A DNA stretch of 64,000 nt, from positions 5,024,001 to 5,088,000 of the forward strand of contig OZ253462.1 in NCBI GenBank assembly GCA_965261395.1. Direction: 5' to 3'. Made by a program: the position numbers and the translations under genes. Source of the DNA: Candidatus Latescibacterota bacterium. GTDB taxonomy: Bacteria; Latescibacterota; UBA2968; UBA8231. Below, piece by piece: positions 1 through 64,000 of this stretch. Positions within the stretch are counted from its first letter, which is position 1. Each line of letters begins with the position of its first letter. Below the pieces are notes generated by a model that was given only the letters and a program-made list of their open reading frames with translations, was not told the DNA's origin and ran no database searches.

Positions 1-461
1 CCCACCACGCCTAACACCTTGCCTTGCAGCATGGTGTTCATCTTGCGCGTCCAGCGGCCAGCCTTCAGCTCGGCAGTCTGGAAATAGGCGCGCTTGGACA
101 GGGCGAACATCAGCCCGAACATGTGCTCGGCCACCACGGGCGCGGTGCGGCCGGGCTGGTTCGACACCACGATCCCGCACTCCTTGGCAATCGCCAAGTC
201 GATCATGTCCGTGCCGATGGAACAGGTGGCAATCATCTTAAGCGCGGGCAAGCGGCGCATTTCCTCGCGCCAAGTGACGACCCCGCGCGTGTTGATAATG
301 ATTTGTGCACCCTCGGCCCGCGCGATTTTCTCGTCCGCACTTTGCGGCGTATCATCGAAGAGGGTGATATCCCCGTAGGGAGCGAGCCGCTGCAAATGCG
401 GCGAACCAGCGATCTGAGTTGGATTGTCGCCGGGCACTACGATCTGTACGCGTTCTGGCAT
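1..461 (-). CDS. D-2-hydroxyacid dehydrogenase (glycerate/phosphoglycerate dehydrogenase family), runs off the window edge
   Basis: Manual translation from ATG 461 (RBS AGAGGA upstream): MPERVQIVVPGD...LPALKMIATCSIGTDMIDLAIAKECGIVVSNQPGRTAPVVAEHMFGLMFALSK...LQGKVLGVVG. Typical substrate-binding domain followed by the start of the Rossmann fold. Not in the ORF track. Confidence 0.85.
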   Translation of the reverse strand, partial: MPERVQIVVPGDNPTQIAGSPHLQRLAPYGDITLFDDTPQSADEKIARAEGAQIIINTRGVVTWREEMRRLPALKMIATCSIGTDMIDLAIAKECGIVVSNQPGRTAPVVAEHMFGLMFALSKRAYFQTAELKAGRWTRKMNTMLQGKVLGVV

Positions 462-541
462 GGCATATCCTCTCTGGGAAGTGTATATTTTGGCTCGCTA
501 TAAACCCCAAAAACGCGCCCAACGTCAAGCGGAGTCGTCCC

Positions 542-1564
542 ATGCCCCGAGCGCTCATCGCCCCGGCCGCCGAGCAAGTGGCCTTTCAGGAATACGCATC
601 TCCACCGCTGGCAGAAGGCCAAGTCCGCGTCAAAAGCCTGTACGCAGCCGCCAAGCACGGCACCGAAATGTCGCAGTTTAAGGGGTACGCCGGCCCGCGC
701 GGCCGCTACGACTCCGAGCGGCGCATCTTCGACTATCAGGGTGAGGGCGTCCAATACCCCGTGCCGCTGGGCAACATGGGCGTCGGTGAAGTCGTCGAGC
801 TAGGTCCGAGCGTCACGCAGCTCAAAGAAGGCGACCGCGTCTTTGCCTACGGGCCATTCCGCGAGGAACACGTCTGGCCCGAAACCGCGCGCCGCTTGCC
901 CGCAGACGTACCTTGGCAAGCCGCCGTCTGCCTCGACCCAGCGGATTTTGCCCTCGGCGCAGTGCGCGACGGACACATCCGCATCGGCGACGCCGTAGCC
1001 GTCTCGGGCCTCGGAGCCATCGGCCTAATCGCCATACAATTCTGCCGCTTGGCCGGTGCCCATCCCATCATCGCCCTCGATCCGCTGGCCAACCGGCGCG
1101 AAGTGGCCCGCGCCTGCGGAGCCGATCTCGTCCTCGACCCCACCCAATGCGATGCCGGCGTGGAGATCAAGAAGGCCACCGCCAACCGTGGCGCGGACGT
1201 GATCATTGATTATAGCGGGCATCCCGCGGCCATGCAGCAAGCCCTGCGCGGGGTCGCCTACCGGGGCACGATCGTGGCCGGCGCGTATCCCGCGGCGTGG
1301 ACGACGGGCCTGGACTTGGGTGCCGAAGCCCATATGAACCGGCCGCACATCGTGTTTTCGCGTGCCAATAGCGAGCCAAACCCCGACCACCCCAATTGGG
1401 ACAACGCCCGCATCTACGATGTCTGCTGGCGCATGCTCGCTGCCGGCCAAGTCGATTGCCTGCCCATCGTGCAACCCATCGTATCCTTTGACGACCTGCT
1501 CGACGCGTACCCCCAGATCGCCACCCAACCCGAAACAAACATCAAGCTCGGCGTCCAGTTTTAA
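542..1564 (+). CDS. Zinc-binding alcohol dehydrogenase family (YcjQ-like sugar dehydrogenase)
   Basis: MDR-family features: AAKHGTE, GLGAIG nucleotide-binding motif, ADVIIDYSG. Start trimmed to MPRALIAP (ATG 542). Confidence 0.8.
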   Translation: MPRALIAPAAEQVAFQEYASPPLAEGQVRVKSLYAAAKHGTEMSQFKGYAGPRGRYDSERRIFDYQGEGVQYPVPLGNMGVGEVVELGPSVTQLKEGDRVFAYGPFREEHVWPETARRLPADVPWQAAVCLDPADFALGAVRDGHIRIGDAVAVSGLGAIGLIAIQFCRLAGAHPIIALDPLANRREVARACGADLVLDPTQCDAGVEIKKATANRGADVIIDYSGHPAAMQQALRGVAYRGTIVAGAYPAAWTTGLDLGAEAHMNRPHIVFSRANSEPNPDHPNWDNARIYDVCWRMLAAGQVDCLPIVQPIVSFDDLLDAYPQIATQPETNIKLGVQF

Positions 1565-1591
1565 CGCTGGACCGCCAGAAGAAAGGACGCC

Positions 1592-2395
1592 ATGAAAATT
1601 GCCTTACAGGAAGGTCTGCTGCCCGGAGAAAGCCTCGCGGAAAAGCTCGACTTCGCCGAATCGCTCGCCATCGAAGGGCTAGAGGTCAGCGGCGGCTCGC
1701 GCCTGTACGACCACGTCGAAAAATACGAACAGGCCCTCGCTGGCCGCTCCATCAAGATCGCTTCCATCTGCGGCCAAGAGACCTTTGACTGGCTCGACCC
1801 AGACCCGCGCAAGCGAGCCAACAGCCTCGCCGAGACCCGCCGCCAGCTAGCAGCCTGCGGGCACTTCCAAGCCGCCGGCCAGATCGTCCCCCCCATCTTT
1901 GGGCCGCCGCGCATCCCCGACCTTTCGCCGCTCCGAGACGCCATTTCCCTAGAGAAGGCCCTGCTCGTCGAACTGGTTAAAGACCTCGCCGCTTGGGCGG
2001 CTAGCAAGGGCACCCTGCTCCTTTTGGAACCCCTCAACCGCTACGAGCAACACCTCTTGCGCCGCCAAGCCGACGGCGTCGAAATCATCGAACGCGCCGG
2101 CAGCCCCCAAGGCGTGGCCCTGCTCAGCGACTTCTTCCACATGCACATCGAAGAGACCGACACCCCCGCCGCCTTCCGCCAAGCGGGCCGCCACGTCGCC
2201 CACGTCCACATGGCAGACAACACGCGCATGCAGCCGGGCACCGGCGACATTGATTGGCGTGCTGGCTTACAGGCCCTCAAGGACATCGGCTTTAGCGGGT
2301 ATCTGGCCTACGAGTGCGGCATCGCAGGCGAGCGCCAGGAAGCACTCAAAAAGTCGGTACAATTCGTGCGCGAAACCATCGCCCAACTCGACTAA
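1592..2395 (+). CDS. Sugar phosphate isomerase/epimerase (AP endonuclease 2 TIM barrel, YcjR-like)
   Basis: EPLNRYE, DFFHMHIEE, HVHMADNTR-PGTG and YECG metal-binding motifs; RBS AAAGGA; follows the YcjQ-like gene. Confidence 0.85.
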   Translation: MKIALQEGLLPGESLAEKLDFAESLAIEGLEVSGGSRLYDHVEKYEQALAGRSIKIASICGQETFDWLDPDPRKRANSLAETRRQLAACGHFQAAGQIVPPIFGPPRIPDLSPLRDAISLEKALLVELVKDLAAWAASKGTLLLLEPLNRYEQHLLRRQADGVEIIERAGSPQGVALLSDFFHMHIEETDTPAAFRQAGRHVAHVHMADNTRMQPGTGDIDWRAGLQALKDIGFSGYLAYECGIAGERQEALKKSVQFVRETIAQLD

Positions 2396-2396
2396 C

Positions 2397-4487
2397 ATGA
2401 GCGAAATTGCCCCACTACCCGAGTACGAGCGTCCCGAGCTCTACATCAACCGCGAACTCTCGTGGCTGGACTTCAACGCCCGCGTGCTCGAAGAGGCCCA
2501 AGACGAGCGCAATCCCCTGCTAGAGCGCGTCAAGTTCATGGCCATAGTCGCCAGCAATCTCGACGAGTTCTATGAAATTCGGGTAGCCGGCTTGCTGCAA
2601 TTGCACGAGTCGGAAGCCAATCCCAAGCGCCCCGACGGCCTGACCCCGGCCGAACAACTCGAGCGCATCGCCCAACAAGCCCACGAGCAGGTCTCCGAAC
2701 AGTATCGCTGCTGGAACGAGGACCTCATCCCGGCCCTAGCCACCGAGGGCATCCACCTGTGGGAAGCGCGCCGACTCAAAGACGAGCACCTCGACTTCGT
2801 GCGTCAGTACTGGGAGGAAGAGCTCGAACCGATCCTCACGCCCATTGTCGTCGATCCAGCCCATCCCTTCCCCCACGTGCTCAACAAGGCCCTCTGTATC
2901 GGTGCCTTGCTCGAAGAACAGGGGCAGACGATGATGGGTGTGGCGACTGTGCCGCGAGTACTGCCGCGCATCTTGCGCCTGCCCGACCAAGGCGACGGCC
3001 TCCATTTTGTGACCTTGGCCGGGATCATGGACTTGCAAGTCAACGAGCTATTTTTCGGCTACGAAGTCCTCGGCTCGGCCCCGTTCCGCATCACCCGCAA
3101 CAGCGAGCTGTACGTCAACGAAGAAGACGCCGACAATTTGCTGGAAGAAATCGAGGAGCAGGTCACCAAGCAGCGCCAAGCCGACGCCGTGCGGCTAGAA
3201 ATCGCTCCGGGCGCGCCCGACCCGCTAGTATCGCTTTTGCAACAGCAGTTCGACCTCGACGACAGCCTAGTCTTTCGGGTCAATGGGCCGGTCAACCTCC
3301 ATCGGGTTATGACCCTTTATGGCCTAGTCTCGCGCCCCGCACTCAAGGACACCCCTTTCACACCTGTCGAGCGCGATTTCCCCCAAGACCCCGACGCCTT
3401 CTTCGACTCCATCCGCGCCGGCGATATTCTCCTGCACCACCCCTACGAGTCGTTTTCTACGGTGATCGACTTCATCCGCATGGCGGCTATCGATCCCAAA
3501 GTGCTGGCTATTAAACAAACTATCTACCGCACGGGCGACGATTCAGAGGTCGGGCAGGCGCTCATCGACGCGGCCGAGCGCGGCAAGGAAGTGACCGTGC
3601 TCGTCGAGCTGAAGGCCCGCGGCGACGAAGCGGCCAACATCGAGTGGGCCAAGCGCCTCGAAGACAGCGGCATCCACGTGATCTATGGCATCATGGGCCT
3701 GAAGACCCATTGCAAGCTCTCGATGCTGGTGCGCCGCGATCAAGATCGCCTGCGCCGCTACGCCCACTTGGGCACCGGCAATTACAATCACACCACCGCG
3801 CGGCTCTATACGGATCTGGGGCTGATTACCGCGGAGCCAACGATCACCGCGGAGGTGGCCGAGGTCTTCAACATGCTCACCGCTCACAGCCGCATCCGTC
3901 AATTCGAAAAACTGCTAGTCGCCCCCTCCGGGCTGATGCAGGGCATGCTCGACCGCATCGAGCGCGAAAGCGAACACGCCCGCGCCGGCCGGCCGGCCGC
4001 CATTATCGCCAAGATGAACGGCCTCATGGATCCGGCCATCATCAAGGCCCTGTACGAAGCCTCGCAGGCCGGCGTTGAGATCAATCTGATCGTGCGCGGT
4101 ATCTGCTGCTTGCGCGCCGGTCTCGACCGCATCAGTGAGAACATCCGCGTGTACAGCATCATTGGCCGCTTCTTAGAGCACAGCCGGGTCTTTTACTTTG
4201 CCAACGGCGGCGACGAGGAAGTCTGGCTCGGCAGCGCGGACTGGATGAATCGCAACTTGCGCGGCCGGGTCGAAGTAGTCTTCCCCATCTTGGACCAAGG
4301 CCTAAAGCGGCGCATCTATCGCGAGTTGCTCGCGCTCGCGCTCACCGACCGCGCTAAGTCTCGGCAGATGCACCCAGACGGCACGTACGTCCGCCGCCAA
4401 CCCGAGTGCGGCACCCCGGGTCACAGCATGCAAGAGCTGCTCATGCGCACGGCCCTCGGTGAGGACATCGATGTCCTAGAGAGTTAG
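2397..4487 (+). CDS. ppk1: Polyphosphate kinase 1
   Basis: YINRELSWLDFNARVL, SNLDEFYEIRVAGL, HHPYESF, LKTHCK, HLGTGNYN, GRFLEHSR and GSADWM-RNL motifs. Start MSEIAP at 2397. Confidence 0.97.
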   Translation: MSEIAPLPEYERPELYINRELSWLDFNARVLEEAQDERNPLLERVKFMAIVASNLDEFYEIRVAGLLQLHESEANPKRPDGLTPAEQLERIAQQAHEQVSEQYRCWNEDLIPALATEGIHLWEARRLKDEHLDFVRQYWEEELEPILTPIVVDPAHPFPHVLNKALCIGALLEEQGQTMMGVATVPRVLPRILRLPDQGDGLHFVTLAGIMDLQVNELFFGYEVLGSAPFRITRNSELYVNEEDADNLLEEIEEQVTKQRQADAVRLEIAPGAPDPLVSLLQQQFDLDDSLVFRVNGPVNLHRVMTLYGLVSRPALKDTPFTPVERDFPQDPDAFFDSIRAGDILLHHPYESFSTVIDFIRMAAIDPKVLAIKQTIYRTGDDSEVGQALIDAAERGKEVTVLVELKARGDEAANIEWAKRLEDSGIHVIYGIMGLKTHCKLSMLVRRDQDRLRRYAHLGTGNYNHTTARLYTDLGLITAEPTITAEVAEVFNMLTAHSRIRQFEKLLVAPSGLMQGMLDRIERESEHARAGRPAAIIAKMNGLMDPAIIKALYEASQAGVEINLIVRGICCLRAGLDRISENIRVYSIIGRFLEHSRVFYFANGGDEEVWLGSADWMNRNLRGRVEVVFPILDQGLKRRIYRELLALALTDRAKSRQMHPDGTYVRRQPECGTPGHSMQELLMRTALGEDIDVLES

Positions 4488-4522
4488 AGGCAAGGAACCC
4501 GATGCACGATCATTGCGTTAAG

Positions 4523-4550
4523 GTAGGGGCGACCGGCCGGTCGCCCCTAC
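4523..4550. repeat. REP-like perfect palindrome GTAGGGGCGACCGGCCGGTCGCCCCTAC
   Basis: 28-bp perfect intergenic palindrome starting with GTAG, the form typical of REP elements. Confidence 0.75.
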
Positions 4551-4576
4551 CTAGAGAATTAAAAGAAAGAGACTCG

Positions 4577-6073
4577 ATGCACGACCTGCTCGCAGAAATA
4601 AATTCGCCAATCCTAGACGACATCCACCGCATCGGCATCGTTTTGGCCGCTGGCCACGGCAAGCGCATCCGCTCGGAGACCTCCAAGATGCTGCACGAAA
4701 TTTGGGGCCAGCCAACGGCCGTGCGCGTGGCCCGCGCCGTGCAAGAGGGCCTCGACAGCCCCAATCAGGTCATCATCGTGGGCATCAAGGGCGCGGACGT
4801 CGCCCGCGCAGCCGGCCCCCAACCGGGGCGTCTTTTCGCGTATCAAGCAAACCCGGTCCTCGGCCGACCGGCCGGAACCGGCGACGCCGTGCGCGTCGGC
4901 CTCCAAGCTTTCCCCGCTACGGCGACCGACCGCGACGTGTACATCTTTTTAGGGGATATGGGCTTGTTGACCGGGCAGGTCGTCGCCCACTTCCGCGCCA
5001 GCTTTGACAACGCCGACTGCGACATGATGGTGCTCACCGGCCTGTACAGCGGCCCAGCCGAGACCAATTCCTACGGTCGCATCGTGCGCGTGCCAGCCAC
5101 CGACTCCTCGGGGCAGCCAGCGGGCGCAGACCGCGACAAGGTTATTGAGATCAGGGAGCACAAGGACATCCTCAGCCTCGATGCAGCAACGCCCTACGAG
5201 GCCACTTACAACGGCCGCACCTATACCTTCACGCGCCAAGAGCTGTTGGAAACGCGCGAGATCAACACCGGCGTCTTCGCCTTCAGAGAAAGCGCGCTGC
5301 GGACGTACATCCAACACCTCGACACCGACAATGCCCAAGGCGAGCTGCTGTTGACCGACTTGGTGCAAATCTTCAATCAGCACCAGCTCGTGGTGCGAGC
5401 GGCCACGGCCGACAGCGAAGAGGAACTCCTCGCCTTCAACGTCAAAAGCGTCTGGCATCAGATGCAGACCATAGCCCGCCGCTGGGCCTATGAAAAGCTC
5501 AAGGACACCATCACCATCGCCGACGAGGAGGACTTCTTCATCGCCGACGAGGTCATCGAGCAGATCCTCAACATGGACGCGGAGCGCGGCCCCTTGGACA
5601 TCGTCATCGGCAAGGGCACCTATATCGGTCCCGAGGTCCAACTCAACCGCCGAGTCGCCATCGGCGACCGCAGCCATTTGAGCGGCCACGTGGTGCTAGG
5701 CGAGGGGGTACAAATCGGCGTCGGCGTCGAGCTGAGTACCTACCCAGGGCAAACCCTCTTCTTGGACGACGAGGTCGAAGTGCTCAGCCGCAATATCATC
5801 AAGGGGAACCTGCGGATTGGCGCGCACAGCCGCATCGAATCTGGCGTGCTGATGACCGGCAGCGACGAACACCCCATGCGCGTGGGCGAGCGCGTAACCA
5901 TCAAGGGCACCAGCTACCTCTACGGCTGCCAAATCGACGACGACCTGCTGATCGAGCACTCCGTCATCAAGTGCAAGCGTGTCGAACAGGCGCGCCGCCG
6001 CGACGGCACCATCCAGCCCATCCGCTATGTCCTGCCTCAGCCCGAGGGCCTCGACTCCATCGCCGATCTATGA
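4577..6073 (+). CDS. GlmU-like sugar-phosphate nucleotidyltransferase with C-terminal left-handed beta-helix
   Basis: LAAGHGKRIRS-SKMLH, GTGDAV, YGRIVR, EINTGVF and NAQGE-LTD motifs; hexapeptide-like C-terminus. Start taken at MHDLLAE, downstream of the REP. Confidence 0.8.
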   Translation: MHDLLAEINSPILDDIHRIGIVLAAGHGKRIRSETSKMLHEIWGQPTAVRVARAVQEGLDSPNQVIIVGIKGADVARAAGPQPGRLFAYQANPVLGRPAGTGDAVRVGLQAFPATATDRDVYIFLGDMGLLTGQVVAHFRASFDNADCDMMVLTGLYSGPAETNSYGRIVRVPATDSSGQPAGADRDKVIEIREHKDILSLDAATPYEATYNGRTYTFTRQELLETREINTGVFAFRESALRTYIQHLDTDNAQGELLLTDLVQIFNQHQLVVRAATADSEEELLAFNVKSVWHQMQTIARRWAYEKLKDTITIADEEDFFIADEVIEQILNMDAERGPLDIVIGKGTYIGPEVQLNRRVAIGDRSHLSGHVVLGEGVQIGVGVELSTYPGQTLFLDDEVEVLSRNIIKGNLRIGAHSRIESGVLMTGSDEHPMRVGERVTIKGTSYLYGCQIDDDLLIEHSVIKCKRVEQARRRDGTIQPIRYVLPQPEGLDSIADL

Positions 6074-6988
6074 GCGCTCGGCTCCCATAGCCCCCAGCAG
6101 CGACTTGGCGACCTTGCAGACCATCGTATAGGCCGGGTCGTACACGTTCCCCATATCGTATTCCACGCACTGCCCCAAGAGCGCGTGGGCGCTCAACGCG
6201 GTCATCCCGTAGTCTTCGATAAGCCAGTTGACCAACTCGCTGGTAGCGTGCTGTACGCATTGGTCCAAGGGACGCGCATTGCCGGCCGCGAGAATGTGCG
6301 TGGCGTTTTCAGCGCGGGGCCAGCCGATCTGCTTGCCTTTGATCACATCTACCCTAAACGTCGCGTCAAAGGAAATTTCTACACCCGTGCCGACAATTTC
6401 GCCGTCGCCCTGGATGGCGTGTCCGTCGCCTAGGTGGAAGAGTGCTCCCGGGGCCGCGACCGGCAGATAGACAGTCACGCCCGCGACAAAGCCTCGGTAG
6501 TCCATGTTGCCGCCGTGGGTCGAAGAGGTCGCTGTGGAAATGGCCTGACCGCGCGGCGGGGCCACTCCGAAACAGCCCAGCATTGGGTTGAGGGGCAGCA
6601 CCAAGCCCGGCAGGACATCCGGCTGCGTTGCCGTGCCCGCCGCTAGGTCAATCGGCCACCGGAGCGGTTGGTCGTCGCGCTCAATGCCGGTTGTAAAACC
6701 CGGGTCCAGCACGTTGGGCGCGATTTCCTTGGCCGTCCAGCCCCAGTCGCGGTTGGGGTAGAGCTTGTCGAAGTGGACGACCAAGGTATCGCCCGGCTCG
6801 GCTCCCTCTATGTAGAAAGGACCCGTCATCGGGTTGCCGCGCTCCGTGACCCGCTCGCCGTGCTGGTCTTGGCCGCGGGCGTCAACTGTGGTGGTAGAAA
6901 CCGTATCGCCGGGGGCGATGGCCAACACGGGCTCGTGCCAGCCGATGGTAGTGTGGTAGTGGGTGGGGGTGAATTCGTGATGAGCCAT
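6068..6988 (-). CDS. Acetamidase/formamidase family protein
   Basis: NPMTGPFYIEGAEPGDTL, HGGNMD and GDGHAIQGDGE motifs. Confidence 0.9.
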   Translation of the reverse strand: MAHHEFTPTHYHTTIGWHEPVLAIAPGDTVSTTTVDARGQDQHGERVTERGNPMTGPFYIEGAEPGDTLVVHFDKLYPNRDWGWTAKEIAPNVLDPGFTTGIERDDQPLRWPIDLAAGTATQPDVLPGLVLPLNPMLGCFGVAPPRGQAISTATSSTHGGNMDYRGFVAGVTVYLPVAAPGALFHLGDGHAIQGDGEIVGTGVEISFDATFRVDVIKGKQIGWPRAENATHILAAGNARPLDQCVQHATSELVNWLIEDYGMTALSAHALLGQCVEYDMGNVYDPAYTMVCKVAKSLLGAMGAERS

Positions 6989-7030
6989 AAGACCTCGCAG
7001 AAGGTGTGGAGTGCATGGGAATTTGCAAAG

Positions 7031-7942
7031 CTACTCAAATTCCTCAGGCGAAAAAAGCGACACTGGATGCGCTAGAAAGAACGCAGCTAGGTCGCCACGG
7101 GCCACGGCCTGTTCCAGCACCGCGATTTCCGCGCCCAACTCGTCGGCAATCCGCGCCCGGACTTCCGCATCCGCCACGGCGTCGTCCAAGTGCCCGACGA
7201 GCTGGTCCAACACCTGCCGACGCACGTTAGGACGCAGCCCACCCTCGGCAAAGCACTCGGCGCAAAAGCGCGACACCTGCGCCTCGTTGACCTCTAGCTC
7301 GGCGCGCCCCAAAGCCAACGCCAAAATGACGCGGTGCAGCACGCCGGCGAAATCCACCTCGACCTGTTCAAGCAAAGCGGCCACCGATGGCTTGGGCAAC
7401 GAGCGCACAAAGGCCACCTTGCCGGTTAGCTCTTGCAGCATCTGGCTGTCGGCGCGCAGGTCGATGGCACTCGGACCGGTCCACGTCTCGGGCACGAGCT
7501 TCGTTAGGGCTGCGACTTTGGGACGCAGATCGGGCCAAAAGCCCAACTCGGGACAGCCGACCAAGGTGCGGGCCTGCTGACGCATCTCTTTCAAGCGCTG
7601 GAAAGCGCGCTCCCAGCCCTGCTTGTAGAGCGCGTCAAACGGGTCGCTGGCCAGCTTGGCGACGGCTGCGTTGAGGTCGCCGCCGCTTTCCTCCTCCAGC
7701 GCCAAGTCCATGCACGCCAAGCTTCGCTCCATGCCTTGGCGCAACTGGTCGCGGCCGAGGGCGATGCCGGTGCGCTGGCGCTGGGCAAAGGCCAGCCCGC
7801 GAACCCGGAGATAGGCCCGCAGCGAATCCATAAAGTGCGGCGGCAGCTGCTCGTATTCGAGGCCCGCGGCGACCACTTGGCCGATGAAACTGCTGCGGTC
7901 GAGTGGAACTTGGTTGAGATCAACGCGCGCTAGCCGATTCAC
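7031..7942 (-). CDS. Hypothetical alpha-helical protein
   Basis: GTG start (VNRLARVD) overlaps the upstream stop as GTGA; host-like codon usage. Confidence 0.7.
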   Translation of the reverse strand: MNRLARVDLNQVPLDRSSFIGQVVAAGLEYEQLPPHFMDSLRAYLRVRGLAFAQRQRTGIALGRDQLRQGMERSLACMDLALEEESGGDLNAAVAKLASDPFDALYKQGWERAFQRLKEMRQQARTLVGCPELGFWPDLRPKVAALTKLVPETWTGPSAIDLRADSQMLQELTGKVAFVRSLPKPSVAALLEQVEVDFAGVLHRVILALALGRAELEVNEAQVSRFCAECFAEGGLRPNVRRQVLDQLVGHLDDAVADAEVRARIADELGAEIAVLEQAVARGDLAAFFLAHPVSLFSPEEFE

Positions 7943-8706
7943 GAGGCTTCTCCGCCGGCCCGTTCCCAAGCGGCGCGCAGCACCTTTGCCAGCAGCTCGG
8001 GTGCGGCTTGGTGCAAGGCGTGTATGACCTCGGCTACCTCCGGGTCGTTGATCGGCGGCAGCATCACGGCTTGGCCCGATTCCGACAGCAGGCTGAAGGC
8101 CGAAACAGTGCCCCAATCCGGCAGCCCTCCGACTTGGGCGTGCATGTCGATGCTATCGACCTTGTCGAGGAAGGCATCCTCTAGCAGGCTCTGATCCACC
8201 TTGTACAAGAGCGCGGCGCGCTTGTTGGGATCGTCTAGCGCTGCGACCGCTTCGAGCCATTCCCACGACACCTTGGTGCGGTTGCCGTGGTAGTAAATCG
8301 GATCGAGCGTGTCTTCTACGGCGCGCGCAAACGACTCCGCCGACATGGCTTGCAAAAGCGCGGTGTTGAACCTCGCCAGTTTGTACCCGCTGGGGGCGAC
8401 CAACTCGGCGATGATCTCCGACGGCAGCTTATCGACGACAGCGGGCAAGTACCCCGGGCGGCCTTGGTCGTCCATGCCAGTCAGCGAGAGCACCTCCTCG
8501 GGGTTTGCGTCTATGGCCACCAGCGCGGCTTGTTCCTCAACGGCCTGCGCCCTAAGCAGCGCGTGGGCCTCGTCGGCGCGCCCTTCGCGCAGCATCTGGC
8601 GCAAAGAGACATTCTTGGCGATCAATTCTTCCAGATCGCCCGACCACTCCCCTAGCACCACCCGGCCACCCTGCATTTGCAGAGCATCGCTTTCGTGCTG
8701 GGACAT
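7939..8706 (-). CDS. Hypothetical protein
   Basis: 255-aa ORF with strong RBS AGGAGG and an upstream sigma70-like promoter. Confidence 0.75.
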   Translation of the reverse strand: MSQHESDALQMQGGRVVLGEWSGDLEELIAKNVSLRQMLREGRADEAHALLRAQAVEEQAALVAIDANPEEVLSLTGMDDQGRPGYLPAVVDKLPSEIIAELVAPSGYKLARFNTALLQAMSAESFARAVEDTLDPIYYHGNRTKVSWEWLEAVAALDDPNKRAALLYKVDQSLLEDAFLDKVDSIDMHAQVGGLPDWGTVSAFSLLSESGQAVMLPPINDPEVAEVIHALHQAAPELLAKVLRAAWERAGGEAS

Positions 8707-8749
8707 CGGTCCTCCTGTATGGAATGATTTGGGAATTGAGGGCGGTCTT

Positions 8750-8778
8750 AAGGTAGATTAAGCGGTGGGTTGTGTCAA
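8750..8778 (-). promoter_or_regulatory. Sigma70-type promoter TTGACA-N17-TACCTT for the 8706-7031 genes
   Basis: -35 at 8778-8773 and -10 at 8755-8750, within an AT-rich intergenic region. Confidence 0.55.
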
Positions 8779-8980
8779 TATAAAATTTTATATAACATGT
8801 TATTTATATTATACTTAAAACAATTTTCTGGACATTCTCTTTCTTTTTTCGTATATTATATAGCACGATGAGCGCGGGGCTTGTAGCCCGGCGCTTCTTT
8901 TGTATGGGCAAGCGACTTGACGAGAACCGCGCCGATTAGTAGCGCAGTACTAGGTTCTACCCTATATTGTCCCTTGTGCT

Positions 8981-9009
8981 CCCTCAGCCCCCTTGGGGCC
9001 GGGGTTTTT
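8981..9009 (+). terminator. Intrinsic terminator-like hairpin upstream of the UvrB/UvrC-motif gene
   Basis: CCCTCAGCCCC-CTT-GGGGCCGGGG followed by TTTTT. Confidence 0.5.
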
Positions 9010-9038
9010 CATTCTATTTTCTGTCAGAGAGCGCGCCC

Positions 9039-9806
9039 ATGAATTACGATATCGGCGACTTGCTCAACGGTTGGGAATTCAAGCCCGACGAATTCCTCGC
9101 TCGGCGCATTCGCACCAGTAAGGGCGAGGAAAAACTTCAGATCCGCATCGACATGGGGGTTCTTCAGCTCGAATTGGACGGCCGTCCCGACGGCCAACAA
9201 CCGCACGGCTGCCCCTCACTGCTCGACTACTATCAAGACCTCATCGAATCGCGCGACACCCCGGAAGGCTTCGTCCTAGATGAAGAAGAGTGCGAAGAAC
9301 TTTTCCAAGAGGCCTGGCAGTATTACCACCGCTATTTAAGCCTGTTCAATCTAGAGGACTACGAAGGGGTCGTCGCCGATACCGAGCACACCCTACAGAT
9401 TTTTGAATTGGTCGATCAGTGCGCGCCCAACGACGAGATCCGCTGGTACTTTGAACAGTACTATCCACACGCGATTATGATGCAGACCCGGGCACACGCC
9501 ATGGTAGCCCTGCAAAGCGACGACTATCCAGCGGCCATGCGTGCCGTGGAAGATGGCATTGCCCACATCGAGAGCTTTGTCGAAGAATGGGAATCCGAGC
9601 TAGAAGAGGATTTGCCCGAGATTTCCTTTTTGCGCGAATGGTACGAGGAACTAGAGCAGGAGCGCCCGCTGTCCCAGCGCGAACAATTAGAGCGCGACCT
9701 AGAGGTAGCCGTAGAGGCGGAAAACTTTGAGGAAGCCGCGCGGCTGCGCGACAAGATCCAGACCCTGTGGCCGGGGCCGCAGCACCTCCTCCGCCCCAAG
9801 CGCTGA
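9039..9806 (+). CDS. UvrB/UvrC motif-containing protein
   Basis: LQIRIDMGVLQLELDGRPDG N-terminus; C-terminal LEVAVEAENFEEAARLRDKI UVR motif. Start MNYDIG. Confidence 0.85.
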   Translation: MNYDIGDLLNGWEFKPDEFLARRIRTSKGEEKLQIRIDMGVLQLELDGRPDGQQPHGCPSLLDYYQDLIESRDTPEGFVLDEEECEELFQEAWQYYHRYLSLFNLEDYEGVVADTEHTLQIFELVDQCAPNDEIRWYFEQYYPHAIMMQTRAHAMVALQSDDYPAAMRAVEDGIAHIESFVEEWESELEEDLPEISFLREWYEELEQERPLSQREQLERDLEVAVEAENFEEAARLRDKIQTLWPGPQHLLRPKR

Positions 9807-9819
9807 GCTACACCCCAGC

Positions 9820-10623
9820 TTAACCCAGCCCCAACACGTCTCCCATCGAGTACATCCCCGGCGCGGCCTGCGCTGCAAAACGAGCGGCGCGCAACGCGCC
9901 CAAGGCAAAGGAATCGCGGCTCGTGGCGCGATGCTGCAGTTCGAGGCACTCGCCTGGGGCCGCGAAGAGCACCGAGTGCTCGCCCGCCAAGTCGCCGGCG
10001 CGGATCGCGTGCATGCCAATCTCCTGGCGAGAGCGCTCGCCGACGACGCCCGACCGCCCGTGTACAGCCACCTCGCGCAAGTTGCGGCCCAATCCGGCCG
10101 CGGCCCGCTCGGCCAGCGTCAGCGCCGAGCCGGAGGGCGCATCAACCTTGTGCCGGTGATGCGCCTCAATGATTTCCACATCGTAGTCGTCGCCCAGGAT
10201 CCGGGCCGCCTCTTCGACCAGCTTGAAGAGCACGTTCATGGCCGTGCTAAAATTCGACGCAAACACGCAGGTAATGTCCGCTACCGTCCGCTTGAATTCC
10301 GCTAGCTGATCCGGGTTAAAACCCGTGGTCCCCACCACCATGGGCACCCCGCGCACCGCGCAAAGGGCCGCGTCTTCGAGAGTCGCCTCCGGGGTCGTGA
10401 AATTAATGACGACTTGGTCTGGCTCGACGATGCCCGCCAGCGTGTCGCTGACCGTTAAGTCGAGGCGCCGGGTGCCGACGACTTCGCCGATGTCGCGCCC
10501 CACAGCCTCGTGATCCGGGCGCTCCTTGCCGCCGCATAGCTCCAAATCAGCAGCCGTCAAAACCAAGTGGGCCAGCCGCTGGCCCATGCGCCCGGCTATC
10601 CCGCAAATTACGATTTTGGTCAT
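9820..10623 (-). CDS. dapB: 4-hydroxy-tetrahydrodipicolinate reductase
   Basis: GIAGRMG, VGTTG, EAHHRHKVDAPSG and RDSFALGA motifs. Confidence 0.96.
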   Translation of the reverse strand: MTKIVICGIAGRMGQRLAHLVLTAADLELCGGKERPDHEAVGRDIGEVVGTRRLDLTVSDTLAGIVEPDQVVINFTTPEATLEDAALCAVRGVPMVVGTTGFNPDQLAEFKRTVADITCVFASNFSTAMNVLFKLVEEAARILGDDYDVEIIEAHHRHKVDAPSGSALTLAERAAAGLGRNLREVAVHGRSGVVGERSRQEIGMHAIRAGDLAGEHSVLFAAPGECLELQHRATSRDSFALGALRAARFAAQAAPGMYSMGDVLGLG

Positions 10624-10637
10624 CGCTCTAGCCTCGC

Positions 10638-11675
10638 TTAATACGATGGATACACCACGTGCTCGACCAGCGAGTCGTCGTGCAGACGCGCTTCCACATC
10701 CACCCCGAAAAACTCGGCGATCGGCGCCAAGGCCGTTGGGTCGTTGGCGTGTACTCGGCGCGCGGCGGTCAGCACCTTTTGCACGCTCGCGTGCGTCATC
10801 TTGCCCAGCGGCTGCCGCACCGGCCCGGCCGGCATGCCGAGGATATTCATCAGCGTCTTAACCGGCACGGGGTTGCGCGCCTTACACTCGACCGGGCCAT
10901 AAGCACTCTGCTCGGTGGTCGCGACGCCGACGATGCCAAAAAGCGGTGCCAGCTTCTCAGCCAAACTATCAGCCTCGTCCTCTTGGCCCGCGTTGAGCAA
11001 TTCGGTGAGCCGCTGGATGGGCCCCGGAATGACGTTGGACATCACCGAGATGACGCCAGCAGCCCGGATATCCTCGCTCTTCATCATCGCCACGGTCTTG
11101 TCGTCATCCCCCGAGAGGATGGTAAAATCGTCGCCGCAGAGCCGGCGGGTCTTGGCCATGTTGTCCAAGTCGCCGGTCGCCTCTTTGACTTGGGCCACGT
11201 TGGGGTACTGGTGGGCGAGGATGGCCAAATCCTCCACCTGCATCATGCAGCCGGTGCGGCCGGGGATGATGTAGGGGATGACCTGCACCTCGGGAAAAGC
11301 CCGCGCCACCGGCTCGACGTATTCGCGGCGGATCTCCAAGGAGCTGGGCCCATTGTAGTAGGGATCAACCAGCAGCACGGCGTCCGCGCCGATGTGGGCG
11401 GCGTGCTCGCTGCCCGCCAAGGTCTCCTTAGTAGAGTTGCTGCCCGTGCCGGCAATTGATAGGGTGCGGCCTTTGGCCAGCGCGACCGTGCGCTCGATAA
11501 CTTCGTTGTGCTCCTCCCACAGCATAGTCGGGCTTTCGCCGGTCGTGCCGACCGCGAGTACGGCTTGGATATTGTTGGCAATTTGGAATTCCACGAGCTG
11601 CTCCAAGCCGCCGTAGTCAATGCTGCCGTCTGCGTTCATGGGCGTTACTAGGGCCGTACTACAACCTTTGAACAT
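10638..11675 (-). CDS. dapA: 4-hydroxy-tetrahydrodipicolinate synthase
   Basis: ALVTPM, GTTGESPT, PYYN, YIIPGRTG, KEATGD and LSGDD motifs; adjacent to dapB. Start MFKGCS. Confidence 0.93.
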   Translation of the reverse strand: MFKGCSTALVTPMNADGSIDYGGLEQLVEFQIANNIQAVLAVGTTGESPTMLWEEHNEVIERTVALAKGRTLSIAGTGSNSTKETLAGSEHAAHIGADAVLLVDPYYNGPSSLEIRREYVEPVARAFPEVQVIPYIIPGRTGCMMQVEDLAILAHQYPNVAQVKEATGDLDNMAKTRRLCGDDFTILSGDDDKTVAMMKSEDIRAAGVISVMSNVIPGPIQRLTELLNAGQEDEADSLAEKLAPLFGIVGVATTEQSAYGPVECKARNPVPVKTLMNILGMPAGPVRQPLGKMTHASVQKVLTAARRVHANDPTALAPIAEFFGVDVEARLHDDSLVEHVVYPSY

Positions 11676-11797
11676 GGTCGCTTTACCTCGCCTTGGCTTG
11701 TCAAAATGGGGTTGATTGGCGATTGTCTTTTTGCCGCGATTGCCGAACATAATACGCCGCCCCAACTTTTGTCAAATGGCTTCATCGAGGAGGAACT

Positions 11798-12973
11798 ATG
11801 CCCGCGACAATCGACATGCGCTATGGATGCAACCCCCACCAAGCAGCGGCCCGCTGCTTTATGGCCGATGGCCGCGCCTTGCCCATCGAGCCGCTCAACG
11901 ACGCCCCTAGCTACATCAACCTCATGGATGCGCTCAACGCTTGGCAGCTCGTCCGCGATCTCAAACATGCTCTCGGCCTACCGGCTGCCGCTTCGTTCAA
12001 ACACGTCTCCCCAGCAGGTGCTGCCGTCGCCGCACCGCTCGACGAGACCCTGAGCGCGTCCTACTTCGTCGCCGACCGCGACCTCAGCCCGCTGGCCACG
12101 GCGTACGCCCGCGCGCGTGGTGCCGACCGCCTCGCTTCCTTTGGCGACTGGATCGCCCTCAGCGACGTGGTCGATTTCTCCACAGCCGATCTCATCCGCG
12201 TCGAGGTCTCCGACGGGATCATCGCCCCCGGCTACGAGCCAGAGGCTCTGGAGATTTTAAAAAAGAAAAAGGGCGGCCAGTATCGCATCCTGCAAATCGA
12301 CCCTGATTACTCGCCCGCCGCGACCGAACAACGCCAGATATTCGGTGTCGGACTCGCACAGCAACGCAACGATTTTATCCCCGACGACGCCTTTTTCCAC
12401 AACATCGTCACGGCCCGGAAGGACTTGTCGGCTAGTGCCCGCCGCGACCTAACGGTGGCAACCATCGCCCTCAAGTACACCCAATCCAACTCGGTGTGCC
12501 TAGCCCGCGACGGCCAAGTCATCGGCACCGGTGCTGGCCAGCAGTCGCGCGTCCACTGCGTGCGCTTGGCCTGCGCCAAGGCCGACAACTGGTATCTGCG
12601 CCTGCACCCCAAAGTCTTAGGCATGAAATTCGCCAAGGGCCTCAAGCGCCCGGAAAAAATCAACGCCATCGACATCTATCTGCAAGACGACGTCACCCCG
12701 GCCGAACTCCGAGCTTGGGAAGCCAACTTCCGCGAGGTACCAGAACGGCTCAGCGCGGAAGAGAAGCGGGAATGGCTGGACCATCTCAAGGGCGTGGCGC
12801 TGAGTTCAGACGCCTTTTTCCCCTTCCGCGACAACATCGACCGGGCACAGCGTTCAGGCGTGGAGTACTTAGTCCAAGCTGGCGGGTCAACGCGGGATGA
12901 TCTGGTAATCGAGGCGGCAGACGAATACGGAATGTTGATGATTAATTCGGGGGTGAGACTTTTTCACCATTGA
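11798..12973 (+). CDS. purH: AICAR transformylase (short PurH lacking the IMP cyclohydrolase domain)
   Basis: [32 protein letters not shown] and SDAFFPFRD motifs; ends RLFHH; 391 aa. Confidence 0.92.
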
Positions 12974-13018
12974 GGGAATATGTCTATCTTTGCAAAGGAG
13001 AGCACCAAGAGAAATGCT

Positions 13019-13081
13019 ATGACGCGAACAACCTATGAATTACCGATCCTCTGTACATCCGAAGAACTGCTTGGAGATTGA
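13019..13081 (+). pseudogene. C-terminal remnant of a PIN/VapC-type toxin
   Basis: Translates MTRTTYELPILCTSEELLGD*, resembling the 'GY.PP.ICTPEEL' terminus of a PIN family that precedes small 'DEIV.E.R' partners like the next gene. Confidence 0.5.
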
Positions 13082-13095
13082 TTATGATGAAACCA

Positions 13096-13266
13096 ATGAA
13101 CGAAAAAGAAACCACGGATGAAATTATCCAAGAGACAAGAAGGATCAAAGAAGCCTTGGCAAAGGCTATGGATTTCGACCTTGATCGCATTCTAGAAGAT
13201 GCAAGGCAGAGGCAAGAAAAAAGCGGCAGGATTGTTCTCTCTCCTCCAATTCGATCATCTATTTGA
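13096..13266 (+). CDS. Small protein typical of the partner downstream of PIN toxins (putative antitoxin)
   Basis: MNEKETTDEIIQETRRIKEALAKAMDFDLDRILEDARQRQEKSGR pattern; start may be 13084 or 13087. Confidence 0.55.
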   Translation: MNEKETTDEIIQETRRIKEALAKAMDFDLDRILEDARQRQEKSGRIVLSPPIRSSI

Positions 13267-13286
13267 GACTTCTCTAGGGGATTACC

Positions 13287-14381
13287 ATGCTAAAGCGAAT
13301 TCACATTGACAACTACAAGTGCCTCACCAACTTCGATCTGCGTTTCGGAGAACTGACGCTGCTGCTCGGAGCAAATGGATGCGGTAAGTCAGCCGTATTT
13401 GAGGTTGTGGGGAAACTGCGCGACTTCGTTCGCGGCGATGCACGGGTCGATGAATTGTTTCCCGCTGCTGACATCACGCACTGGAGTACAAAGCTTGAGC
13501 AACACTTTGAATTGGAAGTCGCCATACCCGGTGAAGTATGTCTTTACCGGCTTGTAATTGAACACAACTTGGAAAGACGATCCGCACGAGTAATACGCGA
13601 AGAACTCCTGTCCGATGACAAGCCGCTCTTTACTTTTGTAAACGGCGACGTACAGCTTTACCGCGATGATCACAGCGAGGGGCCAAAATACTCTTTCGAT
13701 TGGACGCAATCGGGTCTTGCACCAGTGGCCGAACGGCACGACAATACCCGGTTGTGTGCATTCCGAGATCAAGTCCGCCGTTTTGTGATACTTTTTTTAG
13801 AGACGAGACGCATGAGGAGCGGTTCGGATTCCGATACCGATAGGCTCAGCGACAGCGGTGAAAATTTTGCTTCGTGGTATCAGGGACGCTTACAAGAGAA
13901 TCCGAGCCGGATCTTTGAGGCGATGGATCACCTGCGCGATGTCCTGCCCGGTTTCGTGGAATTGAGACTCGTACAAAAAGGCACTGATTATAGGGAACTG
14001 CAAGCCGAGTTCTTCCCGAAGGATGGAAAAGCAGGTAGTATCTATCGGTTTGACCAACTCTCAGATGGTCAGCGTGCGTTAATAGTGATTCATTTGCTGC
14101 TCTTTGCCGATGACGCTGAGCGCACTTTGTTTTTGGATGAACCAGATAACTATATAACCCTCCCGGAATTGCAACCTTGGCTCGCCGAGTTGGAGGATGG
14201 CTGTGGCGACACTCTGCCGCAGACTATATTGATTTCGCATCACCCAGAAGCGATTGATTTTCTCAGCGACAAGGCGGTCTGGTTGGGGCGTGAACCGGAG
14301 AGTCATACACGCATCTTGGATGTCAAAAATGACACGATGTTAAAAACATCCGAACTCTACGCCCAGGAGCTCGCACCATGA
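13287..14381 (+). CDS. ABC-superfamily AAA_21/AAA_15-type ATPase (defence-associated)
   Basis: IHIDNYKCL, Walker A GANGCGKS, signature LSDGQR, Walker B FLDEPDNY and H-loop ISHHPE. Confidence 0.85.
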   Translation: MLKRIHIDNYKCLTNFDLRFGELTLLLGANGCGKSAVFEVVGKLRDFVRGDARVDELFPAADITHWSTKLEQHFELEVAIPGEVCLYRLVIEHNLERRSARVIREELLSDDKPLFTFVNGDVQLYRDDHSEGPKYSFDWTQSGLAPVAERHDNTRLCAFRDQVRRFVILFLETRRMRSGSDSDTDRLSDSGENFASWYQGRLQENPSRIFEAMDHLRDVLPGFVELRLVQKGTDYRELQAEFFPKDGKAGSIYRFDQLSDGQRALIVIHLLLFADDAERTLFLDEPDNYITLPELQPWLAELEDGCGDTLPQTILISHHPEAIDFLSDKAVWLGREPESHTRILDVKNDTMLKTSELYAQELAP

Positions 14382-14638
14382 CGCAAACAAGCGAAAGCCT
14401 GTCTATCACCTTCAAGGACAGCGTTATTCACAGCCGCAAGGACACTATGAGCGGTATGCCTGTTTTCAAAGGAACCCGCGTAGTTGTAAAGAACCTCTTT
14501 GATTATCTAGCATCTGGGTACAGCCTAGACGTTTTCCTAGATGACTTTCCGTCTGTAAGCCGCGAGCAAGCGGTAAGGGCACTTGAAATGGCAAAAGAAG
14601 CTCTGGAGAGTTACGCTTATGAGAGTGCTTCTCGATGA
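14378..14638 (+). CDS. DUF433 family antitoxin
   Basis: MSGMPVFKGTRVVVKNLFDYLASGYSLDVFLDDFPSV; ATGA overlap with the ATPase stop. Confidence 0.85.
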   Translation: MTQTSESLSITFKDSVIHSRKDTMSGMPVFKGTRVVVKNLFDYLASGYSLDVFLDDFPSVSREQAVRALEMAKEALESYAYESASR

Positions 14639-14942
14639 GTCGGTTCCATGGGCATTGAGACACTATTTGCCCGGACGTGAAGTGCGGACAGTCAAATATA
14701 TGGGATGGGACGGCAAGAGTAACGGTGAACTCTTAGATGTGGCGAGGAATGAGTTCGATGTTCTCATTACCGTTGACCAGAGCATCCAATACCAACAGAA
14801 TATCAGCGAAAAGGATGTTGCGGTCATAGTTCTCGCCGCAAAAACAAACGGCATCGATGATTTGAGAGGGCTGGTTCCTGAACTGCTAAACCACTTGGAC
14901 TTCCCGAAACGCGGGCAAGTCATCCGCATCGAAGCACCGTAA
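14619..14942 (+). CDS. DUF5615 family PIN-like toxin (VapC45-like)
   Basis: MRVLLDESVP...GKSNGELL...FDVLITVDQSIQYQQN; canonical DUF433 partner, overlapping it. Confidence 0.85.
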   Translation: MRVLLDESVPWALRHYLPGREVRTVKYMGWDGKSNGELLDVARNEFDVLITVDQSIQYQQNISEKDVAVIVLAAKTNGIDDLRGLVPELLNHLDFPKRGQVIRIEAP

Positions 14943-14963
14943 CATGGCTCCCCGCTTATTGAT

Positions 14964-17465
14964 ATGGCTGAAAATTTAATCCTTCCACTTGAGGCTTTTG
15001 TTCGTTCAGTTGGCGTGAATCGAGCTACTCAGCATGCATTCTTCCTTGGTGCAGGCGCATCTGTTAGTTCTGGTGTCCCCTCTACCGAAGAATGTATATG
15101 GGAGTGGAAAAGAAGCATTTTCGCAACCAATAACCCAGGCCTCGAAGAGCAATTCTCTGAACTGTCCCTTTCCAACGTCCAGAGCCGCATTCAGAAATGG
15201 CTGGATCGAAAAGGCATATACCCAGAGGCTGGTAGCGCCGAAGAGTATGGGTTTTACATCGAACAATGCTACCCGATCGAGGAGGATTGCCGAGCGTATT
15301 TTCGAGACGGGATACGCTTCGCTAAGCCGCATGTGGGCTATCGTTTACTGGCACGTTTGGCTCAAGGCGACTTAGTACGGTACGTCTGGACAACAAATTT
15401 CGACGGATTGACTGCGCGAGCTTCTGCTGGTTTCAGCCTTATACCAATCGAAATTGGCATTGATTGCCAATATCGTTTGAAGCGGGTTCCATCCAAGGGG
15501 GAACTATTTTGCATTTCTCTACACGGAGATTACCGCTATGACTCCCTGAAGAACACACCAGAGGAGCTACAAACGCAAGAAATAGAACTCCGAGGGGCTC
15601 TTATTGAAAAACTCCGCAATACTCCACTGATAGTGACTGGCTATAGCGGGCGCGACCAATCAGTCATGGAAGCACTTAAAGACGCCTACACCGAACAGGG
15701 AACAGGAACTCTTTACTGGTGCGGGTATGGCGATGATGAGATGCCGGAACACATCGCCGATTTGATTAGACATGCAAGGACAAATGGACGACAAGCTTTT
15801 TATGTTCATTCACAAGGCTTCGACGATTTGATGGAACGCCTTGCCTTGCATTGTCTTGACGGCGAGGCACTCCAAGCGGCGAAAAACGATCTCTCCCGAA
15901 TAGAGACACAGCAAATCACAAGCAATGCATCTGAGATTGAGTTCCCCAAGCAGTGGCTAACGCGAGATGCCGACGTCCACGCCTCCCTCGTCCCCTATCG
16001 CCTGCTGGAAGAAACTCCTGACCTTTCCACCGGCGACCCCAATGCCGGCAACATGCTCATCCAAGGCGACAATCTGGAAGCACTGAAGGCACTGCTGCCA
16101 TTCTACGCCGGCCAAGTGAAGTGCATCTACATCGACCCACCGTATAACACGCGCTCGGCCTTTAAGCACTACGACGACAATCTCGAACACAGCAAGTGGC
16201 TGGCGATGATGTGGCCGCGCCTTGAACTTTTGCGTGAGATGTTGGCCGAGGATGGCTCTCTTTGGGTGTCCATTGACGATAACGAGGCGCACTACCTCAA
16301 GGTCATAATGGACGAAGTGTTCGAGCAGAAAAACTTCATAACCAATGTGGTTTGGCGAAAGAATTACGCGCCAAAGCCAAGCGCAAGGCATTTCTCCGAA
16401 GACCACGACCATATTTTGGTTTACGCTCGTAATGAGGATACCTGGATTCCCAACCCCATGCCGCCCACCGATAAACAAAACAGAGCGTATAGAAATCAGG
16501 ACAACGACCCGCGAGGGCCTTGGCGGCCCAATAATCTTACTGCTCGCAACTACTATAGCAGAGGGACTTATAGTATTCGCTGCCCAGGCGGACGTTTAAT
16601 TGAGGGACCACCTGCTGGTTCATATTGGCGAATTTCGGAAGAAAAATTTTGGGAGATGGATCGCGATGGGCGTATATGGTGGGGTAAGGACGGCAATAAC
16701 GTCCCTGCACCCAAGATTTATCTGAACGAGGTCAAGCAGGGCATTGTTCCGCAGACATTGTGGAATTACGAAGATGTTGGTCACACGCAGGACGCAAAAA
16801 AGGAAACTGTGAAGCTATTTGGTAGTGAAGTTTTCGGAACACCAAAACCCGAACGTCTTATCCAACGCATCCTCCACATCGCCACCAACACCGGCGACCT
16901 CGTCCTCGACTCCTTCCTCGGCTCCGGCACCACCGCCGCCGTAGCGCACAAGATGGGCCGCCGCTACATCGGCATTGAAATGGGAGAGCACGCCGTTAGC
17001 CATTGCGTCCCGCGCCTGAACAAAGTGATTGACGGCGAACAAGGCGGCATCTCCAAAAGTGTCGGCTGGCAGGGCGGCGGCGGGTTTCGCTTCTATCGCC
17101 TCGGCCCACCCATGTTCGATGAGGAAGGGCATATTCGCTCCGACATTCGCTTTTCCGTGCTCGCCGCTCACGTCTATTTCAGCGAAACCGGGCGTCCGTG
17201 GCGCGGTAACAGCGTTTCCCCCTTCCTTGGCCTGTACGATGGCCGCGCTTATGCACTGCTGTACAACGGCATCCTCGAAGACAAAGGCAACGTCTTAACC
17301 CGTGAGACCCTCGCTGTGATTCGAGAGGAGATTACGCGCAAAGATGCTGATTTCGCCGGGCCGCTCACAGTCTACGGCGAGCAGTCGCGCTTGACGCTAG
17401 CGACGCTCGACCGGGAGCGCATCGTCTTCAAACAGACGCCCTATGACGTGAAAGTAAGGACTTGA
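14964..17465 (+). CDS. Fusion protein: N-terminal SIR2-like (NADase) domain + Type III R-M Mod adenine methyltransferase
   Basis: aa 1-~310 carry SIR2 motifs FFLGAGASVSSG, WTTNFD, LHGDYRY, GYSGRD and LYWCG. aa 331-833 carry NMLIQGDNLEALK, IDPPYNT (motif IV), TPKPERL and DSFLGSGTT (motif I). One uninterrupted frame. Confidence 0.9.
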   Translation: MAENLILPLEAFVRSVGVNRATQHAFFLGAGASVSSGVPSTEECIWEWKRSIFATNNPGLEEQFSELSLSNVQSRIQKWLDRKGIYPEAGSAEEYGFYIEQCYPIEEDCRAYFRDGIRFAKPHVGYRLLARLAQGDLVRYVWTTNFDGLTARASAGFSLIPIEIGIDCQYRLKRVPSKGELFCISLHGDYRYDSLKNTPEELQTQEIELRGALIEKLRNTPLIVTGYSGRDQSVMEALKDAYTEQGTGTLYWCGYGDDEMPEHIADLIRHARTNGRQAFYVHSQGFDDLMERLALHCLDGEALQAAKNDLSRIETQQITSNASEIEFPKQWLTRDADVHASLVPYRLLEETPDLSTGDPNAGNMLIQGDNLEALKALLPFYAGQVKCIYIDPPYNTRSAFKHYDDNLEHSKWLAMMWPRLELLREMLAEDGSLWVSIDDNEAHYLKVIMDEVFEQKNFITNVVWRKNYAPKPSARHFSEDHDHILVYARNEDTWIPNPMPPTDKQNRAYRNQDNDPRGPWRPNNLTARNYYSRGTYSIRCPGGRLIEGPPAGSYWRISEEKFWEMDRDGRIWWGKDGNNVPAPKIYLNEVKQGIVPQTLWNYEDVGHTQDAKKETVKLFGSEVFGTPKPERLIQRILHIATNTGDLVLDSFLGSGTTAAVAHKMGRRYIGIEMGEHAVSHCVPRLNKVIDGEQGGISKSVGWQGGGGFRFYRLGPPMFDEEGHIRSDIRFSVLAAHVYFSETGRPWRGNSVSPFLGLYDGRAYALLYNGILEDKGNVLTRETLAVIREEITRKDADFAGPLTVYGEQSRLTLATLDRERIVFKQTPYDVKVRT
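17412..17465 (+). repeat. Direct repeat copy 1: 3' end of mod
   Basis: CATCGTCTTCAAACAGACGCCCTA (17420-17443) is identical at 19268-19291; encodes RERIVFKQTPYDVKVRT*. Confidence 0.9.
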
Positions 17466-17496
17466 GACGCGAATCTGACCAGAAAGGAGATTCAAT

Positions 17497-19248
17497 ATGT
17501 ACCAAACCGGTGACACTATCCGAAAAATTCTTTATGAAATCGAGCGCCATGATATTGTGTTGCCCGCCATCCAACGCGAGTTCGTATGGAAGCCGGAACA
17601 AATCTGCCAGCTATTTGACAGCATCATGCAGGGATACCCCTTTGGTACCTTTCTCTACTGGAAGGTCCAGCCGGAAAACAGTACTAAATTCCAATTCTAC
17701 GATTTCGTTCTCAATTATCATGAGCGGGACGACCCCCATTGCCCGCAACTGTCCCCGATGCCGAATCGGCAGTTGACGGCAGTACTCGATGGACAGCAGC
17801 GCCTGACCGCACTGAATATCGGCCTGCGTGGGACCATGGCTTGGAAGTTGCCGTACAAGTTTCGGACTAATCCCGATGCCTTCCCTGAGCGTCGTCTTTA
17901 CCTAGACCTCCTTTGGAACCCTGACGAAGAGGACGAAACGGGGAGACAGTACCACTTCGATTTTCTGACAGAAAAAGAAAGTCAAGAGAGCGATGAGAGA
18001 GAGGGGGAATGCTATTTTCCTGTTGCGGATATACTGCCGATGGCCGGGGGGCTTCCTATGGTAGAGTGGCTAAACCAGCGGCTGCCGCAGGAACAAGTGA
18101 ACCAAGCTTTCAGCACGCTCGATAAACTTCACCGGGTTGTACATGCTGAAAAGATAGTGGCCTTTTACGAAGAACGCAGCCAAGAGCTCGAGAAAGTCCT
18201 CCAGATCTTCATTCGTACGAACAGCGGTGGGACCATTCTCTCGTATTCGGACTTGCTGCTTTCGGTCGCGGTCGCGCTATGGAGAAAGCGTGACGCCCGA
18301 GAAGAGATTCATGCGCTGGTGGATGAGCTTAACAGAATTGGCAGCGGCTTCTTTTTCTCCCAAGACTTGGTTCTCAAGGCTGGGCTGATGCTGAGCGACA
18401 TCGGCAGCGTTGGCTTTAAGGTGGATAACTTCAACCGAGAGAATATGGCCAAGTTAGAAGAGAAGTGGAACGATATAAAACAAGCCCTGATCTTGACAGT
18501 CCAGCTAGTTTCCCGTTTCGGCTTCAATGGACAGACCTTGAGTGCAGACAGTTCCATTCTGCCGATTGCGTACTATCTCTACATGCGAGACCCAGGAGAA
18601 TCCTATCTAACGAACAGTAGGTTCAAACAGGATCGGCAGGAGATCCGTAAATGGCTAATTCGGAGCCTCCTGAAGGCTGGCATCTGGGGTAGCGGCTTGG
18701 ATACACTGCTGACTGCGCTCAGGCAGATCATTAAAGAGAATAGCAGCAATGATTTTCCTGTCACCCGGATTCGTGAAGAAATGACACGCCGGGGCAAATC
18801 GCTTGTCTTTGAGAAGGAAGAACTGGAGGAGTTGGCTGATATGCAGTACGGTAACAAGCTCACATTCGCTCTGCTGTCACAAATATTCCCCTTCATTGAT
18901 CTGAGCAACCATTTCCACATAGACCATATCTTTCCCCAATCTCGATTTACCGATCGGCGACTTAGAGATGCAGGTGTCCCGGATGACAAGGTAGAAGATT
19001 TCAAACAGCTCAAAAATGGACTTGCCAATCTTCAACTGCTTCAAGGTCCAGAGAACAACGAAAAACGCGCCAAGATGCCGGCTGATTGGCTATCCCAAAT
19101 GTACCGTGATGATCCCAAGGGCAAGCAGGCAGACAAAGACCGGCACTTGCTAGGAGAGGTTCCGGAGGAAATAACAGAGTTCGATGTTTTCTACGCTGCT
19201 AGGAGAGCACGTTTGAAGTCGAAAATCGACCAGTTGCTGGGGAGTTGA
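17497..19248 (+). CDS. DUF262 domain protein with C-terminal HNH/DUF1524-like motif (GmrSD-like nuclease)
   Basis: LPAIQREFVW, LDGQQRLT and FIRTNSGG motifs; C-terminal HIDHIFP...LANLQLL...N; RBS AAAGGAG. Confidence 0.88.
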   Translation: MYQTGDTIRKILYEIERHDIVLPAIQREFVWKPEQICQLFDSIMQGYPFGTFLYWKVQPENSTKFQFYDFVLNYHERDDPHCPQLSPMPNRQLTAVLDGQQRLTALNIGLRGTMAWKLPYKFRTNPDAFPERRLYLDLLWNPDEEDETGRQYHFDFLTEKESQESDEREGECYFPVADILPMAGGLPMVEWLNQRLPQEQVNQAFSTLDKLHRVVHAEKIVAFYEERSQELEKVLQIFIRTNSGGTILSYSDLLLSVAVALWRKRDAREEIHALVDELNRIGSGFFFSQDLVLKAGLMLSDIGSVGFKVDNFNRENMAKLEEKWNDIKQALILTVQLVSRFGFNGQTLSADSSILPIAYYLYMRDPGESYLTNSRFKQDRQEIRKWLIRSLLKAGIWGSGLDTLLTALRQIIKENSSNDFPVTRIREEMTRRGKSLVFEKEELEELADMQYGNKLTFALLSQIFPFIDLSNHFHIDHIFPQSRFTDRRLRDAGVPDDKVEDFKQLKNGLANLQLLQGPENNEKRAKMPADWLSQMYRDDPKGKQADKDRHLLGEVPEEITEFDVFYAARRARLKSKIDQLLGS

Positions 19249-19259
19249 TTCCCCACTGG

Positions 19260-19313
19260 CGGGAGGACATCGTCTTCAAACAGACGCCCTACGATATCAA
19301 AGCGCGCACCTGA
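19260..19313 (+). repeat. Direct repeat copy 2: orphan mod 3' end directly before res
   Basis: Encodes REDIVFKQTPYDIKART*; the res ATG follows after a 3-nt gap. Confidence 0.9.
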
Positions 19314-19316
19314 TCC

Positions 19317-22001
19317 ATGCAGCTAAAACAATATCAAGCCGACACCCTCTCCGTCCTGCGCCGCTTCTTCGAGGAAGCGCGTATCGCCGGCCCCAAAAAC
19401 GCCTACGAAGCCATAACCCAAGAGCCAGAGCAGGCTGCGCGGCTTAGAGGCTATGCCGAATCTTACGCACCGCTAAAAGAATTGCCAGACGTTCCCTACG
19501 TCTGCCTGCGCCTACCCACCGGCGGCGGCAAAACAATCCTCGCCGCCCACGCCGTCTCCATCGCCCGCAATGCTTGGATCGAAAAGGACTATCCATTAGT
19601 GCTGTGGCTGGTGCCGACCAAAACCATCCGTCGACAGACAGTCGAGGCGCTGAAAAACACCCGCCACGCTTATCGGCAAGTGCTGGACGACGCTTTCGAC
19701 GGCCGGGTGCGCGTATTCGACATCGCCGACTTCACCCATATCCGGCCGCACGACTTGCGCGACCACTGCTGCATTGTGGTCGGCACCATTCAAACGCTGC
19801 GGGTGTCGAACACCGAAGGGCGCAAAGTGTACGCCCACAACGAGGAGATGGAACCGCACTTCTCCGGCGTCCGGGATACTGCGCCTGGCTTGGAAAAGCT
19901 GGACAATGGCACCGTCAAATTCTCCTTCGCCAACCTGCTGCATCGCCATCAGCCCCTGATGATAGTCGATGAGGCACACAACGCCGTCACCGGCCTGACG
20001 CGGGAAATGCAGGCGCGAGTCAACCCCTGCGCCATCGTCGAATTCACGGCAACCCCGCAGCGCAAGTCGAACATCCTACACAGCGTCACCGCCCAAGAAC
20101 TCAAGCGAGAAGAAATGATCAAACTGCCCATCATGCTCGCCGAGCACGACACTTGGCAAAACGCGGTGAACGGGGCCATTGCCGCCTGTGCTTCACTAGC
20201 AGAGACTGCGAAGGACGATGCCGACTACATCCGTCCCATCATCTTGTTCCAAGCGCAGCCGAAAAACCAAGAGGTAACAGTCGCGGCTCTGAAAAATCAC
20301 CTGATGGACATTGAGCAAATCCCGGAAAGCAAAATCGCCATTGCCACCGGCGACCAACGCGAACTCGACGGCATCGACTTGTTCGACCGCACCTGTCCCA
20401 TCGAATACGTCATTACGATCGAGGCGCTCAAAGAAGGCTGGGACTGCTCCTTCGCCTACATTTTCTGCTCCGTATCGCGCATCCAAAGTGCAACAGACGT
20501 GGAGCAACTGCTCGGCCGCGTACTGCGGATGCCCTATGCCACGCGCCGCCAAGCACCCGGCCTCAACAAAGCCTACGCCTTCCTATCCGAGCCATCTTTT
20601 GGCGAAGCCGCGCGCGCCTTGGCCGACAAATTGGTGGACATGGGCTTTGAGGAAGACGAAGCCCTCGACCACATCGAGCCGGTGCAGCGCACGCTCGACT
20701 TCCAGAGAGACTTGTTCAGTCCGCAGGAAAAGCCGGAGCCGATATTCAGCTATACGACCCCGGCAACCCCAGAAATCCTGTCCGAACTCAGAGAGGCAGT
20801 GCACGACGGGCTGCTAGTACGCGAAACCGCTGAAGGGCAGGTCGAGATCGCGCTTACTGGCTGGATCAATCAGGACCGCAAGCAGGTGATTTTGGAGGCA
20901 TTGCCCGAGCAAGAGCGAAAAGGTTTTGCCACTGCCGTTACCCAATACCGCGCCGCAGTCAAGGAGCAAATATCCCCTGCCGAACAGGGGCAGCCATTCA
21001 AAGTCCCACGCCTGATGTCGGAAATCCAGGGCACGCTGGAATTCGCCGATACGGACGTGTTCATGGAATACCACGACTGGTCGCTACTCGATTATTCGCC
21101 AAAAATGGACGAACAGGAGTTCACTATCCACGAGACAGCGCGCAGTTTTGCAATAGACATTGACGGCAATCGCATCACCTACCAGTTCGCCAGCGAAGAG
21201 GAGCAATTGGCGCTGGACATTGCCGTCGAAGGCTGGACCGCTGAAGCGCTCGTCCTGTGGCTCGATCGGCAGGTACGCCAGATGGACATTCACCAGAGTG
21301 AATTACTCAAATGGCTGCGCCAACTGGTCAATCACCTGCTCAACACACGCGGCATGACCATCTCCGCGCTAATGCGTTGCAAATTCCTGCTCGCCAAGAA
21401 AACCGAGTACAAGATCGCGGCCATTCGCCAAAAGCAACGAAGCAGCGTCTATCAGCAGTACCTCTTGGTGCCCAAGGCCAACACAACGGTCTCGTTCGAT
21501 ACGGCCTTCACATTTGTGGACAACATGTATTGGGATCAACGGCGCTATCGCGGGCGCTGGAAACCAAGCAAGCACTTTTTAGGCCCAGATCGCGTTCCCG
21601 CCTTTGACGGTGCGGACGACGGCGAGGAAATGCGATGCGCTCAGGTCATCGACAGTCTAGCGGCAGTGAAGTACTGGATTCGCAATGTAGCGCGCCATCC
21701 CAACTCGTTTTGGCTGCCCACCGCAACAGACAAATTCTACCCGGACTTTGTCGCTTTGCTAAACGATGATCATCTCCTCGTCGTCGAATACAAGGGAGCG
21801 CATATCGCCGAAGGATCGGATACCAACGAGAAGCGGACCATTGGTGCTCTTTGGGAGAAGTCGAGCGACGGCAAGGGCCTGTTCATCATCGCGGAGCAAA
21901 TGGTCGATGGGAAGGACGTGCGGCAGCAGTTGCAAGAAAAAACCTGTGGCCACCCCATCGCGTCTCTTCCACCCAAACGCATCCCCAAGGAACCGTCTTA
22001 G
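19317..22001 (+). CDS. res: Type III restriction enzyme Res subunit (SF2 helicase + PD-(D/E)XK nuclease)
   Basis: LPTGGGKT, IVDEAHN, EFTATP, LKEGWDC and QLLGRVLRMP helicase motifs; C-terminal FYPDFV...VVEYKG. Confidence 0.92.
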   Translation: MQLKQYQADTLSVLRRFFEEARIAGPKNAYEAITQEPEQAARLRGYAESYAPLKELPDVPYVCLRLPTGGGKTILAAHAVSIARNAWIEKDYPLVLWLVPTKTIRRQTVEALKNTRHAYRQVLDDAFDGRVRVFDIADFTHIRPHDLRDHCCIVVGTIQTLRVSNTEGRKVYAHNEEMEPHFSGVRDTAPGLEKLDNGTVKFSFANLLHRHQPLMIVDEAHNAVTGLTREMQARVNPCAIVEFTATPQRKSNILHSVTAQELKREEMIKLPIMLAEHDTWQNAVNGAIAACASLAETAKDDADYIRPIILFQAQPKNQEVTVAALKNHLMDIEQIPESKIAIATGDQRELDGIDLFDRTCPIEYVITIEALKEGWDCSFAYIFCSVSRIQSATDVEQLLGRVLRMPYATRRQAPGLNKAYAFLSEPSFGEAARALADKLVDMGFEEDEALDHIEPVQRTLDFQRDLFSPQEKPEPIFSYTTPATPEILSELREAVHDGLLVRETAEGQVEIALTGWINQDRKQVILEALPEQERKGFATAVTQYRAAVKEQISPAEQGQPFKVPRLMSEIQGTLEFADTDVFMEYHDWSLLDYSPKMDEQEFTIHETARSFAIDIDGNRITYQFASEEEQLALDIAVEGWTAEALVLWLDRQVRQMDIHQSELLKWLRQLVNHLLNTRGMTISALMRCKFLLAKKTEYKIAAIRQKQRSSVYQQYLLVPKANTTVSFDTAFTFVDNMYWDQRRYRGRWKPSKHFLGPDRVPAFDGADDGEEMRCAQVIDSLAAVKYWIRNVARHPNSFWLPTATDKFYPDFVALLNDDHLLVVEYKGAHIAEGSDTNEKRTIGALWEKSSDGKGLFIIAEQMVDGKDVRQQLQEKTCGHPIASLPPKRIPKEPS

Positions 22002-22311
22002 AGCGACTTCTGCGCCTCCGGTTGTGGCGCGCAGCGCGTCGCTTGTGCGTACGGTCGCCCTGCCACTTCCGCCAACAATTCCTCGCAATGCACATACAGA
22101 CCCAACTGCCGTCGCGTGGCTTCCATCGGCCCGACGATCCCAAGGCGCACCGCAGCGCTCATCTGGTCTCTGAGCACTTGAAACATGTAAAGCTGTAATC
22201 GGCCTCGACCTTGGGGCTAAGAATCTTCAACGGTGCGACGGCCAAGCAAGATGTCAACCGCGACCTTCCCCCGACGCGGCTCACTTCGACGATGGACCAA
22301 GCCTCGTCCAT
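21998..22311 (-). pseudogene. Urease accessory remnant: ureD 5' end joined to ureF 3' part
   Basis: MDEAWSIVEVSRVGGRSRLTSCLAVAPLKILSPK (UreD-like N-terminus), then in another frame LRDQMSAAVRLGIVGPMEA...ATRCAP (UreF 'SAAVRL' motif), truncated against res. Confidence 0.6.
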
Positions 22312-22316
22312 GCCGA

Positions 22317-23090
22317 TCAGATCGGCGCTAACCAACCCCCATCGACCGGCAACGCCGTCCCCGTAATCCACTCCGCGTCATCCGAGGCAAAAAACGCCAC
22401 CGCCCGCCCAATGTCCCTCGGCAAGCCCAAGCGCGGCAAGGGCGTATCCCGCCGACATTGCTCGATGATCTCCGGGGTTAAATAGTCTTGGATCGGCGTC
22501 TCGATATAGCCCGGGCATACCGCGTTGACCGTGACGTTGTCCCCAGCCAGTTCCAACGCCGAATCCCGCGTCAGATTCACCACCCCGGCCTTAGTCGGCG
22601 CATAGGCCGGACCGCCACCGCCGCCGAAGGCGTGGACCGAGGCAATGTTGACGATGCGCCCAGCCGCGGATTTTCGCAGATAGGGCGCGGCAAATTTGGT
22701 CGAGAGGAAGATCGAGCGCAGATTGACCCCCACGACCCGGTCCCACGCCTCGACGGATAGTTCTTGGCTGTCTCCCAGTATGATGATCCCGGCGTTGTTG
22801 ACCAAAATATCCACCCCGCCAAAGCGCTCGACACTGCGGGCGATTAGCTTTTCCACTGCCTTTTCGTCGGCCACATCAGTCTCGACGAAGAGCGCCTCGC
22901 CGCCCTCCTCGGCAATAATCTCGGCCGTGGGTGGCTGCGGCGCGGTCTCGTGAAACCTGCCGATCTTGGGCGCTTCCTGTATATCGGCCACTGCAACCTT
23001 GGCCCCTTCGCGGGCCAGTTCGAGACAAATACCCCGCCCAATCCCCGAACTCCCTCCGGTAACAACGGCGATGCGATCCTGCAAACGCAT
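22317..23090 (-). CDS. Short-chain dehydrogenase/reductase
   Basis: TGGSSGIG, NNAG, YAPTK, VNAVCPG and ITGTALPVDGG motifs. Confidence 0.93.
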   Translation of the reverse strand: MRLQDRIAVVTGGSSGIGRGICLELAREGAKVAVADIQEAPKIGRFHETAPQPPTAEIIAEEGGEALFVETDVADEKAVEKLIARSVERFGGVDILVNNAGIIILGDSQELSVEAWDRVVGVNLRSIFLSTKFAAPYLRKSAAGRIVNIASVHAFGGGGGPAYAPTKAGVVNLTRDSALELAGDNVTVNAVCPGYIETPIQDYLTPEIIEQCRRDTPLPRLGLPRDIGRAVAFFASDDAEWITGTALPVDGGWLAPI

Positions 23091-23220
23091 GGATTTTCCT
23101 CCTGTTTGTCGCAGAATCTATGGCGGCTGGACAAGGGAGACAAGGCGGATCGGCCTGTCGATCCGGCCATTTGATGTGGCAGCAAATTGACTCTAAAATA
23201 GACCAAGAGGAGAATTTATC

Positions 23221-23841
23221 ATGCCTGTGAGACTATTCATTGTGGGATGCAAAAACCCGCTCTACGCCATCGCCTGCTGTCTATGCCTGTCCTTTGGGGC
23301 CGCCGCAGCCGACGACTCCATCCGCGCCCAGATCGAAGTCCTCCGCGCCGCCAAAGATAGCTTGCTCAAAAGTGAGGATTCGCCGCTGCTGCCAGCGCAA
23401 CGCGCCCGCTTTGAACAGCTTGCGTACTATCCCATCGACTTCCGCTATCGTCTGCGGGGCGAGCTGCATATCTACGGTCGCCAGCGCATCGTCGAAATTC
23501 CCAATACCGACGACACCACCACCGAACTCGAGCGATTGGGGCGCTTTGTTTCGGCCTTTGGCGAAAAAGTCTTTTGGCTGGAGGTGTACCGCAGTCCGCA
23601 AACCGGCGAAACAGAAGTCTTCTTCAAGGATCCGACCAACGGCCATACCACGTATGGGGGCGGGCGCTACGCGCGCCTGATTCGAGAGGACGATGGTATG
23701 TATGTCATCGATTTCAATAACGCTTATAATCCATACTGTGCGTACAATCCCGCCTATATTTGCCCGCTGCCTCCGCGACAAAACTACCTCGATTTCGCCG
23801 TGGAGGCTGGTGAGCTAATGAGCGCTGCCGACTCACGCTGA
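23221..23841 (+). CDS. DUF1684 domain exported protein
   Basis: FKDPTNGHTTYGGGRY and DFNNAYNPYCAYNP-YICPLPP motifs; signal peptide. Confidence 0.9.
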   Translation: MPVRLFIVGCKNPLYAIACCLCLSFGAAAADDSIRAQIEVLRAAKDSLLKSEDSPLLPAQRARFEQLAYYPIDFRYRLRGELHIYGRQRIVEIPNTDDTTTELERLGRFVSAFGEKVFWLEVYRSPQTGETEVFFKDPTNGHTTYGGGRYARLIREDDGMYVIDFNNAYNPYCAYNPAYICPLPPRQNYLDFAVEAGELMSAADSR

Positions 23842-23898
23842 TGCGCGGTGCGCGTTTTTTGCGTATAATTTTCAGCGCACCCTCTCCCCCTGAACAGC

Positions 23899-25743
23899 AT
23901 GAAAGCATTCCTCGAACGCCTCGAACAAGCCGCTGATTTGCGCGAAGTCCAATCGCTCGTCGATCACATCCTCGACGCGGCGCGGGCCGGCGGCAAGCCA
24001 GAGGACAAGCGCCGCTTCCTCCGCGATCTACTCTTCAATCGGGCGCTTTTGTCCCGCCTAGAGACCCCCGTGGCCATCGACGCACTCCTCGCGGCAACCA
24101 CGCCTCGCGAGTGGAATGAGCTCTTCGGCGATGCGGTCGTCCAAGAGCTGCCGCAACTAACCGTCGATCTGGTCGATGGCTTGGTCGATCTCGACCACCG
24201 CCAATTGCTGCGGCTTTTGCCTCCCGAATCCCCCAAGGCGCTCTTGCAGGTGCTCAGACGCCTCAATGCCTATCTAGAAGAATGCGATGTCTCGGTCCGC
24301 TGTCTGCGCGGCATGCGCGCCGCTCGCATCATGGCCGACATCTACCCAACGCTCGCCGCCGAGCCGCGGGCCTGGCGGCGAGCGCTGCCGCCCTGCTGCA
24401 TCGACGGTCAAGACATCGTCCAACTCAAAGAAGCCAAGCACATCGACAAGCTAGCCGCAGCCTACGAGGCGCGAATCAACCAACTACAGAGCATCGACTT
24501 GCAGCGCAGCTTGGCCGCCCTCGACAAGAGCCACGCCGCCGCGCCACGGATGATCGAATCGGCCTACGAGCAAACCTTTTGCATCCAATCGCCCCTGCGC
24601 TTGGGCATCTCCAGCGCCAATGCCTCAGACAATCACCTGCGCAGCAAGGAACAGGGTGGCAAGACGCTCAACATCGCCGTCAATCTGCAACCGGGCCAGC
24701 AAGAGCGTGCCCAACCGCCGCTGGAAGTCACCGCACGGAGGCTGGCCGAATCCCAGCTCATCCTCCGCTCCCGCTCTATGGGCTTCAAGGCCGACTTTGA
24801 GGCCAGCAAACACAGCTCGGCCGCGACCGTCAGCGAGCTGTTCTTTGCCTACCGCCGCAGCGGCGACGAAGCCCTGCGGTTGGTCAAGCAAGGGCTGGTC
24901 CACGCGGGCATCGTCCGGCCGGACTCCACAGATGTCATCGAAGACATCGCCGCCTTTACCAACGGCGGTGGTTTGGAACTCACCACCAGTAGTAAGGTGC
25001 TACAAGGGTCCGGCCTAGGCACCAGCGGCATATTGTCCGCCGCCATTCTCAAAATGCTCTACCACCTCTCCGGTCACCCCCACGCCGCGCCCGCGTGCGA
25101 GTACCCCAGCCTCTACGATCACAGCCTCATGCTCGAACAAAGCCTCGGCCTCAACAGCGGTTGGCAGGATGCGCGCGGTGCCAGCGGCGGCCCCTCGGCC
25201 ATCAAGAACTTCTACGCGCCACCGACCGACGGCCTGCCCGCGCCCGAACGCACGTTCCTCACCGAGGTGGACGAGAGCCTGTTCACCGAGCGGGTCGTGC
25301 TCTTCGACACGGGGATATCGCGCTCGGCTACCCGCGGCCTCAACGTCGTTCTCGACGCCTATTTGTCGCGGAATCGCCAGCGCTATAGAGCCATTCGCGA
25401 GTCGCTGGCCATTCACGACGAAATGGTGGCCGCGCTGCGCGCGGGCGCCTACGCCGATCTCGGACGGCTGGCCGACCGCTATTGGCAGTTGCGCTGCATC
25501 CTCGATCCCCAGGCCACCAACGACGCCCTGCAACACCTTTTCGAGAATCCGCAGATCACCGACCTGACCGAGGGCGGGCTTCTCACCGGGGCTGGCGGCG
25601 GCGGCTTCGCCCTCCTCATCGCCGCAGAGGGGCAAGCGGCCGCGTTGCGCGCAAGGCTCGACAAGCTGCGCCAACACGCGGCCTTTACCAAAAGCAGCGT
25701 GGTCTCCTATCAGCTCAACACCCAAGGCATCCAACTCGTGTGA
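23899..25743 (+). CDS. GHMP kinase family protein (fucokinase/heptose-kinase-like) with uncharacterised N-terminal domain
   Basis: SPLRLGI, QGSGLGTSG, SGWQD and LTGAGGGGF motifs. Confidence 0.75.
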   Translation: MKAFLERLEQAADLREVQSLVDHILDAARAGGKPEDKRRFLRDLLFNRALLSRLETPVAIDALLAATTPREWNELFGDAVVQELPQLTVDLVDGLVDLDHRQLLRLLPPESPKALLQVLRRLNAYLEECDVSVRCLRGMRAARIMADIYPTLAAEPRAWRRALPPCCIDGQDIVQLKEAKHIDKLAAAYEARINQLQSIDLQRSLAALDKSHAAAPRMIESAYEQTFCIQSPLRLGISSANASDNHLRSKEQGGKTLNIAVNLQPGQQERAQPPLEVTARRLAESQLILRSRSMGFKADFEASKHSSAATVSELFFAYRRSGDEALRLVKQGLVHAGIVRPDSTDVIEDIAAFTNGGGLELTTSSKVLQGSGLGTSGILSAAILKMLYHLSGHPHAAPACEYPSLYDHSLMLEQSLGLNSGWQDARGASGGPSAIKNFYAPPTDGLPAPERTFLTEVDESLFTERVVLFDTGISRSATRGLNVVLDAYLSRNRQRYRAIRESLAIHDEMVAALRAGAYADLGRLADRYWQLRCILDPQATNDALQHLFENPQITDLTEGGLLTGAGGGGFALLIAAEGQAAALRARLDKLRQHAAFTKSSVVSYQLNTQGIQLV

Positions 25744-25753
25744 GGACGGCAGG

Positions 25754-26275
25754 GTGGATACCAAGAAAGAGCACCTGCTCATAGATGGGTACAATCTCAT
25801 CAAATCGAGCCAGCTTTTCCAAGGCCGAGGCGACACCCTGGAACGAGCACGCCACCGCTTGCAGCAAGAACTCGCCGCCTACGGCCGCCGCGCCGACAAG
25901 CATATCACCCTGTACTACGACGGCACTGGCGCATCGCCGAGCGCGACAAACGCAAGCAGCCCATACGTCACCATAGAATTCTCGCGCTACCCTCAGCAGG
26001 CCGACGACCTAATCGCGCAGGCGGTCGAAAAAAAACACGGTGCCAAGTGGCTGCGGGTCATCAGCTCCGACCGCGCAGTCCAGCGCTGCGCCGCGCGCCA
26101 CAAAATCCGCTCGACCTGTTCTGAGGATTTTCTCGACGAACTCACAGGACCCGTCCAGGCATCGAACGCTTCCGAGCCTGCCCCCACCCACGACGGCACC
26201 GAATCTCACCCGCCCCTCGACCCAGACGACCTAGATCACTGGGAAGCCTTGTTCCGCAAGAAAGCCAACCGCTAG
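25754..26275 (+). CDS. NYN domain (YacP-like) ribonuclease
   Basis: LLIDGYNL, YYDG, ADDLI and VISSDR motifs. Confidence 0.85.
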   Translation: MDTKKEHLLIDGYNLIKSSQLFQGRGDTLERARHRLQQELAAYGRRADKHITLYYDGTGASPSATNASSPYVTIEFSRYPQQADDLIAQAVEKKHGAKWLRVISSDRAVQRCAARHKIRSTCSEDFLDELTGPVQASNASEPAPTHDGTESHPPLDPDDLDHWEALFRKKANR

Positions 26276-26952
26276 GGCAGCGGCAGCACGAGGTCGCGCA
26301 GCACCGCCAAGCTGTGCTGCCCTTGGGTACTGCCCGCTCGCGCCAAGGCTTCGAGATGCACCTTTAGGAACCCCGCCTCAGCCGGCGTATCCACATCGTA
26401 CCAAGGCGGCAGCAGGCCGAGCGTCTGCGTTCCCAAGCGCGCTAGGGTTTGCTCGAATACCATCCCGGTGCTCCAAGCCACGTCTTGGAATATCCGGCTT
26501 TCCCCTTTTCGCCTGCCTACCAAGTAGTAGCCGCCGTCCGTGCTCGGGCCTAAGACCACCTCCTTCTCGCGCAACAGCGCCAGCCCCTCGTCGATGTAGC
26601 GGGCTGGCAGAGAAGGGCTATCCGAGCCGATGATGACCACCCGCTCGGCCCCCCGCGCAAAGGCCCACTGCATCAGGCCCTCCATGCGCTGCCCTAGATT
26701 GCCTTCGGGCTGGGGTGCGTACTCGAAGGTGCCAATCGGGGCCAGCAGGGTGCGCAAAGCGTCTTCGGCATGGGCCGGAGTAAAGGCCACGACCTTGGCA
26801 GCGGCCTGTGTCTCGTGCAGTGCAGTGGCGCAATCCAGCAACATGGCCTCGTACAGGCGTGCGGCCTCAGAGGTACTCAAATGGCTCTGGAGCCGGGTTT
26901 TGACCGCTCCGGGGACTGGTTTCTTGGCAAAAAGCACGGCGCAGGTGGACAT
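26272..26952 (-). CDS. TIGR04282/DUF2064 family glycosyltransferase-like protein
   Basis: FAKKPVPGAVKTRL, IIGSDSP, LGPSTDGGYYLVG and WYDVDT motifs. Start MSTCAV with RBS GGAGGG. Confidence 0.88.
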   Translation of the reverse strand: MSTCAVLFAKKPVPGAVKTRLQSHLSTSEAARLYEAMLLDCATALHETQAAAKVVAFTPAHAEDALRTLLAPIGTFEYAPQPEGNLGQRMEGLMQWAFARGAERVVIIGSDSPSLPARYIDEGLALLREKEVVLGPSTDGGYYLVGRRKGESRIFQDVAWSTGMVFEQTLARLGTQTLGLLPPWYDVDTPAEAGFLKVHLEALARAGSTQGQHSLAVLRDLVLPLP

Positions 26953-27042
26953 CTTCCCCTCCCTATTGTCTATCGTCGGCAGAGCGCGTACTTTTTGCAA
27001 TATAATTCGCGGCAACCCTTCACAAAATCAACCGAGGAGCTC

Positions 27043-28239
27043 ATGGCCCAAGTCAATATCGTCCGCCACAACTCGATCGCCATTTTTTCCAACCCCACCG
27101 AAGTGATCATTACCGACGACAATGGCCACGTCGTGCGCCTAGTCGAGCCTTCGGGTAATGTCGGCACTCAATACGCCAACGACGTTGGCTCGGAGTGGTT
27201 CGGCACCATCGAAAACCTCAACAAGGGCCTCGAAATTTGCGGCGTCCATTGGTCTGACGTGTACAAGACCGACGTCCTGTGGACCACCCCTTCTGCTGAC
27301 CGCGACGAGTGCGACCAGCGCAAAAACGACTTCAACGCCTGCTACGGGGCCATGATCGCCGCCGTCACCAGCGGCCCCTTGCGCTCCAACCGCATGGCCC
27401 GCTTCACCCACCCAGAGGGCTTCCCAGACCCAGCGGCCCTCTTCGAGGTCCAAATCAAAGCCTGTGCCGGCGAGACCGTCTCCATCAGCAGCGGCAAAAT
27501 CGACTACGGCACTTGGGTGGATCACCAGCCCTCGGGTGCCTCGGTCATGCACCAGCGAGACGGCGAAATGATCACCACCCTCGGCGACGACCTAACCGAA
27601 GAAATGCGCTTCATCCTCGACGAGCAATATGCCAAGCCCTTTGCCGAGCAAGGCGTTGACTTCAAAAAGCAGACCGTATTCATGGAGATCCTCGTGGCCG
27701 TGGACGACGATCCCGCCAAGACCTGGGAGCGCATCGAAACCACCCGCCAAGTCTTTGCGGATTACTACGGCGACGACCGGCCCTCCGGCCTGATTTACCC
27801 GGTGTCGCGGATCCCCAATCTCGACAGCATCATCGAGCCGCAGCCGCGCGTGGTCTCCGGTGAAGTCGAAATCGTGCGCTCGGGACAGATCGAGGACGGC
27901 TTCTCGACTTGGGCGAGCTTGCGCCACCACGGCGTGCGCGAAGTTCACGTCTCAGCCGTCGGCGGCAGCGACGCTGGCCAACAACTCGACACGCTCGACG
28001 CCCGGATCAAGGAAGCTGGAGGCGCGGGTCTCAAAGAGGACGGCGTCTTCAATAACGCCTACATCGTCGCCGGTGCCGACTCCGCGCAAAATCGCGCTGG
28101 ATTGGTCGCCTTCAACGAGTCCTTTAGCGCGTACTACGCCGGCACTGCCCCGGCTGGCCGCACCGCCCAGTTTATCGGCGGCATCCAGCAGCAAGGTCAT
28201 CAGAGCGGCATCTCCACCCGTGCAATCTTCGCCGAGTAA
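27043..28239 (+). CDS. Protein with three tandem RidA/YjgF-like repeats
   Basis: Three segments each resembling 'G..(W)SDV.K..V...DFNA.Y...P.R....LP...L.E'; RBS GAGGAG; start MAQVNI. Confidence 0.55.
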   Translation: MAQVNIVRHNSIAIFSNPTEVIITDDNGHVVRLVEPSGNVGTQYANDVGSEWFGTIENLNKGLEICGVHWSDVYKTDVLWTTPSADRDECDQRKNDFNACYGAMIAAVTSGPLRSNRMARFTHPEGFPDPAALFEVQIKACAGETVSISSGKIDYGTWVDHQPSGASVMHQRDGEMITTLGDDLTEEMRFILDEQYAKPFAEQGVDFKKQTVFMEILVAVDDDPAKTWERIETTRQVFADYYGDDRPSGLIYPVSRIPNLDSIIEPQPRVVSGEVEIVRSGQIEDGFSTWASLRHHGVREVHVSAVGGSDAGQQLDTLDARIKEAGGAGLKEDGVFNNAYIVAGADSAQNRAGLVAFNESFSAYYAGTAPAGRTAQFIGGIQQQGHQSGISTRAIFAE

Positions 28240-28243
28240 GCCC

Positions 28244-28738
28244 GTGATCAGCGCCGCCAAGATCATCGCCGCCCTCGAACGGCACGGCATTACGCACGTA
28301 TTAGGGGTCCCAGACAACGGCTCGTGCGTCCTGTACGAGCGCCTGTGGGACCACCACACCATCGAAGTGATCCTCACCAGTCGCGAGGGCGAGGCGTATG
28401 GCTTGGCCTCCGGCCTGTATTTGGGCGGTGCCCATCCGCTGGTGCTGATCCAGAATACGGGCTTTTTGGAGGCCGGCGACGCCTTGCGCGGCACGGCCTA
28501 CAACATGGGCATTCCCCTCGTCATGCTCGTCGGCTACCGAGGCTACGCGACCATGGCCCCAGGTGCCCCCCGAGTCGATACGGCCGCCACCTTCTTCGAG
28601 CCGACTCTCAAGGCTTGGAACATCCCCTACACCGCCATGCACACAGACGACGATAGCGGCCAGATTGACGCTGCGTTCGCCAAGGCCCAAGAGACCTCGC
28701 TGCCAACCGCTGTGTTGCTGGTCGCGGAGACTGTATAA
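28244..28738 (+). CDS. ThDP-dependent sulfopyruvate/phosphonopyruvate decarboxylase alpha-subunit-like (ComD-like)
   Basis: GITHVLGVPD, REGEAYGLASG, LIQNTG and MLVGYRG motifs; GTG start. Confidence 0.8.
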   Translation: MISAAKIIAALERHGITHVLGVPDNGSCVLYERLWDHHTIEVILTSREGEAYGLASGLYLGGAHPLVLIQNTGFLEAGDALRGTAYNMGIPLVMLVGYRGYATMAPGAPRVDTAATFFEPTLKAWNIPYTAMHTDDDSGQIDAAFAKAQETSLPTAVLLVAETV

Positions 28739-28739
28739 G

Positions 28740-29309
28740 ATGCTCGACAAATACACCTGCCTCGAAAAACTGGCCGCCAGACGCACGGACCAAGTCGTGG
28801 TCACCACCATGAGCGTGGCCATGCCTTGGGCCGCGCACTCCGACGGCCCGTTAGACTTTGCCCACGTCGAAAGCGCCATGGGCCACGCCGCCGACTTTGC
28901 GCTGGGCTTGGCCATCGCCCGGCCCGAGCGCCGGGTCTTGTGCATCAACGGCGACGGCAGCACCCTCATGTCGTTGGGCGTGCTCGTCACCTTGGCTCAG
29001 CGTCCGGCTGCGAACCTAACCCTCGTCATCACTGAAAACGGCACCTATGAAGTAACCGGCAGCCAGCCCGTGCCCGGTGCAGATTTTATCGACTACGAGC
29101 AAATCTGCCGTGGGGCCGGCCTCCAGCGCGTCTATACCATCGACACCGACGACGACTTCGACGCCAAGCTCGACCAGCACTTTGCGGAGGAAGGCCCGGT
29201 CGTCTTTATCTGGAAAATCGCCCCGGCCACCGAGCCGGTGCCCAAACCGGCCCGACCGATCCGCGAGCGCGCCCAGCGCCTGCGCGCCGCCTTGGTCGGC
29301 GAGGGATAG
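28740..29309 (+). CDS. ThDP-dependent decarboxylase beta-subunit-like (ComE-like)
   Basis: SAMGHA and the ThDP-binding motif GDGSTLM...ENGTYEVTG. Confidence 0.82.
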   Translation: MLDKYTCLEKLAARRTDQVVVTTMSVAMPWAAHSDGPLDFAHVESAMGHAADFALGLAIARPERRVLCINGDGSTLMSLGVLVTLAQRPAANLTLVITENGTYEVTGSQPVPGADFIDYEQICRGAGLQRVYTIDTDDDFDAKLDQHFAEEGPVVFIWKIAPATEPVPKPARPIRERAQRLRAALVGEG

Positions 29310-29320
29310 AGGTACCCACC

Positions 29321-30565
29321 GTGCAATTACCGCAAATGGCCCCCGTTAAGCAGCACTTTGCCAACGACTCGCTAGCCGATGTGGCCGGCGAGGTCCGTCG
29401 CCAGCTAGCGCGCGCCGATCTAGCCGACGTCATTGCCCCCGGTGCGCGAATCGCCGTTACGGGCGGCAGCCGCGGTATCGCCAATATCCCACTCATCACC
29501 CGCACCGTCATCGACTGCGTCAAAGAGGCTGGCGGCAGGCCCTTCCTGCTGCCGGCTATGGGCAGCCACGGCGGCGCTACGGCTGAAGGCCAAAAGCAGG
29601 TGCTGGCCAGTTACGGTCTCGACGCTGAGAGTATGGGCTGCCCGGTCGAGGCGACCATGGATGTCGTCGAGGTCGGCCAACTCGACGACGGCACCCCAGT
29701 GCTGCTCAACCGACTCGCCACCGAAGCCGATGGCGTGGTGCTCATCAACCGCGTCAAGCCGCACACCTCCTTTCGCGGCGTGTTTGAAAGCGGCCTGATG
29801 AAGATGATGACCATCGGCTTAGGCAGCCACAAAGGCGCGACCATCGCCCACGCCGGGGGCGCCGAGAGCCTCGCCCGCCTGATCCCGGCTTGGGGCCGCT
29901 GTATCCTCGACCAAGCGCCGATCCTCATGGGGTTGGCCATCGTCGAAAACGCCTACGAAGAGACCCTCCGCGTCGAGGCCCTGCAACCCGGGCAGTTCCC
30001 AAGCCGCGAGCCGCAGCTTTTGGAGGAAGCGCGGCGCACCATGCCCCGCATCTTAGTCCAAGGCATCGACCTGCTGATCATCGAACAAATCGGCAAGAAT
30101 ATCTCGGGTACGGGCATGGACACCAACGTCGTCGGCCGCATGCTCCTGCCCGGCGTCAAAGAACCGGAGTCCCCGGGCGTGGCTCGCATCGTGGTGCTCG
30201 ACCTGACCGACGAAACCCACGGCAATGCCAACGGCGTCGGGCTCGCCGACATCATCACCCGCCGCCTGCACGAGCGCATCGACTTCAAAGCCACGTACGC
30301 CAACGTCTTCACCACCACCTTCCTCAATCGCGCGTACATACCCGTCGTCATGGCAACCGACCGCGAGGCCATTGAGGCCGCGCTTGCGGTGCAAAACCTC
30401 GCCAACCCCGAACAGGCGCGCGTCGTCCGCATCAAAAACACCCTCGACATCGGCCATATCCAACTCTCCGCGAGCCTGCTGCGGGAGTTCGGCGACCATC
30501 CCGACCTAGAGCAAACCGGTGCCCTAGCCGCGATGGCGTTTGACGAGCACGGCCGCCTCGGTTAG
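29321..30565 (+). CDS. LarA/lactate racemase-domain (DUF362-like) protein
   Basis: TGGSRGIANI, PAMGSHGGATAEGQ, NRVKPHT, ESGLMKM and GKNISGTGMDTNV motifs. Confidence 0.8.
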   Translation: MQLPQMAPVKQHFANDSLADVAGEVRRQLARADLADVIAPGARIAVTGGSRGIANIPLITRTVIDCVKEAGGRPFLLPAMGSHGGATAEGQKQVLASYGLDAESMGCPVEATMDVVEVGQLDDGTPVLLNRLATEADGVVLINRVKPHTSFRGVFESGLMKMMTIGLGSHKGATIAHAGGAESLARLIPAWGRCILDQAPILMGLAIVENAYEETLRVEALQPGQFPSREPQLLEEARRTMPRILVQGIDLLIIEQIGKNISGTGMDTNVVGRMLLPGVKEPESPGVARIVVLDLTDETHGNANGVGLADIITRRLHERIDFKATYANVFTTTFLNRAYIPVVMATDREAIEAALAVQNLANPEQARVVRIKNTLDIGHIQLSASLLREFGDHPDLEQTGALAAMAFDEHGRLG

Positions 30566-30586
30566 TAGACGGTAAAATCCCACACT

Positions 30587-30612
30587 GTAGGGACACCCCT
30601 CGTGGGCGCCTT
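30587..30612 (+). repeat. Degenerate REP-like element GTAGGGACACCCCTCGTGGGCGCCTT
   Basis: Intergenic GTAG followed by an imperfect GC palindrome. Confidence 0.45.
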
Positions 30613-30726
30613 CTATCCATCCAACACAATCGGATCTCTACGCAGTGGGTAGGTACTTATGAAAGAGGACCCGATCACCGATCCGCACCAAGCGAATCGG
30701 ACCTTTTGGGACGCTTCCACCGAGTG

Positions 30727-32304
30727 GGGCACCTTAGCCGATTGTTATGGCACGATTTCGGTACGTATGTGTATATTTTACAGTAACTTGTTCTATTCTT
30801 TTGCCGCCTCCCCCGCGGCACGCTCCCCTCGATTGAGAAAGAAGGGGAGCAATGCCTGCGATTCTCTCTCTGGCGCCCTTTCAGCAGCGGCAGCAGTGGG
30901 CGCGCTTTCGAAGTAGAGCGCATGAAGCCCTGGACGAGTTGCTGGATCGGGTGGAGACGCAAATGAGCGAGCACGGATCTACTCCGCCGACGTTGATGGA
31001 GATTACCGAGGCGGTGTCGCAAGAGCGCTCCGGGCTTACCGCGGCGGTGGTGGAAGCCTTCATCGAACGCCGCCACGGCCAGTTCCTGGCGCAAGAAGAG
31101 GCGGCCTGCCCGAAGTGTGAGCGCGTCCTGCGTGCGCGACCGTCGCGCTCGCGCACGGTGGAGACGCTGCTCGGGCCGGTGCCCTTGGAGCGGCCCTATT
31201 TCTACTGCGTTTCCTGTGAGCACGGCTTTTATCCTTTGGACGAGGCCCTGGGCCTGTCGGGGCACCGCAAGCAGTGGGACGTTCAAAACGCCGGGGTCAA
31301 GCTGGCGCTGGAGATGCCCCACCAGCGCGCCGCGAAGCTGCTGGACGAGCTGACCGACGCGTCGATGAGCGACTGTGTGATTCACGAGGTGCTGCAACAG
31401 ACCGGGTCGTTGGACGTGCTGCAGGTGTGTCCGGACGCGGCCGACATCCAGGATCGCATTGCTCAAGCCGCCGCCGCTCGCAAGTGGCGGCCCATCGTGG
31501 TGTTGGCCATCGACGCGGCCGACGTGCCCAGTCGTCCCGAGACCGCCAAAGGGACTCGTCCGGGGCGCAAGAAGAGCCGGGCTCGGCGAAGGCGTTGGCA
31601 GGGTGAATACCACGAAGCCAAGGGCTTTCGCTTCTACCTGGTAGACGATGAGCGCATCGAGCAGCTGATCTCCTGGCACCAGATGGGCGACGAACAGGCC
31701 TTCGGCTCGGCCTTGCGCCAGGTCAAGGAGGCGGGGCTGATCCCGGAGGAGCAGGTGCGCTTGTGTGCCATCGGGGACGGAGCCCCGTGGATCTGGAAAT
31801 GGGTGGAGGAACTGTTCCCGAGCGCCCGTCAGATCCTCGACTACTACCATTGTAGCCGCTACCTGCACGCGGTGGCCGAGGCTCAATACGGCACCGATGC
31901 GGCGCGCGCCAGCCATTGGCTGGAAGCGACTCTGGCGCGCCTGTTCTGCGGTGAGGGCACCGGCGTGGTTTGGGGTCTGCAGCGCATGCAGGCGGTCTCG
32001 GAAGAGGCCGAAGAGGCGATCGGCACGGCCTTGACGTACCTGCAAAAGCGATTGCATCAAGTCGATTTCGGCAGCCATCGCAAGGGCGGATACCCGATCG
32101 GGTCGGGTGCGATCGAATCGGCGCATCGCTTCATCGGCCATGTTCGTCTGAAACGCTCGGGCGCTTGGTGGTATAAGGAAAACAGCAACGCCATTCTTGC
32201 CCTGCGTTGCGCCTTGTACAATGGAACGCTTGACCGGGTCTTTCAGCAGTACCGAGACAACCTAAAAACAACCACCAAAACCGTAACAATCACCTAATGC
32301 ACCC
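30727..32304 (+). mobile_element. ISKra4-like insertion sequence (1578 bp)
   Basis: Imperfect 24-bp terminal inverted repeats (GGGCACCTTAGCCGATTGTTATGG vs revcomp GGGTGCATTAGGTGATTGTTACGG, 18/24). 8-bp duplication ACCGAGTG at 30719-30726 and 32305-32312. Confidence 0.92.
30852..32297 (+). CDS. ISKra4/UPF0236-family DDE transposase
   Basis: CPKC...RPYFYCVSC zinc finger; AIDAA, GDGAPWIW, LDYYH and YPIGSGAIESAHR motifs. Confidence 0.92.
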   Translation: MPAILSLAPFQQRQQWARFRSRAHEALDELLDRVETQMSEHGSTPPTLMEITEAVSQERSGLTAAVVEAFIERRHGQFLAQEEAACPKCERVLRARPSRSRTVETLLGPVPLERPYFYCVSCEHGFYPLDEALGLSGHRKQWDVQNAGVKLALEMPHQRAAKLLDELTDASMSDCVIHEVLQQTGSLDVLQVCPDAADIQDRIAQAAAARKWRPIVVLAIDAADVPSRPETAKGTRPGRKKSRARRRRWQGEYHEAKGFRFYLVDDERIEQLISWHQMGDEQAFGSALRQVKEAGLIPEEQVRLCAIGDGAPWIWKWVEELFPSARQILDYYHCSRYLHAVAEAQYGTDAARASHWLEATLARLFCGEGTGVVWGLQRMQAVSEEAEEAIGTALTYLQKRLHQVDFGSHRKGGYPIGSGAIESAHRFIGHVRLKRSGAWWYKENSNAILALRCALYNGTLDRVFQQYRDNLKTTTKTVTIT

Positions 32305-33025
32305 ACCGAGTGGTGGCAGGAACAGGAGGATCAGCGCGGCCTGTGGAGGCGGGCACACCAAGAACCGCGTCTAGTGCTAAGCGAGGCCGAGATGCGCTAT
32401 GTCGCGGATATACAAGGGGTCGAGGTCTGCGTGTTGGGGAGCGGCGACAACGAGGTAGCCTTTGCATTGGCCGGTCTCGGCGGGCGCGTCACCTCCGTCG
32501 ATATTTCCGCGCGTCGCCTAGCCGTAGTCGCAGACCGGGCGCGCACCCTCAATTTCTCCGTGCGGTTTGTGCAAGCGGATGTGACGGACCTATCCGTCCT
32601 CGCGGACGATTCCTTCGGCTTGGTGTACACCGGCGGACACGTGTCCGTGTGGGTTGCAAACATCCAACAGTACTATGAGGAAGCCGGGCGCATCCTCGCA
32701 CCGGGAGGCCTTTTCGTCGCGCACGAGTACCACCCCATGCGGCGGATGTGGGAAGATGCCGACAGCTACGAGCCCCGCTATCGCTATCTAGATCGCGGTC
32801 CCCATCGCAGCTCTTCGACATTCGAATACCACTGGACGGTTGCCGATCACGTGCAGGCCGCTATCGATGGTGGCTGCCGCATCGTCGAGGTCGTCGAATA
32901 CGGAGAGCAAATCGAGGAAGAACAGTGGCTGGAGAAAATGCCCGCGCATTTGTTGATCGTCGGGCGGAAGGAAGGGAGCGCAGGATAGAAGGATATGCCG
33001 GCGGCACTAGACGGGATTACTTAGC

Positions 33026-33630
33026 CTATTTTCTAATTTGATAGTCATTCCATTTTTTAGATTTTCCATAAAATGTTTTTAATGCTCTCTTCAATTGAGG
33101 GTCATTGATTGCGTCTATCCAGACTTCATAGCTCGCCGACCAAACATCACATTCGTTTGCTTTCGCTAGTACACCATCCATATCTTTATCTTTTTTAAAT
33201 TTTTCCTCATACTGATTAAATCTATCTCTGATTTGTTGCGTCATAAATTTTTTATTAATTTGCTCATCAATTTTGTACTTCTCAAGTGTCTCTTCAGGTG
33301 CAACAACTGCGAAGAAAATTTTACAGGATGTGTCTTTTGTTACATAAGCAATACAAGCCAAACTGCGGCTTGCCTGATTATAATTTTTAGCATGTGTTAC
33401 ACCTTGTCCCAAATTACTCCCCATCTTCGCTTCAACGAGGCCAAATAGGTTAGGATTGTTTTTTAACTTGATTTCCGAGTTATATTCAAATTATCTTCAA
33501 TTGAAAACTTAACTAACAACCGAGTCATCCATCCCTCATTGTATATTTGAGTAGGATTTAAATTCGACTGTTTCTGATCTATACTATCAATAATTCCGTT
33601 TATACCGCACAATTCCGTGCGAGTTTCCAT
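33026..33630 (-). pseudogene. AT-rich frameshifted gene, putative PD-(D/E)XK nuclease
   Basis: 5' part METRTEL...IYNEGWMTRLL stops at 33463; continuation in another frame ...FGLVEAKMGSNLGQG...NYNQASR (ExK motif). Strongly AT-rich. Confidence 0.5.
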
Positions 33631-33661
33631 AATATTTATCTTTCGATTAAATGAAGTCGGA

Positions 33662-35716
33662 TTACTCCAATAACGCCTTGAGCAACGCATCTGGCACATC
33701 GGAATAAAACAGGATATTGATTCGCGTCGCCATGTCATCCGACAGTTCGAATAGCTGCTTTCGCGCCAACACCGGCATCAGCAGGGTATCTACCCCCCTA
33801 TCAATTGCGATATCAACGACGCTGACCGCATTGGCCAACGGTTCTACCGACCCTCCGAGATTGAGAGCACCGACAACAACTAGGCCACCTTTCGTACCCT
33901 TCTCAAGCAACCCACTACAAAGCGCCATTAGTGCCGGCAGCCCCAGCGCGGTGCCCCTATGATCATTATCCATTGCACGAAGCTGCACGGAAAACTCGTG
34001 TAAATGCGGGTCCCGGTCTCCAACGAGTTCTGCTGCCCGAGTATACAAATTCTGTTCCGCGTACCTGACGCTTTCACGGAAAGCAGGCGGGGCTGGGGTA
34101 TTCAGTATCCTGACACCGTCCCCTCTCCCGACCGTTACTTCAATACGATAGAGACTCGGGCCTGTTTCAGGCTCGCCAGGGCTAATGCCCCAAACTTGGC
34201 CGGGCGGCAAGGGATCCAAGTCAATGGCTTCGTCGCTGTGGAGTTCCGGCGTCGAGACGAACTGTTCGATGCCGTCCTCACCAATCGAGTAACTGAAATG
34301 AGTGTTCCGGAACTCGCTTTTGAATACCCGTTTCTGTTGTTCCTTGACCCGACGACGGGCTTCCAAAGCCATGCGAACCATATCTTCTAGCTCATCGTCT
34401 GGCACCTCCATTTCCGGATCTGGATAGAGCAGTTTCAACAGTCCGCTTACAGTCTTGTTGACGGCGGTAATGTCTCGTCCGCTCAGAGCACCACCATAAT
34501 TTACGCGCCCTTGCAGCACTGAAATGCGGCTGCCATCACGGAGTCGGCTCCAGCATTCGGACAGAAAATCAGAGACCAAGCCGAAGTGATCCGTGAAATG
34601 TTCGTTCGGGTTAAGTTTTGGGAAATCCCATCCCGGCACGTAGGCATGGATGCGATCCATGAACGCCGTATCTTCCCTCATCTCGGACGGCAGCGGGCTC
34701 AGGAGATGGCCGACGCGCTGTTGATGTTCGACATCGACATTCAGATTGCCAACCATCACGATGCCGCCGTCCGCGCGTATGCTCTCCTTGCCGCGAGAAA
34801 ATTCACCGGACTCCATGTAGCCTTTCAGGATGTTCACGCCATCCTTCTGATCGAAGGACACGCCAGAGATCTCATCGAAGCAAACCACGTCGTACTGACA
34901 CACCAGACCGCGTTGGCCAGAGGCATTGTTGACGAACATCTTGGCGACGGTCGCCTTGCCACCGGAGACTAGGTGTGCGTATGGGGAAATTTGCTGGAAC
35001 AGATGGCTCTTGCCGGTACCACGCGGTCCTAGCTCGACGAGGTTGTAGTTGCGCTCCACGAACGGAACCATCCGTATCAGAGCGACCAATTGGGCGCGCT
35101 CCGACAAGGCGGCCGGCTCTAAGCCTATACTGCGAAGCAAAAGATCCGTCCATTCCTCCTTGGTAAACTCGCGTCGGGCACGTTGAAGTGCATCGAGCAC
35201 ATCGGCTTTCGATAACTGAATTGCCCGGAGGCCGTCGATGGCAAATGGACGACCTCCCTGTTCCAGCGCGATCACCGCGTCATAGCCCAACGTCACTTCC
35301 GCATAGAAACCATCGGTCAACATGCGTTCATGCTGCTTGACCAAGTCGTCGTCTATCCGTACGCCCCTGATAGCAAGACTTGGCAGTTCGGCAATAAATG
35401 AGTCCGTTTTCGCGTCTAGCTTCGCCTTGATGATATCTATTAGCTTGATGGAGCCCTGTTCCCGAGATCTAGCTTTGAACAGTTCCTCTTCGCCCGTTCT
35501 GACGGTGCGATCCGCTAATTGACGCTCGACGATCTCCAGCCCTTCGGCGATTTCCTGCTCGTCCGTACTCGCGCAGTAACGCCCTAGAAGGAACTCAACC
35601 ACATAGGTCGGCACCGGATATTGGCGGCTGTACTTGCGCACTAGATCCTTGCGGACCAAGTAGCCGTCAAACGCCGATGCAGCTAAACGATCCAACTTGT
35701 CGAGTTCTACACTCAT
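33662..35716 (-). CDS. brxL: BREX AAA+/Lon-like protein BrxL
   Basis: VRKDLV, VPTYVVEFLLGRYC, Walker A ELGPRGTGKS, FDEI, KGYMESGEFSRG and AFMDRIH motifs; C-terminal Lon-like domain. Confidence 0.95.
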   Translation of the reverse strand: MSVELDKLDRLAASAFDGYLVRKDLVRKYSRQYPVPTYVVEFLLGRYCASTDEQEIAEGLEIVERQLADRTVRTGEEELFKARSREQGSIKLIDIIKAKLDAKTDSFIAELPSLAIRGVRIDDDLVKQHERMLTDGFYAEVTLGYDAVIALEQGGRPFAIDGLRAIQLSKADVLDALQRARREFTKEEWTDLLLRSIGLEPAALSERAQLVALIRMVPFVERNYNLVELGPRGTGKSHLFQQISPYAHLVSGGKATVAKMFVNNASGQRGLVCQYDVVCFDEISGVSFDQKDGVNILKGYMESGEFSRGKESIRADGGIVMVGNLNVDVEHQQRVGHLLSPLPSEMREDTAFMDRIHAYVPGWDFPKLNPNEHFTDHFGLVSDFLSECWSRLRDGSRISVLQGRVNYGGALSGRDITAVNKTVSGLLKLLYPDPEMEVPDDELEDMVRMALEARRRVKEQQKRVFKSEFRNTHFSYSIGEDGIEQFVSTPELHSDEAIDLDPLPPGQVWGISPGEPETGPSLYRIEVTVGRGDGVRILNTPAPPAFRESVRYAEQNLYTRAAELVGDRDPHLHEFSVQLRAMDNDHRGTALGLPALMALCSGLLEKGTKGGLVVVGALNLGGSVEPLANAVSVVDIAIDRGVDTLLMPVLARKQLFELSDDMATRINILFYSDVPDALLKALLE

Positions 35717-38058
35717 GAATAACCCCCTACGATTACAGCCTGTTTTGCCAGCACATTACCGCCATCATCCAGTACGACGACCACAGCCGATTTGCCCTCC
35801 AAATCGTCGTCTTCCACTAGCAGGCTTGTCGAGCCTTCGGCATTCACTGTGCGCACACCAGTGATGCTAGAATCGGCATTGTTGACCTCGGTACGCACAT
35901 CAACGGACCACCCTAGCTGAGCCGGCTCGATCCGCACTCGACAGCGGAACCCAACCCAAGACACCTCTGCGATCTGTGGAGCCGTTGCTTCTGGTGCCGT
36001 TCCGCCTGTCACGCTGATGACCGGAATCAAGCCCTCTTGCAGACTCAAGCCGCCGTGTGCGTACTTGTGGCCTTCTGAGAAGCAGGCAATGCCAGGCGCA
36101 ACCGCGACCCGTTCCTCGACATTCCAGTTCCAGGGGACGGTGGGAACTTCGACATTGGAGCCCCCCTTTATCACGGCGCACCGAGCCCAGCGGCTCTCGG
36201 TCAGGTACCTCGGCAGCTCAACCTTCGGCAATCCGCCGGGTAGCCAGAGCCAACCATGATCCGTTACCACCCGAACCTCATCCCAACCCGCTTTGAGGAG
36301 GGACTCGATACGTTCAAGAAGCAACTCAATCTGACCGTGGACTTGCCCCGCGAGTTTGTCTTGCAGCGAGTGTCCCTGCGTGTCCAGATTGCCGCTCTCG
36401 GTCCAACCACGGCTTGATGGATCGCCTGTTTCATCCGCGCTCAGGTATTGGTAGCCAGCGGCGGTCAATAGCTTGCGGAACTGATGTGTAGTCAATGGCT
36501 GCCCTGCATCCGCGATCGCGGGAGAGAAGTCCTCTCCGAGCGAGAGGCCCTTGACACTCTGGGAGATGGGCGAAACCGCTGGCTTGGCGGTCGCGGTTAC
36601 GCTCGGTAGCCCCGCCCATCTAGTCTGCAGAGTCACTGACCAACCCTTGATGTGCATCCGTTCTACAAGTCGCTGGGAGATATCGAATCGAAGGCCATCT
36701 GCAAAAAGAATTACTCCACCTAACTCTACCACGACATCTTTTAGCCCCTGAGCTTCCTGCCCCGGCAGGGGGTCTCTTTCAGCCAGTTTCTGTAGGTGCT
36801 CGGCGGCAGACTCCAGCCAAGACTTGTAGATGACATCCAAGGTCTTGCTCACGGCCTGCATGTCAGCAGCCGTCTTCACCGTGGCCATCGCAGACAGCGC
36901 GGCAGCATCAACCTTCCAAGCTGTATCGACGTACTGATCCGCCATCTCCGCCGTGGATGCACCGCCAAGCCCCGTAGCCGTGTGCTCGGCCAGTACCGCC
37001 AAGTGCGCGAGCGCACGGGCAAGCGGAGCTTGCTCCAGCTTGGCCCAAACCCAATCTCGCCTAGGGCCATGCTGTGTCTCAAGTTGCCGTACTAACTCAC
37101 GTGCTTTGGCAGGCGTCGAATGTTCCAAGGCGAGCAACGCTTGCCGCAACTCCTGCTCTTCCTTCTCGTTCACTTGGGGCCAGGAAGAACGCTCTACGAA
37201 CAATTCACTCGGCATGGCCTTCCGCAAGAGTGCGGGAATTCCCGGATAGAGCACAGGAGACTCCGCGAACCGCCCCCACACCACTGCCCACGGGTCTTCC
37301 CGCTTGCCCAGCAGTTCAGCACCGACCAACGCGCCGTCCCTGTCTGGGTCGAACTTGTAATCATCTTGGCAGCACGATTTGAAGGCACTCCAGCGGCTAT
37401 CGCTCCATTGGGACTTAACCGTTTCCGGCTCATTCAGCCAGCGCAGCAGATCCCTGACTATATCGTCGGAAAAGAGCCGGTTGAAGTCCTCCGCCTCAAG
37501 ATGCTTGCCGGTTAGATGCTCTACTGCCGTCGTAGCTAACTCCTCCAACGCGCCGAGCATTGCCTGTCGAGTGGCATCATCGCGCGCGAGGTCCAGGCCA
37601 AGCCCTCCGTCCTCGGACACAAGAAATGCCTCGACCGTCCAGTCCTTGCCGTTCTTTTGAGTCCAACAGACCCCGCGATACTGAAGCTCGACCAGCGGCT
37701 TCAGGTTGTCTGGGCACTCCTGGACCGCCCGGAGCTTCTGCCGGCTAACGTGGGGGAGGTATAGAATCGGAGGATTCTCTTCGAGCCATTCAATGTTTGG
37801 CAACGCCCGGTCCACTGCACTTCGCAGCCAGATCGCCGGGCCGGTGCGTTGATCTGGCTGGTATTCCCCGAGCGTCAGGAGGTGCGGCAGCAGTTGCCGG
37901 AGTAGAGGAATAATAGGCTGCCACTGAGCCTCCTGATCCGTCCACAGGATGGCGCACGGACGCACGGCGTCATTTGGGTTGTACCTGACCGCATCCTCAA
38001 GGGAACGAATCAATGCCTCAGTTACCGTTAATCTCGAGTGGTCGGCCTGAATCTCCAT
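35713..38058 (-). CDS. pglZ: BREX phosphatase PglZ (type B-like)
   Basis: FADGLRFD, LPSVTATAKP, VVTDHGW and YAHGGLSLQE motifs. Alternative GTG start at 38067. Confidence 0.93.
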   Translation of the reverse strand: MEIQADHSRLTVTEALIRSLEDAVRYNPNDAVRPCAILWTDQEAQWQPIIPLLRQLLPHLLTLGEYQPDQRTGPAIWLRSAVDRALPNIEWLEENPPILYLPHVSRQKLRAVQECPDNLKPLVELQYRGVCWTQKNGKDWTVEAFLVSEDGGLGLDLARDDATRQAMLGALEELATTAVEHLTGKHLEAEDFNRLFSDDIVRDLLRWLNEPETVKSQWSDSRWSAFKSCCQDDYKFDPDRDGALVGAELLGKREDPWAVVWGRFAESPVLYPGIPALLRKAMPSELFVERSSWPQVNEKEEQELRQALLALEHSTPAKARELVRQLETQHGPRRDWVWAKLEQAPLARALAHLAVLAEHTATGLGGASTAEMADQYVDTAWKVDAAALSAMATVKTAADMQAVSKTLDVIYKSWLESAAEHLQKLAERDPLPGQEAQGLKDVVVELGGVILFADGLRFDISQRLVERMHIKGWSVTLQTRWAGLPSVTATAKPAVSPISQSVKGLSLGEDFSPAIADAGQPLTTHQFRKLLTAAGYQYLSADETGDPSSRGWTESGNLDTQGHSLQDKLAGQVHGQIELLLERIESLLKAGWDEVRVVTDHGWLWLPGGLPKVELPRYLTESRWARCAVIKGGSNVEVPTVPWNWNVEERVAVAPGIACFSEGHKYAHGGLSLQEGLIPVISVTGGTAPEATAPQIAEVSWVGFRCRVRIEPAQLGWSVDVRTEVNNADSSITGVRTVNAEGSTSLLVEDDDLEGKSAVVVVLDDGGNVLAKQAVIVGGYS

Positions 38059-38063
38059 GGTGT

Positions 38064-39329
38064 TCACGATATATCCGCGGCCCAAATCGTCAGCATGAGC
38101 TCCGACTCGCCGATCGGGCGGTGCTCTGGAAGTTTACCGGATAGTCTTTCGCTGTTGTCCATGATGATGCGCACGCCTTCTCCACGTGTGTCCATCATGG
38201 TTCGACGATCCGTCGTCAGCCATGCCTTGTCAGTCGGAACTAGACATTTGGCGAGCAGACTAGTGATGATTTCATTTCGAGCCGATTGCAGGTAGGCAAG
38301 GTCCTCAACTGTCATCGCATTCGGGAGCGAGCCCGGGGAATAAAGCTCTAAACGGTCGCTGAACAGCCGTAACCGGATCTTTGAGCCGTGAATGGAATAG
38401 TCTCGGTGGGCGACCGCGTTGACCATAGCTTCGAAGACAGCCGTCATGTCAAATTGCGGTCGGTCCAGACGCCCCTGATCCTTAAAGGCGGCTGTCTTCA
38501 TGTTATTTGCCACGAACCGACAGGCTTCCACGACCTGTAAATCGAGTGGGCCAGAGATATCCGCGGCGTCGAGTTGATAGGGATCGGTGGATTCGTCGGT
38601 TCGAATATCAACTCCCCGATAGGAAACGGCCTGTACATAGGCATTGGGGAGCCATTCCCGGGGGTCTTCGGAGGCCATCAACACGCCAGCGACCGTTGGC
38701 CTCAGCGTCCCGTCGTCATCGGTACGTGCCATGTGGAGCTTGGACAGGAAATTCTCTCGCTCGTCTCGGGATCGAGAAGTCAGGAATCGCTCCCAAAGGT
38801 CTGGCTGCAAGTCGTGCAATTCAGCGGGATGAACGATTTGCTCGTCGAACCGGATGATACGGGTCTGACTGCGCTGCTGGAACAATCGAGCAAGGTATTC
38901 GGATGACATAACGCGCTTGGTGCTGCCGACGCGGTGCAGAAAACCCCCAGGGCTTCGATGTACGAAAAGACTGCGAGGCACATCAATCCTAATAACGGCC
39001 ACATCCTCGCCGGTGGTCGCGGGCAGCCGCAAGGGGTCAATGATGGGGGCTATGGGCGGATCGATGGAGTCGTGGCAAAGCTCGTGGACGAAACGCTCTA
39101 CCACGTCGAGATGCTGTTCCGGAATCCCCAGAATCTCACGTGTCTTGTCATGTACGCCGAGCACCAGCACCCCGCCGTGGCTGTTGGCGAAGGACGCTAG
39201 CTCATCGGCGAGGTCGCTTTGCCTTGGACCACGAATCTTGCTGCCGGCAAAGCGCACCTCCTTCAGTTCGAGAAAGCTGCCTTCGCCTAGGTGGATCTTC
39301 TCCAGCAGTTCTCCGCGTGTTGCAAACAT
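38064..39329 (-). CDS. Schlafen/AlbA_2 domain + HATPase_c_4 protein
   Basis: LGEGSFLELK and ASFANSHGGVLVLGVHD (AlbA_2); EAMVNAVAHRDYS, ELYSPGSLP and RGEGV. Start MFATRG. Confidence 0.85.
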   Translation of the reverse strand: MFATRGELLEKIHLGEGSFLELKEVRFAGSKIRGPRQSDLADELASFANSHGGVLVLGVHDKTREILGIPEQHLDVVERFVHELCHDSIDPPIAPIIDPLRLPATTGEDVAVIRIDVPRSLFVHRSPGGFLHRVGSTKRVMSSEYLARLFQQRSQTRIIRFDEQIVHPAELHDLQPDLWERFLTSRSRDERENFLSKLHMARTDDDGTLRPTVAGVLMASEDPREWLPNAYVQAVSYRGVDIRTDESTDPYQLDAADISGPLDLQVVEACRFVANNMKTAAFKDQGRLDRPQFDMTAVFEAMVNAVAHRDYSIHGSKIRLRLFSDRLELYSPGSLPNAMTVEDLAYLQSARNEIITSLLAKCLVPTDKAWLTTDRRTMMDTRGEGVRIIMDNSERLSGKLPEHRPIGESELMLTIWAADIS

Positions 39330-39330
39330 C

Positions 39331-42150
39331 TCAGATCTCTCGCCCCAAGCGTTCCCAGCGCCGAGCGAACGCCTCCCGTCCGCCCTCCATGACCCGACAG
39401 ACTTCTTCGCGGACTGCTCCTTCCTGTAGGGCACCGTGCTCAATGACTCTGCATTGGCCGCCGCTAAAATCGAAAGCATATACCATTTCCGCGTCTCCGT
39501 TGATCATCACATTGGGGTTATGGGTGACTATGATCAGTTGTCGCCGCAATTTGTTCTCGCGAATCTGTCGTACGACCAAGTCGTAAATCAGGTGGTTGTC
39601 CAGATCGTCCTCGGGCTGATCCAATACAAGGGGCTCATCGCCAAATGCAAGCAGGAACGCCAGCAGTGCCGCTGAACGCTGTCCTTGCGAGCCTTGGGTG
39701 ATGGACGTCCAATCACTGCCGTCCCCCTGGCGGCTGTACTCAATCCGCAGGTCGTCCTCTGGAAACCAGCACTGGATGTGATCGGCGAACTCCAGCTTCC
39801 CGTGCTTACGTTCAAGGTAGTTGCGAAATTGGCCGTGGAAATCAGTGCAAGTTTCTATCAGTCGCCGTTTAGCAGCATCTAGCGCCACTTCGCGATCTTC
39901 GTCCTGAGCGATGTCAAAGGCCAAGCCGCCAACGGGTTCGCCTCCTTCCTCCCGCAGAATGTCGTGTTCAAAACGACCATCTGTCACCTCGGTAATTCTA
40001 CGTAGGCTGTGCTCGATATGACGAGGATCAAAGCCGAATCCGACGACCTCAATTTTCACGAAGGTGTTGGTCTCCAGCGTTTTCGCAACGAACTCAGCGC
40101 GTGCCCGTGTGATGGCCTTGCGCGCTTCAAGCACTCGTTGCCACTGTTCTTTGTTGTCTTCGTTAAGGCGATCCCAATCCTGACGCAACTGATCGAGCTG
40201 CTTTAGTCGCGCTTCGAGATTCTGACGCTCCTGTACCAAACGCCCAAAGGCTTGCGGATCGGTCACTCCCTGAGCGGCGAGTGTCGTTTGAAGAGCCTTG
40301 TAGTCCGATCCGGCCTTCTCGGCACGCTGCTGCCACAGGCTAAGTCTTTCGTCCTTTCGCAGCTTCTGCACCTTGTCCGTAAATGTGTCGGCGCTACGAG
40401 TGAGTGCCCCCCGCATTTCTGCCACGAGCTGCTCGGTTTCGCTCCGCCAAGCGAGGGCGTCGCCATCCTGTGCGGCATCGAAGACGCCATCTGGCCAGTC
40501 GTCGAGCAGCAAATCCTCCGCCAACGCCGTAATACGTCCAAGCATTTCTCGCAATTGTTCCGAAGTCGTATCTATCTCCCGGCGTTGACGCAGTGCCTGT
40601 TGGTGAGCTTTCAGTACTTCAGCGTGATGTGATTGTGTGAACGCTGCGAGCTTGCGGGTCAAGTCCGTGAGCCTGCGTTCCAATTCCGGTCGCTCACCTA
40701 GTTTTCCACCCAGTTCACGCAGCCTAGCTCGCTGTGCTAAATAGGTGGTTTTCATCTCGTCGAAGGCGCGATGTAAACCGGCGACGTCAGCCGAGTCGTC
40801 GATGACATCGAGCAAAGCCTGCCGACTCTCGCCCGCCATGGCCGCAATCTGGCCCTGCGAAAGCAGCCGGATTGGGAAACGCTCGGAGTTCACCTCTTGG
40901 CTCGCAGCGGGCTGCCATTGGCAGTCCGTGTCTCGTTCTTCAACAACGGCCTCTTGACCATCTTGTCGCCAACGCAAGATGTGCTCTACACCGTCGCGCA
41001 TCAGCTCCACGCGAATCTCCGTAGCATCGCGCAACCCACCATGCCCATTGCGTCCCTTGACAGGTTGGGAAAAACTTTTGAACTGGCGATAGGCTTCTGT
41101 TTCTTCGCCCAAATGCTGTAACTCTTTATCGCGCCGATACGCGAGACGCAACGCATGGACAATCGTGGACTTGCCAGTACCGCGCCCACCAATCAGCGCG
41201 TTGTAGTACGGTGTGGGGGCAAGCCGTGTCGTGGTGTCTATACCCATAAATCGAGCAGATTCGACCTCAATGCCGGTGATGAAGTGAGTGGGCTTCCGGA
41301 ACGGATCGAACTCCCCCTCGTCATCGCTCCTTCGAATCGAAATTTCGTTGCCATCTAGGAGTGCGAGACGTAGCCCTTCTAATGTGGGCTTTGCCATCTT
41401 GACCCAAGCGTAACGAGATCCGGGAATACGCTTGCCTTGGAAGCTGTGGCAGTCACTACCGAGCACCCGCGCCAACTTTTTGACCCGTTTCTCGAAGTGC
41501 CTAGGGAATGGATGCCCCATGTCTTCCCACTCCATTGCCAGCAAACATTCAGTATCAAGTACTTGGCGAACCGTGTTGGCGTCGAGTTGGCACTGACAGG
41601 TGCCTGCACGTACAGCGAGAAGGCCCTTGCCGTTGCCATTTTCACCTTGCCGGTCAGCGTGAGCTGGGATCGGAATGCCTCCGGCGTCCCTAATTTCACA
41701 AACCACATCGGCTGCGCCCTTGCGCGTCACCCCGGCGCTGTCTCCCTTGGTTCCGTCATAATCCACCTGCCCCAGTAGAGTGTCGATGTGGCTGGTGGTG
41801 GCATTGGGGGCTAGGATGGCGAGCAGGTGGAATCCCCCCTGTACCGAAATCTCGACCCCTGGGAACAGCGTCAGTTCTCGAAACCCTTCCGGTGGCGATC
41901 CCCCATCGGCTTGCCTTTTCATCGCCTCATAAGCGGCTTTAAGGAGATCAACCCAGGCACCGCTGTTGTGGTCAGTGATCGCCACACAGTCGATTTCGGC
42001 GGCCATGTATCGGAGCAGCCATTTTTCCGGTGCTAGGTCGATACCCTGTTGAGCCCAGTAGGTGTCGGCGGAAGCCGGCGTATGCGTGTGGAAGTCGAAC
42101 TTCCACCAGCGCGATCCGGGGTAGGGCCAATCTTGCTGTGTGCTTGTCAT
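39331..42150 (-). CDS. PHP phosphoesterase-SMC/ABC ATPase fusion (TrlF/Ppl-like)
   Basis: PHP motifs DFHTHTP, ITDHN, GVEI, PAH and GSDCH. ATPase motifs GGRGTGKST, coiled coil, SQGQR, LDQPEDDLD and VTHN. ATG overlaps the pglX stop. Confidence 0.9.
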   Translation of the reverse strand: MTSTQQDWPYPGSRWWKFDFHTHTPASADTYWAQQGIDLAPEKWLLRYMAAEIDCVAITDHNSGAWVDLLKAAYEAMKRQADGGSPPEGFRELTLFPGVEISVQGGFHLLAILAPNATTSHIDTLLGQVDYDGTKGDSAGVTRKGAADVVCEIRDAGGIPIPAHADRQGENGNGKGLLAVRAGTCQCQLDANTVRQVLDTECLLAMEWEDMGHPFPRHFEKRVKKLARVLGSDCHSFQGKRIPGSRYAWVKMAKPTLEGLRLALLDGNEISIRRSDDEGEFDPFRKPTHFITGIEVESARFMGIDTTTRLAPTPYYNALIGGRGTGKSTIVHALRLAYRRDKELQHLGEETEAYRQFKSFSQPVKGRNGHGGLRDATEIRVELMRDGVEHILRWRQDGQEAVVEERDTDCQWQPAASQEVNSERFPIRLLSQGQIAAMAGESRQALLDVIDDSADVAGLHRAFDEMKTTYLAQRARLRELGGKLGERPELERRLTDLTRKLAAFTQSHHAEVLKAHQQALRQRREIDTTSEQLREMLGRITALAEDLLLDDWPDGVFDAAQDGDALAWRSETEQLVAEMRGALTRSADTFTDKVQKLRKDERLSLWQQRAEKAGSDYKALQTTLAAQGVTDPQAFGRLVQERQNLEARLKQLDQLRQDWDRLNEDNKEQWQRVLEARKAITRARAEFVAKTLETNTFVKIEVVGFGFDPRHIEHSLRRITEVTDGRFEHDILREEGGEPVGGLAFDIAQDEDREVALDAAKRRLIETCTDFHGQFRNYLERKHGKLEFADHIQCWFPEDDLRIEYSRQGDGSDWTSITQGSQGQRSAALLAFLLAFGDEPLVLDQPEDDLDNHLIYDLVVRQIRENKLRRQLIIVTHNPNVMINGDAEMVYAFDFSGGQCRVIEHGALQEGAVREEVCRVMEGGREAFARRWERLGREI

Positions 42151-45100
42151 CGTCCCTCGTCCTCCGCCCGGTCCCGGGCCGCGTGTTTCTCTGCTTTGGT
42201 CCAATCGTCGTTGACTCGTTCTCCGGTGAAGTTGCCGTTGTTCCAGAACCAGGGGAACTGCTCCTTGTCGCGCATCGGTTCCTTGCCGCGGTCCTTTTTC
42301 CAATGGATTTTCGGCGCGGTGCGGAGGACGCCGGCACCTTTCTTGCCGTCGGGAAGGTCTTTGGCCATGAAGGGGCGGATATTGAGGCGCACGCCGTCGT
42401 TGATGTCCGGCTCCCAGCCGATGGGTTGTTCCCTGATCGGCTTCCAGCGGATGAAAAGATCGCAGGGCGGCTCGCCTGCGAGGATGGCGACGAGCCGCTT
42501 CTGTAATTCCAGCGCTGCGGCCAAGCGGTCTTCGGCACCGCCCTCGCCACGCTTTACGCCATCCTGCTGGCGGGTGATCCAGTCGCCGAGATAGCTGTAG
42601 GTCAGCGACTCCAGCAGGCGACGACCCTTGCCTCCGCCCTCGGCCAGCTTGTGATAGTTGATCAAGGCGTGGAAACCGTCGCGTCTACGGCCGTCCCAGA
42701 TATGCCAGACGAAGGGACGCTGGTGGAACAGCTTGCAGTGTTCCTCAAAGAAACGGTTGTGCAGCCAGTCGTCTAGGCTGGGACTCTCTGTTGCGGTGAG
42801 CAACTTAGCAAGGATGTCATCGCTCCAGTCATCGCCCCAAGCGGCCTGCAACAGTTCCAACAGGCGTTCGTGGGCGGGACGCTCGCGCGCTACGGAGGGG
42901 ATGCAGACGATGCCGTCCTTGTCCTCAAATGGGTGCAATGCCGTTGTCTCCTCAACCCAGGCACGAGCCTCGTCGGCGAGTTCCATGTCCGGGTCGTTCT
43001 CCGCCGGCCAGCGGTAGCCGAGCAGGCGGGCGACAGCGACTTGCAGGACGGTCGGATCTGTGCGGCGCGGGCCGTGAGTGGTCCACTTTGTGCCTTCGTC
43101 CCAGATCACTGAGCCGCAGGGGTGGCCGTGGAAGATCCATTGGGTGGGATCGTCGGAATAAGGCTTGGGCAACCCGTTGGGATAGCGTTCTGCGGCGACC
43201 TGGGTCCAGCGTTTGAGGTCGAAGGGGACCTTGACCAGAGTGGCATTTGTGACGTTCAGCTTCTGATCAATCCGCCGCACTGCTTCGTTGTATTCGGGCG
43301 AGGAGCAGAAGCACCAGATGGCAGGGACGTGGCATTCATCATAGGGAATGATGGTTGCCACATTTTGGTGAAACCTCTCCTTGCCATAGTGATAGGGAAA
43401 TAGAACCCCCATCCTGTGTACAGCAATACCGGGTTTACCGAGAGCTTTAAGTCCTTTAGTTGGAAGAGCTGTTGGTAATGACAACAGTAGGCCTTTCCCT
43501 TGTTCCCAACGCACCATCCGCGACTGTCCTGCATACTCCTCCGTATAGACATCAGGAGTAGCCTGCATAAACTCCCATGTCTTTCTATTGATCTGAGCCA
43601 CTTCCCAAAAAGCCGCAACAAACATGGGATCGTCGCTAGTCTGAAGTCCAACTAGTCCATCAGCATACTGACTAAGTAGGGAAAAGGTCGTTTCATCATA
43701 TAGCGTCACTCTTGCATCAGGGTTCTCTAACTGCCTTCTCTGAATGACCACCACAAACTCACCACTCCGCAAAACATCCGCCTTTTCCGCCGCCGTGCGT
43801 GGAGTGCTCGCGTCAATACCGGACAGTTGATCTTCAGTCTGTGGGCGGGCGCGGGTCAGGGTGAGCAGTTGAACATTGAAATCCCACATAGGAGTCTGAA
43901 AAGCCTTCGCTCCGAGGCGAACGAGGAGATTCCAACGCACCTGCTTCAGTAATCGCCCGCGCTGCGCCTTGTAGCTGGTCAGGAACAGCCAGTTTTGTGG
44001 CATGACTATCTGGGTGACACCAACTCCAGCTTCCAAGCAGAACTCCAGACACCTTTCCAAGAATACATTCGCCAAATCCTGCTTCGCCCTCGCATATCGC
44101 CTCTCAGCGAAATTTCGCAGGCGTTCACTCTGCTTACCGCGAGCGAGATATGGCACGTTGGTGATGACGAGGTGATATTGCTGGCTCAGCAGCCGGGTCG
44201 CCTCGGTCAGCCCCAAGGCCGCGATGGTCGTCTCTTCCCATTCCTCCTCGCCAGCGTGTTTATTCAGCGCTCGCTCAAGCGATGGCTGTAGCTCGCTGAA
44301 TCCGGCCGTCAGCATATCCTCGGACACGGAAGTGGGATCAATCAGGCTGCCGAGCAGAGGCGCATCCTGAAAAGTGTCGTAGAGCAGCCCCATCCCATTT
44401 TCAATCCGACCATCACCCCCGGACAAAGCAGTCCATTGTTCCCGCTTACCGCCGACCGGCTGACCACACCAAGCAAGGTTGAATCGGGGCAGCGGCCGGT
44501 GATCGCCCGCATTGGGATAACGCCATGCTTCCATCGCCAGCGCAAAGGCGGCAATAGCCACGCAGCGCTGGTCCAGTTCCAGCCCATGCAGGTTGTCTCG
44601 CAATACGGCGTCAGCGGCCTCTGCCGCACTCAAGTCTTCCAACGCCATCCGCATCGGCACCAGCATCAGGAACGCCGCCACCAGAAAGTGCCCAGAACCG
44701 CAGCACGGGTCGAGCAGACGGAACTCCGAGAGATCGTCGGGCCAGCCCTCGAAACCGCCCGCGACGGGTGCGCCGTCCTCTGTCTGGCGCAGATAGGTGA
44801 GATCAACCGGACACCGCTCGTTGGGATGACGAGTCTGCCACCAAGCACCGAGCGAGTTATGCAGCAGAAACTGCACCATGTAGGGCTCGGTGAAGAGCTG
44901 GGTCACCGCCGGCAATTCGTCCGCCCCGATCTTATCTTCGGATTGGTTAACCTCATTCTTCCTCTCCGTCTGCCAGAACTGATACACCCAACCGAGCGAA
45001 TCGGTCGCCATGAATACCGCTGCCGGCAGACCTTCAACCAAGCCCTCCAGCTTTAACCGGTACTCCCGCGCCAACCGGACTTCCAACCCCGGATGCTCCG

Positions 45101-45536
45101 TCCTAAAAACCTGCGGCAACATGGAGTGAGCATACTGCGCCGCCAACTCCCACTTGTCGCTGCCTTTGTCCCTAGCCAAATCCTCGCATTCATCGAGCGT
45201 TACTGCGACATTGATCTCTGGTTCAATCAGCAGATCGTTCTCCGCGAGGAAGCGGGCAAACAACATGCTGTGCCAGTGTTCATACGCAGTCTCCTGCACC
45301 AAATGCTCAATGGTATGCTCTCCCGTGCGTGCGTTGGGACGGTCCCCAAGCTGGCGAGCATGCGCCCGCAGCCGCCGGCGCAATGTGCGCTGCTCCGTGT
45401 CCATGTGCTCGTAGAACTCGCGGTGATGCACGGCAAGCTCCTTCAATGCCGCGCGGGCACCGGCCTCCGCCACTTTGCGAGCCTCAATGACGGCGCGTTC
45501 GAGTTGTTGCCGAAGGTCTGTCGGAAGTGTCTGCAT
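42147..45536 (-). CDS. pglX: BREX adenine methyltransferase PglX/BrxX
   Basis: LGWVYQFW, AVTQLFTE-YMV, LDPCCGSGHFL (motif I), TNVPY (motif IV variant) and C-terminal PDINDGVRLNI. Confidence 0.93.
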   Translation of the reverse strand: MQTLPTDLRQQLERAVIEARKVAEAGARAALKELAVHHREFYEHMDTEQRTLRRRLRAHARQLGDRPNARTGEHTIEHLVQETAYEHWHSMLFARFLAENDLLIEPEINVAVTLDECEDLARDKGSDKWELAAQYAHSMLPQVFRTEHPGLEVRLAREYRLKLEGLVEGLPAAVFMATDSLGWVYQFWQTERKNEVNQSEDKIGADELPAVTQLFTEPYMVQFLLHNSLGAWWQTRHPNERCPVDLTYLRQTEDGAPVAGGFEGWPDDLSEFRLLDPCCGSGHFLVAAFLMLVPMRMALEDLSAAEAADAVLRDNLHGLELDQRCVAIAAFALAMEAWRYPNAGDHRPLPRFNLAWCGQPVGGKREQWTALSGGDGRIENGMGLLYDTFQDAPLLGSLIDPTSVSEDMLTAGFSELQPSLERALNKHAGEEEWEETTIAALGLTEATRLLSQQYHLVITNVPYLARGKQSERLRNFAERRYARAKQDLANVFLERCLEFCLEAGVGVTQIVMPQNWLFLTSYKAQRGRLLKQVRWNLLVRLGAKAFQTPMWDFNVQLLTLTRARPQTEDQLSGIDASTPRTAAEKADVLRSGEFVVVIQRRQLENPDARVTLYDETTFSLLSQYADGLVGLQTSDDPMFVAAFWEVAQINRKTWEFMQATPDVYTEEYAGQSRMVRWEQGKGLLLSLPTALPTKGLKALGKPGIAVHRMGVLFPYHYGKERFHQNVATIIPYDECHVPAIWCFCSSPEYNEAVRRIDQKLNVTNATLVKVPFDLKRWTQVAAERYPNGLPKPYSDDPTQWIFHGHPCGSVIWDEGTKWTTHGPRRTDPTVLQVAVARLLGYRWPAENDPDMELADEARAWVEETTALHPFEDKDGIVCIPSVARERPAHERLLELLQAAWGDDWSDDILAKLLTATESPSLDDWLHNRFFEEHCKLFHQRPFVWHIWDGRRRDGFHALINYHKLAEGGGKGRRLLESLTYSYLGDWITRQQDGVKRGEGGAEDRLAAALELQKRLVAILAGEPPCDLFIRWKPIREQPIGWEPDINDGVRLNIRPFMAKDLPDGKKGAGVLRTAPKIHWKKDRGKEPMRDKEQFPWFWNNGNFTGERVNDDWTKAEKHAARDRAEDEGR

Positions 45537-45554
45537 GGGATCGGTCTATTCTCC

Positions 45555-48500
45555 TTAGCTTACCACGATGGGGCCTTGCTCGACCTGTTTGAGCAACTCC
45601 CGTTCAGTCTCGCCGAGCCAATCCTTGACGTCTTCCGGCGTGCGCAGCGTGGTTCTGCGGGGCTTGAAATGATGGGTTTTCGGCTCGACCAGTTTGTCGG
45701 CTCTGATGCGAGCGTCCGCAAAAAGCTGCGGCAAGGCCGCCGTGCGGGTTCGCCAATCATAGAGCGAGATCCGCCCGAGGGATTCCAGCACTTCCTGTTC
45801 GGTGCCGGTTGCGCCCTTGGTGACCTTCTCGATACGCAAATCCTCAAGAATTCGGTCGCGCTCGGCCTGCTCAATCTCCCGCCAACTCTCGGCGGATTCC
45901 AGTTGTTCCAGTTCCTCGTCATAGGTCGTGGAGAAGCCTGTCTCAGCCTCTACTAGGGCAGTACGTAGCGCGTCCACTAGCATCCTAGTGAGATCAGGTA
46001 CGGGGTCCGAATCGGCGAGCAAACTGCGGTTGACCGCGATAGCTCCGATCTGCGGCTGCGTCTCCGACGCCACATCCATCTCTTTTGCAGCATGGCTGGC
46101 TAAGGACAGCAGACGCTCGTACGAAGGGAGGCGCTTCTCGGCCAGATTCCCTGCCTTGGTCCAATCCTCAATGTTCTTTTGTAGTTCGTCGTACCGATCC
46201 AAGATGCCGACCAGTTGCTCATTGCCGGCAAGGGATTGAAGGTCTCGCAGATGGCTGGTGTCAGGGCGTTCGGGCAAAGGCGCATCTCCACCGGCACTCT
46301 GGGCGAGTCTGTCGAGCTTGGCCAAGAATTCCGCAGCAGCCATGGCTTCTTCGTTGGGCTTGCAGGTGACCCCAACGCTCCGGAACAACCCGCGTACCTT
46401 GATGCGCTGGCGGGTATCAATGATGGCGCTCTCGACCCGAAAATCGGAGACCGACACTTTCGCCTGATCGAGCTCCCTAGGCTTGAGCGGCGTGCCGTTG
46501 GCGGTCGCCCGCAAATGACCGGCTCCAAACAGGCTGATGAGGGCGGCGTCAATCGCATCGCGGGGCCAGCCGTAAGGCGGGGCCGAGAAATGGTCGCGTA
46601 CCTCTTTGCCCTTCTTTCCGGAACCTACGAAAGACAGGACCTCGGAGCAGACCCGGTAGTCTTCGGTCTTACCGTCGTAATCCAGTACTTCTAGAGGGTG
46701 CTCATCGCCTCTTCGGGCGCGCTCGATCACCCTAGACCAACGACCATCGTCGGCATCCCTGAAGTCGTGGAAGAGGCGGTCCAAGGAGGCGTTGGCTGCC
46801 TCCCTAATCTTGTCCTGCAAGGTGGCACCTAACCGTTCGGAGCCGCCACCCTGATAGACTTTCGCCTCGCCGACGATTGCAGCCACCAAGCTCCGCTGGT
46901 TGTTGGCGGCCTCGGTCCGCCGGGTCTCCATGCCTTGGCGGGCCTCAATACCTTCCGCAGTCGAAGGCACACCTTTGTATTCAAGCGTCTCATTCGCCGC
47001 AGCTTGGGCGGCGACCACGCGGGCCAAGTCATCAGCGCGCGACTTGGGCAGGAATACGTGGATGACTGGGCTGTCGGAACCATCGGCACGTGCATCAGCG
47101 ACGACGCTTCCCTCGTCCGCTCCCCAACCATCGCGAATCCAGACGGGTATCTCATGGGTTGCGCCCAGCGGCGGTTCCGCCCCTAAGTGCAAGGCGAGCT
47201 TTCTGGGCTCCTTGCACGTTCCATGCAGTAGCCTCACCGATCCGATCTCCTCCTGAACCGCCGCCCCCAACAACTGGGCGCGCTTACTGCTCATTTGCGT
47301 GAGATCGTTGACAAGCCTTGTCTGCCGGTTGCGAAATTCGTTCTCCCACTCGCTGCTCTCGCGCGTCTGCAAACTGTACTCGTCTTCAAGCTTCATCAGC
47401 GTACTGTCGGAGGTCAGTTCATCCAGCAATGCAGGAAGCCGCCCCCGCAGCGTCGCGCCGTCCTGGGCCAGATCCTTGACCAGCAGATCTGCCAAGGTTT
47501 CCTCGGTTGCGCGAACACCGATGTCGATACCGGCTTCCCGGGGCAGCTTGCGGATGAGGAAGACCAAAGCGCACAGACGCAATTTGAGACGCCCATCGGG
47601 GGTGCCGTCGTCCTGCTTGAAGATGGTCTCGTTTACCTCGCGTAGCAGTACGCCACTTCGCAGCAGGTTGGGAGAGATTTCCTCAAATAGGAAGTCGGCC
47701 GGAACGACCGTGCCGACCGGATCGTCGGCGGTGTATCGGATCGCGTCATATACGATGCGCAGTTGCGTACGAAGCTGTCCGGCGGTGCCCGCCCGATCGA
47801 CCGCACGCAGGGTATGCTCCCAGAAGCGTCGCCGCACTGGGAGCAGCGGGTAATCCTCCACGAGTACCGCCTCGTCCTCGCTACGAGGGCCGATCCGAGT
47901 GCTAACCAAGTGGCGATTGATCTCGCCGGTGTTGTCGTCCAGAGTCGATTTGACAGCGTTGGTGCGGTCCGGGCGTTTCGCCAGCACGACTCGCCGGGTG
48001 ACCACTTCGACATCGATGTCTGAAAGCTCGACGTTGACCGTGAACCGGCCCTGGAGACGTTGCAGGGCCGGCGTACTGGAGAGCGCCGTTTGCCCGGTGC
48101 CAAGAAGCAGTAGGCGGTCGCCGAAGCGTTTGCTACAATCCTCCACTACCCCCTGCACCTCATAGGAACGGCTGCTATCCTCACCGATGTACTGCTGCAC
48201 CTCGTCTAGGATTATAACGGTGCAGGGCAACTCGCCCTCGGGTGCCAGGGTGTCCTGTAAAGCGGTGACGAATTCGTGGGTAGTGATGTCCTCCGGTTTC
48301 GGAAACTGGTCGCGCAGCGCGGCCCTAGCGTCCCTCTCGCTACCCGCAAAATCGGGATCAGTCGCGAGCAGGGCTCTGGCGATGAGCGGACTCACGTAGA
48401 GATCGTTCAACTCGCGCCGAAAGTCACGGCCTTCCGCCTCGACCGCGATGCGGACCGGGTCGTAAATGTCGTTTTTTCTAAGCCAGAGGCAGAATTGCGC

Positions 48501-49001
48501 CTGTGGGAAGCTCTCGGGAAGGCCTGCGGATTTAAATACAATGCCGAGCAAGGCAAGCCGTACGCTGTCGCCGGCCCCAGCACCGAGCGTACCTGCGGCA
48601 GCGTGAAGCCCATAGGAACGCCGACCGAGAGTCACGAGCTCCGTAAGCAGTTCAGTCACGTCATCCGGCAGCCGTGCAAGACCCCGGGCACTGGCACCAT
48701 CTTCCGGAAAATGGTAGTCAATCCACAGAAAGCGTAGCATCTTCGCCAAGTGCGATTTGCCGCTGCCAAAGAATCCGCTCACCCAAGCCGCTGGCTGCTC
48801 GGGCTGGCCCTGGTTGCTGAGGTAGGAATCGAGGATGCGGACGAGACCCCTCCGGTATTCCCCTTCGCAGACGAAATGCTCAAGTTCGAAACGCAAGGTG
48901 CGGCGTTCGTCCTCGTCTAAGGCGTCTGTCATCGTGGCAACGCCGTTGTTCAGCAGCGTGATCTCGCTGGGGTCCCGTTGGTAGATTTCCCGATTTTTCA
49001 T
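45555..49001 (-). CDS. brxC: BREX P-loop ATPase BrxC
   Basis: WVSGFFGSGKSH, ILDEVQQYIG, LQGRF, YPLLP and PPYGWPRDA motifs. Start MKNREIY overlaps the brxB stop. Confidence 0.95.
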   Translation of the reverse strand: MKNREIYQRDPSEITLLNNGVATMTDALDEDERRTLRFELEHFVCEGEYRRGLVRILDSYLSNQGQPEQPAAWVSGFFGSGKSHLAKMLRFLWIDYHFPEDGASARGLARLPDDVTELLTELVTLGRRSYGLHAAAGTLGAGAGDSVRLALLGIVFKSAGLPESFPQAQFCLWLRKNDIYDPVRIAVEAEGRDFRRELNDLYVSPLIARALLATDPDFAGSERDARAALRDQFPKPEDITTHEFVTALQDTLAPEGELPCTVIILDEVQQYIGEDSSRSYEVQGVVEDCSKRFGDRLLLLGTGQTALSSTPALQRLQGRFTVNVELSDIDVEVVTRRVVLAKRPDRTNAVKSTLDDNTGEINRHLVSTRIGPRSEDEAVLVEDYPLLPVRRRFWEHTLRAVDRAGTAGQLRTQLRIVYDAIRYTADDPVGTVVPADFLFEEISPNLLRSGVLLREVNETIFKQDDGTPDGRLKLRLCALVFLIRKLPREAGIDIGVRATEETLADLLVKDLAQDGATLRGRLPALLDELTSDSTLMKLEDEYSLQTRESSEWENEFRNRQTRLVNDLTQMSSKRAQLLGAAVQEEIGSVRLLHGTCKEPRKLALHLGAEPPLGATHEIPVWIRDGWGADEGSVVADARADGSDSPVIHVFLPKSRADDLARVVAAQAAANETLEYKGVPSTAEGIEARQGMETRRTEAANNQRSLVAAIVGEAKVYQGGGSERLGATLQDKIREAANASLDRLFHDFRDADDGRWSRVIERARRGDEHPLEVLDYDGKTEDYRVCSEVLSFVGSGKKGKEVRDHFSAPPYGWPRDAIDAALISLFGAGHLRATANGTPLKPRELDQAKVSVSDFRVESAIIDTRQRIKVRGLFRSVGVTCKPNEEAMAAAEFLAKLDRLAQSAGGDAPLPERPDTSHLRDLQSLAGNEQLVGILDRYDELQKNIEDWTKAGNLAEKRLPSYERLLSLASHAAKEMDVASETQPQIGAIAVNRSLLADSDPVPDLTRMLVDALRTALVEAETGFSTTYDEELEQLESAESWREIEQAERDRILEDLRIEKVTKGATGTEQEVLESLGRISLYDWRTRTAALPQLFADARIRADKLVEPKTHHFKPRRTTLRTPEDVKDWLGETERELLKQVEQGPIVVS

Positions 49002-49567
49002 ACCGCGTATGCCTCTCGATCCTCGTGCAAAGTGATCGGAACCGCGAGGTAGTTCCACCCGTCCCGAGCATCCATCAATCGATAGTTGTTGTTCTCGTAT
49101 TCTCCGGGGAAAAACACCACCACGCGCCCTCGGATATCCCGCTCGATCGCCTCCATGAGCTCCGATACGCGAACAAAACCAAACAGCGAGGCCACGCCGT
49201 AGATACTGACCACCGCGTTTTCATCGGCCTCGGGGACTTCCAGGACATCCTTTACGCGCCCGGCCACATGCTCCAGAAAATCGGATTCCAGCTTGAGCTC
49301 CAGATCCTCCGGTGATTCGAAATAGCTGTCGCGATACTCGGTATTGGCCATCCACTGAGCAAAGACGTCGGTTAGATCACATTCAATCCAGCCGTGGCCT
49401 GCTTCCTTGGTCGCCATCTCGAATAATCCCTTACGTACCCGTAGGCGTTTTTCATCTGTCTTGTCATAGACTACGAAGATAACCCGCTGGGCACCGGATA
49501 GGTGCTTTTGCCAAGGCAACGCAATATAGCGCTTGTACCGCTCCGCCAGTGTATCAATGTGACTCAT
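48998..49567 (-). CDS. brxB: BREX protein BrxB (DUF1788)
   Basis: VVVFFPGEY...YRLMDARDGWNYLA; sits directly before brxC. Confidence 0.85.
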   Translation of the reverse strand: MSHIDTLAERYKRYIALPWQKHLSGAQRVIFVVYDKTDEKRLRVRKGLFEMATKEAGHGWIECDLTDVFAQWMANTEYRDSYFESPEDLELKLESDFLEHVAGRVKDVLEVPEADENAVVSIYGVASLFGFVRVSELMEAIERDIRGRVVVFFPGEYENNNYRLMDARDGWNYLAVPITLHEDREAYAV

Positions 49568-50387
49568 GGATCACCTTCTGTTCTTGTTGAGTGAAGCTGG
49601 CAAAGAATGCCGGAAATGAGACTTCGACGATTGACCCCGCTTGCTTGAGTTCGAGTAGCCCCCGGCTCCGGGCAGCAGAGGCGGACTCCAGAAGTTCGTC
49701 CGGCGCGGCATCCATAATGGCGACCCAAGGGGACTCAAACAGCCGCAGGCCCCGCCGGCCTACGGCAAACCCTAACAACAGGGCGTAGGCGGTTGCCGCT
49801 GGCGTTGTTTCCACCGGCAGCCTTACCTTGCGGCCTCGTCCGCGAAAGTGGCCGGCCTGTGTCCACGAGGAAGAAGCGTTGCGCACCACCTTGTCCAGAG
49901 TGGCAGCGCCGAAGCGATCACCAACTACTGCAGAAACGGCGTCCAGCATAGACTGCCGAGCGAACTCGTGGCTGTGGGGGGTATTAATGACGGCCAATAC
50001 GGTCGAACGAAGCAGCGGGTCTCGAGCGAGGGCCAGCAACATGGCCATTAGTGGGCGGCTGCTCTCGTGACTGCTCCAGAGGTCTTTCAGTATCCGAAAC
50101 AGAATCACTCGGGGGTCAAGGCCGTAGAGCTCGATCAGATGTTGCAGAGAGTGCTTGCGGTTTGCCGTCGTCCGCTTGCCCAAGCAGTTTTCTTCCATCA
50201 CGGCAGCCGTGTAGTCCGCACGGCTAGCATTACCTCGAACTACATCTAGCAGCAGAGATAGCTCTTCGAGCATGATCGTGCGACTGCTGTGGGTACCTCT
50301 GGCTCCCCGACGGAACCCCCAAGCCGTAGCCTGAGTATCTGTCAGCCGATCAATTTCGACTTCAAAATTCAAGTAAGATATGTCCAT
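49554..50387 (-). CDS. BrxA-like BREX protein
   Basis: First gene of the BREX operon; ENCLGKRT, ARDPLLR and SSWTQAGH motifs; overlaps the brxB start. Confidence 0.7.
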   Translation of the reverse strand: MDISYLNFEVEIDRLTDTQATAWGFRRGARGTHSSRTIMLEELSLLLDVVRGNASRADYTAAVMEENCLGKRTTANRKHSLQHLIELYGLDPRVILFRILKDLWSSHESSRPLMAMLLALARDPLLRSTVLAVINTPHSHEFARQSMLDAVSAVVGDRFGAATLDKVVRNASSSWTQAGHFRGRGRKVRLPVETTPAATAYALLLGFAVGRRGLRLFESPWVAIMDAAPDELLESASAARSRGLLELKQAGSIVEVSFPAFFASFTQQEQKVIHESH

Positions 50388-50395
50388 GGTGGCAT

Positions 50396-50424
50396 ATAAT
50401 AATGAAAACCAATTTTCTTGTCAA
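50396..50424 (-). promoter_or_regulatory. Sigma70 promoter of the BREX operon, TTGACA-N17-TATTAT
   Basis: -35 at 50424-50419, -10 at 50401-50396; ATG at 50387. Confidence 0.75.
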
Positions 50425-50428
50425 TATC

Positions 50429-50468
50429 TCTTATTTTTCACCGGCAAACTGGCCGGTGAAAAATAAGA
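50429..50468. promoter_or_regulatory. 17-bp perfect inverted repeat next to the BREX -35 box
   Basis: TCTTATTTTTCACCGGC-AAACTG-GCCGGTGAAAAATAAGA. Confidence 0.65.
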
Positions 50469-50778
50469 CAGCCTAATAGAACTTCTACAAGTAATCCTAC
50501 CGACGCCGCTCCAACAGCGAGACCTAGATATAATCCGGCCCCCTCCCGGTGAATGACACCCCCGAAATCGGAGTGCCGTCGCCCATTACCCTAACACAGT
50601 ACTGGCCGTCCGAAGGGCGGAATCTGTCAGATGTTTACGAGGGAACTCACGGCAAGCGACAACAACTAGGGGCAGAAACGTACCCGCGATGACTGTTCGG
50701 CACTACGCGTGTTATAGTTGAAGGAGAAGATCGATACGAGTCGGGGTAACGCGAGTCTTTAGTTCGGCTCTTTACAGC

Positions 50779-52251
50779 CTACAACTCCTTGCGGTAGCGC
50801 TGCGAAGGAATTTTTAGTTGATCGCGGTATTTGGCCACGGTCCGCCGCGCAATTCTCAAGCCACCCTTGCTCAGCTCCTCGACAATCTGTTGGTCCGAAA
50901 GCGGCCGGACCTTGTCCTCGTCGGCGACGAGCTGCGAAATTTTCTCCTTCACCGAGCGCACGGACACGTCTTCGCCCTCGTCCGTGCTGAGCTTGTTGTT
51001 GAAGAAGTACTTCAGTTCAAAGACCCCGTGCGGCGTCTGCATGTACTTGCCGTTGCTAACGCGGCTAATAGTCGATACGTGCATCCCCACAGCGTCGGCC
51101 ACATCCTGCAAGACCAAGGGCCGCAGACGCGCCGGCCCTTCCTCGAAGAAAGGCAACTGCGCCTGCAAAAGGTAGCCGGCTACCTTGAGCATGGTCGTGC
51201 GGCGCTGGTGGATGGCGTTGATGAGCCAGCGGGCGTCGTTGAGATTCTTGGACACGTAGTCCTTGACGGCGTCCTTGCTGTTGCCGCGGAAGTTGCTGAG
51301 CTGCTGCTGGTACGCAGAATTGATCTTTAAGGACGGCATGGATCCGTCGGCCAGCGACGCGACCCACTCCCCGCCAACCTGCTCGACGACCAAGTCCGGC
51401 GTGATGTACGCGACCTCGGTATCTAGCGTCAAGAGCTTGTTGTAGTCCCTGCTCGCAGACAGGCCCGGATGCGGCTGTAAGCGCTCGATCACCTGCAAAA
51501 CTTCTTTGAGCTTCTCGTTGGAGATATCCAAGGAGCGGGTGATGCGCTGCAGACGCCGCCGCGTCAGGTCCTCTAGGTGATCGCACACCACCTGTAAGGC
51601 CAGCGCGCTGAGCGGGTCGTCGCGCTGACTCAACTGGATCATCAGACACTCGCGCAGGTCGCGCGCGCCGACCCCTGGCGGGTCAAAGGTCTGAATGACG
51701 CGCAGTACCTTTTCCACGGCCGCGACTTCGACCGCTAGGTCGGCGGCGATCTCGGCGAGCGAGCAGCCAACGTAACCGCGCTCGTCGATATTGCCGATGA
51801 TGTACTCGGCGATAGCCCGCTCTTCCGGCCCCAAATCGCCAAGCTCGCCTAGCTGATTGTACAGGTGCTCTAAGAGGGGCGGCATGGCGGTGATGCGGTT
51901 TGCCTGTGGCTCGCGGTCGGTCTCCCAATTGGGATCGTATTCCGTGCGTTCGCTGTTGTACGCGCCCGCGTCGAACTGGTCGTCCAACAGCGCATCCCAA
52001 TCGACCTTCTCCATGTCCTCGGGCAGTTCCTCCTCTTCCTTGATCCCCTCCTCCTCCCGCTCAAGCAACTCTTCTTCCCCTTCTTCGCGCAACTCGACCG
52101 CCTCTTCGAGCAAGGGATTGAGTTCGAGTTGCTGCTTGACCTCCAGCGTCAAATCCAAGGTGGACATCTGCAACAGCCGCAGCGATTGGATGAGCTGCGG
52201 TGCCATCTTTTGCTGGAGGCGTAAGCTGGTATTTTGCTCGGGACGAAGCAT
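50779..52251 (-). CDS. rpoN: RNA polymerase sigma-54 factor
   Basis: PQLIQSLRLLQM, PPGVGARDLRECL, HVSTISR and the RpoN box ARRTVAKYR. Confidence 0.98.
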   Translation of the reverse strand: MLRPEQNTSLRLQQKMAPQLIQSLRLLQMSTLDLTLEVKQQLELNPLLEEAVELREEGEEELLEREEEGIKEEEELPEDMEKVDWDALLDDQFDAGAYNSERTEYDPNWETDREPQANRITAMPPLLEHLYNQLGELGDLGPEERAIAEYIIGNIDERGYVGCSLAEIAADLAVEVAAVEKVLRVIQTFDPPGVGARDLRECLMIQLSQRDDPLSALALQVVCDHLEDLTRRRLQRITRSLDISNEKLKEVLQVIERLQPHPGLSASRDYNKLLTLDTEVAYITPDLVVEQVGGEWVASLADGSMPSLKINSAYQQQLSNFRGNSKDAVKDYVSKNLNDARWLINAIHQRRTTMLKVAGYLLQAQLPFFEEGPARLRPLVLQDVADAVGMHVSTISRVSNGKYMQTPHGVFELKYFFNNKLSTDEGEDVSVRSVKEKISQLVADEDKVRPLSDQQIVEELSKGGLRIARRTVAKYRDQLKIPSQRYRKEL

Positions 52252-52354
52252 TGAATAAGTTGTTGTGAATTAATTACTTAATAAAAATTACCCGTCCTGC
52301 TAGTAGCTGTACAAACAAGCCCGTGCAGTGAGAAAAGTCAAGGTGCAAGCGCAC

Positions 52355-53086
52355 CTACCTATCTACCCGCCGACTAAAACGCTCGCCGAGATAGATCCGC
52401 CGCACCTGCTCGTCGGCAATTAGCTCCTCTGCCGTGCCCGCCGTTAAAATTTTGCCGTCTACTAAGATGTAGGCGCGCGCGGCGATTGCCAAGGTCTCGC
52501 GCACGTTGTGATCGGTAATCAGCACGCCCAAGCCCCGGCCTCTTAGTTCGGCGATGATGTTCTGGATGTCTTCGACCGTGCGCGGATCAATGCCGGCAAA
52601 AGGCTCGTCGAGGAGCATGTAGTGAGGCTCGCAAGCCAAGGCCCGCGCGATCTCAACTCGGCGCGTCTCGCCGCCCGAAAGCGTGTCGGCGCGCTGGTCG
52701 GCGCGCGCTAGCAAGTCCAGCTCGGTCAATAGCTGCCGTTGGCGCGCAACGATGCGCGCCTTGTTGAGCCCCTGCGCCTCCAAGACCGCGCGGATGTTGT
52801 CGGCCACGCTCAGCTTGCGAAAAATGGAGGTCTCCTGCGGCAGGTAGCCAATGCCCATCTGCGCGCGGCGATACATCGGCAGCCCGGTGATGTCCGCACC
52901 GTTGAGCAAGATGCTGCCCCCGTCCGGCGCGGCAAAGCCAACGATGCTGTGAAAGGTCGTGGTCTTGCCCGCGCCATTGGGACCCAACAGACCGACGACC
53001 TCCCCTGGCTCGACGCGAATGCTGACCCCATCGACGACCGCCCGGCCCCCGTAGTGCTTGCTCAATGCGCGCGTTTCCAATGCCAT
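52355..53086 (-). CDS. lptB: LPS export ABC transporter ATPase
   Basis: GPNGAGKTT, YLPQETSIFRKL, LSGGE, LLDEPFAGIDP and ITDHNVRETL motifs; upstream of rpoN. Confidence 0.95.
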   Translation of the reverse strand: MALETRALSKHYGGRAVVDGVSIRVEPGEVVGLLGPNGAGKTTTFHSIVGFAAPDGGSILLNGADITGLPMYRRAQMGIGYLPQETSIFRKLSVADNIRAVLEAQGLNKARIVARQRQLLTELDLLARADQRADTLSGGETRRVEIARALACEPHYMLLDEPFAGIDPRTVEDIQNIIAELRGRGLGVLITDHNVRETLAIAARAYILVDGKILTAGTAEELIADEQVRRIYLGERFSRRVDR

Positions 53087-53087
53087 C

Positions 53088-54917
53088 TTACGGCTCTTCC
53101 GCGGGTGGATAGTAACGGCCTTCGATCTCCGGCCCGACTCGCACCTCGGCCAGCGACCCAGCGTCAAAGCGGATATCCAACTCTTCGCCGCTAACCTCGT
53201 TGACGGCAATCTCTTCGTCCTCTTGGAGCCGCGTGACCAACTCGGCCGCGCCCTTCACCAAGGCACGGCGCAATCCCGTCGCGTCAAAGTACAGGGTCAT
53301 CTGCTGCCCGCGAAAGCGATTTATTTCTTCGTTCTCGGCCCGGCGGTGCGTCACGTCGGCTGCGGAACTCACTTCGACCCGTTCCAAATCCCCGTCGGCC
53401 ATAAAGACTTGCCCACCTAGGCCCTCGATCCAGCTATGGCGGTCGCCCACCTCAATTTGGCCGCTCACTTGGCCGGGTATGGCGATCCACTCGACTCGGT
53501 TGTCCGCCAATGCGACGACCATGGAATCGGCCATCAATCGGCTGTGGTAGTCGCGCTCGCCGTCTTGCTCTTCCAACACCACGCCCTCGGCCACCAGCAC
53601 CCGCATGGAATCCGCTTCGTATGCACCGCGCTCGGCCGCAACCTCCAGCCCTTCGGTATGCAGTGCAAAACCACCGGCCCCGACCAACTGTCCCCGCACG
53701 AGATCGAAGCGCAATACAGGGGCGGCGAGTACAAGCTCGTGCTGGCGCAGCGAGGGCGCCCCCCGCACCCACCCAGTCTCCTGCTCCAAGTCAAAAAAGA
53801 GCGAATCGCCGGCCAGTGAGCCATCCAACTCGGGTGCCGTTAGGACAATCGCGCCCTCGGCATAGACTTGGCCATCGCGCAAATAGCGGAGAGTTTGCGC
53901 CGTCAACTCGCGCGCTCCTGCACGCAAGACCGCCCCACCCTGTGCCGTCAGTTCGCGCTTGGAGCGCGAATACGCCAACTGGCGTGCCTCAATCTGCCGC
54001 TCGCCCTGCACAAAGGTCGCTGGCTCCCCGCGGGCCTGCAACAGCTTTGCGCTGCGGTCGTCCTCGACTTCTTCTGCCCGCAGCTCGGCCCCCTCCTCTC
54101 GGTAGCGGACCGCGCCGTGCGCCACTAGCCGCTGCTTTTCTGCATCCACCGAGACCTCGCCGGCCGTAAATTGCGCCAGCGAGTCGGCCCCCTCGACCCC
54201 CCCACTGATATCGAAGCGGCGGGCCTGCGGTAGGAACGTGGCGCGCGGCCCGGTCAATCGTACTCCGTCGTAGCGCACCTCGACGCTATCGTAGGCGATC
54301 TTTTGCACGCCCTCGACGCGGCGGCTTTCCTCGCGCTGGGCGCGCACCTCCACGACCACTCCGTCCCGGCCACGCCAGAGGCCCTCGACGGCTTCCAAGG
54401 ACCACGCATCCACGGCGAAATTGCTCGTGAGATTGCGCCCCCACTCCCGTCCCTCGCGGACCTCCACCCGCAACGCGCCCGGAATGCGCAATTGCTCGTG
54501 CGCGCTTTCCCACAGCAGGGTGTCGGCTTGCACCTCTAGGCTGTCCCCGGCGCGCAAGACTACGCCACCGGCCAAGCCAAAGCGATCTCGCTTATGGTCT
54601 ATAACCAAGCGCTCGGCCCGCAGCGTCGAAACGGCCTCGTCTCCGCGGAACGCGACCTCTACGCCGCCGGTGGCGATGACCTGCTCGGACTTAGAAAATT
54701 CGCGCAAATAAGCGGCGCGGATCTGGATGCGGTGGCCGGGGCGTCCCATCTCGATGTGCGCGTCCCATGCTTCCCCATCGACCTCGGGAATCTGCAGCGG
54801 CTCTTCGGGCACTTCTCCCGCGCCGCAGGCCCAGAGCATGGCCCCGCAGCAACCAGCGCGAAAAAGCCGCGCTCCCCTTGGGAAAGCGCGGCCCTCTGAG
54901 ACAATTGTCCCGCCCAC
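53088..54917 (-). CDS. LptC/LptA (OstA-like) multi-beta-jellyroll lipoprotein
   Basis: Lipobox-like LWAC; repeated 'A..L.Y...' beta-strand units; lies before lptB. Start uncertain. Confidence 0.7.
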   Translation of the reverse strand: MGGTIVSEGRAFPRGARLFRAGCCGAMLWACGAGEVPEEPLQIPEVDGEAWDAHIEMGRPGHRIQIRAAYLREFSKSEQVIATGGVEVAFRGDEAVSTLRAERLVIDHKRDRFGLAGGVVLRAGDSLEVQADTLLWESAHEQLRIPGALRVEVREGREWGRNLTSNFAVDAWSLEAVEGLWRGRDGVVVEVRAQREESRRVEGVQKIAYDSVEVRYDGVRLTGPRATFLPQARRFDISGGVEGADSLAQFTAGEVSVDAEKQRLVAHGAVRYREEGAELRAEEVEDDRSAKLLQARGEPATFVQGERQIEARQLAYSRSKRELTAQGGAVLRAGARELTAQTLRYLRDGQVYAEGAIVLTAPELDGSLAGDSLFFDLEQETGWVRGAPSLRQHELVLAAPVLRFDLVRGQLVGAGGFALHTEGLEVAAERGAYEADSMRVLVAEGVVLEEQDGERDYHSRLMADSMVVALADNRVEWIAIPGQVSGQIEVGDRHSWIEGLGGQVFMADGDLERVEVSSAADVTHRRAENEEINRFRGQQMTLYFDATGLRRALVKGAAELVTRLQEDEEIAVNEVSGEELDIRFDAGSLAEVRVGPEIEGRYYPPAEEP

Positions 54918-54921
54918 CGAA

Positions 54922-56709
54922 CTAGGAGGCCGCCGCCTGCCGCTCCTCATGGCTTGCGACCTCCTGCTGGTAGGCCAGCGCGGCCTCGACAAACCCGGCA
55001 AACAAGGGTGAGGGATTGTCCATCCGCGACTTGAACTCGGGATGGGCTTGGGTGGCGATGAAGAAGCGGTGATCCGGCAACTCGATAAACTCCATCAAGC
55101 GGGTGCCGTCCACGCGGCGATGATACCCCGAAAAGACCAGCCCCTCCTCTTCGAGCAGCTCGACGAAGCGGGGTGAGACCTCGTAGCGATGGCGGTGGCG
55201 CTCTAGGGCGACTTTGTCGCGTTCCAGCATGACCAAGCCAACGCGGAACGCCTGGTCGGGCTTGGCCAGCAGTTGTTCTATGCGAAGAGCATCTTCGTCG
55301 AGGCGGCCTGTCGCCTCGTAAACCTGGAGGACACGGCTGTCGTTTTTGAACACCGCGGCGTACGCGCCCAAGCGCATGCTGCCGCCGTAGCGGTTTTGCT
55401 CTAGCGCGCTCTTCTGCGCCTCTTGGACGCAGATGACCTGCCACTCGGAATCCGCGTCGAACTCTTCGGAGGTGGCCCCGGCGATCCCGGCGACATTGCG
55501 GGCGTATTCGATCACGGCAAGCTGCAAGCCGTAGCACAGGCCCAAATAGGGAATGTTGTGCTCGCGGGCGTAGCGAATGGCCGCAATCACGCCTTCGGCC
55601 CCTCCCGCGCCAAAGGCCCCGGGGACGATAATGCCGTCGAAGGCGTCGAGTTCTGACAGCTCCATTTCGCCGCGCTCAAACTGGTGGCCGTCAATCCAGG
55701 TGATCTCGACCCGCGCATCCGATGCCACGCCAGCGTGTATCAGCGACTGGTTGACCGAGATATACGAGTCCGTGAGCTGAAAGTCGCCCGTGACCACGTA
55801 TTTGCCGACCATGGCCACGCGGACGCACCGGCTCGGATGCCGGCTGCGTTTGACTAACTCCCGCCAAGGCCGCCAGTCCGGGGTCTTCTTGGGCGCGCAG
55901 CCGAGCCGGCTGAGGATCTTCTCGCCGAGTCCCTCTTCTTCCAAAACCAGCGGAATGTTGTAGATCGTCTCCGAGTCCGGGGCCGAAATGATGTGGTCGT
56001 TGGGTACGTTGGCACCGATCTGGATCTTTTTCTTGCGCACCTCGTCGGTGGCCGTCTCGGCGCGACAGACGATGAAATCGGGAAAAATGCCGTGTTCGCT
56101 GAGCATGCGAATGGCCTGCTGCGTGGGCTTGGTCTTCATCTCGCCGACGTGCGGCGGTATGGGAAGATAGGTAATCAGCGCGTACGCAAAGTGCTCCTTG
56201 CCCAAGTCGCGCTCCAAGGTCTTCATGGCGAAGAGGAACGGCTCGTTCTCATAGTCGCCGACAATGCCACCGATCTCGACCAGCACGATGTCGTAGCCCG
56301 CGCCCGCCTCCTGCAAGCGACGGGTGATCTCATCCGTAATGTGGGGGATCGGCTGCACGGTCTCGCCGAGGTACTCGCCGCGGCGCTCGCGCTCGATGAC
56401 CGTGAGGTAAATCTGCCCGGTAGTCAGGTTGTTGGAGCGCGGCAAATCCAACCCCAAGAAGCGCTCGTAATTGCCCAAATCCTGATCTATTTCGCCGCCG
56501 TCGTCCGTCACCCATACCTCGCCGTGCTCGGTGGGCCGCATGGTGCCGGCGTCGTAGTTTATATACGGATCAATCTTGACGGCTGTGGTGCTGTAGCCGT
56601 ATTGCTGCAGGATCTTGCCCATGGAAGCTGTGGTCAAGCCCTTGCCCACACCGCTTATCACGCCGCCGGTCACGACGACGTATTTGGGGCCTTTGTATTC
56701 TCTGGCCAC
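54922..56709 (-). CDS. pyrG: CTP synthase
   Basis: TGGVISGVGKG, KIDPYIN, DLGNYERF, KTKPTQ, GLCYGLQ, ERHRHRYE and QAHPEFKS motifs. Confidence 0.98.
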   Translation of the reverse strand: MAREYKGPKYVVVTGGVISGVGKGLTTASMGKILQQYGYSTTAVKIDPYINYDAGTMRPTEHGEVWVTDDGGEIDQDLGNYERFLGLDLPRSNNLTTGQIYLTVIERERRGEYLGETVQPIPHITDEITRRLQEAGAGYDIVLVEIGGIVGDYENEPFLFAMKTLERDLGKEHFAYALITYLPIPPHVGEMKTKPTQQAIRMLSEHGIFPDFIVCRAETATDEVRKKKIQIGANVPNDHIISAPDSETIYNIPLVLEEEGLGEKILSRLGCAPKKTPDWRPWRELVKRSRHPSRCVRVAMVGKYVVTGDFQLTDSYISVNQSLIHAGVASDARVEITWIDGHQFERGEMELSELDAFDGIIVPGAFGAGGAEGVIAAIRYAREHNIPYLGLCYGLQLAVIEYARNVAGIAGATSEEFDADSEWQVICVQEAQKSALEQNRYGGSMRLGAYAAVFKNDSRVLQVYEATGRLDEDALRIEQLLAKPDQAFRVGLVMLERDKVALERHRHRYEVSPRFVELLEEEGLVFSGYHRRVDGTRLMEFIELPDHRFFIATQAHPEFKSRMDNPSPLFAGFVEAALAYQQEVASHEERQAAAS

Positions 56710-56733
56710 GTTGCGCGCTCCTCCGTGCTACCC

Positions 56734-56771
56734 AAAAAAAGAAGCGGAGACAGGGCCCTGTCTCCGCTTCT
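56734..56771 (-). terminator. Intrinsic terminator between gatC and pyrG
   Basis: Perfect palindrome AGAAGCGGAGACAGGGCCCTGTCTCCGCTTCT followed by a T-run on the minus strand. Confidence 0.7.
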
Positions 56772-56775
56772 CTAT

Positions 56776-57063
56776 TCACTCGATAATTCTCGGAACCTTG
56801 AAGTAACCCTCCTGGCGCTGCGGAGCCGCCGCTGCAATCTCGGCCGTCGCGGGAAAGGGCGTTGCCTCGTCGCGACGAAACGCGTTGGCGAGGGGCAGTA
56901 CGTGAGACGTTGGCTCTACGCCAGTGGTGTCTAGCTCGTTGAGCTTGTCCATGTAGCGCAAGATGCGGTTGAGTTCCTCCACCAGCCTTTCCTCCTCTGC
57001 GGGCGAAAAGCGCAACCGAGCCAACTCGGCGACCCCGTGGACCTCTGCTGTAGTAACCGCCAT
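56776..57063 (-). CDS. gatC: Asp-tRNA(Asn)/Glu-tRNA(Gln) amidotransferase subunit C
   Basis: VAELARL, LNELDTTGVEPTSH and YFKVPRII motifs. Confidence 0.95.
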   Translation of the reverse strand: MAVTTAEVHGVAELARLRFSPAEEERLVEELNRILRYMDKLNELDTTGVEPTSHVLPLANAFRRDEATPFPATAEIAAAAPQRQEGYFKVPRIIE

Positions 57064-57243
57064 AGGTGAACTTTGAACTTAGCTCAAAAAAAGACGGGGC
57101 TGGCTGCGCCGACCCCTTCCTCTTCGCAAAACAGTGTTAAATATCACGCATCGCCAAAGGTAGCGCAAGGGCTTGTAGCGCGGCACCTCAATGCCTATAC
57201 TTTGCCGCACGGCAAGCAAAAGACTCTCATCCCATAAAGTCCC

Positions 57244-57732
57244 ATGACGCGCAAGGCATTTACCATCGAAGAGGCCAACGCTACACTGCCTCAGCTAGAG
57301 GACGCTCTCCAGCGCATCGAGGTCAAGAAGGGAGCCGCCCGCTACCACGACCAACAGTTGCAAATTCTCGACGCGCTCTGGGGCCAAGCGGTCGCTCGCA
57401 GCACCAACCCCGATCGCGATGCCTTCGACCAGCACCGCCAGCGCATCAACGACCTAATCATCGACATCAAGCACATCGTCGCCGAGGAAATTATCGCCGA
57501 GGGCATCCGCTTCCCGGTCGGCGGCCTCGAACGCGGCCTCCTCGACTTCCCCACGACCTACCAAGGCCGCTGGGTGCTGTTGTGCTGGCAGCGCAGCGAA
57601 CACCAAGTCGCCTATTGGCACGAACTGAACACCGGATACGCAGGTCGCCAAGAGATCACCGCCGAGCACATCATCGCCATGGGCAAGGAAGACGACCCCG
57701 CCACGGTCGATGACTCGGCACTGGACTTCTGA
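57244..57732 (+). CDS. DUF2203 domain protein
   Basis: FTIEEANATLP...GLLDFP...LCWQ-E...YWHE-GYAGRQ. Confidence 0.88.
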   Translation: MTRKAFTIEEANATLPQLEDALQRIEVKKGAARYHDQQLQILDALWGQAVARSTNPDRDAFDQHRQRINDLIIDIKHIVAEEIIAEGIRFPVGGLERGLLDFPTTYQGRWVLLCWQRSEHQVAYWHELNTGYAGRQEITAEHIIAMGKEDDPATVDDSALDF

Positions 57733-57882
57733 TAGCGGCAATTGCCTTGACAGCGTTTCTCGTTTTTGAGTACTTAAAGGATGGCCTTCCCCTAGGCCAT
57801 CGCCTGCTCCCCTAGCATCGCCCGCCCCTCACCTTCTCCCCAGCGGAGCGCCCCCTCCCCAGCGCCCGGCAGGAGCTAGACC

Positions 57883-60800
57883 GTGCGCCTCAATCAACTC
57901 GAAATTTTCGGTTTTAAGTCCTTCGCCCAAAAGATCGTCATTCCCTTTGAGCCGGGCATTACGGCCATCGTCGGCCCCAACGGCTGCGGCAAGTCCAACG
58001 TGGTAGAGGCTATCCGCTGGGTCTTGGGCGAACAGCGCGCTGGCACGTTCCGCAGCCAGCGCATGGAGGACGTGATCTTTGCTGGCACCCGCCAGCGCAA
58101 GGCCCTCGGGATAGCCGAAGTCGCGCTGTCGATTGACAACCGCGATAACGCGCTGTCCGTCGAATTTGCCGAGGTCGTGCTGACCCGGCGTCTCTTCCGC
58201 TCCGGCGAAAGCGATTATCTCCTCAACAAAATCCCCTGCCGCCTCTTGGACATCACTAATCTGCTCATGGATACCGGCCTCGGCCAAGGCACTTATGCGG
58301 TGATGGAGCAGGGTATGGTCGATGAAATCATCAGCGATAAGACCGAAAACCGCCGCCGCATCCTCGAAGAGGCCGCCGGCATCACCAAGTACAAAGTTCG
58401 GCGGCGCTCCACGAGGAACCGCCTAGAGGCCACCCAAGCCGATCTCCAGCGGATTGAAGACATCATCGCCGAGGTCAAACGCCAAGTTGACCATCTCGGC
58501 CGCCAAGTGGGTCGGGCGCGCCGCTACCGCGAACTCAAAGAAGAGTTGGACCAACTCGAAGTGCGCTTGGGGCGCCAGCGCTTCTTCTCCCTAAGTACCC
58601 AAATCTCCCCGCAGCAAGACGAATTCGCAGCACTCAGCAAGGCGGCCGAAGAAGGCTATACCCGCTTCACCAGCCGCGAGGCCGAGCTAGAAAAGGCGCG
58701 CCTCGCGCTGACTGAGGCCGAGAAGGCTATGCAGGAGGCGGGCCTTGAACTCAATCGCCGCATTGAGGCCATCCACGAGCGGGAACAGCTCCTCGTAGCC
58801 GTCCGTGAGCGTCGCGACGCCGCCGAACAAATCCGCGAGCGCACGGCCCGCGAGCGCGCGGATTACAGCAATCAGCTCGAAGCTGTGCAGCAGCAGCGCC
58901 GCGACAATGCCGCGCATCTCGACGAAGCGCGCACGGCCTTTGTGCACATAGAGCGAGAATTGCAGGTTCACCAGCAGCGTGCCGCCCAAGCCGAAGAGGA
59001 ATATGCCAGCTACCGAGCGGAGCTGGACCAACGCCAGCGCGGGCGCATGGAACACCTGCGCCAAGGAGGCGAAATAAGCCGAGCGCTCGAGCGCCAACAG
59101 GCCGAGCGCGACGCCCTCGACGAGCGCGCGGTTGCCATGCGCAGCGAAGAGGAGACAGCCGCGGCCGAGCGCGATCAAGCCCTGCAAGCGGCCGCCGCAG
59201 CCGAAGTCGCCCTCGCGGAAACTCGGCAGCAGCTATCCACTTGCCAGCAACAGCGCGCCGCAGCCCTCGCCGCCCGCGACCAAACCGGGAAAGACCTCCG
59301 CGACCTCGGCGAACAACGCGATGCGGCCCGGCGTGCCGCTGAGGCCAACCAAGCGCGGCTCCAAGTCCTCGAAAAAGTCCGCGCCGGCTACCAAGGCTAT
59401 CAAAGCGGAGTCCGCACCCTGATGCTCGAATCGCCCCACGCCGCCCTCTTCCGCGGCGTACTCGGCGACCTAGTCGAAGTCGAAGCAGAATGCGCCCGCG
59501 CGGTCGAGGTCGCCCTCGGCGAGTCGCTCCAAGCATTGATCGCCCACTCGGATAACGGCTTGCTCAAAGGCATTGCCCATCTCCGGGAGCGGTCCGGGCG
59601 CGTCGGCATTCTCTCGCTAGAGGCCCCCCCTCGCACCCTCGGCCCGCTCTTGGACCCAGATCCCATGCCCGGGCTGCGTGGCCCGCTCTTGGATTACGTG
59701 CGGCCCGAAGCCTCCATCGCCCCCCTGATCGCCGGCCTCTTGCACAACACCTTTCTAGTGGACGACCTGCAAACCGCATTGGCCCTGACGCGCCGCTATC
59801 CGAGCGCCTACGTGCGCTGTGTCACGGCCGATGGCGACGCCGTCGATCTCTTTGGCCTCGCATCGGGCGGCCAGAGCCAAGCCGAGGATTCGGGCGTCCT
59901 CGGCCGCGGGCGGGAAATCCGCACCCTGCGCTCGCTCGTCGCCCACCAAAACGCTCGCTACGCAGCCCTCATCCCCCGACTCGACGCACTCGCAGAGCAA
60001 CTCGACGCGCTCACGCAACGCCTAGAAAACCTAGCTGCCGAGAGCGAAACTTGGCGCGCCAAGGAGCGCGAGCTGGTCCACCAGCACCAGCGTGCACGCG
60101 CTGACGCCGAGCGGCTCACAGCGCGCCTAACGCAACTCCACAGCGAAAGCACCAGCTTGGCCAAGCGCCGCCAAGCCCTCGACCAAAGCATCGCCGAACA
60201 AGCCGAGCACCTGCGCCACAACGAGACCGAGAGCACCCGCCTCAGCGAGGAAAGCAGCGCCTTGGAAGAGGATCTCAAACAGAGCGAAACCCGCCGGCGC
60301 GAGCGGCGCGAAGCACTAGGCACCCTCCAAGTGGAGCACGCCCGCACCGCCGAAATAGTCCAAGGGCTAGACCGCGACGCCAACCGCCTAAAAAACATCG
60401 ACGCCAACCTGCACAATAACATCGAGCGCCTAGAAGCTGAAGGGACCGAGGCCGAGCGCCAGCAGGCCGAGTGCAGTGCGCGCAGCACCGCCTTGACAGA
60501 CGAGCTCAAGGGGCTGCACCAAGGCCGCGAGACCTTGGTCGCGGAGCAAGACCAGCGCCGTCAGCACTGGGCCGCAGCCAATACCCAAAACCGCGAGTTG
60601 CAGGAAAACATTAGCCACTTGCAGCGACAGCTCAACGACCAGCGCGAGCGCCGCACGAGCCTCGAAGTGCGCATCTCCGAGCTGCAGCTACAGACCCAGC
60701 ACATTCGCACGCGCTTGCAGGAGGAGCATCACTGCGATGTCGAGACCATGGGGCCCCTCGACGAACCTATCGACGAGGAAGCTGTGCAACAGCGCATTGA

Positions 60801-61446
60801 TCAACTGCGTCAGTCCCTACATCGCTTGGGCTCGGTACACCTAGGTGTATTGGAAGAACACCAGGAACAAAAGGAGCGCTACGACTTTCTCCGCCAACAG
60901 CGCGACGATCTAGTGATCGCCGCCGAGGATCTGAAGAAAACCCTCGGCCTGATTGACCGCACGGCGCGGCGGATGTTCCTCAAGTCCTTCGAGCAGATCC
61001 GCGAGAAGTTCAAAGGTACCTTTACCCGTTTCTTCCCCGGGGGCGAAGCCGATCTCCGCCTCGAGGAAAACATCGACGCTCTAGAGGCCCACATCGACAT
61101 CATCGCCCGCCCCCGTGGCAAGCGCCTGCAAAACATTGCCCTGCTGTCGGGCGGCGAGCGGGCGCTGACGGCCATCTCCCTGCTCTTTGCCATCTACCAA
61201 GTCAAGCCCAGCCCGTTCTGCATCCTCGACGAGGTCGATGCCCCGCTCGACGACGCCAACATCAACCGCTTCGTGCGCGTGCTCAAGGAATTTGCCAGAG
61301 AGACGCAATTCGTCGTCGTGACGCACAACAAGATCACCATGGCGGCGGCCGACGCTCTGCACGGCGTCACCATGCCCGAGGAAGGGGTTTCTCAGCTCGT
61401 TTCGGTGCGGGTCGAGGGCGAGGAATTAGAAGCCGCGGCGGGCTAG
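57883..61446 (+). CDS. smc: Chromosome segregation protein SMC
   Basis: GFKSFA, GPNGCGKSN, coiled coils, hinge, LSGGE and LDEVDAPLD. Confidence 0.98.
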   Translation: MRLNQLEIFGFKSFAQKIVIPFEPGITAIVGPNGCGKSNVVEAIRWVLGEQRAGTFRSQRMEDVIFAGTRQRKALGIAEVALSIDNRDNALSVEFAEVVLTRRLFRSGESDYLLNKIPCRLLDITNLLMDTGLGQGTYAVMEQGMVDEIISDKTENRRRILEEAAGITKYKVRRRSTRNRLEATQADLQRIEDIIAEVKRQVDHLGRQVGRARRYRELKEELDQLEVRLGRQRFFSLSTQISPQQDEFAALSKAAEEGYTRFTSREAELEKARLALTEAEKAMQEAGLELNRRIEAIHEREQLLVAVRERRDAAEQIRERTARERADYSNQLEAVQQQRRDNAAHLDEARTAFVHIERELQVHQQRAAQAEEEYASYRAELDQRQRGRMEHLRQGGEISRALERQQAERDALDERAVAMRSEEETAAAERDQALQAAAAAEVALAETRQQLSTCQQQRAAALAARDQTGKDLRDLGEQRDAARRAAEANQARLQVLEKVRAGYQGYQSGVRTLMLESPHAALFRGVLGDLVEVEAECARAVEVALGESLQALIAHSDNGLLKGIAHLRERSGRVGILSLEAPPRTLGPLLDPDPMPGLRGPLLDYVRPEASIAPLIAGLLHNTFLVDDLQTALALTRRYPSAYVRCVTADGDAVDLFGLASGGQSQAEDSGVLGRGREIRTLRSLVAHQNARYAALIPRLDALAEQLDALTQRLENLAAESETWRAKERELVHQHQRARADAERLTARLTQLHSESTSLAKRRQALDQSIAEQAEHLRHNETESTRLSEESSALEEDLKQSETRRRERREALGTLQVEHARTAEIVQGLDRDANRLKNIDANLHNNIERLEAEGTEAERQQAECSARSTALTDELKGLHQGRETLVAEQDQRRQHWAAANTQNRELQENISHLQRQLNDQRERRTSLEVRISELQLQTQHIRTRLQEEHHCDVETMGPLDEPIDEEAVQQRIDQLRQSLHRLGSVHLGVLEEHQEQKERYDFLRQQRDDLVIAAEDLKKTLGLIDRTARRMFLKSFEQIREKFKGTFTRFFPGGEADLRLEENIDALEAHIDIIARPRGKRLQNIALLSGGERALTAISLLFAIYQVKPSPFCILDEVDAPLDDANINRFVRVLKEFARETQFVVVTHNKITMAAADALHGVTMPEEGVSQLVSVRVEGEELEAAAG

Positions 61447-61447
61447 C

Positions 61448-62311
61448 TCAATCCCGCCACAGCGACTCGTCGAGCGCGTAGGGATTTTCGGCAATCAATA
61501 AGCGCGCGCGTGCAGCGGTCCTTGCATCGTCCCCGTTGAGGGCCGTCCGCACGATTTGGGGATGCCTCTGGAGAAAGGCACGCATGGCTGCGTGCGGATC
61601 GCGGCGATAATGGGTGAGCAAGGCATGGCGCGCTTCGTCGATCTGCCCCATCGCGCGCAGGCGGTCAAATAGAGCGTCGTCAATCCGCATGAGCGCCCCG
61701 GCCGCAAGGCCCTGTTTTGCGAGTATCTCAAGGCCGCCTTGGCCTCGGTCGATGACATTGGCTGCATACGCTATCCGCCCCCCGCCTGCGGCCACGGCCG
61801 GGATCCAATCGCGCACGTAACTCGACGCCTCGGTCACCAAGTCGGCCACATGCAGCACGTCCATGTCGTTTGCCCGTGGTGTTCGCAGCCTTTGGCCATC
61901 CAACACCACGGTGCGGCCATCCTTGTAAATCAATAGCGACGGCTTCCCCAATCGCTCGGCTACGGTGAGAGAAAAGAACCAGTCTCGGCGCTCGCCACCG
62001 GATACGCCGTTAAAGTGCGCGCCGCTTTCTCGCGCCAGCGCGACCAACCCATCGACAATTTGGCGATACACGGCATTTCCCGCGTATTGCTGCTCCACGC
62101 GCTCCTGCAAGCGCTGCGGAAAGTCCGCGTCCTCTTTGTGCTCGTCAATGAAGGCGAGTACCTGCTGTGCCTGCTCCGACCCTCCATAGAGGTATTCGGT
62201 ATTAATGTAATAGGGGCCTACCGTGCCCGAGGTGTACCAAAACACCTCGCCCGGTGGGGCAAGACGCAACGCTTGCGTATCTAAGAGAGCCGCTATAAGG
62301 TCAAAGGTCAT
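61448..62311 (-). CDS. Orotate phosphoribosyltransferase-like protein
   Basis: FWYTSGTVGPYYIN, SGGERRDWFFS, PRPP-binding HVADLVTEASS and IDR. Confidence 0.75.
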   Translation of the reverse strand: MTFDLIAALLDTQALRLAPPGEVFWYTSGTVGPYYINTEYLYGGSEQAQQVLAFIDEHKEDADFPQRLQERVEQQYAGNAVYRQIVDGLVALARESGAHFNGVSGGERRDWFFSLTVAERLGKPSLLIYKDGRTVVLDGQRLRTPRANDMDVLHVADLVTEASSYVRDWIPAVAAGGGRIAYAANVIDRGQGGLEILAKQGLAAGALMRIDDALFDRLRAMGQIDEARHALLTHYRRDPHAAMRAFLQRHPQIVRTALNGDDARTAARARLLIAENPYALDESLWRD

Positions 62312-62313
62312 TT

Positions 62314-62874
62314 TTAGTTAGGCAGGTCCTCGGCGGGAATGTCTCGTAACTGCGGGTTATTTCGGTCTCGCGGTGAAAGGATCGGCACCCCCTCAATGCC
62401 CCAGTCCAACCCCACATCGGGATCATCCCAAGCCACGCCCCACTCGTCCGTGCCGTCGTAGTAGGCATCGACCAAGTAGAAAAGCAGCACGTCGGTGACA
62501 GCGTAAAAGCCATGCGCTACCCCCGCCGGAATAAAGACGCCCCGCAATACCTCTTGGTCTAACTCGATAACCTGCCCCTGCCCGCGAGTCGGCGAACTGC
62601 GGCGCAGATCGAGTAGCCCCACGCGTAGCGTGCCCATGCCGCAGTGCCAGTAGTCAACTTGGCGATGGTGATAGTGCAGGCCGCGCAGCACCCCCTGTTG
62701 CGACTCCGAGCGGCTCCACTGCACAGCGTCCCAGCCGCGCTGGGGAAACCACTCCTTGCGATACAGCTCGGTAAAGCGGCCCCGCTCGTCGCCGTGCGAC
62801 TGCAATTCGGCGATATAGACACCTTCAATGGCCGTAGAGGGGTGGATCTGGGCCATCTCAAGCTGCCTTGCCAC
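62314..62874 (-). CDS. rfbC: dTDP-4-dehydrorhamnose 3,5-epimerase
   Basis: [30 protein letters not shown] and WDDP-W motifs. Confidence 0.9.
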
Positions 62875-63481
62875 AGCATCTTTTGAATTTCTTACCGCTG
62901 CCGCAGGGACACGGGTCGTTGCGACCGACCTTGGGGGCTTCGCGGCGGAAGGTTTCTACCTTGCCGGGAAAGAGCCGACCGCCGTCTAGCATGGTGGCCG
63001 GTTTTTCGCCTTCTAGCGCGGGCCGCGGCGTCTGCAACCACTCCTCGTGCAATTCTTTCATTGCCTCGCTCATCTCCGCTTCACCCAACTCGCCATCGAA
63101 CCCGCGCTCTTGGCAAAAGGCGCTAAAATCGGCCAGCAAGGCCCCCCGTGGCGAGCGCAGCATTTCCTCGACTTGCTGCATGTCAACCCCGGGCGGCAGA
63201 GACTGCTGGAGTTGGTCCAAGTCCAACTCCTCCACCGCGGCAGGTTCTTCGTCGCCTGTATCCGCAGCGGGAGCAGGTGCCACCGCATTGGCGATTTCGG
63301 CCAGTACTTGGCCCATTTCACTGCGATCGGCCTCAGCCTCAGCCGGCAGCACTTGATCGACGATCCAATCTACCTCTTCGCCATCTGTCAACAGCTCGAC
63401 TATCTCTTCAGCCGAGAATTTCTCTACCCCCTTGGCTTGGCACAATGCCTCCAAGCGCGTGACCAACTCTTGCACGAGCAC
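62858..63481 (-). CDS. SEC-C metal-binding domain protein
   Basis: C-terminal [21 protein letters not shown]. Confidence 0.88.
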
Positions 63482-63766
63482 ACTCCATTTTCATTGAGAA
63501 ACTAGGCGAATTTACCGGTGCGAAATCTACCGCTTGCCCCTGTACCTGTCAAAAGACGCGCCTCAGAAATCTGAGGATAATCAAATATCTGAGTGGTCCA
63601 TTCGGCTTTTTGTTGCCAAAAACCCCTAAAAACGGCGATAAGAGCCACATTTTCGCCTTAGTGAGGAATGGCACGATTCTTGCTATATACATCGTAGAGA
63701 TAATCGCTTGAGTTGCGTCGCCTTGCCCTCAGCGAGCGGCGCACCCCATCAGAAAGGATCGCAATC

Positions 63767-64000
63767 ATGGAAGCGATGAATGCACTCACGGATAGGGAAA
63801 TTTTGCTGCGGGCCACCGAAGACCAAGGCCATCTCGGCGTGCTGGTCAAACGCTACCGCACCCCCTTGTACAACTTCGTCTATCGCTTTGTCGGCGACCG
63901 AGAAACGGCCGAGGATATCGTCCAAGAGACTTTTCTCCGCTGCCTGCGCCACAGCCACCAGTATCCAGCCATCGAACAGGTTTCCACATGGCTCTACACC
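63767..64000 (+). CDS. ECF-type RNA polymerase sigma-70 factor (partial, runs off the window)
   Basis: Manual translation MEAMNALTDREILL...LVKRYRTPLYNFVYRFVGDRETAEDIVQETFLR...STWLYT (region 2); RBS AAAGGA. Confidence 0.88.
   Translation, partial: MEAMNALTDREILLRATEDQGHLGVLVKRYRTPLYNFVYRFVGDRETAEDIVQETFLRCLRHSHQYPAIEQVSTWLYT

Follow-up and report, generated by a model that had tools for sequence, protein, structure and literature searches.

Described systems related to the locus

Suicide effectors encoded in or beside a restriction–modification (R-M) operon are exemplified by PrrC with EcoprrI, an R-M-linked abortive-infection guard. PrrC is a separate ABC-ATPase/anticodon-nuclease protein that is encoded within a Type Ic hsd operon and silenced by the Type Ic enzyme. 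A swap between a membrane head and a NADase head on one body is a pattern of abortive-infection effectors (CBASS, Thoeris, short pAgo). The locus described here was found in a stretch of 64,000 nucleotides from a Candidatus Latescibacterota bacterium (hereafter the window) and is similar to PrrC in concept. It differs in that a SIR2 domain and an N6_N4_Mtase domain are covalently joined and the R-M system is of Type III; a guard role is putative here.

The SIR2 domain is of the same clade as that of SPARSA (SIR2-APAZ and short pAgo; GsSir2/Ago, 8jkz, 8jl0, 8y80). The catalytic dyad of GsSir2, N142/H186 (PMC10781750), aligns to N145/H187 of the fusion. The domain boundary is also similar, with Sir2 at residues 1–309 and a linker at 309–331 in GsSir2, and the join of the fusion at residue 331. 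According to PMC11452484, SIR2 proteins of the SPARSA clade require tetramerisation. In contrast to SPARSA, the fusion carries a Type III Mod instead of APAZ after residue 330. A search for APAZ with the SIR2-APAZ-pAgo protein P0127 gave no match to its residues 331–1055 in positions 8001–28000 of the window and none beyond its residue 321 in the bacterium's own genome. For the MID-PIWI pAgo partner, the own-genome search with P0127 matched residues 4–321 only. ThsA, DSR2 and SIR2-HerA share the fold and the Asn-His site (Foldseek E = 1e-8 to 1e-6, TMq 0.43–0.56) but are much farther from the SIR2 of the fusion than SPARSA Sir2 is. SLOG, ThsB(-TIR), HerA and the C-terminal sensor of DSR2 were absent from the open reading frame (ORF) and its neighbours in Pfam and PADLOC searches.

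With Type III R-M systems of the EcoP15I Mod2Res type (4zcf, 6k0w), the locus shares the order of the beta-class motifs, a match along the whole Type III Mod profile and a Res, encoded in the same operon, that bears SF2 helicase and PD-(D/E)xK motifs. Unlike in these systems, Mod lacks its own start, its first five codons being replaced by 330 SIR2 residues, and a GmrSD-family gene splits mod from res in the window.

An in-frame SIR2–Mod fusion

The fusion ORF (protein P0001; Table 1) encoded, in this order, a SIR2 domain, a low-confidence linker and a Type III Mod from W331. Pfam placed SIR2_2 at residues 141–263 (E = 9e-11) and N6_N4_Mtase (PF01555) at residues 385–679 (E = 5e-51). With PADLOC, the SIR2-APAZ-pAgo model matched residues 4–320 (profile 2–316 of 1030, 448 bits) and MTase_III matched residues 331–831 (profile 6–541 of 542, 629 bits). 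The SIR2 motifs were GAGAS (29–33), TTNFD (143–147, including N145), LHGDY (186–190, including H187) and GYSGRD (226–231), and the methyltransferase motifs were DPPY (391–394) and FLGSGTT (651–657). The GC content was 0.487 (GC3 0.461) in the SIR2 half and 0.551 (GC3 0.647) in the Mod half. A preliminary description of the locus had reported a single ORF with both motif sets, a join at W331 near the usual start of the Mod family and GC-richer DNA from there on. ORF calls, Pfam and PADLOC agreed with the first point, the alignment of the Mod half from codon 6 of stand-alone Mods with the second, and the GC step with the third.

Table 1. Positions of the fusion ORF, its parts and the neighbouring genes in the window.
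Feature	Position (nt)	Strand	Description
SIR2::Mod fusion ORF (P0001)	14964–17465	+	833 aa, ATG start
SIR2 half, residues 1–330	14964–15953	+	SPARSA-clade SIR2 ~1–315, linker 316–330
Junction codon TGG (W331)	15954–15956	+	Common to the SIR2-PPR linker (..PKQW, then QDH..) and mod codon 6 (MPTLH, W, LTRD); protein comparison
Type III Mod half, residues 331–833	15954–17465	+	Residues 6–509 of 513 of stand-alone Mods
AAA ATPase (HEC-01A-like)	13287–14381	+	Left-hand portion of this defence island; Pfam AAA_21, AAA_15; PADLOC HEC-01A
DUF433 small gene	14378–14638	+	Pfam; with DUF5615 immediately 5' of the fusion
DUF5615 small gene	14583–14942	+	Pfam; immediately 5' of the fusion
GmrSD-family gene (DUF262/DUF1524-type)	17497–19248	+	583 aa; Pfam GmrSD_N and GmrSD_C; PADLOC HEC-05, 743 bits
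Type III Res	19317–22001	+	Pfam ResIII; PADLOC REase_III 2–873, 600 bits; Walker A at 66, DEAH at 218, PD..EYK near the C-terminus

The GC step falls exactly on the join, which is compatible with an assembly or sequencing artefact that joined two genes. This explanation was contradicted by the data and is next to impossible: the genome is a single contig of 6.55 Mb, and nt 15954 was bridged with 0 differences by Logan contigs of four runs from four studies (X1, 14700–16073; X5, 14700–16073; X6, 15104–16073; X7, 15091–16073). Run X1 is possibly the source sample, and the X5 contigs equal the X1 contigs in size. The junction check called for in the preliminary description thus showed no chimera, and the SIR2::Mod ORF is a genuine, in-frame, lineage-specific fusion. 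Since the identical fusion sequence was present in the runs of four studies, the clone persists in nature.

The fusion was apparently unique. In a junction-spanning search (residues 235–430) of 5.8 billion protein clusters, a second protein matching on both sides was absent from the best 120 of 7999 scored candidates; P0001 alone covered 100% (448 bits) and the 119 other listed matches at most 52%. No protein covering both halves was found in the best 150 of 1.84 billion representatives, and the Atlas search listed no cluster with both Pfam families and Mod clusters only, at 0.80. The cluster of P0001 had one member. Independent full-length homologs, which had been proposed as support for a functional system, were therefore not found among these candidates. 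The fusion had been put forward as a candidate undescribed system, and no description of a SIR2-Mod fusion was found in the literature searched. Its nearest unfused relatives were just 82–86% identical, and the fusion may be old and maintained.

The SIR2 half and its unfused relatives

The SIR2 half matched Sir2-APAZ in the PDB (8jkz/8in8; E = 1e-33, HMMER). An AF2 model of residues 1–335 had a pLDDT of 83.7, with values <50 for residues 316–335, and the linker after SIR2 is predicted to be flexible. The top Foldseek matches were SPARSA structures (8jl0_A, 8jkz_A, 8y80_E; TMq 0.74). In the AF2 model of all 833 residues (alignment A3), the pLDDT was mostly 80–95 in the Mod half and 25–60 in the SIR2 half. 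The low values are attributed to a thin, mixed alignment, as the SIR2 half alone was well predicted with a clean one; the full-length model was left out of the fold search.

N145 and H187 were invariant in alignment A4 and kept in the fusion, and GYSGRD was likewise invariant and present. The SIR2 half deviated at 3 of 115 columns conserved at ≥95% (family median 2) and at 1 of 61 columns conserved at ≥99%. By this comparison it appears to be without clear decay, and a functional effector would look alike. The preliminary description had regarded uniqueness to one genome combined with a decaying SIR2 half as evidence against its proposal; the uniqueness was found, but the decay was not clearly seen. 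Its assignment of the domain to the NADases of abortive infection was supported by membership of the SPARSA clade, whose function is proven.

The closest relatives were SIR2-pentapeptide-repeat (SIR2-PPR) proteins (P0124, P0125, P0126, P0128, P0136, P0278, P0413), for which no published name was found. The SIR2 half was 72–86% identical to P0124, P0125, P0126, P0128 and P0136, with the highest value for P0124 (86%). The fusion contains their SIR2 domain and their ETQQITS..PKQW linker up to W331. In P0278 and P0124 the linker ..LSRIETQQITSNASEIEFPKQW is common as far as the W, after which both run into a helical and PPR part. The fusion differs from them in what follows: the helical domain (..LKNAIEHLG..), the pentapeptide repeats and the C-terminal tail (..WIAEYE..EVPEDDS) were absent from the ORF, the window and, with P0124 as the query, the whole own genome. 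No trans partner, as a match to the PPR half or to APAZ-pAgo, was found in the own genome with these queries. When the contigs of genomes were scanned with the SIR2 half, all 8 loci found were SIR2-APAZ-pAgo (33–64% identity), with mod-res following in one of them (L002).

Pentapeptide-repeat genes coupled to mod

Related mod loci were compared in 17 of 23 relatives with a strong Mod match. A PPR-protein gene lay immediately 5' of mod in 11 of the 17 loci. In nine of these 11 its stop shared 1 nt with the mod ATG, the other two genes abutting mod or lying 3 nt apart from it, and a GGAGG was present inside the codons for ..PEDDS in 9/11. The same coupling was seen in L051, L054, L063 and L070. 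The head of the mod-upstream PPR protein was usually a 2-TM region, and SIR2 takes its place in some metagenomic proteins. These SIR2-PPR proteins end in the same tail as the 2TM-PPR proteins (..WIAEYE.AMSEVPEDDS), whose genes occupy the same slot, immediately before mod, as the SIR2 part of the fusion. P0124 and the Mod P0012 were each encoded on one contig, both contigs being 10600 bp long. As the tail is shared and the two contigs are equally long, we infer that the SIR2-PPR gene adjoins mod. Another SIR2 gene, SIR2-APAZ-pAgo, was located immediately 5' of mod in L038 and L002.

A scan of metagenome contigs with A1 found 12 PPR loci, with SIR2 in none, and no SIR2-PPR in one frame was found in 132 class and 168 phylum representative genomes. 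Three 2TM-PPR proteins were matched by no PADLOC model. No description of the (2TM or SIR2)-PPR, mod and res unit was found in PADLOC or the literature searched, which also yielded no paper that connects PPR proteins with SIR2 and Type III R-M. What recurs is not the fusion but an unfused unit, in which a (2TM or SIR2)-PPR gene is coupled to mod-res. It is this unit that deserves attention: the fusion alone is a curiosity of one clone, and it points to a recurring PPR gene with a stop codon that overlaps the start codon of a Type III mod.

Origin of the join and state of the Mod half

The DNA 3' of the junction TGG matched mod of the relatives and the DNA 5' of it did not. The comparison suggests that the join is the scar of a deletion between neighbouring genes that were translationally coupled, and not a designed domain boundary. 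The ancestor would have been an operon of a gene for SIR2, linker, helical domain and PPR, followed by mod and res, with the PPR stop overlapping the mod ATG and the mod Shine-Dalgarno sequence within the terminal codons of the PPR gene. About 1 kb would then have been deleted between the TGG that closes the SIR2 linker and the TGG of mod codon 6, and with it the helical/PPR part, the ribosome-binding site of mod and mod codons 1–5 including the ATG. Recurrent breakage at the 5' end of mod in relatives, listed below, also fits this reading. The fusion is probably the product of this deletion, an accident that a single clone has tolerated, and did not evolve as a guard.

The Mod half was related to 6k0w (E = 2e-46) and 4zcf (E = 4e-33) in the PDB, and motif IV (DPPY) lay N-terminal of motif I (FxGxG) with the target-recognition region in between, the order of Type III Mods. 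Among the matches listed, 119 of 119 other proteins were stand-alone Mods (485–551 aa, 72–84% identical, 55–61% of the query covered). M1, P2 and W6 of stand-alone Mods were invariant in 23 diverse members. The fusion Mod begins at codon 6 and has neither M1-H5 nor an upstream GGAGG/ATG, the reading frame entering from SIR2. Judged from the reading frame, Mod would be makeable only as SIR2::Mod, or from M364 without 38 conserved N-terminal residues.

The deletion could have disabled Mod and thereby the entire R-M system, as Res depends on Mod to locate DNA; the locus would then be an early-stage pseudogene array that is open by chance. Besides the loss of the invariant M1-H5, this is suggested by seven substitutions at 256 Mod columns conserved at ≥95% (E401K, L426M, I433L, G454E, R455Q, R501P, P643T). 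Four fall at 184 columns conserved at ≥99%, the top count of 120 sequences, 92 of which had none. Breakage was also recurrent in relatives, with decayed stubs at the 5' end of mod in L012, L013, L015, L019, L052, L053 and L047 and a fragmented res in L050, and the partner gene of the ATPase was lost from the same island. However, the reading frame stays open for 2.5 kb, and DPPY, FLGSGTT, Res and GmrSD are all intact. More private changes are also expected for P0001, as the set contains no near relative of it, and Tajima-type relative-rate tests gave no consistent acceleration; their outcome varied with sister and outgroup, probably owing to the mosaic nature of Mod. We consider such a dead end rather unlikely.

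Possible function of the fusion

Following the deletion reading, the fusion protein most likely still dimerises via Mod and still provides Res with its Type III subunit for specificity and methylation. A SIR2 NADase domain would then be tethered to each Mod by a flexible linker. The PPR part removed by the deletion is the presumed sensor of the SIR2 protein. With this sensor lost, the fused SIR2 would stay off, because SIR2 of the SPARSA clade needs sensor-driven tetramerisation. A complex prediction for Mod (A2) and the PPR half of P0124 (A1, residues 325–655) had a score of 0.00, which counts neither way.

Alternatively, SIR2::Mod might be a hard-wired guard, that is, an active second-line effector in which four SIR2 domains meet and the NADase aborts the infected cell. 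The trigger might be two Mod2-Res complexes, with two SIR2 per Mod2, meeting on unmodified DNA, or an anti-restriction protein or DNA mimic binding Mod/Res. The conserved active-site residues, the flexible linker predicted, the occurrence of the clone in four studies and the activation of SPARSA-clade SIR2 by tetramerisation (PMC11452484) are consistent with such a guard. Relatives also repeatedly carry a SIR2 gene (L038, L002) or an effector-PPR gene directly 5' of mod, which gives indirect support for a functional tie between a NADase effector and this Type III R-M family. Against it, the fusion was a singleton among the best 120 of 7999 candidates from 5.8 billion clusters, the join appears to be a deletion scar and the sole candidate sensor is gone. 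We therefore regard the guard as quite unlikely: of the evolved, guarded R-M system first proposed for this locus, the real in-frame fusion and the intact motifs stand, but its evolved nature is opposed by the singleton status, the scar and the lost PPR sensor.

It is conceivable, though unlikely, that the accessory gene coupled to mod combines a swappable killing head (two TM helices or a SPARSA-type SIR2) with a DNA-shaped PPR body that watches or sits on Mod/Res, as an R-M-linked abortive infection system. SIR2::Mod might then be its natural 'short-circuit', with four SIR2 meeting when two Mod2-Res collide on unmodified DNA. If the link between the PPR gene and mod-res is functional, a classical R-M enzyme would be backed by a suicide effector, and the natural fusion would be a ready construct for asking whether Mod-driven clustering of SIR2 suffices to switch on the NADase.

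Neighbouring genes

The preliminary description had placed the fusion upstream of an intact res. The Res motifs were indeed intact, but res was not the next gene. The intervening GmrSD-family gene was found in 0 of 18 related loci examined. Res was 74–96% identical to the Res of 16 related loci with a full-length res. A promoter and terminator scan of positions 12800–22400 gave a site count not above that of shuffles, and just 0.05–0.09 of the sampled words were present in the RNA runs X15–X20. Upstream of the fusion, DUF433 and DUF5615 occupied the slot in which relatives carry the 170-aa partner gene of the ATPase. Copies of the AAA ATPase itself, 76–96% identical, were present upstream of R-M in L038, L041, L043, L044, L047 and L051.

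Architecture of the fusion protein

The preliminary description had read the product of the fusion ORF (SIR2::Mod, protein P0001) as a SIR2 domain joined in frame to a Type III Mod methyltransferase at W331. The reading frame, the motifs of both domains and the position of the join were all confirmed (see table). The step in base composition that it had placed at the join was also real (GC 0.487 and GC3 0.461 before, 0.551 and 0.647 after). In searches against solved structures, the SIR2 half (residues 1-330) resembled the Sir2-APAZ chain of SPARSA (SIR2-APAZ with a short pAgo; 8jkz, 8jl0, 8in8; E 1e-33), and the Mod half matched 6k0w and the EcoP15I Mod 4zcf, which together with the profile matches established the architecture. 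A model of residues 1-335, built from a clean alignment of 14 rows, had a pLDDT of 83.7 and a pTM of 0.83; the linker was modelled as flexible, since pLDDT fell below 50 at residues 316-335. Its top Foldseek matches were three SPARSA Sir2-APAZ chains (TMq 0.74), with ThsA, SIR2-HerA and DSR2 ranking well behind. PMC10781750 describes GsSir2 as a Sir2 domain (1-309), a linker (309-331) and APAZ from 331, and reports that alanine mutants of its dyad, N142 and H186, lose NADase activity. These two residues align to N145 and H187 of the fusion, in which the foreign part likewise begins at 331.

The Mod half agreed with Type III Mods in motif order, profile match and Res partner, but lacked the family's conserved N-terminus and a start of its own. 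The SIR2 half belongs to the SPARSA clade, although the fusion is not a SPARSA member because APAZ and pAgo are absent; it derives from SIR2-PPR (pentapeptide repeat) proteins, but without their defining body. A full-text literature search gave no link between SIR2 and Type III Mod, in keeping with the earlier view of the fusion as undescribed. It also found no PPR proteins linked to Type III Mod and, in main texts, no mention of SIR2, short pAgo and pentapeptide together.

Features of the window and of related loci (window coordinates unless a locus is named)
Feature	Sequence	Position	Remarks
Fusion ORF	window	14964-17465 (+)	ATG start, 833 open codons
Join codon (W331)	window	15954-15956
SIR2 motifs	fusion ORF	GAGAS 29-33, N145, H187, GYSGRD 226-231
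Mod motifs	fusion ORF	DPPY 391-394, FLGSGTT 651-657
SIR2_2	fusion ORF	residues 141-263	Pfam
N6_N4_Mtase	fusion ORF	residues 385-679	Pfam
SIR2-APAZ-pAgo model, first 316/1030 positions	fusion ORF	residues 4-320	PADLOC, 448 bits
Type III MTase profile, positions 6-541/542	fusion ORF	residues 331-831	PADLOC, 629 bits
Logan contig over nt 15954	run X1	14700-16073	no difference
Logan contig over nt 15954	run X5	14700-16073	no difference
Logan contig over nt 15954	run X6	15104-16073	no difference
Logan contig over nt 15954	run X7	15091-16073	no difference
Low-GC island	window	~13000-22050	left flank dapB, dapA, purH-like gene; right flank SDR gene
DUF433 and DUF5615 genes	window	14378-14942	behind the HEC-01A-like AAA ATPase gene (13287-14381)
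GmrSD-family gene	window	17497-19248	PADLOC HEC-05, 743 bits
res	window	19317-22001	ResIII, Walker A, DEAH, PD..EYK motifs
2TM-helical-PPR gene directly before mod	L033	6611-8011
2TM-helical-PPR gene directly before mod	L034	6830-8092
2TM-helical-PPR gene directly before mod	L036	6696-8180
2TM-helical-PPR gene directly before mod	L041	10094-11599 (-)	7 further loci
SIR2-APAZ-pAgo before mod	L038		same genus
SIR2-APAZ-pAgo before mod	L002		unrelated MAG locus
TIR-like protein before mod	L044
CBASS-type E2 proteins before mod	L045, L049
PDC-M71B TPR protein before mod	L046
Unrelated enzyme before mod	L050
PPR gene without mod, decayed stub behind	L012, L013, L015, L019, L053, L055, L066, L068, L072, L052
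MPTLH-stop	L012, L068		codon 6 TAG instead of TGG
MPILHS-stop stub of mod	L019, L066
mod stubs	L015, L053, L055, L052		20-60 codons
Decayed 5' mod stub	L047	14078-14433
Rearranged mod and res	L050	7495-10481
Tandem PPR genes, stub and mod	L052	6007-12998

Reality and distribution of the join

The window genome is a single 6.55-Mb contig. An assembly chimera, against which mapping of reads across the junction had been proposed, was excluded: Logan contigs from four runs of four studies crossed nt 15954 with zero differences, so the join is real. Runs X6 and X7 gave the clearer independent support, since X1 is possibly the source sample and the X5 contigs equal those of X1 in length. As all copies were identical, they show that one clone persists in nature; they do not inform on selection.

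The independent full-length homologs sought in the preliminary description were not found. Among the best 120 of 7999 scored matches to the whole protein, P0001 was accompanied by 119 stand-alone Mods of 485-551 aa, which were 72-84% identical and covered 55-61% of the query. Only P0001 carried PF01555 among the best 120 matches to residues 1-330, and only P0001 spanned the junction (residues 235-430; 100% coverage, 448 bits) among the best 120 matches; the other 119 reached at most 52% coverage on the Mod side or 49% on the SIR2 side. Any further fusion, had it been even moderately identical on each side of the join, would have ranked above these. No match to both halves occurred among the best 150 in a search of 1.84 billion representatives, which fusions present only as non-representative cluster members would escape. 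P0001 formed a cluster by itself, recorded on 3 contigs, and the Atlas listed no cluster carrying both families. Within the collections searched and length limits of 458-1458 aa, our conclusion is that the fusion occurs in the window lineage alone.

Origin of the two halves

Among its best 120 matches, the nearest relatives of the SIR2 half were not pAgo fusions but SIR2-then-pentapeptide-repeat proteins of 655-686 aa (P0124, 86% identity; P0125, 83%; P0126, 82%; P0128, 76%; P0136, 72%), followed by roughly one hundred SIR2-APAZ-pAgo proteins with lengths of 1046-1101 aa (P0127, 78%). The join reads ..LSRIETQQITSNASEIEFPKQ-W-LTRDADVH.. in the window, ..LSRIETQQITSNASEIESPKQ-W-RDDLTLKNSIEHLG.. 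in the SIR2-PPR protein P0278, ..SEIESPKQ-W-QDHLQNAIEHLG.. in P0124 and MPTLH-W-LTRDADIH.. in stand-alone Mods. The window agrees with P0278 and P0124 before the tryptophan and with stand-alone Mods after it, so the parent switch falls at this one shared codon. The 30 bases after the TGG match mod of relatives, whereas the bases before it do not. These comparisons establish the origin of each half.

SIR2-PPR proteins showed two SIR2-to-body junctions, one group being P0128 and P0136 and the other P0124, P0125, P0126, P0278 and P0413. One junction retains the ..TEQGQQQERLKNAIEHLG segment of 2TM-PPR proteins (2TM, two-transmembrane head) and the other reads ..ETQQITS..PKQWQDHLQNAIEHLG, which points to two fusion events or else to remodelling at a later stage.

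The gene order before mod was compared in 18 loci, from 17 of 23 related genomes with a strong Mod match plus genome G049. mod was present in 17, with full-length res next in 16. Of the 17 mod loci, 11 had a PPR-protein gene (product 319-501 aa) directly upstream. All 11 products contained a helical domain (..RLKNAIEHLGHEK..LRQTVLDILCAHIRQTT..), pentapeptide repeats and the tail ..WIAEYE.AMSEVPEDDS; ten had two hydrophobic segments, the exception being the N-terminally truncated 319-aa ORF of L042. In 9/11 the PPR stop and the mod ATG shared one base (TAATG or TGATG), and the genes abutted or stood 3 nt apart in the other two. GGAGG within the ..PEDDS codons, ~9 nt before the ATG in 9/11, is the putative ribosome-binding site of mod. 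The same arrangement occurred in L051, L054, L063 and L070 and, judged by coordinates, in genome G050. No PADLOC model matched the three 2TM-PPR proteins tested.

In some metagenomic PPR proteins SIR2 stands in place of the 2TM head. We infer that SIR2-PPR occupies the same slot before mod, because the PPR half of P0124 is homologous to 2TM-PPR proteins (46-50% identity), the C-terminal tail is shared, and P0124 and the Mod P0012 have a single contig on record each, both 10600 bp long. In the remaining 6/17 mod loci the slot was taken by other defence genes. A single-chain SIR2-APAZ-pAgo gene lay directly before mod-res of the window's Mod family in two unrelated genomes (L038, from G001, and L002); the mod-res neighbour was absent at six other SIR2-APAZ-pAgo loci (L003-L008) and the more distant L009.

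As ancestor we propose a SIR2-linker-helical-PPR, mod and res operon. A deletion that joined the TGG closing the SIR2 linker with the one at mod codon 6 would have removed the PPR body, the GGAGG and ATG of mod and codons 1-5, ~975 nt of coding sequence as judged from P0124. Such a TGG-to-TGG deletion reproduces the window sequence exactly, in frame. M1, P2 and W6 did not vary in 23 Mods with identities as low as 44%. Past the join, the first canonical start in frame is ATG 16053 (M364), with no purine-rich stretch before it, and its product would miss 38 conserved residues. With the queries used, neither the PPR half nor APAZ-pAgo had a further match in the window's own genome.

Since orphan PPR genes precede decayed mod stubs (4-60 codons overall), the 5' end of mod is a recurrent breakpoint or inactivation site in this family. 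In G049, ..EDDS-stop was followed by MPIL-stop, a small ORF and a SIR2-pAgo gene. The mod locus is rearranged often. L050 (from G027) had a mod with its N-terminal part replaced and res in three fragments, and L052 two tandem PPR genes, a mod stub of 47 codons and, as second copy, a full mod.

Surrounding island

The preliminary description had placed the fusion upstream of an intact res. The two share an operon but are not adjacent, because a GmrSD-family gene precedes res. This gene stood between mod and res in the window genome only (0/18 related loci); in most relatives the spacing was only 3-50 nt. In L038 and L041 a HEC-01A-like AAA ATPase overlaps a 170-aa partner gene, which DUF433 and DUF5615 genes replace in the window, and DNA homology of the window to both loci ends exactly at the ATPase stop (14381). 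The island thus carries two further rearrangements, the GmrSD insertion and the replacement of the ATPase partner. No tRNA was found within the window.

Condition of the halves and possible function

The SIR2 half had three deviations (D10E, A41T, R109C) among the 115 columns with ≥95% conservation (family median 2, maximum 7) and one at 61 columns conserved at ≥99%; its catalytic residues and GYSGRD, invariant in the alignment, were present. The Mod half had seven deviations at 256 columns (≥95%) and four (L426M, G454E, R455Q, R501P) at 184 columns (≥99%), the highest count of 120 sequences, 92 of which had none. Against 27 sequences of greater diversity, G454 and R501 again deviated. As the sets contain no close relative of P0001, a larger number of private changes is expected in it, and relative-rate tests on the Mod half were inconsistent. 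The Mod deviations thus give a weak hint of relaxed or altered constraint on Mod. That the locus is dead seems unlikely.

Type III Mods dimerise, as established for EcoP15I, and SIR2::Mod would do so through its Mod half and serve Res, with a SIR2 domain tethered to every Mod. The deletion would have taken the part that coupled SIR2 to a signal. PMC11452484 reports that SPARSA Sir2 lacks activity while its complex is monomeric, and that target-triggered tetramerisation aligns H186 and activates it. Because of this need for tetramerisation and the loss of the signal-coupling part, our default expectation is that the window SIR2 would be a silent passenger domain; a working hard-wired guard is quite improbable. 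For the locus family, the proposal of a guarded restriction-modification system has partial support; for the fusion, taken as an evolved system, it is not supported. Built from known parts, the fusion represents a new variant limited to a single lineage, and the coupled operon of (2TM or SIR2)-PPR, mod and res is the more interesting lead. In the literature, pentapeptide repeats appear among the repeats of sensor type in bacterial NACHT proteins (10.1101/2022.07.19.500537) and in fusions with Orc/Cdc6-like defence ATPases (PMC10853773).
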